A stretch of DNA of 58,670 nucleotides from Eubacteriales bacterium (lineage in GTDB: Bacteria; Bacillota; Clostridia; Christensenellales; Aristaeellaceae), in assembly GCA_031550095.1 (NCBI GenBank), contig JAVBOX010000047.1, positions 1 to 58,670 on the forward strand, read 5' to 3'. How positions within the stretch are numbered: the first letter of the stretch is position 1; each line of letters starts with the position of its first letter. The notes below the pieces were generated by a model. That model had not been told where the DNA came from, did no database searches, and saw only the letters and a list, made by a program, of their open reading frames with translations. The position numbers and the translations under genes are program-made. Below are positions 1 to 58,670 of this stretch, piece by piece.

Positions 1-76
1 TCGCCTCACGGCGAGAAGGGGTTTTCATTATGAATTATCCCTACTGACGGGAAGCTTTAAGGGGGTGAAATTCCTT

Positions 77-241
77 AAGGCAACACCGCACAAAGGAGCG
101 TCGCCGGCATTGCGAGAGATTTTCGCGCTGATCAAGGAGCCTGGAGAAAGCCGTAGCGGCGCTACAGCGACCGCAAGAGCGACATAGAGCAGCACGAAAA
201 GAGCTGCAAGGACGGTGTGCGCGACTGTGCGGTGTTGCCTT
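77..241. repeat. Family-A long-hairpin intergenic repeat, full copy (~165 bp)
   Basis: Terminal inverted repeats AAGGCAACACCGCACA ... TGTGCGGTGTTGCCTT. Central stem-loop around CCGTAGCGGCGCTAC. Left arm nearly identical to the copy at 1834..1998. The ORF across it (28..255) looks non-coding. Confidence 0.8.
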
Positions 242-279
242 GACAAGAAAAACAACCGCCCGCAGGCGAAGATGGGATC

Positions 280-330
280 CTTAAGGGATGAAATCCCTTA
301 AGTGGGGATCCAAGGGGTGAAACCTCTTGG
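280..330. repeat. Two tandem short hairpins with GAAA-type loops
   Basis: CTTAAGGGA-TGAAA-TCCCTTAAG (perfect 9-bp stem) is followed by CCAAGGGG-TGAAA-CCTCTTGG. A third similar hairpin lies at ~55..80. Each is preceded by GGGATCC or similar. Confidence 0.6.
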
Positions 331-343
331 CGTTCCTTCGTTC

Positions 344-432
344 CTACCGCGACAGCCCCGACCGTAAGAGCGACACAGAGCAGCGCGAAAAGATCCGCAA
401 AGACGGCGTGCGCGATTGTACGGTGTTGCCTT
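344..432. repeat. Family-A repeat, right-arm half copy
   Basis: Matches the right arm of 1834..1998 (GACCGTAAG.GCGACACAGAGCAGCGCGAAAAGATCCGCAAAGACGGCGTGCGCGATTGT.CGGTGTTGCCTTA). The left arm is absent. Confidence 0.75.
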
Positions 433-533
433 AGGCGTTATACCAGTTCGCGCCACAGGGCGCACAAATCGCAATTAAATCTATTTCCCATTTTTCACAT
501 AGACAAATGCCTATAACTGCCGAGCCTAAATGG

Positions 534-562
534 TTTACATGTCGCTGCGAGTGCGGTATACT
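534..562 (+). promoter_or_regulatory. Putative sigma-A promoter (TTTACA-17-TATACT)
   Basis: TTTACA at 534..539, a 17-nt spacer, TATACT at 557..562, upstream of the acyltransferase-like CDS. Confidence 0.4.
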
Positions 563-646
563 GATGCCGTCGCCGTGGAGCACATGGCATGCCGGGTTGT
601 CCCTGGCGATATCCGAATGTCAATCCCCTTTGAAAGGTTTGATTTT

Positions 647-1576
647 ATGTTTGGTTTTCGGCCTGACGGGCGCAGGATCGCGCAAGACGATCCCATTCTG
701 GCTTTCGCGCCGTATCTCATGCCTCAACGGGTGGATGCGCAGGTTCACATCGTTTTGAAAATTGATTGCGACGTGCTCACCAATTACATACGCGCCCAGC
801 GGGAGAAGGGATATTCTTTCTCCTTTATGGATCTTGTCGCGGCGGGTTATGTCCGATCCGTATCTCAAAATCCGGAGCTAAACCGCTTCATATCCAACAA
901 GCAGCTTTATGCCCGCAATTCCATAACCGTATCATTCGCGCTGCTGAAAAAATTTGACGACAGCGATGAAATCAAGGAAACCACGGCAAAGATCAACTTT
1001 AATCCCACGGATACGGTTTATGATGTTCATAATAAGCTACGGAAAGCGATTGACGATAATCGAAAGCCGGAAAACAAGAACAGCGCGGATAAAATCGCCA
1101 GCTTTTTGATGCGTGTTCCCGGCCTGCCCACTTTCGTCGTATCCGTGGTTCGGGTGCTGGACCGGTATGGGATCATTCCCCGCTTTCTGGTCAATGCCAG
1201 CCCGTTTCATACAGGGCTTTTCATCACCAACATGGCCTCCCTCGGTTTGCCCCATGTGAACCACCATATCTATAATTTTGGCAATACCAGCCTCTTTCTT
1301 GCCATTGGCCGGACTGAGCGGGTGCCCACCCCCGGCCCGGACGGCACCACCATATACAAGCGGATGATGCCCATTGGGGTCGTCACCGATGAACGTGTGA
1401 CCAGCGGCGCCGAGTTCGGCCGTGCCTTTGGCTGCTGGCGCGACCTTCTGGCCGACCCTTCCTTGATGGAAATGCCGCCGGAAGATGTCAAAGTGGACTT
1501 CCCCCCGGAAAAGATGCCTGGCTTCAGGCGGAATCGCCGCAGGGAAGAGAAGCAAAGAGCAGCAATGGAGGCGTGA
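647..1576 (+). CDS. Stand-alone 2-oxoacid dehydrogenase E2 / CAT-superfamily acyltransferase catalytic-domain protein
   Basis: ORF 530..1576. The translation resembles an E2 catalytic domain only (HVNHHIYNFG histidine motif) and has no lipoyl or E3-binding domain. Start chosen at ATG 647 (MFGFRPDGRR) because GAAAGG lies 9 nt upstream and the predicted promoter lies upstream. ATG 617 is an alternative. Confidence 0.7.
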   Translation: MFGFRPDGRRIAQDDPILAFAPYLMPQRVDAQVHIVLKIDCDVLTNYIRAQREKGYSFSFMDLVAAGYVRSVSQNPELNRFISNKQLYARNSITVSFALLKKFDDSDEIKETTAKINFNPTDTVYDVHNKLRKAIDDNRKPENKNSADKIASFLMRVPGLPTFVVSVVRVLDRYGIIPRFLVNASPFHTGLFITNMASLGLPHVNHHIYNFGNTSLFLAIGRTERVPTPGPDGTTIYKRMMPIGVVTDERVTSGAEFGRAFGCWRDLLADPSLMEMPPEDVKVDFPPEKMPGFRRNRRREEKQRAAMEA

Positions 1577-1620
1577 GGAACACCGATCTGATGTCGGGAT
1601 TTTGAAGCGTTTGAAACCCC

Positions 1621-1780
1621 GCGCAAAACCGCACAAAGAAATGTCGCGGTCATCGCGAGAAGTAATCCGCTGATCAAGGCGTTTGAAGAAGGTCCGGGAG
1701 CATTATGCAAGGCGGAAAAGCGTCCAGCGTGACAACCCGGGAACGAAGAACGGCAAAGCATAGAGCCAGCCGCGCGTGGC
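1621..1780. repeat. Family-A repeat, degenerate copy
   Basis: The left arm AAACCGCACAAAGAAATGTCGCGGTCATCGCGAGAAGTAATCCGCTGATCAAGG aligns with the family-A left arm. The right arm is strongly diverged and the right terminal repeat is lost. Confidence 0.5.
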
Positions 1781-1833
1781 CGAACGGTATTTCCTTAGCG
1801 GAATACCGGGCTCATTCAAAATCCCCACCCATT

Positions 1834-1998
1834 AGGGCGACACCGCACAAAGGAGCGTCGCCGGCATTGCGAGAGATTTTCGTGCTGATCAAGAAGCCTG
1901 GGGGAAGCCGTAGCAGCGCTACGGCGACCGTAAGCGCGACACAGAGCAGCGCGAAAAGATCCGCAAAGACGGCGTGCGCGATTGTGCGGTGTTGCCTT
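1834..1998. repeat. Family-A long-hairpin intergenic repeat, full copy
   Basis: AGGGCGACACCGCACA ... TGTGCGGTGTTGCCTT. Apex GCCGTAGC-AGC-GCTACGGC is a perfect 8-bp stem. Same orientation as 77..241. Confidence 0.8.
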
Positions 1999-2133
1999 AG
2001 AGATGCCTCCATAAAAAATTCCCCTCATCCGTCGTGAGAGGAAAATGAAGGGATTCCCAAGCGCAAAGCCCTTTGGCAGGATCTAGGGCAGCTCCCAGCG
2101 TTCTCCCCCTCGGTGTCCCAGCCTCGGAAGCTC

Positions 2134-2793
2134 TCACCGTTCCCCGATGACCCACTGGAATATGGGAAGCATCTCGTCGCCCATCCGTTCCGGATGCCAT
2201 TGCACCAGCAGGACATTTTCCCCTTCCACGGCCTCAATCACGCCGTCAGGAGCGATAACGGTCACCTCAACACCTTCTCCCGGCATGTCAATAGCCTGAT
2301 GGTGGCTGCTGTTGACCTTGATTTCCCCTGCTCTCAAGAGGGAGGCGAGTATCGAGTTTGGAGCGACAGCGGCGGAATGGCGGCCCGTAATGTTGCCGCT
2401 ATGCCAGAGCACAGGGTTGAAAGCATCCGGCAGATGCTGAAAGAGGGTTCCGCCCAGAAAGACATTGCCCACCTGACAACCCCTACAAATCCCCAGTACA
2501 CGCTTGCCCAACGCCAAAAAAGCGTCAAAAAGCAGCCGGTCCGATAAATCGCGGGCAGGGTTATCGTAGCTGCACGATACGTGGGGCATCTGCCCAAAAT
2601 GGGTGCTGGGCAAGTCGCCGCCGCCTGGGAGCAGCAGCGCGTCAAACGCTTCCGCCAGAGCCTCGGCATCCGGCTTGTTTTCGGCATACGCGGTGGTGCC
2701 AACAGCCCCCGCTCTCCGCACCGCGTCCAAATAGGACCTTTGAATTTTTACCGTCTTCTCGTCACAATCGCCCGCAATTAGGATCCGCTTCAT
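2134..2793 (-). CDS. Class I glutamine amidotransferase / gamma-glutamyl-GABA hydrolase-like (peptidase C26 family)
   Basis: Translation has GICRGCQ (nucleophile Cys) and VQWHPE (His/Glu) motifs. Start set at MKRILIAGD (ATG 2793), which leaves a 35-nt gap to mtaD. Confidence 0.85.
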   Translation of the reverse strand: MKRILIAGDCDEKTVKIQRSYLDAVRRAGAVGTTAYAENKPDAEALAEAFDALLLPGGGDLPSTHFGQMPHVSCSYDNPARDLSDRLLFDAFLALGKRVLGICRGCQVGNVFLGGTLFQHLPDAFNPVLWHSGNITGRHSAAVAPNSILASLLRAGEIKVNSSHHQAIDMPGEGVEVTVIAPDGVIEAVEGENVLLVQWHPERMGDEMLPIFQWVIGER

Positions 2794-2828
2794 GTTGAAA
2801 AAAATCTCCTTTCGGTCGTCCGATTCCA

Positions 2829-4133
2829 TCAGCGCCCCGTATCCGATTTCAAGCCACCCAAAATCCGCAAGCGAGAGGCCTCCACCTCCCAAATCACCCG
2901 CTCCACATCCATGGTGGGATATTCCCCGTGTTGGTATAGCACCTTCCCATCGCACAGCGTCATCACAATGTCCGAGCCCGAGGAGGTATAGGCCGCGTTG
3001 TTGATCAGGTCATGAATGGGTTGGGCTCCCGGAGAGGACATGTCCAACACGGTCAAGTCCGCCTTGAATCCCTCCCGAATTTCGCCGCAATCGCTCCGTC
3101 CCTGGGCCAAGGCGCCGGCGTGGGTGGCAGCCTCGAAGGCCTCCTTGGGAGAAATCAGCGTTGGATCCATGGAAAAGCCCTTCTGAGCCAGCAAGAAGGT
3201 TCTTAGCTCCTCGATCATGTTCAGATTGTTGTTACTGGCCACGCCATCCGTGCCGATGGCGAAAGCGACGCCTTTTTCCAATGCCCGTTTGGCATCAAAA
3301 ATTCCGCTGCCCAGCTTTAGGTTGGATTTGGGGCATGTGGCCGCTGTGACACCCTTTTCTCTCAGGATGTCCCGATCCCCATCCTCAATCCATACGCAGT
3401 GGGCCGCGGTGGCCCGCACATCGAACGCGCCGCAATCCGCAAAATACCTGACGGGCGTCCGGCCATTCCGGCGGGCTTTGCATTCCTCATGCTCTTTCCG
3501 CGTTTCAGACGCGTGGACATGGATCCGGCATCCAAGGGCCTTTGCATCCTCCGCCAATGCCCGGACCGTTTTCTCATCGGAGGTGTATTCGGCATGGATG
3601 GATAGATCGATGCGGATGCGGCCATTTTCCGCGCCTTGCCAATCGCGGATGGCCTGATGGGCTTCCTTTGTGGCCTTGTTTTCCGCATAAGGCGTGCTAT
3701 CAAAGTTGGTGACCCCATTGGAAAGGTTGGTCTTCGCGCCGCTCTCCGCAAAGGCGCGGGCCATGTCATCCAGCTTGCAATACATATCCGTGGTGGAGGT
3801 GATTCCGTAGCGAACCATTTCCGCGATGCCCAGCAGCGTCGCCCAATAGATATCCCGGCCGGTCATCAGCGCCTCAAAGGGGAAGATTCGCCGCTGGAGC
3901 CATTGATCCAGGGGGAGGCTTTCTCCAAAGCCCCGCATCAGGGTCATGGGCGTATGGCTATGGGCATTGACAAAGCCAGGCAAAAGCAACTTATCCCGGC
4001 CGTTGTACACATTGCCAAAATCCTGGCTTGGCTTCTCGTTTCCTATATAAGCGATCAAATCGCCTTCAATCCCGACATATTGATCCCTTTGAATGCCATC
4101 CGGCGAAAGCACGGCAATTTTGTCAAGAAGCAT
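2829..4133 (-). CDS. mtaD: 5-methylthioadenosine/S-adenosylhomocysteine deaminase (amidohydrolase superfamily)
   Basis: 434 aa. Has PGFVNAHSHTPMTLMRG metal-binding motif and HVHASET and AIGTDG motifs typical of the MtaD/TrzA-type deaminases. Confidence 0.85.
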   Translation of the reverse strand: MLLDKIAVLSPDGIQRDQYVGIEGDLIAYIGNEKPSQDFGNVYNGRDKLLLPGFVNAHSHTPMTLMRGFGESLPLDQWLQRRIFPFEALMTGRDIYWATLLGIAEMVRYGITSTTDMYCKLDDMARAFAESGAKTNLSNGVTNFDSTPYAENKATKEAHQAIRDWQGAENGRIRIDLSIHAEYTSDEKTVRALAEDAKALGCRIHVHASETRKEHEECKARRNGRTPVRYFADCGAFDVRATAAHCVWIEDGDRDILREKGVTAATCPKSNLKLGSGIFDAKRALEKGVAFAIGTDGVASNNNLNMIEELRTFLLAQKGFSMDPTLISPKEAFEAATHAGALAQGRSDCGEIREGFKADLTVLDMSSPGAQPIHDLINNAAYTSSGSDIVMTLCDGKVLYQHGEYPTMDVERVIWEVEASRLRILGGLKSDTGR

Positions 4134-4262
4134 CGCTGTATCCCCCTTTTGTATACGAGCTTGCGCTAAGGAGGGCGCAAATTTGTATTATGCCTATCAT
4201 AGCGCAAAGAGCGGCGGCGGTCAATCTGTGCTTTCTATAATCAGTCGTGTTTTTTCAATCGC

Positions 4263-4291
4263 TTGACAAACATGCGGATTGGCGGTATACT
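4263..4291 (+). promoter_or_regulatory. Putative sigma-A promoter (TTGACA-17-TATACT) for ylxM-ffh
   Basis: TTGACA 4263..4268, a 17-nt spacer, TATACT 4286..4291. Confidence 0.5.
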
Positions 4292-4332
4292 GCAATGGCT
4301 GTCAAGTATTTTCCCTTTACAGGAGAGCGAAT

Positions 4333-4674
4333 ATGGATAAGCGCGTTGACGCAAGCCTGCTGCTTTCCTTTTACGGCCCTGTATTGACGGAGAAGCAGCG
4401 GGAAATGCTTCGCCTTCATTATGAGGACGATCTTTCCCTTTCGGAAATTGCCACGCTGTACAGCGTGACCCGGCAAGGCGCCCATGACGCCATTCGCCGA
4501 GGAGAGCAGCAACTTCTCGCTCTGGAAGCCAAGCTTGGCCTCATGAGCAAGTGGTCCCGTCTATGCGATCAATTGACCGCGTGCCACAGCCATTTGGCCG
4601 GCGGGCAGTATACCGAGGGAATGGCTATTATCGAAGATATTTTGCGCGAGGAGGAAGCAACGGATGGCATTTGA
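4333..4674 (+). CDS. ylxM: YlxM/UPF0122 helix-turn-helix protein (SRP-operon associated)
   Basis: MDKRVDASLLLSFYGPVLTEKQREMLRLHYEDDLSLSEIA is the typical YlxM signature. AGGAGAG lies upstream of ATG 4333. The CDS overlaps the ffh start. Confidence 0.9.
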   Translation: MDKRVDASLLLSFYGPVLTEKQREMLRLHYEDDLSLSEIATLYSVTRQGAHDAIRRGEQQLLALEAKLGLMSKWSRLCDQLTACHSHLAGGQYTEGMAIIEDILREEEATDGI

Positions 4675-5989
4675 GGGATTAACGGAAAAGCTCCAGAGCG
4701 CGTTTAAAAAGCTATCCGGCCGTGGAAAGCTCTCCGAGCAAGACGTAAAGGCCGCTATGCGGGAAGTGCGCATGGCCCTTCTGGAGGCGGATGTTCACTT
4801 TACGGTGGCCAAGGATTTTGTTAGCAATTTAACAAATAGATGCGTTGGGGCGGAAATCCTGAAGAGCATGACCCCTTCACAGATGGTCATTAAGATCGTA
4901 AGCGAGGAACTCACCAACCTGATGGGCGGCACGAACGCCCGTCTTACATGGTCTTCCGCTCCTCAGACGGTATTTATGCTCTGTGGCTTACAAGGCGCGG
5001 GCAAAACCACCATGGCGGGTAAACTGGCGCTTATGCTGCGCAAGCAGGGCAAAAAGCCGCTGCTTGTGGCGTGCGACATCTACCGGCCGGCCGCTATTAA
5101 GCAGTTGCAGATCGTCGGCGAGTCCGTGCAAGTGCCCGTATTTGAGAAGGGCACGCAAAGCCCGGCGCAGACTGCTAAAGAGGCGATTGAGCATGCCCGG
5201 TATTACGGCATGGATACGCTGATCATCGATACCGCCGGGCGCCTTCACATTGACGAAGCGCTGATGGAGGAGCTAAAGCAGCTGAAAGCGGCTGTGCGCC
5301 CGCAGGAAATTCTTCTGGTTGTGGACGCCATGACCGGCCAGGACGCGGTTTCTGTGGCGGACACCTTCAACAAACAGCTGACCATCGACGGCGTTATTCT
5401 TACCAAATTGGACGGCGATACCCGGGGCGGCGCCGCCCTGTCTGTCCGGGCGGTAACAGGCAAGCCCATTAAGTTCAGCGGTATTTCCGAAAAGATGGAC
5501 GGCATTGAGCCATTCTATCCGGACAGAATGGCCTCCCGCATTCTCGGCATGGGCGATATGCTTTCCCTCATTGAAAAGGATCAGGAATCCTTTGATAAGG
5601 AGTCCGCGGAAAAGCTAGCCCGCCGCGCCAGAGACGCAGCCTTCACCCTGGAGGATTATCTCGATCAAATTCAGCAGATGAAGAAGATGGGATCCATGGA
5701 ATCCATGCTGAAGATGATTCCCGGCCTTGGCAACAAGTTGAAGGATGTGCAGATCAAGGAAGACGCATGGAAGAAACCGGAGGCCATCATCCGCTCCATG
5801 ACCCAGGAAGAACGGCGGCATCCCGAGGTGCTTAACGCCTCCAGAAGGCGGCGAATTGCCACCGGCAGCGGAACCACCGTGCAGGATGTGAACCAGATGA
5901 TAAAGCAATTCGATTCCGCCAAGCAAATGATGAAGCAAATGATGGGCGGCAAGTTTGGTGGAAGGCGCATGCGTCTCCCGGGCCTTTGA
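4664..5989 (+). CDS. ffh: Signal recognition particle protein Ffh
   Basis: 441 aa. GLQGAGKTT P-loop, DTAGR and TKLDGD GTPase motifs, and a Met-rich C-terminal M domain. Confidence 0.97.
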   Translation: MAFEGLTEKLQSAFKKLSGRGKLSEQDVKAAMREVRMALLEADVHFTVAKDFVSNLTNRCVGAEILKSMTPSQMVIKIVSEELTNLMGGTNARLTWSSAPQTVFMLCGLQGAGKTTMAGKLALMLRKQGKKPLLVACDIYRPAAIKQLQIVGESVQVPVFEKGTQSPAQTAKEAIEHARYYGMDTLIIDTAGRLHIDEALMEELKQLKAAVRPQEILLVVDAMTGQDAVSVADTFNKQLTIDGVILTKLDGDTRGGAALSVRAVTGKPIKFSGISEKMDGIEPFYPDRMASRILGMGDMLSLIEKDQESFDKESAEKLARRARDAAFTLEDYLDQIQQMKKMGSMESMLKMIPGLGNKLKDVQIKEDAWKKPEAIIRSMTQEERRHPEVLNASRRRRIATGSGTTVQDVNQMIKQFDSAKQMMKQMMGGKFGGRRMRLPGL

Positions 5990-6075
5990 TTCATCACGAA
6001 TAAGACAGGCGTACCCGGCCGCAGGCCGTATGCAATAAATTGGGGCAATTCGCCCTCACAGGAGGAACACACACA

Positions 6076-6324
6076 ATGTCCGTAAAAATCAGGCTCAAGC
6101 GTATGGGAATGCGGAAAATGCCCTTCTATCGCATCGTCGTCACGGATAGCCGCAACCCCCGCGACGGGCGCTTCATCGAGGAGATCGGCCATTATGACCC
6201 CCGCCAAAATCCCGCGGAAATTAAGATTGACAACGACGCGGCGAAGAAGTGGATAGGAAATGGCGCTCAGCCGACAGACACGGTCCGGATTCTACTGAAA
6301 AAGTCCGGCGCCATTGAGGGCTAA
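6076..6324 (+). CDS. rpsP: 30S ribosomal protein S16
   Basis: [31 protein letters not shown] lies upstream of ATG 6076. Confidence 0.95.
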
Positions 6325-6326
6325 AA

Positions 6327-6554
6327 ATGGCTGAATTGGTTCGGTTTATTGCTCAATCCTTGGTTGAGCACCCGGAAACCGTGGACGTGCGGGAAGTGGA
6401 GACGCCGGATGCCGTCGTCATCGAATTGCGCGTCGCGCCGGAGGATATGGGGAAAGTTATCGGTAAGCAAGGCCGCATCGCCAAGGCGATTCGCTCTGTC
6501 GTGAAAGCCGCCACCCTAAAAAACGCGAAACCCGTTTTCGTGGAGATCGTGTAA
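6327..6554 (+). CDS. KH-domain RNA-binding protein (YlqC family)
   Basis: 75 aa with a GKVIGKQGRIAKAIRSV KH motif, in the conserved position between rpsP and rimM. Confidence 0.9.
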   Translation: MAELVRFIAQSLVEHPETVDVREVETPDAVVIELRVAPEDMGKVIGKQGRIAKAIRSVVKAATLKNAKPVFVEIV

Positions 6555-7064
6555 ATGCTTGAACCCTATCTTGCCGTCGGGGAAATTTTGCGGCCCCAAG
6601 GACTGCACGGAGAGGTTAAGATAAAGCCTCTCACAGATGACCCGGAGCGGCTTTTTGACGTCAAGCGCATTCGCCTGAATGGGGCGATGCGGACTTTGCA
6701 TTGCCTTCGAGTGCAGGAAGGGCACGCCTATGTGCGCCTTGAGGGGGTCTATAGCCGCGACGCAGCGGAAGCCCTCCGGGGCGCTTTGCTCTATGTCGCC
6801 CGGGAAGATGCCGCTCCCCTTTCCCAGGATGCAAATTATATCTGCGATTTGATCGGCTGCCAGGCCACGGACACGGAGGGGGTTGTTCACGGGATTTTAA
6901 CGGATGTCCTTCAACCTGGCGGCGTGGACGTCTATGTGTTCCAGGGCGAAGGCGGCGAGCTCATGGTGCCGGCGCTGAAGAAGACGGTTCTCTCCGTTGA
7001 CGTGGCGGAAAAGCGTATTCTTCTAGACGCTGAAAGCCTTCGCGAAACCTCGGTGTATACCTGA
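6555..7064 (+). CDS. rimM: 16S rRNA processing protein RimM
   Basis: 169 aa. G.I.RPQGLHGEVKIKPLTD N-terminus and a PRC-barrel C-terminus. Operon context supports the call. Confidence 0.93.
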   Translation: MLEPYLAVGEILRPQGLHGEVKIKPLTDDPERLFDVKRIRLNGAMRTLHCLRVQEGHAYVRLEGVYSRDAAEALRGALLYVAREDAAPLSQDANYICDLIGCQATDTEGVVHGILTDVLQPGGVDVYVFQGEGGELMVPALKKTVLSVDVAEKRILLDAESLRETSVYT

Positions 7065-7798
7065 TGCGCGTTACCATCCTCACCATTTTCCCGCGGATAT
7101 TTGACTCGTTTCTTGGAGAGAGCATCCTTGGCCGCGCCATCGCGGCTGGACATCTTTCTATCGACGTGGTCAATCTGCGGGATTTTTCAACACGCAAACA
7201 CCGGAATACGGATGACGATCCCTTTGGGGGCGGCGCGGGCATGGTGATGCTGGCCCAACCCATTGTAGACGCCATGCGGCACATTGCCAGTGAGGCCCCC
7301 ATTGATCGGCGCATTTACCTGTCGCCTCGCGGCGAAACCCTTACTCAAAAGCGCGCGGAGGCACTGTCCTCCCTTTCCCATATTGCGCTGCTTTGCGGGC
7401 ATTACGAGGGCGTTGACCAGCGGGCCATTGACCGCTGCATCGACGAGGAGCTTTCCATTGGAGATTATGTTCTCACCGGCGGAGAAACCGCGGCGCTTGT
7501 GCTGATCGATTGTGTGGCAAGGCTCATTCCAGGCGTTCTTGGCCACGCGTCCTCCGCAGAGGATGAGTCTTTCTCCTCTGGTCTGCTTGAATACCCTCAG
7601 TACACGCGGCCCAGGAGCTTTCTTGGGGCAGATGTGCCAGAGGTGCTTTTGAATGGCAACCATGCGGAAATTGTAAAATGGCGGCGGGAACAAGCCCTTC
7701 GAATTACCTGGGAGCGGCGCCGCGATATGCTTGGCAAAGTCGAGTTGACGGATAGGGAGCGCGGATTGATTGAGAAGTGGGGAAGTGGCTTGGATTGA
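7064..7798 (+). CDS. trmD: tRNA (guanine37-N1)-methyltransferase TrmD
   Basis: 244 aa with ILTIFP, DDDPFGGGAGMVM and LLCGHYEGVDQR motifs. Confidence 0.96.
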   Translation: MRVTILTIFPRIFDSFLGESILGRAIAAGHLSIDVVNLRDFSTRKHRNTDDDPFGGGAGMVMLAQPIVDAMRHIASEAPIDRRIYLSPRGETLTQKRAEALSSLSHIALLCGHYEGVDQRAIDRCIDEELSIGDYVLTGGETAALVLIDCVARLIPGVLGHASSAEDESFSSGLLEYPQYTRPRSFLGADVPEVLLNGNHAEIVKWRREQALRITWERRRDMLGKVELTDRERGLIEKWGSGLD

Positions 7799-7855
7799 GC
7801 GGAGTAAGCTCTTGGTTCCGTTTGGTATCACCCTGATTCAATTTGTGCCCGACGA

Positions 7856-8390
7856 TTAAACCCCGCCGCCAAGAAAATCCGGCGAAACCAGGCGGCATAC
7901 GGCATCATTGCCGGGGGGAACGACCTGCTTTCCCGGTGAAACGAGGCATATCCATACGATTGACGCACCTTGAGGTAAAGTGGGAAAGAAGGCTGTTCTT
8001 CTGGATTTGCGGCCGACAATGCTCCTCACCAGCGGTTCTCCGCGCTGTACCCCGTGTTCATGATATAGAAAAGTATTGATCCCAGTTTCGTCCAGACAGG
8101 CGATTTGCTCTGGCGGAACTCCCGTGATTTCCGCCAGATATTCAACCACTTGCCCGGGTTTCTGATCACGGTACCGCTTGCTCTTTTTACGCATGATTCC
8201 CAGCCGCTTGAACGCTTTGAGCACCGCCGTATCCGAACAGCCAACGCATCGCCGATTTACCGCAAGCAGGCGTCCGGGTGTTCGTTCACGTATGCCGCCA
8301 GTTTCTCGGGATCGCGCTTTTGAACGCGCGGCGCAGGGGCTTTTTTTCCAAGCCTTCGGTCTCCTGATATTGTTGATGCCATCGGTTCAT
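7856..8390 (-). pseudogene. IS630-family transposase remnant (truncated at both ends, frameshifted)
   Basis: The translation matches an IS630-type transposase only when pieced from three frames. Fragments are NRWHQQYQETEGLEKK, APAPRVQKRDPEKLAAYVNEHPDACLR (stop), and AVLKAFKRLGIMRKKSKRYRDQ...ACLDETGINTFLYHEHG. One frame change is at an A7 run. The HTH N-terminus and the DDE C-terminal half are missing, and no terminal inverted repeats were seen. Confidence 0.7.
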
Positions 8391-8425
8391 CGCGTCTAGG
8401 CTGACCCCAAATAGCACCGCCAAAA

Positions 8426-8441
8426 TGTTTCACGTGGAACA
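8426..8441. promoter_or_regulatory. parS (ParB/Spo0J binding site), perfect 16-mer
   Basis: TGTTTCACGTGGAACA is the reverse complement of the Bacillus-type consensus TGTTCCACGTGAAACA. Confidence 0.75.
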
Positions 8442-8505
8442 ATTCGCGGCGCGAATCTTTCCTTTGCCGCGTCCTTCGCTTTGATTCCACCGGGGCCGCC
8501 CAAAA

Positions 8506-8521
8506 TGTTCCACGTGAAACA
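8506..8521. promoter_or_regulatory. parS (ParB/Spo0J binding site), perfect 16-mer
   Basis: TGTTCCACGTGAAACA is an exact match to the consensus. It lies 80 bp from the first site in the opposite orientation. Both sites are preceded by CCAAAA. Confidence 0.75.
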
Positions 8522-8539
8522 TTTTCCGCCCGCTCTCGC

Positions 8540-9349
8540 TTACAGCGGGACAGGGATGCCCTTCCCATTCTCAAACGCCAGCAAATATTGAAATCCGCAG
8601 GACTTGGCCATTTTCCTTGCCAAATCAAGATTGCCCCCAACCCGGGCCGGATCGTGCGCATCGGAGCCAACGGTCACAAACTCGCCGCCAAACTCTCTAA
8701 AGTAAGTGATCAGCTCCCGGTCCGGTATAAACTCCCCCATCTTTTCATACCCGGATGTGTTGATCTCCAGGGCCTTTCCGGCTCTTGCCAACGCCAAAAA
8801 AAGCTCGCGAAACGCGTCTGGCGCGTGGCGGAACCTGAGGGGTCTCTCCGCCAAAGGATAAGGGGCAAATTTTGAGCAGTACCCCAAGTGGGCTATGGCA
8901 TCATACTCTTCCGCTGGCCACGCTAAAACGGACTCAAGCTTTGACTCTGCATAGCGCCTATAAAAGATGTCCTGGGACCTATTCGCAAAAAAATCCGGAA
9001 AATAAGGATCCGCGCCATCAATGAGATGAAGCGAAAGGAGCCTAAAATCCAATGACTGTGCAGCGTGCCATGCCCTGATCCTGTCTCTGCATTTGGGATT
9101 GTCGCCTATTTCAAGTCCAATACGAATCTTCAGATCCTTATGCTTATCTCTGGCGGCCAGGACATCCGCCAAGAGGTTCTCCATTATAGGCGGACAATCA
9201 GATTGAAAGTCGGGATGCCCGAACTCCGTATGGTCTGTGACGCAGATCTCATTAAGCCCGGCTTTCTTGGCGGCCAGGCACAAGGAATCCATCGACATCT
9301 TTGAGTCCATGGAATGATGGGTGTGCAAGTGATAATCAACCCTATACAT
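8540..9349 (-). CDS. PHP-family histidinol-phosphatase-like protein (HisJ/HisK type)
   Basis: MYRVDYHLHTHHSMDS ... VTDHTEFG ... GSDAH PHP metal-binding motifs. AGGAGAAAC lies upstream of ATG 9349. The gene starts 10 nt after the addA stop. Confidence 0.85.
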   Translation of the reverse strand: MYRVDYHLHTHHSMDSKMSMDSLCLAAKKAGLNEICVTDHTEFGHPDFQSDCPPIMENLLADVLAARDKHKDLKIRIGLEIGDNPKCRDRIRAWHAAQSLDFRLLSLHLIDGADPYFPDFFANRSQDIFYRRYAESKLESVLAWPAEEYDAIAHLGYCSKFAPYPLAERPLRFRHAPDAFRELFLALARAGKALEINTSGYEKMGEFIPDRELITYFREFGGEFVTVGSDAHDPARVGGNLDLARKMAKSCGFQYLLAFENGKGIPVPL

Positions 9350-9359
9350 AGTTTCTCCT

Positions 9360-12300
9360 TTAGACTGAATAGCCACTCGATGTATCCAAGAAGTAGAGCA
9401 CTTTTTCTTTAACGGGTTTACCAGTCAGTTTCTCGATGGCCGCTCCATACTGGCCAATTTGCGCACGATATCGCTCCACAAGCGTTTCAGGATCCTCCAC
9501 ATGATCGGACTTGTAATCCATCAAAACCCAGCCGTCTTTTTCCCAAAAACAACAATCAACAATTCCCTGTATGAGATATACAGAACCATCGTCCTCCGCC
9601 TTTAGGTTGAAAGCCCATTCACGGTGGACCTCTTTGGATTTGCGCATGCGCCGCCAAATATCGCTGTTAATGATCTTCTCAATTTTCTCTACGGGCATGT
9701 CTTTTGCCTGGGCCTCACTAAATATACCCTTTGTGACGAGTTCATCCAGCTCTCGACCGATGTCATCAATATCCAAGGGCGCCAAATGAAGAAACGCATG
9801 GACCGCGCTGCCGCGCTCTGTAGGGGAAAGGCCTTTTTCCTCCATGAAAAGAGGTCTTTTCGCTTCATCGGCAATCTGACCACACGGGCTTTCCTCCCCG
9901 CCACCGGCAAAGCTCTCCCGCACAATCGCAGTTACGCTTCGCTTAAGCGGCGCCACACGGACCTCCGGGACCTGCCAGGAAAGCGCTTTCCATATCATTG
10001 CGCTCGCATCCCCTCGCCGCGCCTGCCTCGCGTCCTCAGCGATTTTGTGAATCGAACTTTGATAGGCGTTCTCGACAGCCCGCTGTTCAACTCTGTGGGT
10101 TTCCACAAGCCAATGAGCGTTTCCCCACGCAGCTGGCGCTATCCAATCCAGCTGCGACATCGCATAGGAGCCGCCGCTGCTGCGGGATAGGGCTTCCCAA
10201 CGCTCCACATCCTTCCTTGCCGATGTTCCCACGAGGATCAACCGGCTCATTGCCCGCGTCAGCGCCACGTATAGAATACGGGCCTCTTCCGCCGCGCCCT
10301 CCTGCCGCCTCTTCTCCTTTATTGCCCTCCAGGCAAGGGTCTCTTGGACCCTCCGAATTTCCGGCTCAATGGCTTTCATGCCAATTCCCAGGGTATTATG
10401 GGCAACCAAAGTCTCGCCCTTTGCGCCTCTCCCAAAGCGGGCGCCCACACCCGCCAAAAACACGACGGGAAATTGAAGCCCTTTGCTCTTGTGAATGGAC
10501 ATCACCCGGACCACGTCATCCCGCTCTCCAAGATCCGCCACATCTATGCCTTCCTTTTCCTTCACCCTTTCAATATAACGCAGAAACCCGGGGAGTCCGC
10601 TCCCCTGCGTTCGCTGGTAGTCTCCCGCGTGCTCCGCCAACATCCTAAGATTCGCCTGCCGCCTGTCCCCATCCGGCAATGCCCCAACGTCGGCATAATA
10701 GCCAGTATCCATATAGAGCCTCTGAATGAATTCATCCAGGGGCAGCACCTGGGCATCTATGGACCAGTCATGAACGCGCAAGGTGAATTGTCGCAGGGCT
10801 TCCGCCAATTCATCATTCCGCTTTGCATAGCGTAACACAGCGTCCGCGAATGTTGAGTCAGGTTCAGTCCCGCGGATTTCCCCAATCTGCGCATCGGTAA
10901 GCCCACAGGCAGGTCCTTTTAGGGAAGCCATCAGGTATAGATCCTGGCGCATATTGTCAATTACGGAAAGAAGGGATAAGATGCTTCGCACTTCGCCGTG
11001 TTCCAAAGCATTCTCACTCAGGTCAGACCATGCGTGAATCCCCCGCTTCCGAAGGGTTTCCACCACCTGCCGGGCTTTTCCACGCACTGTCCTCATGAGG
11101 ATCGCGATGTCTCTGGGGCGATAGGCGCGTTCCGGCGCCTCGCGGAGGGCAATGATGCGGTCCGCCATCCATTCCGCCTCAGCTTGGATCGCTGTCTTCA
11201 CCTCACCCATTAATAGATCTGATGTATCCTCATCCTCCTCTTCGCTCTCATTTTGCTCATCATCCTTCAAGAGCAGATGAAGCTCCGCCCGGGCGCCCGG
11301 CCAATCCTGGGCACAGCCGGGATACAGGTGCGCCTCCTCATCATACTGAATTTCCATTTCCCTCCCTATAAAAACCCGTTCGAATATGGCATTGATGCCA
11401 TGAATGAGCATACTATGGGAACGATAGTTTGTGTTTAGTATGATCTTTCGGTCCTTTGCCCCAGCTTCTGCGCTGAAACCACACAACTTGTTTAAAAACA
11501 GCGCAGGCTCGGCAAGGCGAAACCGATAGACGCTTTGCTTCACATCGCCCACCATGAATAGATTATGGCCGCTGCTCACGCTTTGCAGAAGGGCTTCCTG
11601 CAGCATGCTGGAGTCCTGATACTCATCTACAAACACATGTTTGTATTTCTGGCGATAGTATTCCGCTATGGCTGGCTCGCGCAACGCCTTAATAGCAAAA
11701 TGCTCCAGATCGTTAAAGTCCATCACATTCTTTTCTGCCTTCAGCGCCTGAAAGCGGTCATGAAACGCGAGCGCCGCGCTCTGCAGCCCCCGAAGCATGA
11801 CGCCATTGACGCATTGATCCAGTGCGCGATTTTCCAAAGGGTCTAACCATTCCGCCAGCTTTGAAGCGCCTGCAAGCCGCTTTTTGACATGATCCCGCAT
11901 TCCATCATAATGTTCAATTCCGGTCTCGTCGTCACCCTTCTTCTTGCTGGGTCTTCTTCCAAAGGTATAGGGGCCATGCATCATCAGGGCATCGTACCCT
12001 GCTTCAGCGGCCGCCCGATAGCGCTTTATGCTCTCCCGCTCATCATTTGTAAAGCTCAGGAATAGGCCGGTATTCTCCGCATAGGCCACCAGCTCATCCT
12101 GAAGCGCCAGCGCATCGTCCAGCGCGAGCACAATTCCCCTGATCACCTCATCCATCCAATTTGATGTTTTGATGGAGGCAGCGTCCATGGCATGCGCCAT
12201 CACGGCATCCTCCAGCCACTCCCAAGGGTCGGGTTTTGCCATCAAAAAGGCATGCAACTCCTCTACGGCGGAGGTAAGTTCCTGCTGGCTCAAGCAGCCC

Positions 12301-12755
12301 GCCACGTAGTGAAAGGGCTCCGTAGGCGCGGCGAAGCACTCACGCAAAGCCTCGCTTAGCGCCTGCGCCCGCAGCACGCCCACCTCCGCGGCATCGGCCA
12401 CGCGAAAGGTCGGATCGACGCCAGCCGCTTGAAAGTGCTTTCTGCATACCTCACCACAAAAGCCGTGGAGGGTAGAAATGCTTGCCCATTCCACGCGCAT
12501 CGCCTGTTCCGCAAAGCGTCGGTCGCCGGCATCTGCCCCGTCATGGAGTGCGGTCATGATTCGCGCACGCATCTCCGCCGCAGCCGCCTTTGTAAATGTC
12601 ACCACCAGAAAATCGTCCATGCAGGCGCCTTCCCGCACCAAATCAATGATACGGGCCGTCAAAACCGCCGTCTTCCCACTGCCGGCTGCCGCGGAGACCA
12701 GAAGATTGCTTCCCCGGGCTCCAATGGCCTCCAACTGGGCGCTCGTCCATTCCAT
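9360..12755 (-). CDS. addA: ATP-dependent helicase/nuclease subunit A (AddA-type UvrD helicase with C-terminal PD-(D/E)XK nuclease)
   Basis: 1131 aa from MEWTSAQLEAIGARGSNLLVSAAAGSGKTAVL (Walker A). Has VDEYQD (Walker B) and a C-terminal GIVDCCFWEKDGWVLMDYKSD nuclease motif. GAAAGGAG lies upstream of ATG 12755. Confidence 0.88.
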   Translation of the reverse strand: MEWTSAQLEAIGARGSNLLVSAAAGSGKTAVLTARIIDLVREGACMDDFLVVTFTKAAAAEMRARIMTALHDGADAGDRRFAEQAMRVEWASISTLHGFCGEVCRKHFQAAGVDPTFRVADAAEVGVLRAQALSEALRECFAAPTEPFHYVAGCLSQQELTSAVEELHAFLMAKPDPWEWLEDAVMAHAMDAASIKTSNWMDEVIRGIVLALDDALALQDELVAYAENTGLFLSFTNDERESIKRYRAAAEAGYDALMMHGPYTFGRRPSKKKGDDETGIEHYDGMRDHVKKRLAGASKLAEWLDPLENRALDQCVNGVMLRGLQSAALAFHDRFQALKAEKNVMDFNDLEHFAIKALREPAIAEYYRQKYKHVFVDEYQDSSMLQEALLQSVSSGHNLFMVGDVKQSVYRFRLAEPALFLNKLCGFSAEAGAKDRKIILNTNYRSHSMLIHGINAIFERVFIGREMEIQYDEEAHLYPGCAQDWPGARAELHLLLKDDEQNESEEEDEDTSDLLMGEVKTAIQAEAEWMADRIIALREAPERAYRPRDIAILMRTVRGKARQVVETLRKRGIHAWSDLSENALEHGEVRSILSLLSVIDNMRQDLYLMASLKGPACGLTDAQIGEIRGTEPDSTFADAVLRYAKRNDELAEALRQFTLRVHDWSIDAQVLPLDEFIQRLYMDTGYYADVGALPDGDRRQANLRMLAEHAGDYQRTQGSGLPGFLRYIERVKEKEGIDVADLGERDDVVRVMSIHKSKGLQFPVVFLAGVGARFGRGAKGETLVAHNTLGIGMKAIEPEIRRVQETLAWRAIKEKRRQEGAAEEARILYVALTRAMSRLILVGTSARKDVERWEALSRSSGGSYAMSQLDWIAPAAWGNAHWLVETHRVEQRAVENAYQSSIHKIAEDARQARRGDASAMIWKALSWQVPEVRVAPLKRSVTAIVRESFAGGGEESPCGQIADEAKRPLFMEEKGLSPTERGSAVHAFLHLAPLDIDDIGRELDELVTKGIFSEAQAKDMPVEKIEKIINSDIWRRMRKSKEVHREWAFNLKAEDDGSVYLIQGIVDCCFWEKDGWVLMDYKSDHVEDPETLVERYRAQIGQYGAAIEKLTGKPVKEKVLYFLDTSSGYSV

Positions 12756-12880
12756 GGGGAAACTCCTTTCGTATTCGGGCACTATGCCACAAATTCCTCC
12801 GGGCATCCAAACGCATGGCATTCCGGCGCTTGGAAATCCGAAGGAATTCGATAAACCGGAAAATTTAGAGGCTGCCTTCC

Positions 12881-14323
12881 CTATTCCTCAAAAGTAATCT
12901 TTGGCTTTCTCGCCGCCAGGGTCTGGTCTGGCCGCCCCACCGGAGTGGTCATTGGGAAAGCGTGAAGTGCGTCTGGATTCTCCTTGGCCAGTTGGGCCAG
13001 TTCCAGCATGGCGTCGCAGAAAGCGTCAAGCACCTCGGGGGGTTCGGTCTCGCACGGCTCCACCATCATGGCCTCATGGACAATAAGGGGGAAATAGATG
13101 GTGGGCGGGTGAAAGCCCCTGTCGATAAGGCCCTTGGCCATGTCCGTAGCCGTAAGCCCCAGAATGCCTTCCGTGCTCAGAACGAACTCATGCATGCAAT
13201 TGCCAACCGTGGCGATCTTGAATGTGCCCTTAAGACGGCGCATCACATAGTTGGCATTGAGCACCGCCGCCTCGCTCGCCGCCCTCAGTCCCTCGGCTCC
13301 AAGGGAAAGGATATAGGCATACGCCCGGGCGCAAACGCCAAAGTTCCCATAGAACGATTTCACCTTCCCAATGGAAAGGGGAAGATCCCAGTCCAAGGCA
13401 TATGAGTCGTTTTTGTGAATGACCCGGGGCTTTGGCAGGAATGGCTCCAAGTGCTTTTTGCAGCCACCTGGGCCGGCACCCGGCCCGCCGCCGCCATGGG
13501 GTGTGGAAAATGTCTTGTGCAAGTTCAGGTGAACCACATCAAACCCGGTGTCTCCCGGGCGGACAATGCCCATCACCGCGTTCAGGTTTGCGCCGTCATA
13601 GTACAAAAGGCCGCCCGCACCATGGACGATCTCCTCTATCAAACGGATGTTCGTATCAAAAAGCCCAAGGGTATTTGGGTTGGTCAGCATCAGGCCAGCC
13701 GTATCCTCGCCGCAGACAGTCCGGAGGGCCTCGATATCCACGCAGCAATCCGGGGCGGAGGGCACCTCGACGACCTCAAAGCCAGCCATGGCGGCGGAGG
13801 CGGGGTTTGTGCCATGGGCGGAATCGGGGACGATGATCTTCGTCCGCTTTTCAAGCTCACCGCGCCGCGCGTGGTACGCGCGAATGAGCATCAGCCCCGT
13901 GAGCTCCCCATGGGCGCCTGCCGCGGGCTGAAGGGTCATGGCATCCATGCCCGTGATCTCGCAAAGGGCCTGTTCCAGCTCATAGGCAAGCCGAAGGGCG
14001 CCCTGCGCGTCAGCCTCATCCGCAAGGGGATGCAGGCCGGAAAACAAAGGCGCAACCGCCTCGTTCAACCGGGGATTATACTTCATGGTGCAGGAACCCA
14101 GGGGATAGAAGCCATTGTCCACGCCAAAGTTTCGGCGGGAAAGGGCCGTAAAATGGCGCATCACTTCCAGCTCGCTCATCTCCGGCAAGCGCGGTGGCGT
14201 GTCCGCCAAGCACACGCTTGGAAGGAGGTTTTCTTGAACCGGTATATCCAAGGCGGGCACATCCGCCCCCCTGCGGCCCGCATAGCTCTTTTCAAAGCTG
14301 GTCGGATAAACGCTTCGGCTCAT
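12881..14323 (-). CDS. gcvPB: Glycine dehydrogenase (decarboxylating) subunit 2
   Basis: 480 aa with [18 protein letters not shown], the PLP-lysine region typical of GcvPB. Confidence 0.96.
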
Positions 14324-15636
14324 GCAATCACCTCCAAAGCACAGACGAGCGCGTCAATCTCTTCCCGTGTGTTCATCTCCGTGACGCAATAGAGGATTCG
14401 CCGATCATCCAAGGGGTAGCCTCCGACAATGCCGGCTTTCCGCACAGCCTCGTTGATCCGATCCGACGGAATGTCGGACTCCACAACAAACTCCATAAAA
14501 AACGGCCTATCGTAGGCGATCCTCATGCCGGGGATAGCCTTGATCCGTTCCGCCGCGTAGTGAGCCTTCTGAACACACGCCTGGGCCACCTCCCGCATGC
14601 CCAAAGGGCCCATGGCCGTCAGGTAGATGGAGGCCATGATGGCGCAGAGGGACTGATTGGAGCAGATGTTGCTGGCGGCTTTTTCCCGGCGGATATGCTG
14701 TTCCCGGGCCTGCAGCGTAAGCACGTAAGCCCGGTTTCCGGTATCATCCATGGTTTCCCCAACAATACGGCCAGGCAAATTCCGCAAATACCTCTTTGTG
14801 GTGGCCATGAACCCCACATAGGGCCCGCCCCAGGAGAGTGGAATGCCCAATGGCTGTCCGTCGCCGATGGCGATGTCCGCCCCCAGTGCGCCGGGGGTTT
14901 TCAAAAGCCCAAGGGAAATGGGCTCCACATAGGCCACCAGAAGGCCCTTTGCCCCATGCATCAGGGCCGCCTGGGCCCCGAAATCCTCAATCAGCCCGCA
15001 GTAATTCGGGGACGCGGTGATAAGCCCTGCGGCTCCGGCGGCATTTGCGGCGACGGCCTCCAGATCCGTGGTGCCCTCCTTCAGAGGAATCTCCACCAAC
15101 TCCACGCCCGCACATGGGGCATAGGTTTTCAAAACCTCTAGCACATCCGGGTGCAACCCTCTGGAAACCAGCAGCTTGTCCTTCCTAGCAATATCCCGGC
15201 ACATGAGCATCGCTTCGGCGGCGGCTGTGGCCCCGTCATACACGGAGGCATTGGAAGCATCCATCCCCGTCAGCCGGGCAATCAAGGTCTGATACTCAAA
15301 GATGGCCTGGAGCATGCCCTGGCTCATCTCGGGCTGATAGGGGGTATAGGCTGTCAAAAACTCCCCGCGCTGAACAAGCGCTGAAATGACGGACGGAATG
15401 AAGTGATGATAGGCCCCCGCGCCGCGAAAGATGGGCATGTCCGCATTGTTCTGATCCGCCATTGCCTTCACCGCGCGAAAGGTATCCGCTTCAGACATGC
15501 CTTCCCGCAAGTTGAGAGGGCGGTTCAGTCGGACGGAGGCAGGGATATCGCGCAACAAATCCTCCATGGTGGCAAAACCCATGGAGGCAAGCATACGCTC
15601 CTGCTCCTGCCGTGTGGCTGGAACGTATGTCTTCAT
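14320..15636 (-). CDS. gcvPA: Glycine dehydrogenase (decarboxylating) subunit 1
   Basis: 438 aa. [11 protein letters not shown] motif. 4-nt overlaps with both neighbouring genes. Confidence 0.96.
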
Positions 15637-16019
15637 CCCTTCGCTTCCTCCGCCTTGACCAGGGCTTCATATGCGGCGGCATCCAAAAGATCATTCTCAT
15701 TCAGCCCAGCGATCTGAAGCTTGGCGATCCAGGACTCCCAAGGCGCCTCGTTGATTTTTTCCGGCGCGTCCTCCAGGGTTTCGTTGACTTCAGTGACCTC
15801 CCCCGCCGGGGCAGAAAGCACATCGGAGGCAGCCTTGACGGATTCGATTACGGCCAGGCGGCCGCCTGCCTCGATTTCATCGCCCACCTGGGGAAGTTCC
15901 ACAAATACGATATCCCCCAGCATATTCTGGGCATAATCCGTCAGGCCGATGATGGCCACATCTCCCTCAACCTTCACCCACTCGTGGTCCTTGGTGTATT
16001 TGCGATCTGCAGGAAACAT
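15633..16019 (-). CDS. gcvH: Glycine cleavage system H protein
   Basis: 128 aa with YTKDHEWVK and the ESVKAASD lipoyl-lysine motif. Confidence 0.96.
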   Translation of the reverse strand: MFPADRKYTKDHEWVKVEGDVAIIGLTDYAQNMLGDIVFVELPQVGDEIEAGGRLAVIESVKAASDVLSAPAGEVTEVNETLEDAPEKINEAPWESWIAKLQIAGLNENDLLDAAAYEALVKAEEAKG

Positions 16020-16046
16020 AAAACGCCCTCCTCATCCAATCATTTT

Positions 16047-17126
16047 TTACAGGTTCGTTGTTCTGTAGAACGGCAGCTTTACCCGCCTGGCGCGAAGCAG
16101 GCGGCCGCGCACCTCAATGAACAGTTCATCCATCGCCGCTGCTTCCAGGGATACGAGGGCCATCGCCCGATTGCCCCCAACCGTTGGCACGGGGCCGCCG
16201 CTGGTGGTCTCCCCAACCACATTGCCCTCCTCATCCAGAACCGGGCAATGCTCCCTGGCGATTCCCTTATCCAACAGCTCCAAACCGACGCGGCGGCGAA
16301 GAGGCGGATTGTTTTCAAGGGATTCCTTGCCGATAAAGTCCGGCTTGTCCAGCTTGACGAACATCCTCAGCCCGCATTCCAAGGGCGTGATGTCCTGGGC
16401 CAGCTCATGGCCGTACAGGGGCATGGATGCCTCAAACCGCAGTGTATCCCGAGCGCCCAGGCCACAGGGGATGGCTCCCGCCTCAATCAAGGCGTCGTGA
16501 AGCTTGCCCGCGCTTTCTGGCGCCAAATAGATCTCCAAGCCGGGCTCTCCGGTATAGCCGGTCTTTGAAACCAGGCAAGGAATGCCTGCCACCCGGACGC
16601 CCTCCACGAACGTGTAGTTTTTCTCCGGCAAAGCTCCCTCTACTCCGGATTTTTTAATCACTTCCCGGTAGAGAGGGCCTTGGAGCGCTAGCTGGGCATA
16701 GCGATCCGAAGCGTCGGAAACAGCAACGTCTCCAGCCTTGTGCTGCAGCATCCAGGAAAAATCCTTTTCACAGTTGGCGGCATTGACGATCACCAGATAA
16801 GCCTTGTCCCCCCGCTTATAGACGATCAAATCATCCACCGTGCCGCCAGAGGGGTAGCACATGGGGGAATATCTGCAGCTTCCGGTTTCCATGGATGTAA
16901 AGTCATTCGTGCATAGGCGATTTAAAAAATTCAGGGCATCTGGGCCATGAATCTCAATCTCCCCCATATGGGATACATCAAAAAGGCCGCAAGCTTCCCG
17001 AACCGCCTTGTGTTCCGCCATGATTCCGCTATATTGCACCGGCAGATCCCACCCACCGTATGTGACCATCTTTCCGCCGAGCTTTATATGATTTTCGTAT
17101 AATGGGGTATGCTTTCCATCCTGCAT
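16047..17126 (-). CDS. gcvT: Aminomethyltransferase (glycine cleavage T protein)
   Basis: [32 protein letters not shown]. Start set at ATG 17126, preceded by GAGAGAGGAAG. The ORF extends to 17195, but that ATG has no SD. Confidence 0.92.
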
Positions 17127-17286
17127 TCTCCGCGCTTCCTCTCTCAAAAATTCATATTCTTTTACCATTATAACGGGTATCGTAAGGAAGGGCAAGCGCC
17201 TAAAGCATGTCCCATGAATTAATCACATTCACACCCTTTAAGTCTGCGGAATAGCATGCAAGAGATTATGAAAGCGAGGGATAGGT

Positions 17287-18039
17287 ATGGAATTCAATAT
17301 ACCCGCCGAAGGGGCGGAATATCAGCAAGCAATTTCCGGCCCCGAAAATAGTGAAGCGCGATGCCCAGACATCTATGTGGTACAACCAGAGGATACCTAT
17401 TATGGGATCGCTGCCAAACTCGGTATGACGGCCTATGAGCTTAGCGGCATGAATCCCTTTATAGACCCGGACGCGCTGCAAGTCGGCGAGGAACTCTGCA
17501 TTCCTCTGCAAACCGAAGATTCTTTCGCCACGCCTACATACGCGGAACCCAGGGTTATCCTCTTTCCTCCCGCGCCAAACCCGCCCGCCCAACCCATGCC
17601 GGCGCCGACGCCCACACCGGCACCAATGCCAGTGCCCATACCTCAGACGATACAGCCTCCGGTCCAGCCCATTCACCCCGCGCCTACAGCCGCTCAGCAG
17701 CCTTGCCCCACAAACCATATCCGTGTCACCGTTCCTTCCGGTTGGGACTGCGGCCAGGTACTGCGCAGGTATAACGTCTCATATCAAGCCCTCGCCAGCG
17801 CAAACCCGCGCATCAACATTGACTCCCTCATGAGCGGTCAGCTGCTGTGCATCCCGCCCTCAGGCAGCCGCGGTCTTTGTGGCACCGACTTTGTGACCTA
17901 CATCATGGTATCTTCCGACACCCTGGAATCCCTTGCGCGTCGCTACAGCATCGCTCCTTGCGCCTTGTTGAAGGCCAACGGCAACCTTGCGCCCAGCGAT
18001 TTTGTGGCGGGACGGGTGATCTGCGTCCCATGCGAATAA
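17287..18039 (+). CDS. Triple LysM-domain protein with Pro-rich linker
   Basis: Three LysM-like units (YVVQPEDTYYGIAAKLGM..., VPSGWDCGQVLRRYNVSYQALASANP..., YIMVSSDTLESLARRYSIAP...), each ending in a (L/I)C(I/V)P motif. PAPNPPAQPMPAPTPTPAPMPVP linker. GAGGGA SD. Confidence 0.85.
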   Translation: MEFNIPAEGAEYQQAISGPENSEARCPDIYVVQPEDTYYGIAAKLGMTAYELSGMNPFIDPDALQVGEELCIPLQTEDSFATPTYAEPRVILFPPAPNPPAQPMPAPTPTPAPMPVPIPQTIQPPVQPIHPAPTAAQQPCPTNHIRVTVPSGWDCGQVLRRYNVSYQALASANPRINIDSLMSGQLLCIPPSGSRGLCGTDFVTYIMVSSDTLESLARRYSIAPCALLKANGNLAPSDFVAGRVICVPCE

Positions 18040-18117
18040 TGAGACGCTTTGATCTATCACCCGTTCGTTCCATAAGCGGAGCCGCGCTAAAGCCCGGAAC
18101 TGCCTCATAGGAACCAG

Positions 18118-18150
18118 AGGCTGCCCCTCATTGCGGCAGCCCCTTTTCTT
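18118..18150 (+). terminator. Rho-independent terminator after the LysM gene
   Basis: GGCTGCC-loop-GGCAGCC stem followed by CCTTTTCTT. Confidence 0.6.
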
Positions 18151-18192
18151 CCATTCGCCGGAACCACAGGATTTCCGCATATCCTTGAGGAA

Positions 18193-18825
18193 TCACAGGA
18201 TACTCGGGCTTTCAAAGCGGTTATTGTCTACGACCAAGTGGCTCTTTTCCTTTGGAGAATACCTGCTGAAATAAGCCCTTTGAATGGGAAGAAAATAATG
18301 CTCATACTGCTCAAGGATCCCGTCGCCATACAATGGCACATCCCTTTCTTCTCCTCGCCTAAAGATCTCTTCCTCCTCAACATCCAAGAAGACCCTATAA
18401 TCAAACAGGTGCTCAATGGGCGGGCGGTACAGCAGGACGCCTTCCACAATGACCACAGAATTCATGCCCGTTGTGTAGACCTGCTGATTGACGTATGTAT
18501 CCGTATTCATATCCAGCAATGTCATTGTTTTGTTGACCGGATGGCGCTTGATCTCTAAAATCAACTCGGAAAACTTTTCCAAATCCATCGCGTTCAAAAA
18601 GTAATTTTCAATCGTAAGATCCCCAAACCGGATTGCCCTGGGATGATGAAAATCATCCATGTGAATTAGCTGGGTATGAACCTTTCTCTCCCGCAAGAAC
18701 CGATCCAACGCCAGCGCCAGCGTGGTCTTGCCCGATGTAATGGCGCCATTGATGCCAATGATCGCCGGTCTCTCCAGCTTTGAGATGTCCTTTTCAATAT
18801 GTTCGCATAATGAGCGCGTGTCCAT
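18193..18825 (-). CDS. Uridine kinase / phosphoribulokinase-family P-loop kinase
   Basis: AIIGINGAITSGKTTLA Walker A and VVIVEGVLL Walker B-like strand. Start at MDTRS (ATG 18825) with an AGAGAAGG SD. Confidence 0.75.
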   Translation of the reverse strand: MDTRSLCEHIEKDISKLERPAIIGINGAITSGKTTLALALDRFLRERKVHTQLIHMDDFHHPRAIRFGDLTIENYFLNAMDLEKFSELILEIKRHPVNKTMTLLDMNTDTYVNQQVYTTGMNSVVIVEGVLLYRPPIEHLFDYRVFLDVEEEEIFRRGEERDVPLYGDGILEQYEHYFLPIQRAYFSRYSPKEKSHLVVDNNRFESPSIL

Positions 18826-18841
18826 GGCACACCTTCTCTTT

Positions 18842-19001
18842 AGAGCAATTTCTGAAAACATAGCGCATAGATTGGCGAGAGATTTTGCCGTCTCGCTAAG
18901 ACGAGGGGGCGAGGCGTAGCAGCGCTACGCTGAGCGGACAAAGCAACGCGAGAAGGCAAAAGATCCGCCGGGATGCGTTCTATGTCTCCGAGAAATTCTC
19001 T
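18842..19001. repeat. Family-B long-hairpin intergenic repeat, copy 1 (~160 bp)
   Basis: AGAGCAATTTCTGAAAACATAGCGCAT ... ATGCGTTCTATGTCTCCGAGAAATTCTCT are imperfect terminal inverted repeats. Apex is GCGTAGC-AGC-GCTACGC. It begins 16 nt upstream of the kinase start codon. Confidence 0.85.
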
Positions 19002-19091
19002 AAGGTTTATTGGGATGTCTCGCGACAGCATTGAGTATAGCACGAAAGGGCCTCTATCCTCAACATGCTGGGCCGTTCGATAAAATACGCG

Positions 19092-19119
19092 AAAAAGAGA
19101 CTGCGCGAGAGCAGCCTCC
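19092..19119 (-). terminator. Rho-independent terminator after the collagen-like gene
   Basis: On the - strand: GAGGCTGC-TCTCGC-GCAGTCTC followed by TTTTTCG. Confidence 0.55.
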
Positions 19120-19165
19120 TTGCCATTTCTTAAGCCATTTTCGGTAGTTTCTACGCTTTCTTCCC

Positions 19166-19954
<789 letters not shown>

Positions 19955-20048
19955 AATCTTTTCCTCCGAAAACCCTATAGGAGGAGAGGCATACTCCCCT
20001 CAATATACTTTATGCCACATCTGATACTGTGTGAAAACCCTTGATATA

Positions 20049-20088
20049 ACAAAAACCTCCCATCTCGGCAAAGCCTGAAATGAAAGGT
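20049..20088 (-). terminator. Rho-independent terminator after fusA
   Basis: On the - strand: a 12-bp stem ACCUUUCAUUUC/GAGAUGGGAGGU (3 G-U pairs) with a 10-nt loop, followed by TTTTGTT. Confidence 0.6.
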
Positions 20089-20113
20089 CGCTTATCTCGT
20101 GCATCTATTTTAT

Positions 20114-22207
20114 TTATTTTCCCTCGTTGCCGTTTCCATCGCGGATGCCAACGATCTTCTGGGCGATGGCCTTAGGCACATCCTCATAGTGGGAGAACTG
20201 CATAGTAAATACGCCGCGGCCCTGGGTTCTGCTCCGAAGGTCCGTGGAGTAGCCAAACATCTCCGAAAGCGGGATGACGGCGTCCACGACTTGGGAAGCC
20301 GCCCGCATATCCATATGGCTGATGCGTCCGCGCTTGGAGGAAATATCCCCCAGCACATCCCCTACATACTCATCGGGCACGACGATTTCCACGTTCATCA
20401 CCGGCTCCAGCAGCACCGGATTTGCCTTGGCGTTTGCCTCCTTAAAGGCCATGGAGCCTGCGATTTTAAAGGCGATTTCCGAGGAATCCACCTCGTGATA
20501 AGAACCGTCAATGAGCCGTGCGCGGAAATCGACCACCTCATAGCCGCCCAAAGCGCCGCTGAGGCACGCTTCCCGGATACCCGCCTCGATGGCGGGGATA
20601 TACTCCTTGGGTATCACGCCGCCCACAGTGGCATTGACGAACTCAAACCCTTCGCCCGCCTCCCGGGGTTCAATCTCTATGACGGCATGGCCATACATGC
20701 CGTGTCCGCCTGTCTGACGGACATAGCGGCCTTCCGCCTTGACCTTCTGCCTGACAGTCTCCTTATAGGCTACCTGGGGCTTGCCAACGGTGGCCTCCAC
20801 CTTGAATTCACGAAGCAGGCGATCCACGATGATCTCCAAATGGAGCTCGCCCATGCCCGCGATCAGGGTTTGGCCGGTATCCCCGTCCGTGTAGGTCTTG
20901 AATGTGGGGTCCTCTTCCGCCAGGCGCACCAGCGCCATGGTCATCTTGTCCTGGCCAGCCTTTGTCTTTGGCTCAATGGCCACGCGGATCACCGGCTCCG
21001 GGAACTCCATGCTCTCCAAAACCACCGGATTTTTCTCGTCGCAGAGGGTATCCCCGGTGGTGGTGTCCCGAAGGCTGACAACAGCGGCAATATCGCCGGC
21101 ATAGACCATTTCCGTCTCTTCCCGGTGGTTGGCATGCATCATCAGGATGCGGCCCATCCGCTCCCGCTTTTTCTTGGTGGAATTATAGACCGTGTTCCCC
21201 GCCACCAGCGTACCGCTATAAACCCTGAAGAAGCACAGCTTTCCCACAAAGGGATCCGCCATGATTTTAAAGGCCAGGGCGGCGAAGGGGGCCTCGTCAC
21301 TGGACTCCCGTACCACCTCATTTTCCCCATCCGGCGACATGCCTGTAATGGGCGGAACATCCAGCGGGGAGGGCATATAATCAACGACAGCGTCCAGAAG
21401 GGGCTGGACACCCTTGTTCCGGTAGGAGGTGCCGCAGACCACGGGGGTCATCTTCACGGCGATGGTGGCCCGGCGGATCGCGGCCTTAAACTGGGCCTCA
21501 TCCGGCTCCTCGCCGGTCAGGTACAGCTCCATCATCTCGTCATCGACCTCGGCAACCTTTTCCAGCATGATGGCCCTTGCCATTTCGGCGGCCTCCAAAT
21601 GCTCCGGCGGAATGTCCTCCACCCGCTCGTCGCTGCCGTCGTCGTTGTAATAGATGTGGGCCTTCATGCGGATGAGATCGATAATTCCCTTGAAATCGGA
21701 CTCACTGCCTATCGGAAGCTGAATGGGCACGGCGTTTGCCTGGAGCCGGAGATCCAGCATGCCGACGGCCCGCTCAAAATCAGCGCCCATGATGTCCATT
21801 TTGTTGATATAGGCGAGCCGGGGCACGGAATACTTGTTGGCCTGGCGCCAAACGGTCTCGCTCTGGGGCTCCACGCCGCCCTTGGCGCAGAACACAGCCA
21901 CGGCGCCATCCAAAATGCGCAGCGAACGCTCCACCTCGACGGTGAAATCCACGTGGCCGGGGGTGTCGATGATATTGACCCGGTGATCCTTCCAATGGCA
22001 GGTCGTGGCCGCGGAGGTAATGGTGATGCCGCGCTCCTGCTCCTGCTGCATCCAGTCCATGGTGGCCGCGCCTTCATGGACCTCTCCAACGCGATGAACA
22101 CGGCCGGTATAAAACAGGATACGCTCGGTGGTGGTTGTTTTTCCGGCATCGATATGGGCCATGATGCCGATGTTTCGTACAGTCCCAAGTGAATGACTGC
22201 GGGGCAT
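20114..22207 (-). CDS. fusA: Elongation factor G
   Basis: 697 aa from [44 protein letters not shown] upstream of ATG 22207. Confidence 0.97.
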
Positions 22208-22307
22208 TTGGTACTCCTTTCCATGGAAGCCATGGGCTTTGGCATGGCAAGCCTTAACACGGAACAAAGAGCGAGCCTACGCTCGCCCTTTGCAAAAAGC
22301 CTAGATT

Positions 22308-22778
22308 TTACCAGCGGTAATGGGCGAACGCCTTGTTCGCTTCAGCCATCCGGTGCATCTCTTCCTTCCGCTTGACAGCGTTTCCGGCGTTGTTGGACGC
22401 GTCTAAAATCTCTCCAGCCAGCCGCTCGCTCATGGTGCGCTCACCACGCCTGCGGGCAAATTCTACCAGCCAGCGAAGCGCCAACGTCTGCCTGCGCTCG
22501 GGGCGAATCTCGATCGGCACTTGATAGGTGGCGCCGCCGACACGGCGGGCCTTTACCTCAAGGGCCGGGAGAATATTGTTCATGGCCGTTTGGAACACCT
22601 CAACGGGCTCCTTGCTGGCCTTGTTTTTGACCATCTCAAAGGCATCGTAGCACACGCGCTGCGCCACACCGCGCTTGCCGTCCAGCATAATCTGGTTGAT
22701 CAGCTTGGTGACGACCGTGGTGCCGTGTACGGGATCCGGCAGCACTTCGCGCTTGGGTATAAATCCACGTCTGGGCAT
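22308..22778 (-). CDS. rpsG: 30S ribosomal protein S7
   Basis: 156 aa, [19 protein letters not shown] ... [20 protein letters not shown]. Confidence 0.97.
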
Positions 22779-23001
22779 AAGCACCCTCCTTGAATTTGCA
22801 GTCGGCCACTTTTCCAAATCCACAAGGGACGGAACGTGGACCGGGTAAAATGCGACTGTCTGCGACCGGTCCTCAAAGGCCAGCACGCCTTCGGCGGACG
22901 AACGGTGAAGCCATCTCGCCGCCGTTCCTAACGGCGAAACGCTCAAGCGTTCCCACGGCGCAAACCGCTTACGAAGCAAAGGCAAAACCCTTGGGTTTTC
23001 G

Positions 23002-23376
23002 TTACTTCTTGGGCTTCTTGGCGCCGTACAGGGAACGGCCTTGGTTGCGCTTGGCAACGCCCGCCGCGTCCAACGCGCCGCGGATGATGTGGTAGCGCAC
23101 ACCAGGCAGGTCACGTACACGGCCGCCGCGAATCAGCACCACGCTGTGCTCCTGCAGGTTATGGCCGATGCCCGGGATATAGCAGGTGCCTTCGATCAAG
23201 TTCGTCAGGCGGACCCTGGCGATCTTGCGCAGCGCGGAATTAGGCTTCTTGGGCGTGGTAGTTTTCACGCTCAAGCATACGCCACGCTTCTGCGGGCACT
23301 TTTGCAGTATCGGCGCAGTCGACTTGTTTTCGACCTTCTCCCTTCCCTTGCGGATCAACTGGTTGATCGTGGGCAT
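23002..23376 (-). CDS. rpsL: 30S ribosomal protein S12
   Basis: 124 aa, [14 protein letters not shown] ... [12 protein letters not shown] ... [17 protein letters not shown]. Confidence 0.97.
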
Positions 23377-23477
23377 GGAAGCACCTCCTTGGAAAACTTG
23401 GGTCCCTGAAAAAACGGCCTCAGGGAACTGGCCTGTATATCCATCCCCACAACCCCTGGGGCAGATACCCATGAAAA

Positions 23478-23702
23478 CTATTTCAGCAGACCGGCCACGC
23501 TGGCTTTTACGTCGATGCCGCAGGCCACGCCCAACTGGGCCATGGTATCCGTCTCCGTGAAGCGCACGCCGCATTTTTCACACGCGTCCATCACAGGGCG
23601 GGTAACAAAGGGATCCGCGTCCCGGGCAATATACACATGTTCCAGAGTGCCCGAAGCGATTGCCCGCAACACCTGCCGTGCCCCGACAATCCGGCGCTTC
23701 AT
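23478..23702 (-). CDS. L7Ae-family ribosome-associated protein (YbxF/RplGB-like)
   Basis: [26 protein letters not shown]... in the conserved position between rpoC and rpsL. Start set at MKRRIVG (AGGAAGG SD). The ORF extends to ATG 23741, but that start lies only a few nt after the predicted -10. Confidence 0.8.
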
Positions 23703-23753
23703 GTCCTTCAAGCCTTCCTGCACGGCAACCCCTCCATTCATGGCAACTGAATA

Positions 23754-23783
23754 ATCATATCATAGCCGCGCAATTTTTGTCAA
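23754..23783 (-). promoter_or_regulatory. Putative sigma-A promoter (TTGACA-18-TATGAT) for L7Ae-rpsL-rpsG-fusA
   Basis: On the - strand: TTGACA (23783..23778), an 18-nt spacer, TATGAT (23759..23754). Confidence 0.5.
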
Positions 23784-23858
23784 GCATCACTGCCCGCCCG
23801 CAAACAGGGCAAAGGCGTTTCCATTTGAGCCCGATTTCATTTGACAAAATCGCACCGC

Positions 23859-24741
23859 TCAATCACCGCGTCCATATTCCGCCAACGGCTCAAATGTCTC
23901 GCCGTTCCAGCGCAATATGCCGTCGTATACCGGATAAGGCCGCATGCCTTTCGTGTTCTCCAAATACCGTTTGGCATCCTCCACCGTTAAAAATCCTCCG
24001 AACCGAACGCATAGACCACACCACGCTCCGGCGCGATGACTAGGCTATCGCCCCGCACAGGAAACCGCGCCTTGTCCCAAATGTTCAGTAGCAGTGCGCT
24101 GGTCTCATACACCCCGTCGGCATGGAGTGTCCAAATGCCTAGATCTGCGTGATCGTCAGGGAATCCCCGAGCACCCGCGCCAGGTTCGCCAGCGCGAGCG
24201 CCGGCAACGCTTCCAGGTCAATGCCAAGTTCCGTTAGCTCGTCCGTTCTCAGCCCGCGAACCGCGGTGGGCAGATCCAGCATATAGACCACAAACAACCC
24301 ATCCACCCACGGCTCATATACGAGTAACTCCTCGGCGTTGCCCACCTCCTCAAGATAGGACGCGGGCTTGATCACCGGCATCACGTTCTCGGCGTTCAGC
24401 CGACCTTCCTGCATATCGCCTGTTACAATATCCAGCACCGGGTCCACAAATTGCGCCAGCATATCGTCCGTCTGATCGGGATCGCGGCGGTATATGTCGC
24501 ATGCGTTTGATGTGCCAAACACCCAGCTCACCTTGGTAGCGGGGTTAAGCACCTCTATCCGCTGTTCGTCGAGCTGCGCAAACTAATAGCCTGGCAACGC
24601 CGCCTACAGCGCCTCGCAAAAGAGCCGTGTGAACGCCGACCGTTCAAGCGGCGCACCGTCTTGCGCCGTGGCGGAAACGGCTAGAAACGTTCCCGCGAAG
24701 AAAACGGCCATCACCAACAGGCCCGCTCCGATCCTGCGCAT
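23859..24741 (-). pseudogene. Disrupted gene for a secreted protein of unknown family (tentatively DUF1444/YtpQ-like)
   Basis: ATG 24741 has a GAAGGAG SD and a signal-peptide-like start (MRRIGAGLLVMAVFFAGTFLAVSA). In-frame TAG stops at 24604..24606, 24583..24585 and 24139..24141. The frame changes near 24140-24155 and again at a T5 run near 23988..23992. The reading only continues (GIWTLHADGVYETSALLLNIWDK..., LTVEDAKRYLENTKGMRPYPVYDG...) in other frames. Confidence 0.7.
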
Positions 24742-24850
24742 CGCTATCGCTCCTTCTTCCAGGCCCTGGGGCGATATCAGCCAATAAAATTATCCTGGCA
24801 ATGGCAACAAACGGCAAACGCGGCAACAACGGCGGCCCCATCGCCCATCA

Positions 24851-27800
24851 TCAGTACGCCTCGTGAATCTCCGTGTTCTTATACCGCTTCATGCCGGTGC
24901 CCGCCGGTATCAGTTTGCCGATGATTACGTTTTCCTTCAGGCCCACCAGGGGATCCGACTTGCCCTTGATGGCGGCCTCGGTGAGCACCCGTGTGGTCTC
25001 CTGGAAGGAGCAGGCGGAGAGGAAGCTCTCCGTGGCCAGGGTGGCCTTGGTGATGCCCAGGAGCACGCGCTTGGCGACAGCGGGGCGAGCGCCCGCCAGG
25101 ATGGTGTCCTCATTCTCTTGCTCAAAGCGGAAGATATCCACCAGTGCGCCGGGAAGGAGCGAAGTGCCGCCCGCATCCTCGATGCGCACCTTGCGCAGCA
25201 TCTGCTTAACGATGACCTCGATATGCTTGTCGGCGATATCCACGCCCTGCTGCCGGTAGACGGTGACGACTTCCCGGAGCAGGTATTCCTGCACGGCTTT
25301 GACGCCCAGGATCCGCAACAGGTCATGGGGATTGATAGCGCCCTCTATGAGTTCCGCCCCCGCCAGGACATGATCCCCGTCCTGAATCTTCAGGCGGCTA
25401 CCGTAGTTGATGGGATAGGTCTTGACTTCGCCATCCTCGCCGGTGATGACGATTTCTCGCTTTTTCTTGCTCTCCCCAAGGTGAACAACGCCGTTGATCT
25501 CCGATAGGGTCGCGTCGCGCTTGGGCTTTCTGGCCTCAAAGAGCTCCTCGACACGGGGCAGGCCCTGCGTGATGTCCTCATCCAAGGCAACGCCGCCCGT
25601 ATGGAATGTCCGCATGGTCAGCTGTGTGCCCGGCTCGCCGATGGACTGGGCCGCGATAACGCCAACCGCCTCGCCCACATCCACCAGGTCACCGGTGGCC
25701 AAATTAGCCCCGTAGCACCTGGCGCAGACGCCGGTCTCGTTGCGGCAAGTAAGCACGGAACGGATGGTGACGCTCTCAATGGAGGACGCGCCGATACGAT
25801 CCGCCGCCTCGTGGCCGATGATTTCGTTTTCGTGAACGATAACTTCGCCGGTGTCCGGATCCACGATGTTCTCCACCGCGAAACGGCCCAGGATTCTGTC
25901 CTCGATCTTCTCGATCTCTTCCTCCCCGGGTTTGGCGCGGCTGACGACAATGCCGCGTATGGGCTCATGCCGCGTATCGAAACAGTCGATCTCCCGAACG
26001 ATCAGCTCCTGGGCTACCTCCACCAACCGGCGGGTCAAATAGCCCGAGTCGGCCGTCCGAAGGGCTGTATCGGCCAGGGACTTCCGGGAGCCGTGGGTGG
26101 ATTGGAAGAACTCAAGAACAGTCAGGCCTTCCTTGAAGTTGGCCCGAATGGGCAGCTCAATAACCTTTCCGGAAGGAGAGGCCATCAGGCCGCGCATGCC
26201 TGCCAGCTGGGATACCTGGCTGATGGAACCGCGAGCCGCGGAATCCGTCATCATCCGAACCGGGTTGAATTCCGAAAGGCCCGGCAGGATCATGGCCCGA
26301 AGCTCGTTGGTGGTGTTCTGCCAAATCTCCGTGACCTTTTTATAGCGCTCGTCGTCGGAGAGAAGGCCGTCCCGGTAGGCCTGCTGAATGATGTTGACCT
26401 TCTTGTCCGCGTCCGCCAGCATGTCTTTCTTTTGCGGCGGCACCACGATGTCCGACACGGAGACCGTAACGGCGCCACGGGTGGAATAAGTAAAGCCCAG
26501 CCGCTTGACGTTATCCAGCACCTCGGCGGTGCGGGTCACGCCGTGGGTACGGTAGCACATATCCACGATCTTGCCCAGCATCTTCTTGGCGACCTTTTCA
26601 TCGATTTCCAAGGCAAAGGCCTGTTCCAGGGTGCCACGGGGCTTAAAGCCGATATCCTGGGGAATCGCCTCGTTAAACAGCAGGCGCCCCAGGGTGGTAT
26701 CGATAACCCGGGTATGGGTTTCCCCCTCAAACACCCGGCTCACGCGAACGCGAATCTTGGCCTGGAGCTCCAGCTCACGGGTCTGATACGCCATAATCGC
26801 CTCATCCATGGAGCAGAAGGTTTTGCCCTCGCCCTTCGCCCCGGGCTTGGCGACGGTCAGGTAATAACACCCGATAACCATATCCTGGGTAGGGCTGACC
26901 ACGGGCTTGCCGTCCTGGGGCTTCAGGATGTTGTTGGCCGCCAGCATCAGGAACCGGGCTTCCGCCTGGGCCTCCATGGAGAGCGGCACGTGAACCGCCA
27001 TTTGGTCCCCGTCAAAGTCCGCGTTATAGGCGGTGCAGACCAGGGGATGGATTTTTAGGGCTTTGCCCTCCACAAGCACGGGCTCAAACGCCTGAATGCC
27101 CAGCCTATGCAGCGTGGGGGCCCGGTTGAGCAGCACCGGATGCTCCCGGATGACGCCTTCCAAGATGTCCCACACCTCGGGCTTCACCCGCTCCACCATG
27201 CGCTTGGCGCTCTTGACATTATGGGCAAACCCGCCAGCCACGAGCTTTTCCATGACAAAGGGCTTGAATAGCTCAATGGCCATTTCCTTTGGCAGACCGC
27301 ACTGATATAGCTTCAATTCCGGCCCCACCACGATGACCGAGCGGCCCGAGTAATCCACCCGCTTACCCAGCAGGTTCTGGCGGAAGCGGCCCTGCTTTCC
27401 CCTGAGCAGATCCGAAAGGGATTTGAGGGGGCGGTTGCCAGGCCCTGTGACTGCGCGACCCCGGCGGCCATTATCGATCAGCGCGTCCACCGCTTCCTGC
27501 AGCATGCGCTTTTCGTTGCGGACGATGATATCCGGTGCGCCAAGCTCCAGTAGGCGCTTGAGGCGGTTGTTGCGGTTGATGACCCGGCGGTACAGGTCGT
27601 TCAGGTCGCTTGTGGCGAACCGGCCGCCATCGAGCTGCACCATGGGCCGCAGATCCGGCGGAATGACCGGCACCACTTCCAGGATCATCCATTCGGGACG
27701 ATTGCCGCTGGAGCGGAACGCTTCAACGACTTCCAGGCGCTTCACCGCCCGAGCCCGCTTCTGGCCTTCGCTTTCCCGGCCCCGCTCCTTTTGAACCAAT

Positions 27801-28396
27801 TCGTCAATCTCCGACCGAAGCTTTCCGGCCAGATCATCCAAATCCAGGCTTTCCAGCATTTCCTTGACGGCTTCGGCGCCCATTCCGGCCTTGAAGCTGC
27901 CTTCGCCGTACTTTGCCACACATTCCCGGTATTTCTGATCGCTGATCAGGTCATACTTTTTCAGCTCCCGCACCTCACCCGGATCCAGCACGATGAAGGA
28001 GGCAAAATAGAGCACCTTCTCCAGGGACCGGGGGGATACGTCCAGCAGCATGCCCATTCGGGAGGGAATGCCCTTAAAATACCAGATATGGCTCACGGGG
28101 GCGGCCAGCTTGATATGGCCCATCCGCTCCCGGCGAACCTTGGCCCGAGTGACCTCCACGCCGCATTTATCGCAGATGACACCCTTATACCGAACCCTTT
28201 TATACTTGCCGCAGTTGCACTCCCAGTCCTTTTGCGGCCCAAAGATCCGCTCGCAGAATAGGCCATCCTTTTCGGGCTTGAGGGTACGGTAGTTGATGGT
28301 CTCCGGCTTGGAGACCTCGCCCCGGGACCAGGAAAGGATCTTTTCGGGGGACGCCATGCCAATTTGAATGGAATCAAGGTTTGTCAGCTCAAACAA
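24851..28396 (-). CDS. rpoC: DNA-directed RNA polymerase beta-prime subunit
   Basis: 1181 aa with NADFDGDQM catalytic motif and [23 protein letters not shown] zinc finger. Confidence 0.98.
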
Positions 28397-28413
28397 TGTC
28401 TACTTCCTCCCCC

Positions 28414-31400
28414 TTAGAAGTCGTCGTCCAGATTAATGTCCTCAAGATCCGGCACATCGTCGACTTCAAAGTCGTCCAGATCGTCTATCTCAATTTCTTC
28501 ATCCAAGCCGGGCGCCGGCAGCAGAGAGGCGTTGGCCAGCTCTTCGGCCTCCATGCCAAGCTCCGTCTCCTCGTCGTCCGCCTCGCGGATGATGATCTCC
28601 CGCTTGTCCTCGGCCAGCACCTTGATATCCAGGGCCAGGGATTGGAGCTCCTTGATCAACACCTTAAAACTCTCGGGCACGCCGGGCTCGGGAATGTTCT
28701 TTCCCTTGACAATGGCTTCATAGGTCTTTACGCGGCCCACCACGTCGTCCGACTTGACGGTGAGAATCTCCTGGAGGGTGTTGGCGGCGCCATACGCCTC
28801 CAAGGCCCAGACCTCCATCTCTCCAAAGCGCTGGCCGCCAAACTGGGCCTTGCCGCCCAACGGCTGCTGCGTCACCAGGGAGTAAGGGCCTGTGGAACGG
28901 GCATGAATTTTATCATCTACCAAGTGGGACAGCTTCATGATGTACATGTAGCCCACCGTAACCTCGTGTTCGAAGGGGTCACCGGTGCGGCCATCAAAAA
29001 GGGTGGTTTTTCCCGTCTCACTCAGGCCGGCCAGCTTTAAGCAGTCCACGATTTCAGCCTCGCTGGCCCCATCAAACACCGGCGTGGCGATATGCCAGCC
29101 AAGGGCTTTGGCCGCAAGGCCCAGATGAACCTCCAGCACCTGGCCGATGTTCATACGGCTTGGTACGCCCAGGGGGTTCAGCACGATCTCCAGGGGAGTG
29201 CCGTCGGGCAGGAACGGCATGTCCTCCTCCCGCATGATCCGGGAGATAACGCCCTTGTTGCCGTGGCGTCCCGCCATCTTGTCGCCGACGGAAATTTTGC
29301 GCTTCTGGGCGATGTAAACCCGCACCATTTCGTTGACGCCGGGGGACAGCTCATCCCTCCGCTCCCGGGTGAATACCTTTACGTCCACCACAATGCCGCC
29401 CTCGCCGTGAGGAACCTTCAGCGATGTATCCCGTACCTCCCGGGCCTTCTCGCCGAAAATGGCGCGGAGCAGCCGTTCTTCGGCGGTAAGCTCGGTTTCG
29501 CCCTTTGGGGTTACCTTGCCCACCAGGATATCCCCGGCGCGAACTTCCGCGCCAATGCGGACAACGCCGCTTTCATCCAAGTCCTTCAGGGCGTCGTCGC
29601 CAACGTTGGGAATGTCCCGGGTAATTTCCTCCGGCCCCAGTTTGGTATCCCGGGCCTCGGACTCATATTCCTCGATGTGGATGGAGGTATACACGTCATC
29701 CTTCACCAGCTTTTCGCTGATGAGAATGGCGTCCTCGTAGTTGTAGCCTTCCCAGGTCATGAACCCCATCAGGATGTTCCGGCCCAGGCCGATCTCTCCC
29801 TTTTCCGTGGAAGGGCCGTCGGCGATGACCTGTCCCTTCTCCACACGGTCCCCGGCGTTGACGATGGGGCGCTGGTTGATGCAGGTGCCCTGGTTGGAGC
29901 GGGCGAACTTCCGGAGGTTATACAGCTGGGTCCGGTTGTTGTCGGACCGAATCTGGATCTCCCGGGCGCTGACCTTTTCAACAACGCCAGCTTCCTTGGC
30001 CAAAATAACCACGCCGGAGTCCCGGGCCGTCTTATATTCCATTCCTGTGCCCACAATGGGCGCCTGGGGCACCAAAAGGGGAACCGCCTGGCGCTGCATG
30101 TTGGAGCCCATCAGGGCCCGGTTGGCGTCGTCATTTTCAAGGAAGGGAATCATAGCCGTCGCCACGGATACCACCTGCTTTGGGGAAACATCGATATAGT
30201 CCACCTTTTCCCGGGCCACCTCAGTGATATCCTCTACGATGCGGACCGTTACCCGCTGGTTGATGAAATGTCCATCCGCGTCAATGGGCTCGTTGGCCTG
30301 AGCAATGACGTACTTGTCCTCCTCATCCGCCGTCAGGTAGACGATCTCGTCCGTCACCTGATGGGTGTCCGGATTCACATACCGGTAAGGCGCCTCGATA
30401 AAGCCATATTCATTGATGCGGGCATAGGTGGCCAGCGAGCCGATGAGGCCGATGTTGGGACCTTCAGGGGTCTCAATGGGGCAAATGCGGGAATAGTGGG
30501 AGTAGTGAACGTCCCGGACGTCGAAGGAAGCGCGGTCCCGGTTCAGGCCGCCGGGGCCAAGGGCCGAAAGACGGCGCTTGTGGGTCAGCTCAGCCAATGG
30601 GTTGGGCTGATCCATAAACTGGGACAGCTGGGAGGAGCCAAAGAACTCCTTGATCGCCGCCGATACGGGGCGGATGTTGATCAATTCCTGGGGGCGCACG
30701 TCGTTGGCGTCCTGGATGGCCATGCGCTCCTTGACCACCCGCTCCAGCCGGGAAAGGCCGATGCGGATCTGATTTTGAAGCAGCTCGCCCACGGAGCGGA
30801 GGCGCCGGTTGCCCAAGTGGTCGATGTCATCGATGGTGCCGACGCCATAGGGCAGGCCGATCATATAGGAAATGGACGAAACGATATCGTCAATGAGGAT
30901 ATGCTTGGGAATCAGATGGGAGAGATTCTCCCGGAGGGCTTGGGGCAAACTCGCCTCGTCCACCTGCTCCAGAATCTCCCGGAGGGTGGGCAGATGTACA
31001 GACTCGTTGATGCCCACGGTGGCAGGATCAAAGGGTAGCCAGGCGGCGGCATCCACGAAGTTGTTGCCGATGACCTTGATCTCCCGCCCGTCGATCTCCA
31101 GCCGGACCATCTGAACGCCCGCGTTCTGGATGGCGACCGCCGCGTCGGGGAAAATGGTTTTGCCCGCCGCCACCAGCAGCTCGCCTGTTTCCGGGTGGAA
31201 AACATCGCCCGCCGCGTGGAACCCGGCGATACGGGTGGCCATGGAGAGCTTTTTATTGAATTTATAGCGCCCAACGCGCATGAGGTCATAGCGCTTGGGG
31301 TCAAAGAAAAGGGAGCGCAGCAGAGAGCTTGCGGAATCCACCGTGGGGGGCTCGCCGGGGCGGAGCCTTCTGTAGATCTCCAGAAGGCCATCCTCCCGGG

Positions 31401-32091
31401 ACTTGGCGTCGTCCCGCTCAATGGTGGCGCTCAGGCGCTCGTCCTCGCCCAAGAGCTGAATCACCTCGGCATCGGTGCCATAGCCAAGGGCCCGGAGCAG
31501 CACGGTGATGGGCAGCTTCCGGGCACGGTCAATACGCACCCACATGACATCGTTGGAATCGGTCTCGTATTCAAGCCAAGCTCCCCGGTTGGGGATGATG
31601 GTGGCGGAATGAAGCAATTTGCCGGCCTTATCCCTGGCGGCGTCAAAATACACGCCAGGGGAACGGACAAGCTGGCTGACGATGACGCGCTCAGCGCCGT
31701 TGATGATGAACGTTCCGTTTTCGGTCATCAGGGGGAAGTCCCCCATGAAAACGTCGCTCTCCTTGATTTCTCCGGTTTCCTTGTTCTTCAGGCGAACGAA
31801 CACCTTCAGGGAAGCCGCAAAGGTCATATCGCGTTCCTTGCACTTTTCGACGGAATTCTTCGGCTCGTCATCCAAAGAATAATCAACGAATTCCAGAACA
31901 AGGTTTTCGCTGTAGTCGGTAATCGGCGACACATCGTTGAGGACCTCCCGGAGGTCTTCCTCTAGAAAGCGCCTGTAAGAGTTTTTCTGCACCTCGATCA
32001 AATCCGGCATGTCCAGCACCTCATCGATTTGCGAAAAGCTCATCCGCTTCCTGAACCGACCCATTTGCACCTCATGCACCACTGCTTCCAT
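28414..32091 (-). CDS. rpoB: DNA-directed RNA polymerase beta subunit
   Basis: The translation contains [24 protein letters not shown] and [13 protein letters not shown]. The start is ambiguous: ATG 32091, 32064 or 32127. Confidence 0.97.
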
Positions 32092-32198
32092 CACCCCACA
32101 TTCCAACAATTCGCCGCAGCACAACACTCACGCACGCATCATAGGCCCGTCGATTTTTTGCCGAATCTCGGGCGAAGACGATACTGATGCAATATAGC

Positions 32199-32227
32199 AG
32201 TATACCTCAACTATGCAACATTGTCAA
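32199..32227 (-). promoter_or_regulatory. Putative sigma-A promoter (TTGACA-17-TATACT) for rpoBC
   Basis: On the - strand: TTGACA (32227..32222), a 17-nt spacer, TATACT (32204..32199). Confidence 0.5.
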
Positions 32228-32279
32228 TGCCTACCATTAAATTTAAGAGAATTTTCCGGGATTGACAAATTCGCCTCAA

Positions 32280-32307
32280 GGGGAATGGCGTTTTCGCGCC
32301 ATTCCCC
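32280..32307 (-). terminator. Perfect 11-bp stem-loop downstream of spoIID (terminator candidate with a weak U-tract)
   Basis: GGGGAATGGCG-TTTTCG-CGCCATTCCCC. Confidence 0.4.
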
Positions 32308-32381
32308 AAAATGTTCCCCTTACCGGGATGCCTACTACCATATGTGGTACACGGCAAAGCATATATCCTTCTTGTTTCCGG

Positions 32382-33356
32382 TCAATACATCTTCACCACA
32401 TCCACATTTTGAAAAAACTCTCCTACAATTTCCTCGGCTTTTTTCCCTTCCTGGGCCAAGGCAAAGGCGCCCCACTGGCTCATGCCCACCCCATGGCCAA
32501 AGCCTTTGCCGGCCATTTTCACCTTTCCATCGGCAATGGACAGCTCCGTCAGGAATGTGGAGCGCATCTTTGTGCTGCCCAGGGCAATGCGGAAATCCGG
32601 CGCGTTGACCTCCTTGCCCCCCAGCATGAGCGTCACCGCCCGGCCGGACTGGCCCTTTTTGCCAATTTCCACGCTGTCCAGGTTATCCACGGCGAACCCA
32701 GCCGCCTTGGCCGCGTCCATGATCTCCTTGCTGGTAAACGTGGCGGACCAGGACGCGGCGTCGGCAGCCGCCTGATCGTTTTCATGTCCCTCGGCCACAC
32801 GGGTATAGGGAGGCTCCGGATCCTTCCAGTTGAGGCCCTCCTTGGCCAGCTCCGTCATGCCGCCGGAATGGGCGTGGAACCAGGCGTAGGGCAGCTCCCC
32901 ATTGGTGGACAGCACCATGCCCCGGGTCTCGGACACCGCCTGTTCCACCACGTCGTTGATGGCGGCCTTGTCATAGGCCTGAGCCTCTTCCACATCCGTG
33001 GAGATGTCAGCGCCTTCATATTTGGACTCCTTCTCCGTCATGAACCGCAGAACAAATGTCCGAGCCAGGATCGCCTGCGCCTTGAGGGCTTCCAGCGGCC
33101 AGTCGTTCTTCATTTCCCCTGCCAGAACCCCGGCAAGGTAGTCCTCCAGGGTCACTTCCTCGATCTTCTCGTCTTCCTTTACATACACAGACAGCACCGG
33201 CACCTGATCCTCGAACCGCTGAATCTTGGCGGGCATGGGCGGCACGGTTCCCCCCGCGGGAGCCTCCGTGGCCTTGGGATTTTCAGAAGCCGCCGAACAC
33301 CCGGCCAGCAAGGCCAGCAGCAGCAGGCAAGAAACGATCACGCGAAAAGCGCGCAT
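32382..33356 (-). CDS. spoIID: Stage II sporulation protein D (SpoIID/LytB-domain lytic transglycosylase), lipoprotein
   Basis: MRAFRVIVSCLLLLALLAGCSAAS contains the lipobox LLAGC. SpoIID-type HSGGMTE, HAHSGG-like and GFGHGVGMSQWGA motifs. GGAGGGG SD. Confidence 0.88.
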   Translation of the reverse strand: MRAFRVIVSCLLLLALLAGCSAASENPKATEAPAGGTVPPMPAKIQRFEDQVPVLSVYVKEDEKIEEVTLEDYLAGVLAGEMKNDWPLEALKAQAILARTFVLRFMTEKESKYEGADISTDVEEAQAYDKAAINDVVEQAVSETRGMVLSTNGELPYAWFHAHSGGMTELAKEGLNWKDPEPPYTRVAEGHENDQAAADAASWSATFTSKEIMDAAKAAGFAVDNLDSVEIGKKGQSGRAVTLMLGGKEVNAPDFRIALGSTKMRSTFLTELSIADGKVKMAGKGFGHGVGMSQWGAFALAQEGKKAEEIVGEFFQNVDVVKMY

Positions 33357-33439
33357 GGATATCCCCTCCGTATTCTTTTTTTGCCAGTTTGCGCCATTGG
33401 ATTCAAAAACATACACGAAAAAGGAAACAAGCGCCGATC

Positions 33440-33468
33440 TTGCAAAAAACCAACATCTCGTCTATACT
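33440..33468 (+). promoter_or_regulatory. Putative sigma-A promoter (TTGCAA-17-TATACT) for the glutamate-fermentation operon
   Basis: TTGCAA 33440..33445, a 17-nt spacer, TATACT 33463..33468. Confidence 0.5.
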
Positions 33469-33504
33469 GGATGGGGCAAAGCCAAATGTGGGAGGACGCA
33501 ATAC

Positions 33505-34350
33505 ATGCGGGAAATCACGGCACAGGCGGTCGCGGCGGAGGCGAAACGCCTGTTTTTGTATGCCTCCACCGTCATCGGGGCGGATGTGGAGGCCGCCATC
33601 TTGCGGGGCATTGAGGAGGAACCTTCCCCGGCGGGGCGATCCGCCCTGGAGCAAATCGCCGAAAACTACACAATCGCCAGGAAAGAAAACATGGCCATCT
33701 GCCAGGACACCGGCATGGCCATTGTCTTTGCGGATATAGGCCAGGATGTCCATATCACGGGAGGGGATTTTGAAACCGCCATCAACGAGGGCGTTCGGGA
33801 GGCCTACCGGGAGGGCTACCTCCGGAAGTCCATCGTAAGCGATCCCCTCTTTGACCGGGTCAACACAAGGGACAACACCCCCGCCGTGGTGCATGTGCGC
33901 ATCGTGCCCGGAGACCGGCTCCATTTATTGGTTACTCCCAAGGGCTTCGGAAGCGAGAACATGAGCCGGATGAAGATGCTGGTGCCCGCCGACGGGGTGG
34001 AGGGGGTAAAGCGCTTCGTGGTGGAGACGGTGGTGGAAGCCGGACCCAACCCATGCCCTCCGGTGATCGTGGGCGTGGGCATCGGCGGCAGCATGGAAAA
34101 GGCCGCCCTTCTGGCCAAGCGGATGACCGCCCGAACAGTGGGAAGCCACAACGCCGATCCCCGCTACGCGGAACTGGAAGACCGGATTCTGGCTTCCATC
34201 AACCGCTCCGGCGTGGGCCCCGCAGGCATCGGCGGGCGCATCACAGCCCTTTGCGTCAACATCGATTTTTTCCCAACCCATATCGCCGGGCTCCCCGTGG
34301 CGGTCAACGTCTGCTGCCATGCGGCACGGCATGGGGAAGGGGTGTTGTGA
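33505..34350 (+). CDS. Fe-S type (class I) hydro-lyase alpha subunit, fumarate hydratase/mesaconase type
   Basis: 281 aa with the CQDTGMAIVF and GVGIGG motifs of the tartrate/fumarate Fe-S hydro-lyase alpha family. GGGAGGA SD. Confidence 0.88.
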   Translation: MREITAQAVAAEAKRLFLYASTVIGADVEAAILRGIEEEPSPAGRSALEQIAENYTIARKENMAICQDTGMAIVFADIGQDVHITGGDFETAINEGVREAYREGYLRKSIVSDPLFDRVNTRDNTPAVVHVRIVPGDRLHLLVTPKGFGSENMSRMKMLVPADGVEGVKRFVVETVVEAGPNPCPPVIVGVGIGGSMEKAALLAKRMTARTVGSHNADPRYAELEDRILASINRSGVGPAGIGGRITALCVNIDFFPTHIAGLPVAVNVCCHAARHGEGVL

Positions 34351-34351
34351 G

Positions 34352-34903
34352 ATGATGAAGCGGCTCAGCCTGCCCCTCTCCGAGACGGATGCCCGGTCCC
34401 TAAAGGCCGGGGAGACGGTGATGCTCACCGGCGCCATGTACACCGGAAGGGACGCGGCCCACAAGCGGCTTGTGGCTCTTCTGGATGATGGAATGCCTCT
34501 TCCCATCGATATCGCGGGGGAAACCATCTATTATGTGGGCCCCGCGCCCGCGCCTCCGGGCTACGCCGTCGGCGCGGCAGGCCCCACCACCAGCTACCGG
34601 ATGGACGCCTACACGCCCCAACTGCTGGCCGCCGGCCTTCGCGCCATGATCGGCAAGGGGAAGCGGTCGCCCGCCGTCATCGAGGCCATGAAGGCCTGCG
34701 GCGCGGTGTATCTGGGCGCCACAGGCGGCGCGGCCGCCCTCATCGCCAAATCCATCATAAAGTCCGAGGTTCTTTGCTATGAGGACCTGGGGGCGGAGGC
34801 TATCCACCGCTTCACCGTCATAGACTTCCCCGCCATCGTCCTTATCGACAGCATGGGCAACAATCTTTACGAAACCGGACCTAGGGAGTATCGGGAGGAG
34901 TAA
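34352..34903 (+). CDS. Fe-S type (class I) hydro-lyase beta subunit, fumarate hydratase/mesaconase type
   Basis: 183 aa with [16 protein letters not shown] and GPTTSYRMD ... IGKGKR motifs. Starts 1 nt after the alpha-subunit stop. Confidence 0.88.
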
Positions 34904-34904
34904 C

Positions 34905-35330
34905 ATGGGACACGAAAAGAAAACGCTGGTGATCGGGGTCATTGGGGCGGATGTACACGCGGTCGGCATTCAGATTCTCAACTACGCTTTCACGGAGGCC
35001 GGGTTCACCGTGGTCAATCTGGGCGTCATGGTTTCCCAGGAGGAATACATTGAGGCGGCCGTGGAAACGGCGGCGGACGCTATCGTGGTGTCCTCCCTGT
35101 ACGGCCACGGGGAGCTGGACTGCCGAGGGTTTCGGGAGAAGTGCGACGAAGCCGGCTTGAAGGAGATCCTGCTCTATGTGGGCGGGAACATCGTCGTGGG
35201 AAAACAGCCTTTTGAGGAGGTGGAGCAGCGGTTCCATGCCATGGGCTTCAATCGGGTATACGGCCCTGGCACACCGCCGGAAACCACCATCGCCGCGCTA
35301 AAAGAAGATCTGTACGGAGAAAAGCCATGA
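34905..35330 (+). CDS. glmS: Glutamate mutase (methylaspartate mutase) small subunit S, B12-binding
   Basis: 141 aa with the GADVHAVG (DxHxxG) cobalamin-binding motif. Confidence 0.92.
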
Positions 35331-36712
35331 CGTCTGTTCTCCTCATCGACTTCGGTTCTACCTACACCAAGGTCACCGCCGTGGATGTGGAATCACCGGC
35401 CATCCTGGGCACCGCCAGCGCCCACACCACCATTCTGACGGATATCGGCGACGGGCTGGACGAGGCGCTTGAGAGGCTCAATGCCCAAACCGGTCCTCTC
35501 TCCTTCGCCGCGCGGTACGCTTGCTCCAGCGCGGCGGGAGGACTTCGGATGATCGCGTGCGGGCTGGTGCCCTCCCTCACCGTGGAGGCGGCTAGGCGGG
35601 CGGCCCTAGGCGCGGGGGCCAAGGTCATCCGGGTATACAGCTATGAGTTGACGGCGGAGGACGGGGCGGAGATCGGCTCGCTTAAGCCGGACATCCTCCT
35701 TTTGACCGGGGGCACCGATGGGGGCAACAAAGAAAACATCCTCCAGAACGCGGGTGCGCTGGCCCATGTGCCGGGGGACTTCCCCATCGTCGTCGCCGGA
35801 AACCGGGCAGTCACGGCCCAGTGCCTGGAGCTGCTTTCCGGTTCCTCCCACCCGACGATCCCTTGCGCCAACGTGATGCCGGTGTTCAACAGCCTCAACA
35901 TCGAGCCTGTGCAAGAGGTTATAAGGGAATTATTTCTCCGCCGGATCGTCCAGGCCAAGGGCCTTTCCAGGCAGCAGAGCCTTCTGGACGGCATCATGAT
36001 GCCCACCCCCGCCGCGGTGCTGGAGGCCCTAAAGCTCCTTTCGGAAGGCGTGCCCGGCCAACGAGGCATGGGAGATCTGGTGGCCGTGGATTTGGGCGGC
36101 GCCACCACGGATGTGTACTCCATCGCCGACGGCCTCCCCGCGGATGCTATGACGCTGCTGCGGGGCCTGCCGGAGCCCCACGCCAAGCGGACGGTGGAGG
36201 GGGATATCGGCATGCGCTACAGCGCCCAGGGCGTTGTGGAGGCGGTGGGGATGGATAAAATCGCTTCCCTGTCCGGCCTTTCGGAGCCGGAAATCATGTC
36301 CTGCCTCGCCCGCGTCAAGGCCTCCCCAGATGTCTTGTCCGCCCAGAACGATCCCCTGGCCCGGATGGATTTCGCCCTGGCGGTATCCGCCATCGACCGG
36401 GCGCTTGTCCGCCACGCGGGCATCATCGAGCGAGTTTATACCCCCAACGGCATGCTCGCCCAGCAAACGGGCAAGGATCTAACCCGGGTGGAAACCATGA
36501 TCCTCACAGGCGGCGCACTGGCCTTTGGAGGCAATGCCGGGAAAATCGCCAAAGCCGCGACAGAGAGCCCCGGGAATTCAAACGCCCTGCGGCCGGCCCA
36601 TGCCAGGGCGCTGCTGGACAAGCGGTACATCCTGGCGGCCATGGGCCTGCTCAGCGGACAGCATCCCCATGCCGCGTTCACCCTCATGAAGCGACTATTT
36701 CTACAGGAATAA
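35327..36712 (+). CDS. glmL: Glutamate mutase accessory/reactivating protein GlmL (MutL)
   Basis: 461 aa with an [16 protein letters not shown]-type ATPase start. Sits between glmS and glmE as in clostridial mut operons. Confidence 0.85.
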
Positions 36713-36724
36713 AGGAGTAAAACC

Positions 36725-38173
36725 ATGGGACTTTGCAACAAGCGAATCCAAGAAGGTGAATTCTGGTCGGAGCGCCAGTCCGTCCTGGCCCAATGGCCAA
36801 CCGGCGCGGATGTGGATCTGAACGAAGCCATCGCTTATCAAAAGGCCATTCCGGCAGCCAAGCGTTTCTCCGAAAAGCTTCGTGAAGCGGCGGCAAAGGG
36901 AGTGACGCTGATTCAGCCCCGGGCCGGCGTTCCCCTCATTGAAAAGCATATCGAGCTGCTCACCCATCTGGAGACGGCGGGGGAAGCGGACTTGCTGCCA
37001 ACCACCATCGACAGCTATACCCGGCTAAACCGCTATGAGGAGGCGGAAAAGGGGATTCGGGAAAGCACCCTGCAGAATAAGGCCATGCTCAACGGCTTCC
37101 CCGCCGTGAACCACGGCGTCGGCGGGTGCCGCCGGGTGACAGAGGCGGTGAAATCCCCCGTGCAGGGTCGCCACGGCACGCCGGACGCAAGGCTGCTGGC
37201 CGAGATCACCCTGGCGGGAGGGTTTACGAGCTACGAGGGCGGCGGCATATCCTATAACATTCCCTACTGCAAAAATGTGCCCATGGAAAAGACCATCAGG
37301 GACTGGCAGTATGTGGACCGGCTCACCGGATATTATGAGGAGCAGGGAATCGAGATCAACCGAGAGCCCTTTGGTCCCCTGACGGGCACGCTGGTGCCCC
37401 CCTGCGTTTCCCACGCCGTGGCGGTCACAGAGGCCCTTCTGGCGGCGGAGCAAGGGGTTCGAAACATCACGGTGGGGTACGGCCAATGCGGCAACCTGAT
37501 CCAGGACGTGGCGGCCATCCGCTCCTTGGCAATGCTCACCAACGAATACCTTGCCAAATACGGGTACGCGTGCGAGGTAACCACCGTGCTCCACCAATGG
37601 ATGGGAGGCTTTCCCCAGGACGAGGCAAAGGCTTTCAGCGTCATTTCCTGGGGCAGCGCCGCGGCCGCCTTGGGCGGCGCCACAAAGGTCATCGTCAAAA
37701 CGCCCCACGAGGCCATCGGCATCCCCACGGCGGATGCAAACGCCCAGGGCCTCCGCTGCACAAAACAGATCATCTCCATGCTGGCGGATCAGCGCTTTGG
37801 GGACAGCACGGCCTTGGACGAGGAAATCCGCATCATACGCGAGGAAACCCGCTGCATCCTGGAGAAAACATTGGAGCTGGGCAGCGGCGACATTGCCGAG
37901 GGCACCGTGCGGGCGTTTCAGGCGGGGGTCATCGACGTTCCGTTCGCCCCCAGCCGCATCAACGCCGGGAAAATACTGCCCGCCCGGGACAACGATGGCG
38001 CCATCCGCCTACTGGACCCCGCTAACCTGCCCCTGACCCAAGCCTTGAAGGACTTCCATCGGGAGAAGATTCAGGCCCGAGCCAAAGCAGAAAAGCGGGA
38101 CGTCAGTTTCCAGATGGTTACGGACGATATCTACGCCATCAGCAAAGGCAGGCTGGTGGGCCGCCCCCGGTAA
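36725..38173 (+). CDS. glmE: Glutamate mutase (methylaspartate mutase) large subunit E
   Basis: 482 aa. TIM-barrel GlmE-like sequence (IQPRAGV...TIDSYTR...). AAAGGAG SD. Confidence 0.92.
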
Positions 38174-38239
38174 AGCGTCGCCGAAGGGAACGCCCTCGCT
38201 TACGAGAGAGGCGCCCAAGCGGAAAGGAAAGGGATTTGA

Positions 38240-39496
38240 ATGAAAATTACCAAGCTCATCTACGCGCCAGGCCGGACCGGGTTTTTCTTTGACGATCAAA
38301 AAGCCATCAAGACCGGCGCCATCGCGGATGGCTCCGCCTATCGGGGAGATCCTATGACGCCGGGCTTTTCCGCCGTCCGCCAGGCGGGAGAGGCCATTTC
38401 AGTCATGCTTGTGCTGGAAAACGGCGAAATCGGCTGGGGAGACTGTGCCGCTGTTCAGTATTCCGGCGCGGGCGGCCGGGATCCGCTGTTCCTGGCTTCC
38501 GAGTTCATTCCCATCCTGGAGTCCACGGTAGCCCCCGCCTTGGTCGGTGAGGAAGCGGACAGCTTCCGGCGGCTATGCCAAAGGCTGGAGTCCATTCGTG
38601 TGGAGGGCAAACCCCTCCATACGGCCATCCGCTACGGGGTGTCCCAAGCCATCTTAGACGCCGTCGCCAAATCCAGGCGGCTGAACCTGTGCGACGTGGT
38701 GGCCCAGGAGTATGGCACAAAGGTGGCGGAAGCCATGCTGCCCATATTCACCCAGTCCGGAGACAGCCGCTATGACAATGCGGACAAGATGATATTAAAG
38801 CACGCGCAAGTGCTGCCCCATGGGCTCATCAATAACATGAACACCAAGCTGGGCAAAGACGGAGGCCTGTTGCTGGAATACATCGGCTGGCTTCGGGACC
38901 GGATCATCGCCCTCCGGCCGGAGCCGGATTACGCCCCTGTGCTGCACCTGGACTGCTACGGCACCATCGGGCAGGCTTTCGGAAACGACAACTACCCGGC
39001 CATGGCGGACTATTGCGCGAAACTCTGCGAGGCCGCCAAGCCTTTCCATCTCCGGGTGGAAGGCCCCATGGATTCCGGCAGCCGAGAGTGGCAAATGAAG
39101 GATTTGGCGGGCCTGACGGCGCTGCTGGATGCCCGGGGCATCGATGTGGAACTAGTGGCGGATGAGTGGTGCAACACCTATGAGGACGTCCGGTACTTCG
39201 CCGACAACAGGGCCGGACATATGATTCAGATCAAGACCCCGGATCTTGGTTCCATCCATAATACCGTGGAAGCCGTTCTCTATTGCCAGCAAAAGGGCAT
39301 CAGCGCTTACCAGGGCGGCACCTGCAACGAGACAGACCGCTCCGCCCAGGTCTGTGCGCAAATCGCCATGGCCACCGGCCCGGCCCAGATTCTGGCCAAG
39401 CCGGGCATGGGCGTGGATGAGGGCTATATGATCGTTTTCAATGAGATGCAGCGTGTGCTGGCCCTTCGGCGCGCGGGAATTGGCGTGGCGAAGTAA
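38240..39496 (+). CDS. mal: 3-methylaspartate ammonia-lyase
   Basis: 418 aa of the enolase-superfamily methylaspartase type (MKI..L.. start, IQIKTPDLGS, QGGTCNETD). Confidence 0.92.
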   Translation: MKITKLIYAPGRTGFFFDDQKAIKTGAIADGSAYRGDPMTPGFSAVRQAGEAISVMLVLENGEIGWGDCAAVQYSGAGGRDPLFLASEFIPILESTVAPALVGEEADSFRRLCQRLESIRVEGKPLHTAIRYGVSQAILDAVAKSRRLNLCDVVAQEYGTKVAEAMLPIFTQSGDSRYDNADKMILKHAQVLPHGLINNMNTKLGKDGGLLLEYIGWLRDRIIALRPEPDYAPVLHLDCYGTIGQAFGNDNYPAMADYCAKLCEAAKPFHLRVEGPMDSGSREWQMKDLAGLTALLDARGIDVELVADEWCNTYEDVRYFADNRAGHMIQIKTPDLGSIHNTVEAVLYCQQKGISAYQGGTCNETDRSAQVCAQIAMATGPAQILAKPGMGVDEGYMIVFNEMQRVLALRRAGIGVAK

Positions 39497-39561
39497 ATGA
39501 GGCGGTCCCATGGATTCACAACACCCCGGAACCTGGTTCTCGAAGAAAGGAGCCACCTGTT

Positions 39562-40920
39562 ATGCGCGAGGAGTACCGTATTCTTTCCACCACAGCCATC
39601 CTGGGCTATGGTTTTCCCATCGCTTCCTTTGAGGCGGGCATGGCGAGAAAGCCCCATCTCATCGCCGTGGACGCCGGCTCCACGGACCCCGGCCCCTATT
39701 ATTTGGGCGCGGGAGAGAGCTTTACCGACCGGAACGCCGTAAAGCGGGATCTCTCTATCATGCTCCCGGCAGCCGTGGAACACGCCATTCCCGTGGTGAT
39801 CGGAACGGCGGGAGGCAGCGGCGCGGACATCCATGTGGCCTGGTGCCGGGAGATCATCGAGGAAATCGCCCGGGAACAAAACCTCCATTTTCAAATGGCG
39901 GTCATCGGCGCGGAGATCCCCAAGGAAACCCTCCGGACGGCCTTGGCGGAGGGCAGGATCACGCCGCTGGCCCCCGCTCCGGCGCTAACCTCAAAGACCC
40001 TGGAGGCCACGGTCCGGGTGGTGGGCCAGATGGGCGTCGAGCCTTTCATCAAGGCCTTGGACGCGGGCGCCCAGGTGATCCTGGCGGGCCGGGCATACGA
40101 TCCGGCGTGCTTCGCGGCGGCGGCTGTCCGGGCAGGGTATGATCAGGGCTTGGCCACCCATCTGGGCAAGATTCTTGAATGCGCGTCCATTGCGGCCACG
40201 CCTGGCAGCGGTTCGGACTGCATGTTCGGCTACCTGGGGGAGGATTACTTCCGCCTGGAACCCTTGAACCCCATACGCAAATGCACCTCCCTTTCCGTAG
40301 CGGCTCATACGCTCTATGAAAAGACCAACCCCTATGTGCTTCCCGGGCCGGGGGGCTCCCTGGATCTCCGGGACGCCAAGTTCGAGCAGGAAACCGAATC
40401 CATCGCCAGGGTGACGGGGAGCCGGTTTATCCCATCCAGCCCTTATACCATCAAGCTAGAAGGGGCCAGGCCCATTGGCTACCGGACGATCTCCATCGCC
40501 GGCACCCGGGATCCCATCATGACGCGGGAGATCGATAACATCACCGCGGCCGTTCGGGAAAGGGTTTCGGACAACTTCAAGGGAGCGAATTTCGAATACA
40601 CCCTCCACTTCATCCTCTATGGCCGGGATGGGGTCATGGGCAAGCTGGAACCTACGCCAATTGCGGATGGGCATGAGCTGGGCATCGTCATCGAAGCCAT
40701 CGCGGACACCCAGGCCCAGGCCGACACCATCTGCGCCTTTGCCCGGTCCACCATGCTCCATTACGGCTATTCGGGCCGCATGGCCACGGCGGGAAACCTG
40801 GCCTTCCCCTATTCGCCCAGCGATTTTCACGCGGGGCAAGTGTTCGTGTTCAGCCTTTACCACCTCATCACCGTGGACGATCCCTGCGCCCTGTTCCCCA
40901 TGACCCTGATCGCCCTGTAA
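39562..40920 (+). CDS. AtuA-like (DUF1446) protein of unknown biochemical function
   Basis: 452 aa. By eye it resembles acyclic-terpene-utilisation AtuA/DUF1446 family proteins (ILGYGFP ... AVDAGSTDPGPYYLG ... ILAGRAYD ... HLGKILECA). AAAGGAG SD, 65 nt after mal. Confidence 0.7.
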   Translation: MREEYRILSTTAILGYGFPIASFEAGMARKPHLIAVDAGSTDPGPYYLGAGESFTDRNAVKRDLSIMLPAAVEHAIPVVIGTAGGSGADIHVAWCREIIEEIAREQNLHFQMAVIGAEIPKETLRTALAEGRITPLAPAPALTSKTLEATVRVVGQMGVEPFIKALDAGAQVILAGRAYDPACFAAAAVRAGYDQGLATHLGKILECASIAATPGSGSDCMFGYLGEDYFRLEPLNPIRKCTSLSVAAHTLYEKTNPYVLPGPGGSLDLRDAKFEQETESIARVTGSRFIPSSPYTIKLEGARPIGYRTISIAGTRDPIMTREIDNITAAVRERVSDNFKGANFEYTLHFILYGRDGVMGKLEPTPIADGHELGIVIEAIADTQAQADTICAFARSTMLHYGYSGRMATAGNLAFPYSPSDFHAGQVFVFSLYHLITVDDPCALFPMTLIAL

Positions 40921-40932
40921 AGGAGGCGCCAC

Positions 40933-41250
40933 ATGCAAACAAAGCTCACCGATATCGCGGGCATCATCCGCAGCAAAAACTCGGGACCTTATGAGCTGAC
41001 CCTGGATATCATGTTCAAGACACGGGAATGGTACGAGCGGGCGAGGGACGCGGGGGCCATCAACGCGGACGTGGTCTGCGGGCTCTACCGCATTGAGCCC
41101 AAGGACATCATCAACATCATCGCCTTTGAGCCCGCCAACGCCATCAAAATCACCATCGTCCGCCCCATTTGCTCCGGCGACCCGGGGGAGACGGATGTCT
41201 ATGGCGCCCAGCAGCACGCGCCGCTGTTGGGGCTTACCCTTGATATTTAG
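40933..41250 (+). CDS. DUF4387 small protein (usual partner of DUF1446)
   Basis: 105 aa with IRSKNSGPYELTLDIMF ... IKITIVRP ... DVYGAQQHAPLL. AAAGGAGG SD, 12 nt after the preceding stop. Confidence 0.7.
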   Translation: MQTKLTDIAGIIRSKNSGPYELTLDIMFKTREWYERARDAGAINADVVCGLYRIEPKDIINIIAFEPANAIKITIVRPICSGDPGETDVYGAQQHAPLLGLTLDI

Positions 41251-41274
41251 GATATTGGAGAGAAAGGGAACCGA

Positions 41275-42606
41275 ATGAAAAAACATGCATTTGCGGCCGT
41301 TACGCTATGCCTCTGCCTTCTCTGCGGCGCCTGCTTTGCCCAGACGGAAACATGGTCCGCCCAGGGAGCGGCGCTCGCCTTGGTGGAACGGCTGGCCGCG
41401 GGGGATTACGGGGCCGTTTCCGGCGAGGCCGATGAATCCATCCGGGCAATGCTCACCCCCGAAATCATTCAACAAGCGTGGGAGGATGCCGTAGCAGCCT
41501 TAGGCGCGTATCAGGGCATTGATGTCGCGGTGGAAGCACAGCAGGGAAATCAGCGAGTCGCTCAGGTGATGCTCAACCATGAAGGCGGCCAGCAGGCGTT
41601 CGTCGCCGTCTATAATGAACAGCGGAAGCTTGCGGGCTTGCAGCTGATTCCCGTGCCCAAGTACGCGGAAGAAACGCCTTTGCCCCTTCCGGAGGGCGCT
41701 GCCGAGGAGCCCATCCGCTTGCGCCCGGACGAAGCGGACGAGACAGGGGGCATGCTCACGCTGCCAAAGGGAGACGGGCCTTTCCCCGCCGTGGTGCTCA
41801 TCCATGGTTCCGGCGCGTCGGACATGGACGAGACCGTCTTTGGCATGAAGCCCTTCCGGGACATCGCCATGGGTTTGGCGGAGCAGGGCATCGCCTCGCT
41901 CCGGTACGACAAATACACCTATGCCCATGGCGATCTGCTCAAGGACGCCGTCGCCACCATCCAAACCGAGTATGAACTGGATGTGACCGCCGCGGTGGCG
42001 CTGCTCAAGGCGGACGCCCGGATTGGCGACATCTATCTGGCCGGTCACAGCGAAGGCGGCATGCTGATTCCCCGCCTGCTAGACCTCCGCAAGGAGGACG
42101 TCAAGGGCGCCGTCATCCTGGCGGGATCGCCCCGCGGCCTTTGGGAAATTCAAGCCATGCAGAATGAATACGCCTATGCAAACGCAACCGAGGAGCAGAA
42201 GGCGTCCGCCCAAGCCTTTATCGACATTGAAATAGAGAAGGGACAGCGGCTGGACACCATGGGCGAGGCGGAGCTTGCGGCCGAGACCGTCTTTGGCATT
42301 CCCGCCGCGTACCATAAGGATCTCGCCAGCGTGGACCCCATCGCCAAAGCCAAGGAGCTGGCCATGCCCTTGCTCATCCTGCAAGGGGGTAAAGACTTTC
42401 AGGTAAGCCCCGCTGTGGACTTTGAGGCTTGGAAGGCCGGGCTCTCCGGCGTTGATTTCGTGTCCTTCATCCTCTATCCGGATTTGACCCACCTGTTCAC
42501 CCCCCTGGAAGGCGATACCACCAACAGCGTGGACGACTATTCCAATGGGGGCCACGTGTCACCGGAGGTCAGTCAAAACATCGGCGCCTGGATTCAAGCG
42601 AGATAG
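41275..42606 (+). CDS. Secreted alpha/beta hydrolase with N-terminal DUF3887-like domain
   Basis: 443 aa. Signal peptide MKKHAFAAVTLCLCLLCGACFAQ. GHSEGG nucleophile elbow. GGAGAGAAAGGG SD. Confidence 0.8.
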   Translation: MKKHAFAAVTLCLCLLCGACFAQTETWSAQGAALALVERLAAGDYGAVSGEADESIRAMLTPEIIQQAWEDAVAALGAYQGIDVAVEAQQGNQRVAQVMLNHEGGQQAFVAVYNEQRKLAGLQLIPVPKYAEETPLPLPEGAAEEPIRLRPDEADETGGMLTLPKGDGPFPAVVLIHGSGASDMDETVFGMKPFRDIAMGLAEQGIASLRYDKYTYAHGDLLKDAVATIQTEYELDVTAAVALLKADARIGDIYLAGHSEGGMLIPRLLDLRKEDVKGAVILAGSPRGLWEIQAMQNEYAYANATEEQKASAQAFIDIEIEKGQRLDTMGEAELAAETVFGIPAAYHKDLASVDPIAKAKELAMPLLILQGGKDFQVSPAVDFEAWKAGLSGVDFVSFILYPDLTHLFTPLEGDTTNSVDDYSNGGHVSPEVSQNIGAWIQAR

Positions 42607-42633
42607 TCGCTGCCCACAAAAGGAGGTCCCCCT

Positions 42634-43560
42634 ATGCCGCAGCCGCGCCGCCCCCGCATTCTGGACGACCGCTGCCTCTACAGCGTGTACTTCGCGCCCA
42701 GAGGGGCCATGCGCATGACTGAAATGGGCATGCAGATCGCACAGCGGCATCTTACGGCCTTTGACCGGCTTATCGGCGTGGTGGGGGAAGCCGGCTCCGG
42801 CAAGAGCATCCTGCTCCGAGGCATGTTCCCAGGCCTTGAGCTATCCAACGACGACAACGGGGTGAACGTGCGACCTCTGCCCATTCTGGACATCAGCTCC
42901 GGCGGTTTTTATCAGCCCCACACATTCCATATCGACATGCGGTTTGAGATGGCCTTTACCCAAATGCATGTCCTTGCCAACGCGGTTCGGGAAGCCATTC
43001 ATCGTGGCAGGCGGGTGGTGGTGGAGCATTTTGATCTGCTCTACCCCCACCTGGATATCAACGCTGAACTTCTCATCGGCGTCGGTGAGGACATCATCGT
43101 CACCCGGCCCACCCTTTTCGGCCCAGAACCCCAGGATCTGGCCAATATTGTCCATAAATCCATCCGCTACCGCCGCATGGCCCACACGGCGGAGGATCTG
43201 GTGGAGCGGTTTCTCTGGGACCCCTATCACGGGGAATACGCCCATTCTGACGTGCGGCATGGCTTTGTGCTCTCCTTTGAAAAGTGCCCGGATGTCGATC
43301 TGGAACTCATGGAAAAATGGGTTCTGGAGCAAATCGCCCTGGATCTCCCCGTCTGCTATGTGGATGAGGAGCATATCCGCTTTGGGGAGAAGCTGCACCA
43401 CTGCACCGGCCCTCGGATGCATGTGGCCTCCACTGGGAAAATCGAAAATTTCCGAATGCTACACGAGTTCAAGTTTGACCCCATCGACGCCCGCTTTCTC
43501 ATGGTGGGCCTTGTGGGGGAACCCATTGCCGACATGCGGGATTTAAACAAAATATCATAA
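42634..43560 (+). CDS. Uncharacterised P-loop NTPase
   Basis: 308 aa. Walker A is VVGEAGSGKS and a possible Walker B is RRVVVEHFD. I recognise no further family. AAAGGAGG SD 7 nt upstream of ATG 42634. Confidence 0.75.
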   Translation: MPQPRRPRILDDRCLYSVYFAPRGAMRMTEMGMQIAQRHLTAFDRLIGVVGEAGSGKSILLRGMFPGLELSNDDNGVNVRPLPILDISSGGFYQPHTFHIDMRFEMAFTQMHVLANAVREAIHRGRRVVVEHFDLLYPHLDINAELLIGVGEDIIVTRPTLFGPEPQDLANIVHKSIRYRRMAHTAEDLVERFLWDPYHGEYAHSDVRHGFVLSFEKCPDVDLELMEKWVLEQIALDLPVCYVDEEHIRFGEKLHHCTGPRMHVASTGKIENFRMLHEFKFDPIDARFLMVGLVGEPIADMRDLNKIS

Positions 43561-43571
43561 AGAGTTAGAAA

Positions 43572-43619
43572 GCCATGCCGATTGGGTATACCATACCTAG
43601 CGGCATGGTGATTTTATTT
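43572..43619 (+). terminator. Rho-independent terminator, the first convincing one after the 33.5-43.6 kb gene string
   Basis: GCCATGCCG-20-nt loop-CGGCATGGT followed by GATTTTATTTC. Confidence 0.7.
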
Positions 43620-43666
43620 CTCAATATCTTGTGTTGACATGCCGCCTTATCCCCTATATAATGTAA
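43619..43666 (+). promoter_or_regulatory. nrdD promoter (TTGACA-17-TATAAT) overlapped by two NrdR-box-like sites
   Basis: Box 1 is TCTCAATATCTTGTGT (43619..43634). Box 2 is CCCCTATATAATGTAA (43651..43666). Their starts are 32 bp apart. TTGACA is at 43634..43639 and TATAAT at 43657..43662. Confidence 0.6.
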
Positions 43667-43708
43667 AACGCACAAGCAAAGGGGGGGTCTCGGATAATTA
43701 CCAGCATT

Positions 43709-46009
43709 ATGAAGCGCGATGGGCGCACGGTACCCTTCACAGCAGAAAAAATCGAACAAGCCGTACTAAAAGCGCTCCAGGCATCCGGCAGCGCCAAAGG
43801 GCCGGAAACCGCACGTTCCATCGCGCTGGATGTCAAAGAGAAAATCGAGCGGGATGAATCCATCGATATTCCCACAGTGGAACAAGTGCAGGACATTGTC
43901 GAGCAAACGCTCATCGAAAGCGGCTTTACGCATACCGCCAAGGCCTACATCCTCTACCGGGCCGAACGGAGCCGGATTCGGGAGATGAACGGCCGCCTCA
44001 TGAAGACCTTGGGCGATATCACGTTCAAAAACTCGCTGGATTGCGACATCAAGCGGGAAAACGCCAACATCAATGGGGATACCCCCATGGGCATTATGCT
44101 CAAATATGGCTCGGAAAGCGCCAAGCAGTTTTATGATATGTACGTGCTCAATCCAAAGCACGCCCAGGCCCACCGGAATGGGGACATCCACATCCATGAT
44201 CTGGATTTTCTGACCCTGACCACCACCTGCTGCCAGATCGATCTGGTCAAGCTGTTCAGGGGCGGCTTTTCCACGGGCCACGGTTCCCTTCGGGAGCCTC
44301 AAAACATCGCTTCCTACGCGGCGCTTTGCTGCATCGCTATCCAATCCAACCAAAACGACCAGCACGGCGGCCAGTCCATTTCCAACTTTGACTATGGCAT
44401 GGCGCCAGGGGTTTCCAAAACGTTTGTGAAAATATACAAGAAGAACCTTTCCAACGCCCTGGAGCTCTTAGCCAATGTTGAGGAGGCCGACGTGGAAGCG
44501 GAGCGGCTCATGGGTATCGTCCGTCAGCAGACGGGCATGCTGCCCACCCTGGACGAGGCTATTCCCTTCACCAAAGCCCTTCTCCCGCTGATTGAAGGCC
44601 TGTCCGATAAGGCTACCGCTCAGCGGGCCCTTGCCTTTGCCCAGCGCAAGGCGATCCGGGAGACGGATCATGCCACCTATCAGGGCATGGAGTCCCTGGT
44701 GCATAACCTGAACACCATGCACTCCCGTGCTGGGGCCCAAATACCCTTTTCCTCTATCAATTACGGCATGGACACCTCCGCGGAAGGCCGCATGGTGATG
44801 AAAAACCTGCTGAAAGCCACGGAAGCCGGCATGGGCCGGGGAGAGACGCCCATTTTCCCCATCCAGATATTCCGCGTGAAGGAAGGCGTAAACTACAACC
44901 CTGGCGATCCCAACTACGATCTGTTTCGCCTGGCCATCAGGACCTCCGCAAAGCGCCTTTTCCCCAACTTCAGCTTCATGGACGCCCCCTTTAACGCCAA
45001 GTACTACAAGGGAACCCCGGAGACGGAAATCGCCTACATGGGCTGCCGCACCCGGGTGATCGGCAATGTCTACGACCCGGATCAGGAAATCGTTCCCGGC
45101 CGGGGGAACCTTTCGTTTACATCGGTGAATCTGCCCCGCCTGGCCATCGAATCAGACGGAAACACGGATCTTTTCTTTCAGAAGCTGGACGCGCAAATGG
45201 ACTTGGTCTTTGACCAGCTGGACGAGCGCTTCCGCATCCAGTGCAAAAAGAAGGTCTTCAACTATCCCTTCCTCATGGGCGAGGGCATTTGGCTGAACAG
45301 CGACAAGCTGGGCTGGAACGACGAAGTGGGCGAGGTGCTCAAGCACGGCACCCTAACCGTAGGCTTCATCGGCCTTGCGGAGACCCTCAAAAGCCTTCTC
45401 GGCGCCCACCATGGGGAAAGCCCGGAGGCCCAGGCCCTTGGGTTGAAGCTCATTGGCCATATGCGCACCCGCTGCGATGAGCGCAGCGAAAGGACGCGGC
45501 TCAACTATACCCTAATCGCCACGCCCGCGGAGGGCCTTTCCGGCCGCTTTGTACACATGGACCGAAAGAAATACGGCAATCTGCCCGGCATTACCGACCG
45601 GGATTACTATACCAACAGCTTCCATGTGCCTGTTTACTACCCCATCAACGCCTTCGATAAAATCCAAATTGAGGCGCCCTATCATGCCTTGACCAACGCG
45701 GGGCATATCACCTATGTGGAATTGGACGGGGACCCCATGCAGAACCTGGAAGCCTTTGAGCGCATTGTCCGGGCCATGCGGGAGGCGGGGGTGGGCTATG
45801 GCTCCATCAACCATCCCATCGACCGGGATCCTCTTTGCGGTTACAATGGCATCATCAACGACACCTGCCCCCAGTGCGGCCGCAGCGAGGCTGGCGGCCA
45901 GCATTTTGAGCGGATCCGCAGAATCACGGGATACCTTGTCGGCACCCTGGACCGTTTCAACAACGCCAAGCGATCCGAGGAGCGAGACCGGGTGAAGCAC
46001 CAGCTATGA
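43709..46009 (+). CDS. nrdD: Anaerobic ribonucleoside-triphosphate reductase
   Basis: 766 aa. N-terminal ATP-cone (MKRDGRTVPFTAEKIEQAV). C-terminal CPQCG zinc site and the RRITGYL glycyl-radical motif. Confidence 0.96.
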   Translation: MKRDGRTVPFTAEKIEQAVLKALQASGSAKGPETARSIALDVKEKIERDESIDIPTVEQVQDIVEQTLIESGFTHTAKAYILYRAERSRIREMNGRLMKTLGDITFKNSLDCDIKRENANINGDTPMGIMLKYGSESAKQFYDMYVLNPKHAQAHRNGDIHIHDLDFLTLTTTCCQIDLVKLFRGGFSTGHGSLREPQNIASYAALCCIAIQSNQNDQHGGQSISNFDYGMAPGVSKTFVKIYKKNLSNALELLANVEEADVEAERLMGIVRQQTGMLPTLDEAIPFTKALLPLIEGLSDKATAQRALAFAQRKAIRETDHATYQGMESLVHNLNTMHSRAGAQIPFSSINYGMDTSAEGRMVMKNLLKATEAGMGRGETPIFPIQIFRVKEGVNYNPGDPNYDLFRLAIRTSAKRLFPNFSFMDAPFNAKYYKGTPETEIAYMGCRTRVIGNVYDPDQEIVPGRGNLSFTSVNLPRLAIESDGNTDLFFQKLDAQMDLVFDQLDERFRIQCKKKVFNYPFLMGEGIWLNSDKLGWNDEVGEVLKHGTLTVGFIGLAETLKSLLGAHHGESPEAQALGLKLIGHMRTRCDERSERTRLNYTLIATPAEGLSGRFVHMDRKKYGNLPGITDRDYYTNSFHVPVYYPINAFDKIQIEAPYHALTNAGHITYVELDGDPMQNLEAFERIVRAMREAGVGYGSINHPIDRDPLCGYNGIINDTCPQCGRSEAGGQHFERIRRITGYLVGTLDRFNNAKRSEERDRVKHQL

Positions 46010-46530
46010 CCGATCCAGTTCTGCGCGTCTTTGGCACCGTGGCGGAATCCATCGTGGACGGCCCCGGGCTGCGGTTTTCCGTGTTTACCCAGGGCTGCCC
46101 CCACGGATGCCCCGGCTGTCACAACCCCGGAAGCCATGATCCATTGGCGGGAAACACCATGGGCGTTTCTGAAATCGCCGCGCTGATCAAAACCAATCCA
46201 TTGCTATCCGGCGTTACGCTTACCGGTGGGGATCCCATGGAACAAGCCTCCGTTTGCCTAGCCCTCGCGCAAGCGCTGCCTTCTCCTTTAACCCTTTGGG
46301 TCTACACCGGCTACACCTACGAGGAAATCCTCGCCTCCAAGGATCCAAGCCGAATCGCCCTAGCCCATCGGGCGGATGTTTTGGTAGATGGCCGCTTCGT
46401 TCAGGCGGAGCGGTCCTTGGGTTTGCCCTTTCGCGGCAGCCGGAACCAGCGCGTCATCGACATAAAAAAAACCCTCGCCAAAGGCGAGGTTATGCTGTGG
46501 GAGCCGGAAGCTTGGGTGACGGAGGACTAG
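46006..46530 (+). CDS. nrdG: Anaerobic ribonucleotide reductase activating protein (radical SAM)
   Basis: 174 aa with VDGPGLRFSVFTQGCPHGCPGCHN. 4-nt overlap with nrdD. Confidence 0.95.
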   Translation: MTDPVLRVFGTVAESIVDGPGLRFSVFTQGCPHGCPGCHNPGSHDPLAGNTMGVSEIAALIKTNPLLSGVTLTGGDPMEQASVCLALAQALPSPLTLWVYTGYTYEEILASKDPSRIALAHRADVLVDGRFVQAERSLGLPFRGSRNQRVIDIKKTLAKGEVMLWEPEAWVTED

Positions 46531-46635
46531 GGGGGAACGACCAGGGGCGCTGCCCCTGATCCCCGGTCAAGGGCTTTGCCCCTGACAATCCCTTCATTTC
46601 GCCCGCGGCGGGGGGATATGATCAATCTGTTCTCT

Positions 46636-47301
46636 TTAGAAATCCGCCGCCTCGCCGGTCGATGGCAGGAGGCTTTCGCTATCCCGGAGCGTACAGGCGT
46701 ACAGCGTTCCATTGTATCGGAACTGGACGGCAATGCTCTCCGTGGATGTCTCCGCCGCTTCGGGAATGGCGAAAAGGAGGCAGCCTTCCAGGGAAGTATT
46801 GCTTCCGATGGTCCTAAGGCCGCCGGCATACATCCCCCGACCCGTCAGGTAGAAGAATGTATCCCGGGCCTGGGAGGAATAAGCGCGCCCGTGGAGAACC
46901 TCCGCGTCCAGAAAAGACGAGGCGTACACATCCCGGCCCGTATTGTTTTCCACCGTAATATACAGGCATAGAAGCCGATAGCCCGCTTTTGCCGTAAGGG
47001 TTGTTGTGGAAAAGCCGCCGGAAGGATAATACCGGAAGCGGTCGCCGGTCTCATATCCATTGACGGTCATGGTAAGCCCTTCGCCCAGCGCAAGCGACTC
47101 CCCGATATGGAACGGCTCTGCCGAAGGCTCGGTGACCTCATCTCGCTCCGCAAGCAGTTCCGCGATCTGCTGTTCCAGGGCTTCCACCCGCGCCTCCAGC
47201 GCTTCCAGCCTGCTGTCCTCCGCGCTGCCCGAAATGGTAAACGCCGAGATGATCAATGCCAGGACAACGATTGGCCCCATATATTTTGCAAAAGTTTTCA
47301 T
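46636..47301 (-). CDS. Secreted/membrane-anchored protein with coiled-coil segment and DUF4352-like beta domain
   Basis: 221 aa. N-terminal hydrophobic anchor, LEALEARVEALEQQIAELLAE, then a beta-rich region (LLCLYITVENNTGRDV). GAGGGAGAG SD. Confidence 0.65.
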   Translation of the reverse strand: MKTFAKYMGPIVVLALIISAFTISGSAEDSRLEALEARVEALEQQIAELLAERDEVTEPSAEPFHIGESLALGEGLTMTVNGYETGDRFRYYPSGGFSTTTLTAKAGYRLLCLYITVENNTGRDVYASSFLDAEVLHGRAYSSQARDTFFYLTGRGMYAGGLRTIGSNTSLEGCLLFAIPEAAETSTESIAVQFRYNGTLYACTLRDSESLLPSTGEAADF

Positions 47302-47421
47302 TTTTCTCTCCCTCGCTATCAAAGGTGGTTTGTATGCCTTTCATCGCTATGATACAAAGGAGCGGTTATTCTGTCAATTCAAGGCCGGTAAACGAACTGT
47401 GAACTTTTCTTCATTTGCCAT

Positions 47422-47595
47422 TCATCCATCTCCTTTTGTCATGTTATCCGCGTAGCTGCGCAATGAATCCAGGCTGTTGATCGTGGACGGCCGGTCGTTG
47501 ATGGCCGTGCGGACGTACATGGGAAGCGACGCGAACAGGTCCCTTGCTTCCGTTTCATTTCGGAGCAGTTCCCAAAGATCCGGATATGTTTTCAT
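47422..47595 (-). CDS. Small hypothetical protein (57 aa), below the ORF-track cutoff
   Basis: Hand translation gives MKTYPDLWELLRNETEARDLFASLPMYVRTAINDRPSTINSLDSLRSYADNMTKGDG. GAGGTGA SD 6 nt upstream of ATG 47595. Confidence 0.45.
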   Translation of the reverse strand: MKTYPDLWELLRNETEARDLFASLPMYVRTAINDRPSTINSLDSLRSYADNMTKGDG

Positions 47596-47737
47596 TTTGA
47601 ATCACCTCGCTATATCTTTTGATTATAAAAGACTTTTATGCGCAAAAGGGTATGGGCAAATCCTTTTCATCATGGTATATTGGTGTTCAAATAGAAAAGC
47701 CGGCGGCATTTTAGCTCCGGAAGGGGTTGTTATTCCA

Positions 47738-48856
47738 ATGTATCAAATTCGGAATGCGCGCATTTTAACGCCTTTTGCCCAACAAGAGGGTATCGTGATT
47801 GTGGATGGCGCACGCATTGTCGATGTGGTGCGCAACGCGGACATGACCAAGCGAACCAAGGCAATCGATGCCAGAGGCATGTATCTGGTGCCCGGCTTCG
47901 TGGATATCCATGCCCATGGGGGTGGCGGCGCTTCCGTCATGGAAGGAACATCCGGCGCCATAACAGCCATGTGCAACGCCCATGCCCGGCACGGCACCAC
48001 AACGATGCTGCCCACCACCGGCGCGGCGCCTCTTGCCTCCATCGAAAAGGCCATTGATAGCGTCCGCAAGGCGCAAATGGGCAAGTGCGACGCCACCATC
48101 GCCGGCATTCATCTCCAGGGACTTTTTTATTCTCCCCATCAGACGCCGGGTCATATGATGGAGTTCATCCGGGAGCCCAGCGACGTGAGCTGGCAGGATT
48201 TGCTGGACCGGTGGGACGGCATTCGCATCGTCGGCGCCGCGCCGGAGCTTACGGAAGCCCTGGCCTTGGGAAGCGAGCTGGCCGCCCGGGGCATCATTGG
48301 TTCCATCTCCCATTCCAACGCAAGCTATGAGCAGGTTCTTGCCGCAGTGACCCATGGTTACTCGGACGTGACAAACCTTTTCGTGGATGCTTCGCGGCTT
48401 ACCAAGCTTGGCGACACCCATGTGCCGGGCGTTACGGAGTGTGCGCTGGAGATGGACGAGCTCAGCGTTCAGCTGGTCGCCGACGGCCGGCATCTTCCCA
48501 TGCTGCTCATCCAGCTGGTCGTTCGGTGCAAGGGGCCCGAAGCCATCGTCCTGGTCTCCGACTGCGGCGGTTCAAGGTCTTCGGCCGTTCGGCCTGAAGA
48601 AGGGTTTCCTACCCTTTCCGGCATGGTGCGGAACATCGTTGCCGCGGGCGTTCCCTTGCGGGTCGCCATTCGCATGGCCACGGTCAACCCAGCCCGGCGC
48701 ATTGGGCTAGACGGCTGCAAAGGCCGCATCGCCACCGGGTATGACGCTGATCTGCTCATGCTAGACAACGAGTTAAACGTCCGCTTTTGCATGGCCAAGG
48801 GTCGAATCCTCCGGGATGACATCCTGAGCGATATGCCGGAAATCGCGGTTTTGTAA
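47738..48856 (+). CDS. nagA: N-acetylglucosamine-6-phosphate deacetylase-like amidohydrolase
   Basis: 372 aa from MYQIRNARILTP. PGFVDIHAHGGGG metal-binding motif and GSISHSNASYEQ. The upstream part of ORF 47477.. looks non-coding. Confidence 0.8.
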   Translation: MYQIRNARILTPFAQQEGIVIVDGARIVDVVRNADMTKRTKAIDARGMYLVPGFVDIHAHGGGGASVMEGTSGAITAMCNAHARHGTTTMLPTTGAAPLASIEKAIDSVRKAQMGKCDATIAGIHLQGLFYSPHQTPGHMMEFIREPSDVSWQDLLDRWDGIRIVGAAPELTEALALGSELAARGIIGSISHSNASYEQVLAAVTHGYSDVTNLFVDASRLTKLGDTHVPGVTECALEMDELSVQLVADGRHLPMLLIQLVVRCKGPEAIVLVSDCGGSRSSAVRPEEGFPTLSGMVRNIVAAGVPLRVAIRMATVNPARRIGLDGCKGRIATGYDADLLMLDNELNVRFCMAKGRILRDDILSDMPEIAVL

Positions 48857-49095
48857 ATTTAAAACAGTTTCGGCTCCTATGGATTGATGAGCATAGGTGC
48901 GCTTTTTAAAAAAAGGCGCGTCCCTTTTTTTGTTCAGGTGGCAGGTGTTCCATCAGGCCTTCATATTCTTCAATCATTTGAAGCATGCTATGCCATAATG
49001 CGAATTTGCGTTGGGAAGTGCGCGAAAGATCCAAGAGATTGCGTGATCCCTAACGGAGATTGGTATCGGGCAAGGAGAAGGAAGGAGGCATTCCA

Positions 49096-49278
49096 ATGGC
49101 GAAAAAACCCAGAAAGGATCGCAAGCCGGTTCGGGAGCCCATCTATGACATTGAGCAGGTGGTTTCCTCTTCGGAATGCACGGGAATCGCGCCGGCACCG
49201 GTCCAGGATGACGGGGCCGCGGACGCTTTTGCCGCCATGTACGCCATTCACCGGCCCTTGGTAGACCGAGAGGACTGA
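49096..49278 (+). CDS. Small hypothetical protein (60 aa)
   Basis: MAKKPRKDRKPVREPIYDIEQVV... is preceded by GGAGAAGGAAGGAGG. Confidence 0.5.
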   Translation: MAKKPRKDRKPVREPIYDIEQVVSSSECTGIAPAPVQDDGAADAFAAMYAIHRPLVDRED

Positions 49279-49361
49279 TTATCCCGTCAGGAAAGCACGC
49301 CAGGCCAAGTCAGGGAAAGGGGCTGTCTCGCTAGCGAAAATGCTGGCAGGGCAGCCCACTT

Positions 49362-49521
49362 AGTACAATTTCTGAAAACAGAGCGCATAGATTGGCGAGA
49401 GATTTTGCCGTCTCGCTAAGACGAGGGAGCGAGGCGTAGCAGCGCTACGCTGAGCGGACGAGGCAACGCGAGAAGGTAAAAGATCCGCCAGGATGTGTGC
49501 TATGTTTTCGAGAAATGCTCT
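49362..49521. repeat. Family-B long-hairpin intergenic repeat, copy 2
   Basis: AGTACAATTTCTGAAAACAGAGCGCAT ... GTGTGCTATGTTTTCGAGAAATGCTCT. Interior nearly identical to copies 1 and 3. Same orientation. Confidence 0.85.
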
Positions 49522-49805
49522 AAGATTCGAGCGGCGAGAAAATGCATCCAATTTATTATGTAATTAACCAATGTTGTAAGATATGGCGTATAGGGGGAGT
49601 GAACACGTTCACCGCGCCTCTACATACAGCGGCATTGCCACTTGCGTTCCCCGCTCTTTCGGGGGTATCTTTCCCTTGATGTTTGTTATGTTTTGTATAA
49701 TAGCATTCACAAAGAAAACACGCTTGTGCTCAAATGGTTGATATGTTAAAGTATATACAATCAAAGGAATGCTATGAACAATAGCTGATTTATAGGAGGG
49801 GAACC

Positions 49806-50420
49806 ATGTACGATCGAGTGTCTATAAAGGCCCAGGCGCGGGAAAGACTGCGCGAGGCAAGGGGCGCCTGCATTGGCGTTTATGCGCTGTATAATGTCGC
49901 GGCCTACGTTGCCGCCGGCATTACCTTAGGGCTTGGCGCCATTTTCATCATGCCTCCGCTGCTCATCGGCATGTATATCTTTTTCCTGGGCACCTGGCGG
50001 GATGAGAACCCCGTGTTCGAAACCCTCTTCTCAGGGTTCCGCCAATATGGGCAATCCGTGGGAACCGTTTTTTTCATGGGTTTATTCACGTTCCTTTGGA
50101 GCTTGCTTTTCATCATTCCTGGCATCATCAAGGCCCTCGCGTACTCCATGGCTCCCTATTTGGCAGCAGACTATCCCGACATGAGCCCAGCGCAAGCTTT
50201 GAAAGTCTCCATGGCCATCACCAAGGGACACAAAGGGAGCGTCTTTTTTATGGGGTTGAGCTTCTTTGGCTGGATCCTACTTTCCGGGCTGACGTTTGGC
50301 ATCCTGATGATCGTGTTTGTCGGGCCATATATGCAGGTCTCCATGGCGGGACTATACGACGCGCTGCTCATGGAAGCCCTGGAAAACGGCACCATCGACG
50401 AAGCGGATCTCCACAGCTGA
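49806..50420 (+). CDS. DUF975-family integral membrane protein
   Basis: 204 aa, multi-TM, with the typical start M....IK..A+..L and an internal FFMGL..F.W duplication. TAGGAGGGG SD. Confidence 0.75.
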   Translation: MYDRVSIKAQARERLREARGACIGVYALYNVAAYVAAGITLGLGAIFIMPPLLIGMYIFFLGTWRDENPVFETLFSGFRQYGQSVGTVFFMGLFTFLWSLLFIIPGIIKALAYSMAPYLAADYPDMSPAQALKVSMAITKGHKGSVFFMGLSFFGWILLSGLTFGILMIVFVGPYMQVSMAGLYDALLMEALENGTIDEADLHS

Positions 50421-50460
50421 TCTTCCCCCACATAGGCTTACAAAACTCATTTGCCCGATT

Positions 50461-50620
50461 GGAGCAATTTCTGAAAACATAGCGCATAGAGTGGCGAGAG
50501 ATTTTGCCGTCTCGCTAAGACGAGGGAGCGAGGCGTAGCAGTGCTACGCTGAGCGGACGAGGCAACGCGGGAAGGCAAAAGATCCGCCAGGATGCGTGCT
50601 ATGTTTTCGAGAAATGCTCT
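50461..50620. repeat. Family-B long-hairpin intergenic repeat, copy 3
   Basis: GGAGCAATTTCTGAAAACATAGCGCAT ... ATGCGTGCTATGTTTTCGAGAAATGCTCT. Apex is GCGTAGCAGTGCTACGC. Its last bases overlap the TAG stop of the next gene. Confidence 0.85.
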
Positions 50621-51197
50621 AACACCAGGAAACCGTCTCCGGCAGGCCCACGCCCCGCTCTGTGAAAAGCCAATAGGCCAACAGGGCGGCACAGGCGCGG
50701 CAGGAGGCGGTTTCTCCCTTTCGAAGGGCAACGGCGTCCACCCCTCCCAAAGCGCGGCAGAACCTTCTCACCTCCGGTTCCCCAAGCGCACAGGCCAGCA
50801 TCGCCCCGCGAAGGAGGGGCTCATCCGGCTTCCCGAAGATGGGCCCGATTCGCCGGGACAGGATCCCCATGAGGGTGGATTGTTCCTCAAACCACGGTTC
50901 TTGAAAAGTGCCGCGCACCAAAAAGGTTTGGCTCAGCAGCATCCTGTAAGTCTCTTGGGGAATATCCACGTAAAGCAGCCCGTTTTCATGGACGATTCGC
51001 GCGGTGCTCATTTGAAATTGTTGGCATATGCTTGCGTTAAAAACCAGAGAATCCCCGTTGAATGCCGAAACTCCTGGCGCCTCCCGCCTTGGCATGTCCG
51101 AAACCAGCAGCCCACGGCCAGAGCGATCCCACCGAAGAAAACCCAATGGGTGTTGCGCCCTGAATGCCCTCCGAAGGAAGATCGCGGGATTTCCCAT
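50619..51197 (-). CDS. Hypothetical protein (192 aa), translationally coupled to the DUF1934 gene
   Basis: A TAATG stop/start overlap at 51195..51199 supports the start MGNPAIFLRR. I recognise no family. The opposite-strand ORF 50592..51200 looks like a shadow ORF. Confidence 0.5.
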   Translation of the reverse strand: MGNPAIFLRRAFRAQHPLGFLRWDRSGRGLLVSDMPRREAPGVSAFNGDSLVFNASICQQFQMSTARIVHENGLLYVDIPQETYRMLLSQTFLVRGTFQEPWFEEQSTLMGILSRRIGPIFGKPDEPLLRGAMLACALGEPEVRRFCRALGGVDAVALRKGETASCRACAALLAYWLFTERGVGLPETVSWC

Positions 51198-51664
51198 TAG
51201 CGCCTGCATGGCCGAAAACGAACATCCAACCACCGCATCGCCATCTCTCCTCCCGGCGACATGCCGCTGGAAAGGCTGATCTGATAGCCCAGGTGAATAT
51301 GCCCCATATTTCCCCGTCGTTTCACATGGACCTCCGTGGTGAACACCCTCAGTTCAAACGCGCCAAGGGCTGTCTGATAGTCCCCGACGAAAGTCTCTCC
51401 TTTTCGGTAGACAATGGTGGAAACCACATCCCCTTCCCGCAGCACGGTGACCCCATCCGTCCTGCATTCCATGGTCGTGCTGGTGGAGGCGAGATCATCG
51501 GGGTGTATTTCGTCATAGGAAACAAGCCAGCCATCCGGCAGCTCCGCCAGCGTTCCCACAGTGGTCAGCACAATCTCCCCACCCGCGGCATCCGATCCGG
51601 ATACGGATATGAGCACCTCTTTTTCATTCGCGGCTTGAGGCTGGCCGGATTGGCTATTCTCCAT
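51197..51664 (-). CDS. DUF1934 (YwiB-like) beta-barrel protein
   Basis: 155 aa with ...GWLVSYDE......T.....DGVTVLREGDV.S.IVY.KGE... GGAGGA SD. Confidence 0.7.
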   Translation of the reverse strand: MENSQSGQPQAANEKEVLISVSGSDAAGGEIVLTTVGTLAELPDGWLVSYDEIHPDDLASTSTTMECRTDGVTVLREGDVVSTIVYRKGETFVGDYQTALGAFELRVFTTEVHVKRRGNMGHIHLGYQISLSSGMSPGGEMAMRWLDVRFRPCRR

Positions 51665-52526
51665 GGAAATCCTCCATCAGCCCGGGTAGGCCCCTCTCAA
51701 AGTCCACGCCAAACCGGGGATCCGTTCCCTGGATTCGGGTCCGCTCAATGCACCCATGGACAAACCGGACGGCCAAGGCAACCGCGTCTCCCAGCGCCTG
51801 TCCCCGGAGCAGTGCGCCAAGGAGCACACAGGCAAAGATATCGCCCGTTCCATGCCATGTGCCGGGGACAAGGGGCATCTCGTGGAAGGAGAAGGCGCTT
51901 GTATCGCTATCCCAGCCCGCGGCGCCCAAGGCGCCTTCCGATGCGGCAATGCCGGTGACCACCACCCGGCGGGGGCCAAGGTTTGTAAGCCGCCGGCATA
52001 GGGCCCGGGCCTCCGCCCCGGACATTCTGTCTCCCCGGTAGGGTTCCCCCAGCAAAAACCGGGCCTCCGTCAGGTTCGGGGTGATCAGATCCGCCATTCG
52101 GCATAGCTCAACCAAGCCCTGAACCCGATCCGACGTATAGGTGCTATACAGCCTGCCATGGTCGCCCATGACGGGATCCACCAGCCGAAGGACGCCACGG
52201 CCGTGAAACATATCAAAGATTTTCATGACCAGCGCGTTTTGCCGCGCGGAGCCCAGCCAGCCGCTGTAAAGGGCGTCGAAGGGCAGGGAAAGGGATTGCC
52301 AATGGCTGGCGATAGGCATCATCTCATCGGTCAAATCCCGATAGGTGAAACCGGCGATGCCCCCCGTGTGGGTGGAGAGAATGGCTGTCGGCAAGGCGGC
52401 CACCGCCACACCCATAGCCGAGAGGATGGGCAGCGCCACGGTGAGGGAGCATTTGCCCACGCCTGACAAGTCATGAATGGCCATTACCCGAGGAGGCGCT
52501 TGTGTCTCAGGGGAAGAAGGTCGCAT
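51654..52526 (-). CDS. pdxK: Pyridoxal/pyridoxamine kinase (ribokinase superfamily)
   Basis: VMAIHDLSGVGKCSLTVALPILSAMG and DPVMGDHG motifs. Start at ATG 52526 is favoured (GGAGG 10 nt upstream). ATG 52547 is an alternative. Confidence 0.82.
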   Translation of the reverse strand: MRPSSPETQAPPRVMAIHDLSGVGKCSLTVALPILSAMGVAVAALPTAILSTHTGGIAGFTYRDLTDEMMPIASHWQSLSLPFDALYSGWLGSARQNALVMKIFDMFHGRGVLRLVDPVMGDHGRLYSTYTSDRVQGLVELCRMADLITPNLTEARFLLGEPYRGDRMSGAEARALCRRLTNLGPRRVVVTGIAASEGALGAAGWDSDTSAFSFHEMPLVPGTWHGTGDIFACVLLGALLRGQALGDAVALAVRFVHGCIERTRIQGTDPRFGVDFERGLPGLMEDFHGE

Positions 52527-52548
52527 TTGAGTGGTTCCTCCAAACATG

Positions 52549-54183
52549 TTATAAGCCAGAGCATTCCGATAGCCTTTTCAAGGCCTCTTCGCCGGCTTTC
52601 ATGCCATCTACAGCCGCCGAAAGAATGCCCCCGGCGTACCCGGCGCCCTCTCCGGCAGGGAAAAGGCCTTTCAAGTTCGCCTGGCCGGATTCATCCCGGG
52701 GAATGCGCACGGGGCAGGAAGACCGGGTTTCCACCCCGGTCAGCAGCGCTTCCGGCCCGGCGAATCCATGGATTTGCCTGTCGAAGCGGGTCAGCGCGTC
52801 CATGAGCCCTTCCGCCACAAAGGGCGGCAGGCATTCCCGAAGATCCGCGGGCGTAACGCCGGGAAGATAGGAGGGCAGGGTGGGTTCCAGGGACTGGGAA
52901 ACCCGCCCGGCCAAAAAATCCACGGCCCGCTGCGCCGGGGCGCGATACCCGCCGCCCCCCAGGGCAAAAGCCCGTTCCTCCCAAAGCCGCTGAAAGGCAA
53001 AGCCTGCCAGGGGATCTTTCTCCCCAAAGTCTTCTGGGCGAACATCCACCAGAAGAGCGCTGTTGGCGTTGACCCCATCCCGGCGGAAGGAGGACATGCC
53101 GTTTGTGACCACGGACTCCGTCTCGGACGCAGCGGCCACCACAACTCCGCCTGGGCACATGCAAAAGGAATAGGCGCCCCGGCCGCTGGGCAAGTGGACG
53201 GACAGCTTATAATCCGCCGCTCCAAGGGCTTTGTGCCCGGCAAAAGCGCCATACTGAGCCTGATCCACCCATCGCTGGGGATGCTCAATCCGGACGCCCA
53301 TGGAAAAGGGCTTTGGCACCATGGCCGTCCCGGCGGCCCTCAGCGCTTTCATCGTGTCCCGGGCGCTATGGCCGATGGCCAAAATACAGCAATCGGTCCG
53401 AAGAAATTCCTCTCCAATCCAAACGCCCCGCACAGCGCCGCCTTCCACAAGAAAGCCCGTGACCTTCGAGGAAAAGCGCACCATCCCCCCCAGGGCTTCG
53501 ATTTCCATGCGCATGCCCTTCGCGACGCCGCTCAATCGGTCGGTTCCGATGTGGGGCTTGGCTTGCCAGAGAATCTCCTCTGGCGCTCCATGGGCGGCAA
53601 ATGTCTTCAACACCCAGCCGCAGCGAGGATCCTTGATGCCGGTATTGAGCTTGCCATCGGAAAACGTGCCCGCGCCGCCTTCGCCAAACTGGACATTGCT
53701 CTCCTCATTCAGGCGGCCAAAGCGCCAGAAGGCCTCCACGCTCTTCCGGCGGGCATCCACATCCTGACCCCGTTCCAGCACGATGGGCTCCGCCCCGGCC
53801 ATGGCCAACACCAGCGCGGCAAACAGCCCCGCCGGGCCCGTTCCCACCACCACGGGGCAGTTTGTGGGGCGCCGGGCCAGCCCGTCCACGACAAAGGGGG
53901 CGGGCGTCCTGGCAATGTCCCTATGGGGATACGCGCATTCCGAAAGCACTTTTCTTTCATCCCCGGTGACTTCCACATCCAGGGTGAACACAAGCCGGAC
54001 GTTATCCTTTCGGCGGGCATCCACAGAGCGGCGCACCACCCGGCATGCTTTCAGGGCCTTTTGCGGAATCCCCAGGAGGGACGCTGCAATCCCAGGCAGC
54101 GCTTCGGGCAGCGTATCCAACGAGACGGAGACGGACGAAAGGCGGATGATAGGGGACACCTCCTTGGGGATTTCGTCAGGCAA
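52549..54183 (-). CDS. FAD-dependent protein (COG2509-type uncharacterised dehydrogenase)
   Basis: VVVGTGPAGLFAAL dinucleotide-binding motif and C-terminal GEGAGYAGGI. The start codon is uncertain (see findings). Confidence 0.85.
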   Translation of the reverse strand: MPDEIPKEVSPIIRLSSVSVSLDTLPEALPGIAASLLGIPQKALKACRVVRRSVDARRKDNVRLVFTLDVEVTGDERKVLSECAYPHRDIARTPAPFVVDGLARRPTNCPVVVGTGPAGLFAALVLAMAGAEPIVLERGQDVDARRKSVEAFWRFGRLNEESNVQFGEGGAGTFSDGKLNTGIKDPRCGWVLKTFAAHGAPEEILWQAKPHIGTDRLSGVAKGMRMEIEALGGMVRFSSKVTGFLVEGGAVRGVWIGEEFLRTDCCILAIGHSARDTMKALRAAGTAMVPKPFSMGVRIEHPQRWVDQAQYGAFAGHKALGAADYKLSVHLPSGRGAYSFCMCPGGVVVAAASETESVVTNGMSSFRRDGVNANSALLVDVRPEDFGEKDPLAGFAFQRLWEERAFALGGGGYRAPAQRAVDFLAGRVSQSLEPTLPSYLPGVTPADLRECLPPFVAEGLMDALTRFDRQIHGFAGPEALLTGVETRSSCPVRIPRDESGQANLKGLFPAGEGAGYAGGILSAAVDGMKAGEEALKRLSECSGL

Positions 54184-54224
54184 ACAGCCTGTGCGCTTTG
54201 GTTATAAAAGGCCCATGCCTTTGC

Positions 54225-55445
54225 TTAGGATTGTTTTCCACGGGCCGCGCTATCCCCTGCCGTCATGCCGGATACCCATGCCCACATGAGGTTATACCCG
54301 CCGCAATCCCCATCCACGTCCAAAGCTTCTCCACAGGCATACAGGCCCGGCATTCGCCTGGATTCCAGGGTTTCGGGGTCAAATTCCATAAGTGGGACGC
54401 CCCCCGCCGCACACTGGGCCTGGGAAAAGGGCAGCGTGCCCAACACGGGAATCCGCCAATCCGTCAGGAGTGGGGCGAGGCGGAAGGCCGCTTCCTGGGA
54501 AACGGAGTCCTGCGCTCCCAAGCCCACCTCACGGAGCAGGCATAGGCCAATGCGCCTATGCAGTAGGCCAACGAAAAAATCCTCCATGACCATTCCGGCA
54601 AAAAGGGAGGGCCGCAGGGCCACCTGCTCCCGAGCGGTCTGGGCATCCATCAGGCAGATGGATAGGAACGCCTTCCGCTTAGCCTCGATTGCTATTCCCA
54701 CATCCCGCGCCAGCTGCATCGCCGCCACGCCAGAGACGCCATACTCTGTAAACAGCAGCTCGCCCGCTTCACTTCGAACCGGTTTTGAATCCACCCAAAG
54801 CCCTACGTTTCCCTGGACGCGAACGCCCTTCAGCCCTCGAATGCTCTCCGTGGGCAACTTCAGCGGCACAAGGGCAGGCCGAAGCGGCGTCACCGTATGC
54901 CCAAAGGCCTTTAGCAGGCTATAGGCACCATCCCCTCCCCCCAGGGAAGGCGCCGCCTTGCTCCCCGCCGCCACGATAAGGCGCCGGGCAAGCCGGGTTC
55001 CACCGCCCACAAGGCCAATCCGGAATCCCTCCCGCACTGGCTCCACCCGAACCACCTCGGCACCGCACAGGCTCTCGACCCCGTAACGGTGGCAGCCCGC
55101 GCGAAGCACATCCACCACAGCGCCCGCCTGGCCGCTAAAGGGGTAGACCCGGCCATCCTCTTCCTCACGGCAGCAAAGCCCCAACTCCCGGAACAGAGAA
55201 AGCAACGCGCCGGGAGGTATTTGCCGAAGCAGTCGCCGGGCACACTCCGCGCCACTCCCGTGATAATGCCCGCTAAAATCCCCGGAGTTCAGCAGATTGC
55301 ATCGGCCGTTCCCCGTGGCCATCAGCTTTCTTCCCACCCGTTCTTCCTTATCCAGCAACAAAACCGAGTGCGGGCGCACCTGGGACGCCGCGATCGCGGC
55401 CATCATCCCAGATGCACCCGCTCCAACAACGGCGAGTGGAACCAT
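54225..55445 (-). CDS. HI0933/BaiN-like FAD-dependent oxidoreductase (aminoacetone-oxidase family)
   Basis: LAVVGAGASGMMAAI ... GRKLMATGNGRCNLLN ... C-terminal GEALDVDGDCGGYNLMWAW. Start set at ATG 55445, just before the GxGxxG motif. Confidence 0.85.
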   Translation of the reverse strand: MVPLAVVGAGASGMMAAIAASQVRPHSVLLLDKEERVGRKLMATGNGRCNLLNSGDFSGHYHGSGAECARRLLRQIPPGALLSLFRELGLCCREEEDGRVYPFSGQAGAVVDVLRAGCHRYGVESLCGAEVVRVEPVREGFRIGLVGGGTRLARRLIVAAGSKAAPSLGGGDGAYSLLKAFGHTVTPLRPALVPLKLPTESIRGLKGVRVQGNVGLWVDSKPVRSEAGELLFTEYGVSGVAAMQLARDVGIAIEAKRKAFLSICLMDAQTAREQVALRPSLFAGMVMEDFFVGLLHRRIGLCLLREVGLGAQDSVSQEAAFRLAPLLTDWRIPVLGTLPFSQAQCAAGGVPLMEFDPETLESRRMPGLYACGEALDVDGDCGGYNLMWAWVSGMTAGDSAARGKQS

Positions 55446-57471
55446 CAAATCCGGCAGGGGGAGTTGGGGAAGCCTCGGGCTGGGGGGCTGGGGTTGCCCC
55501 AGCATCAGGAGCAGGCGTCTCGGTGGGGGCTTCGGTTGACACCGGCGCGTGGAGATGGGCGTCCTCCGCTGGTGTTTCCGGCATTTCTGCCAGGGCTTCA
55601 TTCATCATCTTCACGAACTCAGGATCCTTCAAGGCCTCTTCCCAACTGGCCATTATCGCGTTATTCTTCTCCAGGTTAGCCAGCATTGCGTCCATTTCTT
55701 CCTGGGTATAGGCAATCAGCCCTATGATGCTTTCCGCATAGCTTTCTTTCCCCGCCAATTCCTGGGGTGCCTTCATATACAGGCTATACCCCTCCGTGAG
55801 CCGCAGGGCGACCGGCCCTTCAATGGACATGGAGACATATCCTATATCCTCCCGGTTTACGCTTTCAGGCAATGGATTTGTCAGGCCGAACTTGTTCATC
55901 AAGGCGACGGCGCGGGGGCTATAAATGTCATAACTGCCCGCGAGAAGGTTCTGATCCTGGCCGCGGATCGGCGCGGCCAGCGTATCCGGCTTGTAACGGT
56001 CGTTGGGATTATCCCCAATGAAGAGCATCTCCGGGTGCGCCTCGATATACGGGGTGATGTAATCCAGTGTCTCCACAGTATAGTGGTTGGCATTGGCCGG
56101 ATTCGCCCGTGTAAAGTACATGAGGCCCCCCATGCCCGCGACAAAACAAACCAAAACCAGCGCGGACAAGGCGACGCGGAGCCAAGGGGCGGTGATGGTT
56201 TTCTTAAGCCAGGCCTTGGCGTCCTCCCCGTCAAAGTGATACAGCATCACCGTAATGGCCAGCAGGTAGAAAGGCGCGATATCCGCAAAGGAGTCGTAGT
56301 AGCACAGAAGCGCCGCGATATGGCCGCCAAAGGCAATCACCGCCGCCAGGAGCGCAATGAGCCCTTTCCTGCGGCTCGTCATCACCAAGGCCAGCGCACT
56401 AACAGCAAAAAGGCCGATGAGCATGAGGAACTGGGGCTTTTTGACCGTTCCCCAAAGCTCCCGGGTGAGCCTGGGCAGATCAAAGGAGATGTGATCCGCC
56501 TTCTCGTCCAAGGCGCGAAGGGTTAAAGGATCGGTGAGCTTCATATCCGAGCCATAACGAGAGAAAAACAGGGAGGTGTCGTTCAAGGACCAGCCCACGG
56601 AGTCAAAGGAAGTGGGCGGTATGACAGGCTTGGTCTCCACCGCTTCTTCGCCTTCCTCAAGGCTATGGATATCCGCCTCGCCTTCCGCCACATACGCCCG
56701 CCCATATTCGCTTAGGAGCGCGTCGCTTTCTTCTTTCAAACTGCTGTGCTGCACGCGCTCATAGAGGGCATAATCCTTCCGGTACGCGGACATCTCGGCA
56801 GAGCCATACATCAGCGAGGCATAGCCAAAAAGCGCCCCAACGATGACCGCAAGCACTGGCAGACCCAGCAAGAGCCCTTTCATCCGCGCGTCCCGGAGGC
56901 TGCAGGGAAGCCAGCACAGAAGGACACCAATGGCCACGATGACGCTCCACCGAAGGGAGAGCATGGCCGCGAAGGTGAACAGCACCAGCCCCGCGACAAT
57001 ACGCCAGACCCGTTCCTTGCGCTTTTGAAACCCATCCAGCGACGCCGCAACCCCCACGCCCGCGCACAGGGCGCAGACCACGGGGCTTTGCAGGGAATTG
57101 GTCAACAATAACAGGATGGGGCTGACCACGATGATGGCGGGAAGCAACCCGCCAGGCTTGTGCGCGGGAAGGGAGATGGCCATAGCCGCTGCCAAAAAGA
57201 TCAATACCAGAAGCATGACGCCATACCAGTTTACGGCGGGGATCACGCTAAAGAGCAGCGTGAGCAGTTGGGCCAGCAGCGGATTCATTTCCTGCACCCG
57301 CCAATCAGGCGTGCCATATGTGCCGGCAAGGATTCGGTTCACGTATACATCCTCAATTCGGATCAACGCGCTGCCCGATAGGATCACCGTGGCGATCATC
57401 AACGCCAAAGCGATGATCAGCGGAATGCAAACGCGGCGCAGTACAGACGTAAACGAACGTGACTCATTCAT
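55348..57471 (-). CDS. Large polytopic membrane protein of unknown function with Pro/Thr/Ala/Glu-rich C-terminal tail
   Basis: 707 aa. About 9 or more hydrophobic segments in two blocks, separated and followed by soluble regions. Tail is ETPAEDAHLHAPVSTEAPTETPAPDAGATPAPQPEASPTPP. Confidence 0.75.
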   Translation of the reverse strand: MNESRSFTSVLRRVCIPLIIALALMIATVILSGSALIRIEDVYVNRILAGTYGTPDWRVQEMNPLLAQLLTLLFSVIPAVNWYGVMLLVLIFLAAAMAISLPAHKPGGLLPAIIVVSPILLLLTNSLQSPVVCALCAGVGVAASLDGFQKRKERVWRIVAGLVLFTFAAMLSLRWSVIVAIGVLLCWLPCSLRDARMKGLLLGLPVLAVIVGALFGYASLMYGSAEMSAYRKDYALYERVQHSSLKEESDALLSEYGRAYVAEGEADIHSLEEGEEAVETKPVIPPTSFDSVGWSLNDTSLFFSRYGSDMKLTDPLTLRALDEKADHISFDLPRLTRELWGTVKKPQFLMLIGLFAVSALALVMTSRRKGLIALLAAVIAFGGHIAALLCYYDSFADIAPFYLLAITVMLYHFDGEDAKAWLKKTITAPWLRVALSALVLVCFVAGMGGLMYFTRANPANANHYTVETLDYITPYIEAHPEMLFIGDNPNDRYKPDTLAAPIRGQDQNLLAGSYDIYSPRAVALMNKFGLTNPLPESVNREDIGYVSMSIEGPVALRLTEGYSLYMKAPQELAGKESYAESIIGLIAYTQEEMDAMLANLEKNNAIMASWEEALKDPEFVKMMNEALAEMPETPAEDAHLHAPVSTEAPTETPAPDAGATPAPQPEASPTPPAGFDGSTRRCWSGCIWDDGRDRGVPGAPALGFVAG

Positions 57472-57489
57472 GATATGCTCTCCTTAAAA

Positions 57490-58320
57490 TTACCGTTTCA
57501 ATTTATGATAGGCCGGCAACCCGTGGGCCGCACGAACAGCGCACTCCACGGCTTCTTTCAGCTCCATCGCCACAAGGCTTCCTGCTCCATCCAGGCCAAT
57601 CCAGATAAAAAACTCCAGCGTTCCGTTATTGCCCGTCACCGGGCTGTTCGTTATGCCCTTTACGGCGCATCCTTCCTGTATGAATCCCCATGCCAACGCT
57701 CCAAGCAAGGGTTCATAGGCTTCGGGAGCGATTTGACCCGTTCGGCGAGCCACTGCGTCGTCAATCTCGAAGAGGGGCTTGACCAAGCAAAGAAGATCCC
57801 CTTGCTTCCTTAAAATAGCCGCGAAAATTGGGACAGCCTTTCGAAGGGTTAGATAGGACAGGTCCACCGTGCCCAGCGTGGGCAATGGCTCCAGTGAAAG
57901 AAGGGCGGCGTCGCTGATGTTGGTCTTTTCAAGGTTTACGACGGCTGGGTTGTTGCGCAGGCTTCCGGCGAGCTGCCCATATCCCACATCCACCGCATAC
58001 ACCTTGGCCGCGCCGTGGCGGAGAAGACAGTCCGTAAACCCGCCTGTGGAGGCACCGGCGTCAATGCAGACCCGATCCACCACCGGTATCCCAAAATCCG
58101 CGATGGCACCTTCCAGTTTTGCGCCGCCCTTGGACACATACTTTTGATCGATTCCCCGAATCATCAGAGGGATCTGGTCGTCGACCTTCTGCCCAGCGCT
58201 ATAAACCGGCTGACCTCCTGCTCGCACATCGCCGGAAAGGATCCACCGCTCCGCGTCCTTCCGCGAGGCAACCCATCCCTCCTGAACAAGGCGCTCCCAT
58301 ACCGGCGTTTTTCGCGCCAT
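57490..58320 (-). CDS. tlyA: TlyA-family rRNA 2-prime-O-methyltransferase (S4 + FtsJ domains)
   Basis: YVSKGGAKLEGAI ... CIDAGASTGGFTDCLL ... VYAVDVGYGQL. Start set at ATG 58320 (GGGAGGA 6 nt upstream) rather than 58326. Confidence 0.88.
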   Translation of the reverse strand: MARKTPVWERLVQEGWVASRKDAERWILSGDVRAGGQPVYSAGQKVDDQIPLMIRGIDQKYVSKGGAKLEGAIADFGIPVVDRVCIDAGASTGGFTDCLLRHGAAKVYAVDVGYGQLAGSLRNNPAVVNLEKTNISDAALLSLEPLPTLGTVDLSYLTLRKAVPIFAAILRKQGDLLCLVKPLFEIDDAVARRTGQIAPEAYEPLLGALAWGFIQEGCAVKGITNSPVTGNNGTLEFFIWIGLDGAGSLVAMELKEAVECAVRAAHGLPAYHKLKR

Positions 58321-58467
58321 TACCATTCCTCCCGTGCTATTTCTCGCATATTATAGCATCATAACCCTTTAAAAGCAAAGCGGAAATATGTCGCAATGGT
58401 TCTGACAAGAAAATAAAAAGAGGCGGGAAAAGCAAGAAAAAAAGAGGCGGTTTTTGAAAATAAGGGG

Positions 58468-58670
58468 TTGACAGAAACACAGGTTGGTGATACTCTAATT
58501 GGGCGCCTCATCGGATATGCTCTGTTGAAGCGCGACGATCCTTGAAAACGATACAGGAAAAGAAGAAGAGAGACAGTCAATTGTTTTGAGAGAGAGCGCG
58601 AGCCTTGAGCGAGACAGCGGGACCCGAGAGGGGAGAGCTGAGGAGTGAGAGGGGAGCGAATAAGGATTAA
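58468..58670 (+). promoter_or_regulatory. Probable rRNA operon promoter and leader (16S lies beyond the window edge)
   Basis: A/T-rich upstream element. TTGACA (58468..58473), a 17-nt spacer, TACTCT. A boxA-like GATCCTTGAAAACGATACA (58537..) resembles Firmicutes rrn leaders (TTCTTTGAAAACTAAACA). No CDS follows. Confidence 0.5.

Follow-up and report, generated by a model that had tools for sequence, protein, structure and literature searches.

A probable CmlAB-type citramalate lyase encoded in the methylaspartate operon of a Christensenellales-like Firmicute

Known citramalate lyases and AtuA-family proteins

The citramalate lyase of Clostridium tetanomorphum is, as the work of Buckel and Bobi (1976) is cited in PMC4682846, a CitDEF-like, ACP-dependent complex. 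A second type, CmlAB, is represented by the enzyme of Raoultella planticola and the Enterobacteriaceae (PDB 9ERQ and 9EVF), which is the Berg laboratory enzyme employed in bioRxiv 10.64898/2026.01.16.699985. The two types are alike in the overall reaction, (S)-citramalate to pyruvate and acetate, and in their position in the pathway, but the proteins are unrelated, and the C. tetanomorphum type depends on an acyl carrier subunit that bears a prosthetic group and on the activation enzymes CitC/X/G. The two are analogous, non-homologous replacements for each other.

The assignment of a reaction to CmlAB rests on the PDB molecule names and on one preprint using the enzyme. PDB entry 9EVF, released on 2025-10-08, is entitled "Citramalate lyase - ADP - pyruvate complex"; the ADP may serve as cofactor or effector, or have a structural role. 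The preprint ascribes mesaconate-dependent acetyl-CoA formation to cmlAB in E. coli by means of plasmid curing and isotope labelling, and reports citramalate lyase activity for the R. planticola enzyme only (bioRxiv 10.64898/2026.01.16.699985).

The genomic association is older than the name. Kronen and Berg (2015) pointed to a DUF1446 gene that follows mal both in E. coli O157:H7 and in Dictyoglomus thermophilum; conventional citramalate lyase activity was undetectable in E. coli and the fate of citramalate was left open (PMC4682846). The association which they described is the same as the one reported here, and the function has since been named in the PDB. The E. coli gene order is glmS-glmL-glmE-mal-AtuA-DUF4387-gltP-fumD-cobO, and it is present in 1123 of 5426 complete genomes. 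In Prevotella intermedia mal is co-induced with neighbouring AtuA-family genes (PMC10434189).

The Pfam family PF07287 takes its name from AtuA of acyclic terpene utilisation in Pseudomonas, which has the Pfam superfamily in common with CmlA but differs in gene context and is distant in sequence. To our knowledge AtuA itself has no assigned reaction. In the Atu pathway a tertiary 3-hydroxy acid, 3-hydroxy-3-isohexenylglutaryl-CoA, is cleaved with release of acetate, and this step may be looked upon as chemically analogous to the cleavage of citramalate.

The operon

The whole stretch of DNA that was analysed, 58.7 kb long, is called the window in the following. Its host resembles an anaerobic spore-forming Firmicute, with spoIID and nrdDG present in the window. 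The features of the operon are listed below.

33440..33468, + strand: promoter-like site TTGCAA-17-TATACT, candidate operon promoter, a putative function based on a consensus match (9/12)
33505..34350, + strand: mesA, class I Fe-S hydro-lyase alpha subunit of the mesaconase/fumarase type (Pfam Fumerase E=4e-111, NCBIfam NF004885)
34319..34903, + strand: mesB, Fe-S hydro-lyase beta subunit (Pfam Fumerase_C E=4e-61; NCBIfam NF005310 E=1.8e-82)
34905..35330, + strand: glmS, methylaspartate (glutamate) mutase subunit S (NCBIfam equivalog NF002612 E=2.6e-66)
35327..36712, + strand: glmL, mutase accessory protein (NCBIfam NF040745 E=3.6e-174)
36725..38173, + strand: glmE, methylaspartate mutase subunit E (TIGR01503 E=5.6e-227)
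38240..39496, + strand: mal, methylaspartate ammonia-lyase (TIGR01502 E=4.8e-176)
39562..40920, + strand: cmlA, 452 aa, probable citramalate lyase large subunit, AtuA/DUF1446 family (basis: PDB, fold, orthologue identity)
40933..41250, + strand: cmlB, 105 aa, probable citramalate lyase small subunit, DUF4387 (basis: PDB, Pfam, synteny)
41275..42606, + strand: secreted EstD-like alpha/beta hydrolase, DUF3887, with an N-terminal signal/lipoprotein-like peptide (Pfam, NCBIfam)
42634..43560, + strand: conserved 308-aa protein with a TsaE-like P-loop, last gene of the operon (AF2 and Foldseek)
43572..43621, + strand: intrinsic terminator, a 17-bp interrupted GC-rich hairpin with a GATTTTATTTCT tail, marking the end of the transcription unit

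The promoter-like site falls in the 88-nt gap between the divergent spoIID and mesA. The true start of mesA is the ATG at 33505, which lies within a longer TTG ORF (33226-34350); the family alignments set in at residue 94 of that ORF. Another long TTG ORF, 32262-33614 (450 aa), was discarded as spurious since it has no family match and overlaps both the opposite-strand spoIID and the start of mesA. The EstD-like hydrolase gene is found at its position in only one of the 80 related loci of the survey described below (L006). It is a lineage-specific insertion in the operon that probably has nothing to do with the pathway.

The original prediction placed two same-strand ORFs with strong Shine-Dalgarno sites behind mal, and coordinates and sequence agree with it exactly. 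With mal ending at 39496, cmlA at 39562-40920 and cmlB starting at 40933, the intergenic spacers measure 65 and 12 nt. The Shine-Dalgarno-like sequences are GAAAGGAG (cmlA) and AAGGAGG (cmlB), 6-8 nt upstream of each ATG. As had also been proposed, nothing terminator-like separates the genes: a pattern-based scan found no such site from mal to cmlAB, and the 65-nt mal-cmlA spacer folds no better than shuffled sequence (z=+1.08). It should be noted that the pattern-based scan overlooked the true terminator of the operon, which was revealed by spacer folding. This terminator begins 11 nt past the stop of the 308-aa gene and folds at -32.6 kcal/mol (z=-5.93), a stability reached by none of 200 shuffled sequences. 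A single transcription unit would thus extend from the promoter in front of mesA to this strong terminator at 43572-43621.

All remaining steps of the methylaspartate pathway are encoded upstream of cmlAB in the same operon, the assignments of mesA, mesB, glmS, glmL, glmE and mal being matches at the level of NCBIfam equivalogs, and this part of the prediction stands. So does the claim that the window holds no gene for a CitDEF-like enzyme. A tblastn search of the 58.7 kb with the E. coli CitC/D/E/F/X/G proteins gave a best E of 0.15, and no HpcH_HpaI, CitF or ACP Pfam matches were found in the scanned window ORFs. The absence applies to the window and to the surveyed loci; a CitDEF-type lyase could exist elsewhere in the genome.

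Relationship of the gene pair to CmlAB

The family assignments were borne out by profile-HMM searches. CmlB matches PF14330 (DUF4387) with E=6.9e-39, and CmlA matches PF07287 (AtuA) with E=9.6e-21 and 74.5 bits (cutoff 22.8). The latter match is partial, its best stretch being confined to profile positions 59-208 of 437, which suggests that within DUF1446 the CmlA clade forms a divergent branch. Homologues number 7713 at E<=1e-10, and judged by these thousands of relatives both ORFs are real genes.

The matches to the PDB are much closer. With phmmer, CmlA aligns to 9erq_A, "Citramalate lyase, subunit A (cmlA)", with E=7.8e-159 and 532 bits (query aa 3-441 onto chain 3-439), and CmlB to 9erq_B, "Citramalate lyase, subunit B (cmlB)", with E=2.9e-32 over aa 2-104. 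The statement that these families have no assigned reaction is therefore outdated. An AF2 model of the large subunit alone (pLDDT 86.6, pTM 0.84) superposes on 9evf_A, which is its sole PDB neighbour at E<=0.001 in Foldseek (E=2.4e-62, TM 0.91/0.91, rmsd 2.8 over 453 columns, 55% identity). CmlA is 56% identical to its E. coli orthologue. The match of 9erq_A to the same E. coli protein extends over all 456 residues with few substitutions (E=3.2e-292), and from this the reference enzyme is taken to be enterobacterial. The identity of the window pair to the characterised enterobacterial enzyme is ~55-56% for CmlA and ~50% for CmlB.

A comparison of 12 sequences reaching from the window CmlA to that of E. 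coli shows the following invariant motifs: DAGSxDPGPxYLGAG (37-51), GxAGGSG (81-87), GRxYDP (176-181), GKILECA (202-208), PGSGSDC (214-220), AAHTLYEK (247-254), LPGPGG (260-265), RSTMLHxGY (395-403) and TAGNLAFPxSPSD (409-421). A CmlB-like domain is fused to the C-terminus of the AtuA domain in 18 of 150 family representatives, and every representative longer than 520 aa (18 in all) is such a fusion, which suggests that A and B work together.

The window pair shares with the enterobacterial CmlAB the ~455-aa AtuA-family subunit and the 105-aa DUF4387 subunit, homology over the full length, the predicted fold, and the order glmS-glmL-glmE followed by mal-cmlA-cmlB. It differs in that its host is a Firmicute, with the identities given above. 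Its mesaconase consists of separate MesA and MesB subunits whose genes open the operon, whereas enterobacteria have a single FumD after the transporter. The window cluster lacks gltP and cobO, but has the esterase gene and the TsaE-like ATPase gene, which are absent from enterobacteria.

Judged by sequence the window genes are clear orthologues of CmlA and CmlB. From the observed homology, synteny, operon layout and (modelled) fold we infer that the pair would share the activity of the reference enzyme.

Gene neighbourhoods in other genomes

The survey comprised 80 loci of other species with a CmlA 63-86% identical to that of the window. The cmlB gene lies directly 3' of cmlA in 78 of them, the remaining two being contig ends. 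Where 1.5 kb or more of upstream sequence is available (71 loci), mal lies directly 5' of cmlA in 60, and where 5 kb or more is available (58 loci), glmE was found in 52. Genes for CitCDEFXG were found in none of the 80 loci, and CitDEF never within 10 kb of cmlAB. Linkage of cmlAB to the genes of methylaspartase, glutamate mutase or mesaconase is found in the window, in E. coli and in these loci.

Six of the 49 loci surveyed with long flanks carry cmlAB without glm/mal. Three loci without glm/mal in the fetched flanks retain mesAB near cmlAB, and in one of these, D. putei, a dctPQM TRAP transporter adjoins cmlAB. This suggests that cmlAB tracks mesaconase and the use of dicarboxylates, not the mutase.

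The proposed pathway step and its alternatives

The model which we favour, with high confidence, is that the window pair is a two-subunit citramalate lyase carrying out the last step of glutamate fermentation. CmlA and CmlB would form a heteromeric enzyme with no need for CoA or an acyl carrier protein. The MesAB mesaconase, product of the first two genes of the operon, would supply (S)-citramalate, which CmlAB would convert directly into pyruvate and free acetate, and CmlAB would thereby stand in for the classical ACP-dependent lyase of the C. tetanomorphum type. Cleavage of citramalate was the first option listed in the original prediction, and it is the one for which the closest characterised relatives are named. 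The other options listed there, a maintenance factor or another fate of mesaconate or methylaspartate, are superfluous.

The most serious rival, which we nevertheless hold to be unlikely, says that a CmlAB-type lyase acts on another 2-hydroxy-dicarboxylate (malate, methylmalate or citrate) while a CitDEF-type enzyme with genes beyond the window cleaves citramalate in this organism. The identity to the characterised enzyme, only about 55%, leaves room for this, as does the scope of the search for CitDEF, which in this genome was the window. Some CmlAB loci have TRAP dicarboxylate transporters and no glm/mal, so the family may process more than one acid. Against these points stand the mal-cmlA-cmlB order, identical to that of the reference lineage, the long invariant motifs common to Firmicutes and E. 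coli, and the survey, where mal so regularly adjoins the pair and CitDEF is never near. It is still less probable that the pair is a non-catalytic accessory or maintenance factor of glutamate mutase or methylaspartase. The tight linkage to mal would suit such a role, and the DUF1446 gene was long mislabelled as methylaspartate ammonia-lyase in databases (PMC4682846). The homologue, however, is named a lyase and was crystallised with bound pyruvate, cmlAB functions in E. coli without supplied glm/mal, and the six loci without glm/mal keep the pair.

The Pfam family name, together with a score over the gathering threshold, could also be read to mean that the pair truly belongs, as an AtuA-type enzyme, to the breakdown of acyclic terpenes (citronellol/geraniol) and lies next to mal by chance. 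This reading is the least probable of all and is effectively refuted by the gene context, since the 58.7-kb window has no atu/liu-type genes for acyl-CoA carboxylase, dehydrogenase or hydratase. With 74.5 bits against the 532 of the match to CmlA, the Pfam match is weak as well as partial. The look of the host, that of an anaerobic spore-forming Firmicute, also speaks against this reading.

The TsaE-like gene

The last gene of the operon codes for a protein of 308 aa with no Pfam, NCBIfam or PDB sequence match. Its N-terminus has a TsaE-like P-loop ATPase domain with the Walker A motif GEAGSGKS, and its C-terminal domain carries an invariant H..CTGPRxH motif. The AF2 model (pLDDT 88.1) finds TsaE/YjeE/YdiB in Foldseek with E~1e-4. 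The gene is present in 52 of the 80 loci; it occurs in 36 of 43 loci with glmE versus none of the six that have cmlAB without glm/mal. Comparisons with CobO/CobA adenosyltransferase (E=1.1) and with the hypothetical protein encoded upstream of E. coli glmS (E=4.1) gave no similarity, and the ideas of a divergent adenosyltransferase and of a counterpart of that protein were dropped. We tentatively suggest, with somewhat less than even confidence, that the 308-aa protein assists the methylaspartate pathway as an ATP-dependent accessory factor not described before. It might handle or repair the cofactor of the B12-dependent glutamate mutase, in place of the enterobacterial cobO, or it might load CmlAB, which binds ADP, with nucleotide.

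Meaning for the pathway and its annotation

How glutamate fermentation is finished without a CitDEF-type enzyme was an open question in 2015 and has since been answered by CmlAB. The observation made on the window is real and was correctly interpreted, but it is already known: the function of CmlAB had been named, and the mal-DUF1446 linkage noted in 2015. The window contributes just one more CmlAB orthologue, from an uncultured Eubacteriales/Christensenellales-like Firmicute. A literature search on DUF4387 found no paper, and NCBIfam 20.0 offers models neither for CmlA and CmlB nor for the 308-aa protein. Because of this lag in annotation for both subunits, metabolic reconstructions will wrongly call the methylaspartate pathway incomplete. 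Of everything in the window, only the conserved TsaE-like ATPase gene may still hide new biology.

Organization of the operon

The AtuA/DUF1446 and DUF4387 genes 3' of mal, here named cmlA and cmlB, belong to a tight row of genes on the forward strand.

Genes of the operon and of the nrd unit downstream
33505–34350, + strand: mesA, starting at ATG 33505
34319–34903, + strand: mesB
34905–35330, + strand: glmS
35327–36712, + strand: glmL
36725–38173, + strand: glmE
38240–39496, + strand: mal
39562–40920, + strand: cmlA, 452-aa ORF (Pfam AtuA PF07287, E = 9.6e-21, 74.5 bits, model covered in part)
40933–41250, + strand: cmlB, 105-aa ORF (Pfam DUF4387 PF14330, E = 6.9e-39)
41275–42606, + strand: 443-aa ORF, EstD-type alpha/beta hydrolase with N-terminal DUF3887, secreted/lipoprotein-like
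42634–43560, + strand: 308-aa ORF
43709–46009: nrdD, gene of the predicted sigma-70 promoter at 43634–43662
46006–46530: nrdG, gene of the same predicted promoter

The upstream genes, mesA to mal, are assigned at equivalog level by NCBIfam/Pfam. ORF calls and Pfam bore out every descriptive element of the original prediction: the row itself, both families in profile-HMM searches, the spacers of 65 nt (mal-cmlA) and 12 nt (cmlA-cmlB), and the SD motifs GAAAGGAG (cmlA) and AAGGAGG (cmlB) ahead of the start codons. A terminator scan from mal to cmlAB gave no terminator-like site and the 65-nt spacer folds no more stably than shuffled sequence (z = +1.08), in agreement with the claim that no hairpin separates mal from the pair. 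CitC/D/E/F/X/G-like genes were not found in the window (best tblastn E 0.15; Pfam scans of the other ORFs negative), as had been stated for CitD/E/F.

Transcription probably starts at a promoter-like site at 33440–33468 (+), in the 88 nt that separate mesA from the divergent spoIID. The unit ends at a strong predicted intrinsic terminator with a U-rich tail at 43572–43621 (+), found by RNA folding (-32.6 kcal/mol, z = -5.93) and overlooked by the consensus terminator scan. A 12/12 sigma-70 consensus promoter (TTGACA-17-TATAAT; 43634–43662, +) lies 12 nt past it. Two TTG-initiated ORFs on the + strand were rejected: 32262–33614 is an artefact which has no family match and is antisense to spoIID (32382–33416, -), and 33226–34350 is mesA with a false 93-codon extension, the true start ATG 33505 being preceded by a GGGAGG SD.

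The surroundings (12881–17195 and 20114–32127, both -) are core chromosome of a spore-forming Firmicute, with gcvT, gcvPA and gcvPB (glycine cleavage), fusA-rpsG-rpsL, rpoC-rpoB, an addA-like helicase-nuclease, ffh, rimM, trmD, spoIID and nrdDG; there is thus no obvious mobile element carrying the operon. The closest CmlA relatives among the matches listed are from Eubacteriales/Christensenellales MAGs (86–91% identity).

Identity of CmlA and CmlB

At the sequence level, the pair is identified by its PDB matches as CmlA/CmlB, the subunits of a two-subunit citramalate lyase (PDB 9ERQ/9EVF): CmlA matches chain A over residues 3–441 (E = 7.8e-159) and CmlB matches chain B over residues 2–104 (E = 2.9e-32). 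An AlphaFold2 model of the large subunit, built with 58 homologues (pLDDT 86.6, pTM 0.84), has 9evf_A as its sole significant neighbour among solved structures (E = 2.4e-62, TM 0.91, 55% identity). The next match (E = 6e-3) was judged noise, so the fold has no other solved relative. Entry 9EVF, released 2025-10-08, is titled "Citramalate lyase - ADP - pyruvate complex". Chain A of 9ERQ can be aligned with all 456 residues of the E. coli CmlA and differs at few positions (E = 3.2e-292), as expected if the reference protein is enterobacterial. The window CmlA shares 56% and the window CmlB 50% identity with the E. coli counterpart, and long invariant motifs are common to the Firmicute CmlA and the E. 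coli orthologue in the alignment.

In a preprint (bioRxiv 10.64898/2026.01.16.699985), which names no primary paper for the enzyme, Cml is expressed as two subunits, cmlAB, and mesaconate is converted to acetyl-CoA in E. coli via FumA and Cml, as shown by plasmid curing and 13C labelling.

At 50% identity the wider CmlA family comprises 2507 clusters at E<=1e-3, 494 of them at E<=1e-30. In 18/18 listed representatives longer than 520 aa a CmlB-like domain is fused C-terminally to the AtuA domain, and these DUF4387-like domains, at or near the C-terminus, are 36–53% identical to the window CmlB.

Fused AtuA-DUF4387 representatives
P0244, P0268, P0271, P0278, P0318, P0322, P0333, P0337, P0344
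P0347, P0349, P0360, P0361, P0369, P0370, P0376, P0381, P0382

These fusions argue that the two subunits function as a unit, and single-chain enzymes would be common in other DUF1446 branches. If the Pseudomonas-type AtuA is among the fused proteins, this would hint that AtuA is an acetate-releasing lyase too.

Conservation of the locus

With one genome per species the survey gave at least 586 confirmed CmlA relatives, of which the best 80 (63–86% identity) were taken with 10-kb flanks and their gene content called by tblastn with the window proteins. They are mostly from Oscillospiraceae, Christensenellales, Eubacteriales, Clostridia, Treponema/Sphaerochaeta, Vallitalea, Terrisporobacter and Desulforamulus, with a few Bacteroidia, Kiritimatiellia and Verrucomicrobiota. 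Among these best 80, cmlB is directly 3' of cmlA in 78, the other two being contig ends. Of the 71 loci whose upstream sequence is long enough, 60 have mal immediately before cmlA and a further 4 have it no more than 5 kb away; 52 of the 58 with at least 5 kb upstream contain glmE, and none of the 80 has CitCDEFXG within the flanks. Unsupervised ORF clustering kept as conserved real families only CmlA, CmlB, Mal, GlmE, GlmL, GlmS, MesA, MesB, the 308-aa protein and a ~334-aa family which looks like a putative regulator.

The EstD-type hydrolase gene sits between cmlB and the 308-aa gene with gaps of 24 and 27 nt and its own SD. Since only one of these 80 best loci (L006) has it at that position, it looks like a lineage-specific insertion.

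In E. coli the order is glmS-glmL-glmE-mal-AtuA-DUF4387-gltP-fumD-cobO, a cluster found in 1123/5426 complete genomes; the AtuA/DUF4387 genes of strain EC42405 are at 9953–11637 of locus L001. Co-induction of mal and adjacent AtuA-family genes is reported in Prevotella intermedia (PMC10434189).

Within the fetched region glmE is missing from six of 49 long-flank loci, three of which still have mesAB close to cmlAB. Neither glm nor mal is within the fetched flanks of cmlAB at loci L067, L072, L074, L080, L059, L075 and L081. At L067 (Desulforamulus putei, 7063–11686) a dctPQM TRAP dicarboxylate transporter is directly upstream of cmlAB, and mesAB, PEP carboxykinase and an Sdh cytochrome subunit follow a few kb downstream, which points to import and breakdown of mesaconate, citramalate or a similar acid from the surroundings. 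The retained mesAB and the D. putei transporter indicate that cmlAB goes with the mesaconase/citramalate end of the pathway rather than with the mutase.

The 308-aa P-loop protein

Sequence searches of Pfam, NCBIfam and the PDB gave no match for the product of the last operon gene, and it shows no similarity to CobO; some databases label its homologues 'alanine-tRNA synthetase second additional domain-containing protein'. It carries a Walker A motif, GEAGSGKS. In its AF2 model (pLDDT 88.1) the N-terminal ~170 residues resemble the P-loop ATPases TsaE/YjeE/YdiB (E about 1e-4, target-normalised TM 0.51–0.57), and the C-terminal domain has an invariant H247...C257-T-G-P-R-x-H263. The gene is present in 52 of the best 80 loci (of at least 586 relatives), directly 3' of cmlB in 44 of the 70 with room and at another position of the locus in a further 7. 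Among long-flank loci it is found in 36/43 with glmE and 0/6 without. Because of this linkage, its absence from enterobacteria, and the preprint's R. planticola CmlAB, which works in E. coli without the 308-aa protein supplied, a role in the mutase/methylaspartase half of the pathway would seem more likely than one with the lyase.

The proposed pathway

The operon very probably encodes the whole methylaspartate route with CmlAB as citramalate lyase. Glutamate would be converted to methylaspartate by GlmS/GlmE with GlmL, deaminated by Mal to mesaconate, and hydrated by MesAB to (S)-citramalate, which CmlAB would cleave to pyruvate and free acetate without acyl carrier protein or CoA. CmlAB would therefore stand in for the CitDEF-type complex of C. 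tetanomorphum, to which it is not homologous. Homology, fold, synteny and operon layout of cmlAB are observed here. For the reaction chemistry we rely on the PDB names and the preprint, and we infer the lyase activity of the window orthologue.

A CmlAB-type lyase preferring another substrate is improbable; that the pair is an accessory factor and not an enzyme is more doubtful still, and a true terpene-pathway AtuA is the least credible. Against all three stand the conserved mal-cmlA-cmlB order, the structure with pyruvate bound, the activity on heterologous expression, and the lack of atu genes in the window. Citramalate cleavage, the leading suggestion of the original prediction, agrees with the PDB matches and the preprint. 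The accompanying statement that the families have no assigned reaction no longer holds, as the function is on record (PDB 2025, preprint 2026), and the mal-DUF1446 association has been so since 2015 (Kronen and Berg; PMC4682846). That paper, which noted the gene in E. coli O157:H7 and Dictyoglomus thermophilum, also reported no detectable conventional citramalate lyase activity in E. coli; the original prediction arrived on its own at this puzzle and at the answer accepted since. The feature is real, but association and function were both already known, and the window contributes a further orthologue. Neither CmlA nor CmlB has a model in NCBIfam 20.0, and RefSeq still names the E. coli genes AtuA and DUF4387; the practical value of the finding is that it exposes this lag of annotation behind the PDB assignment.
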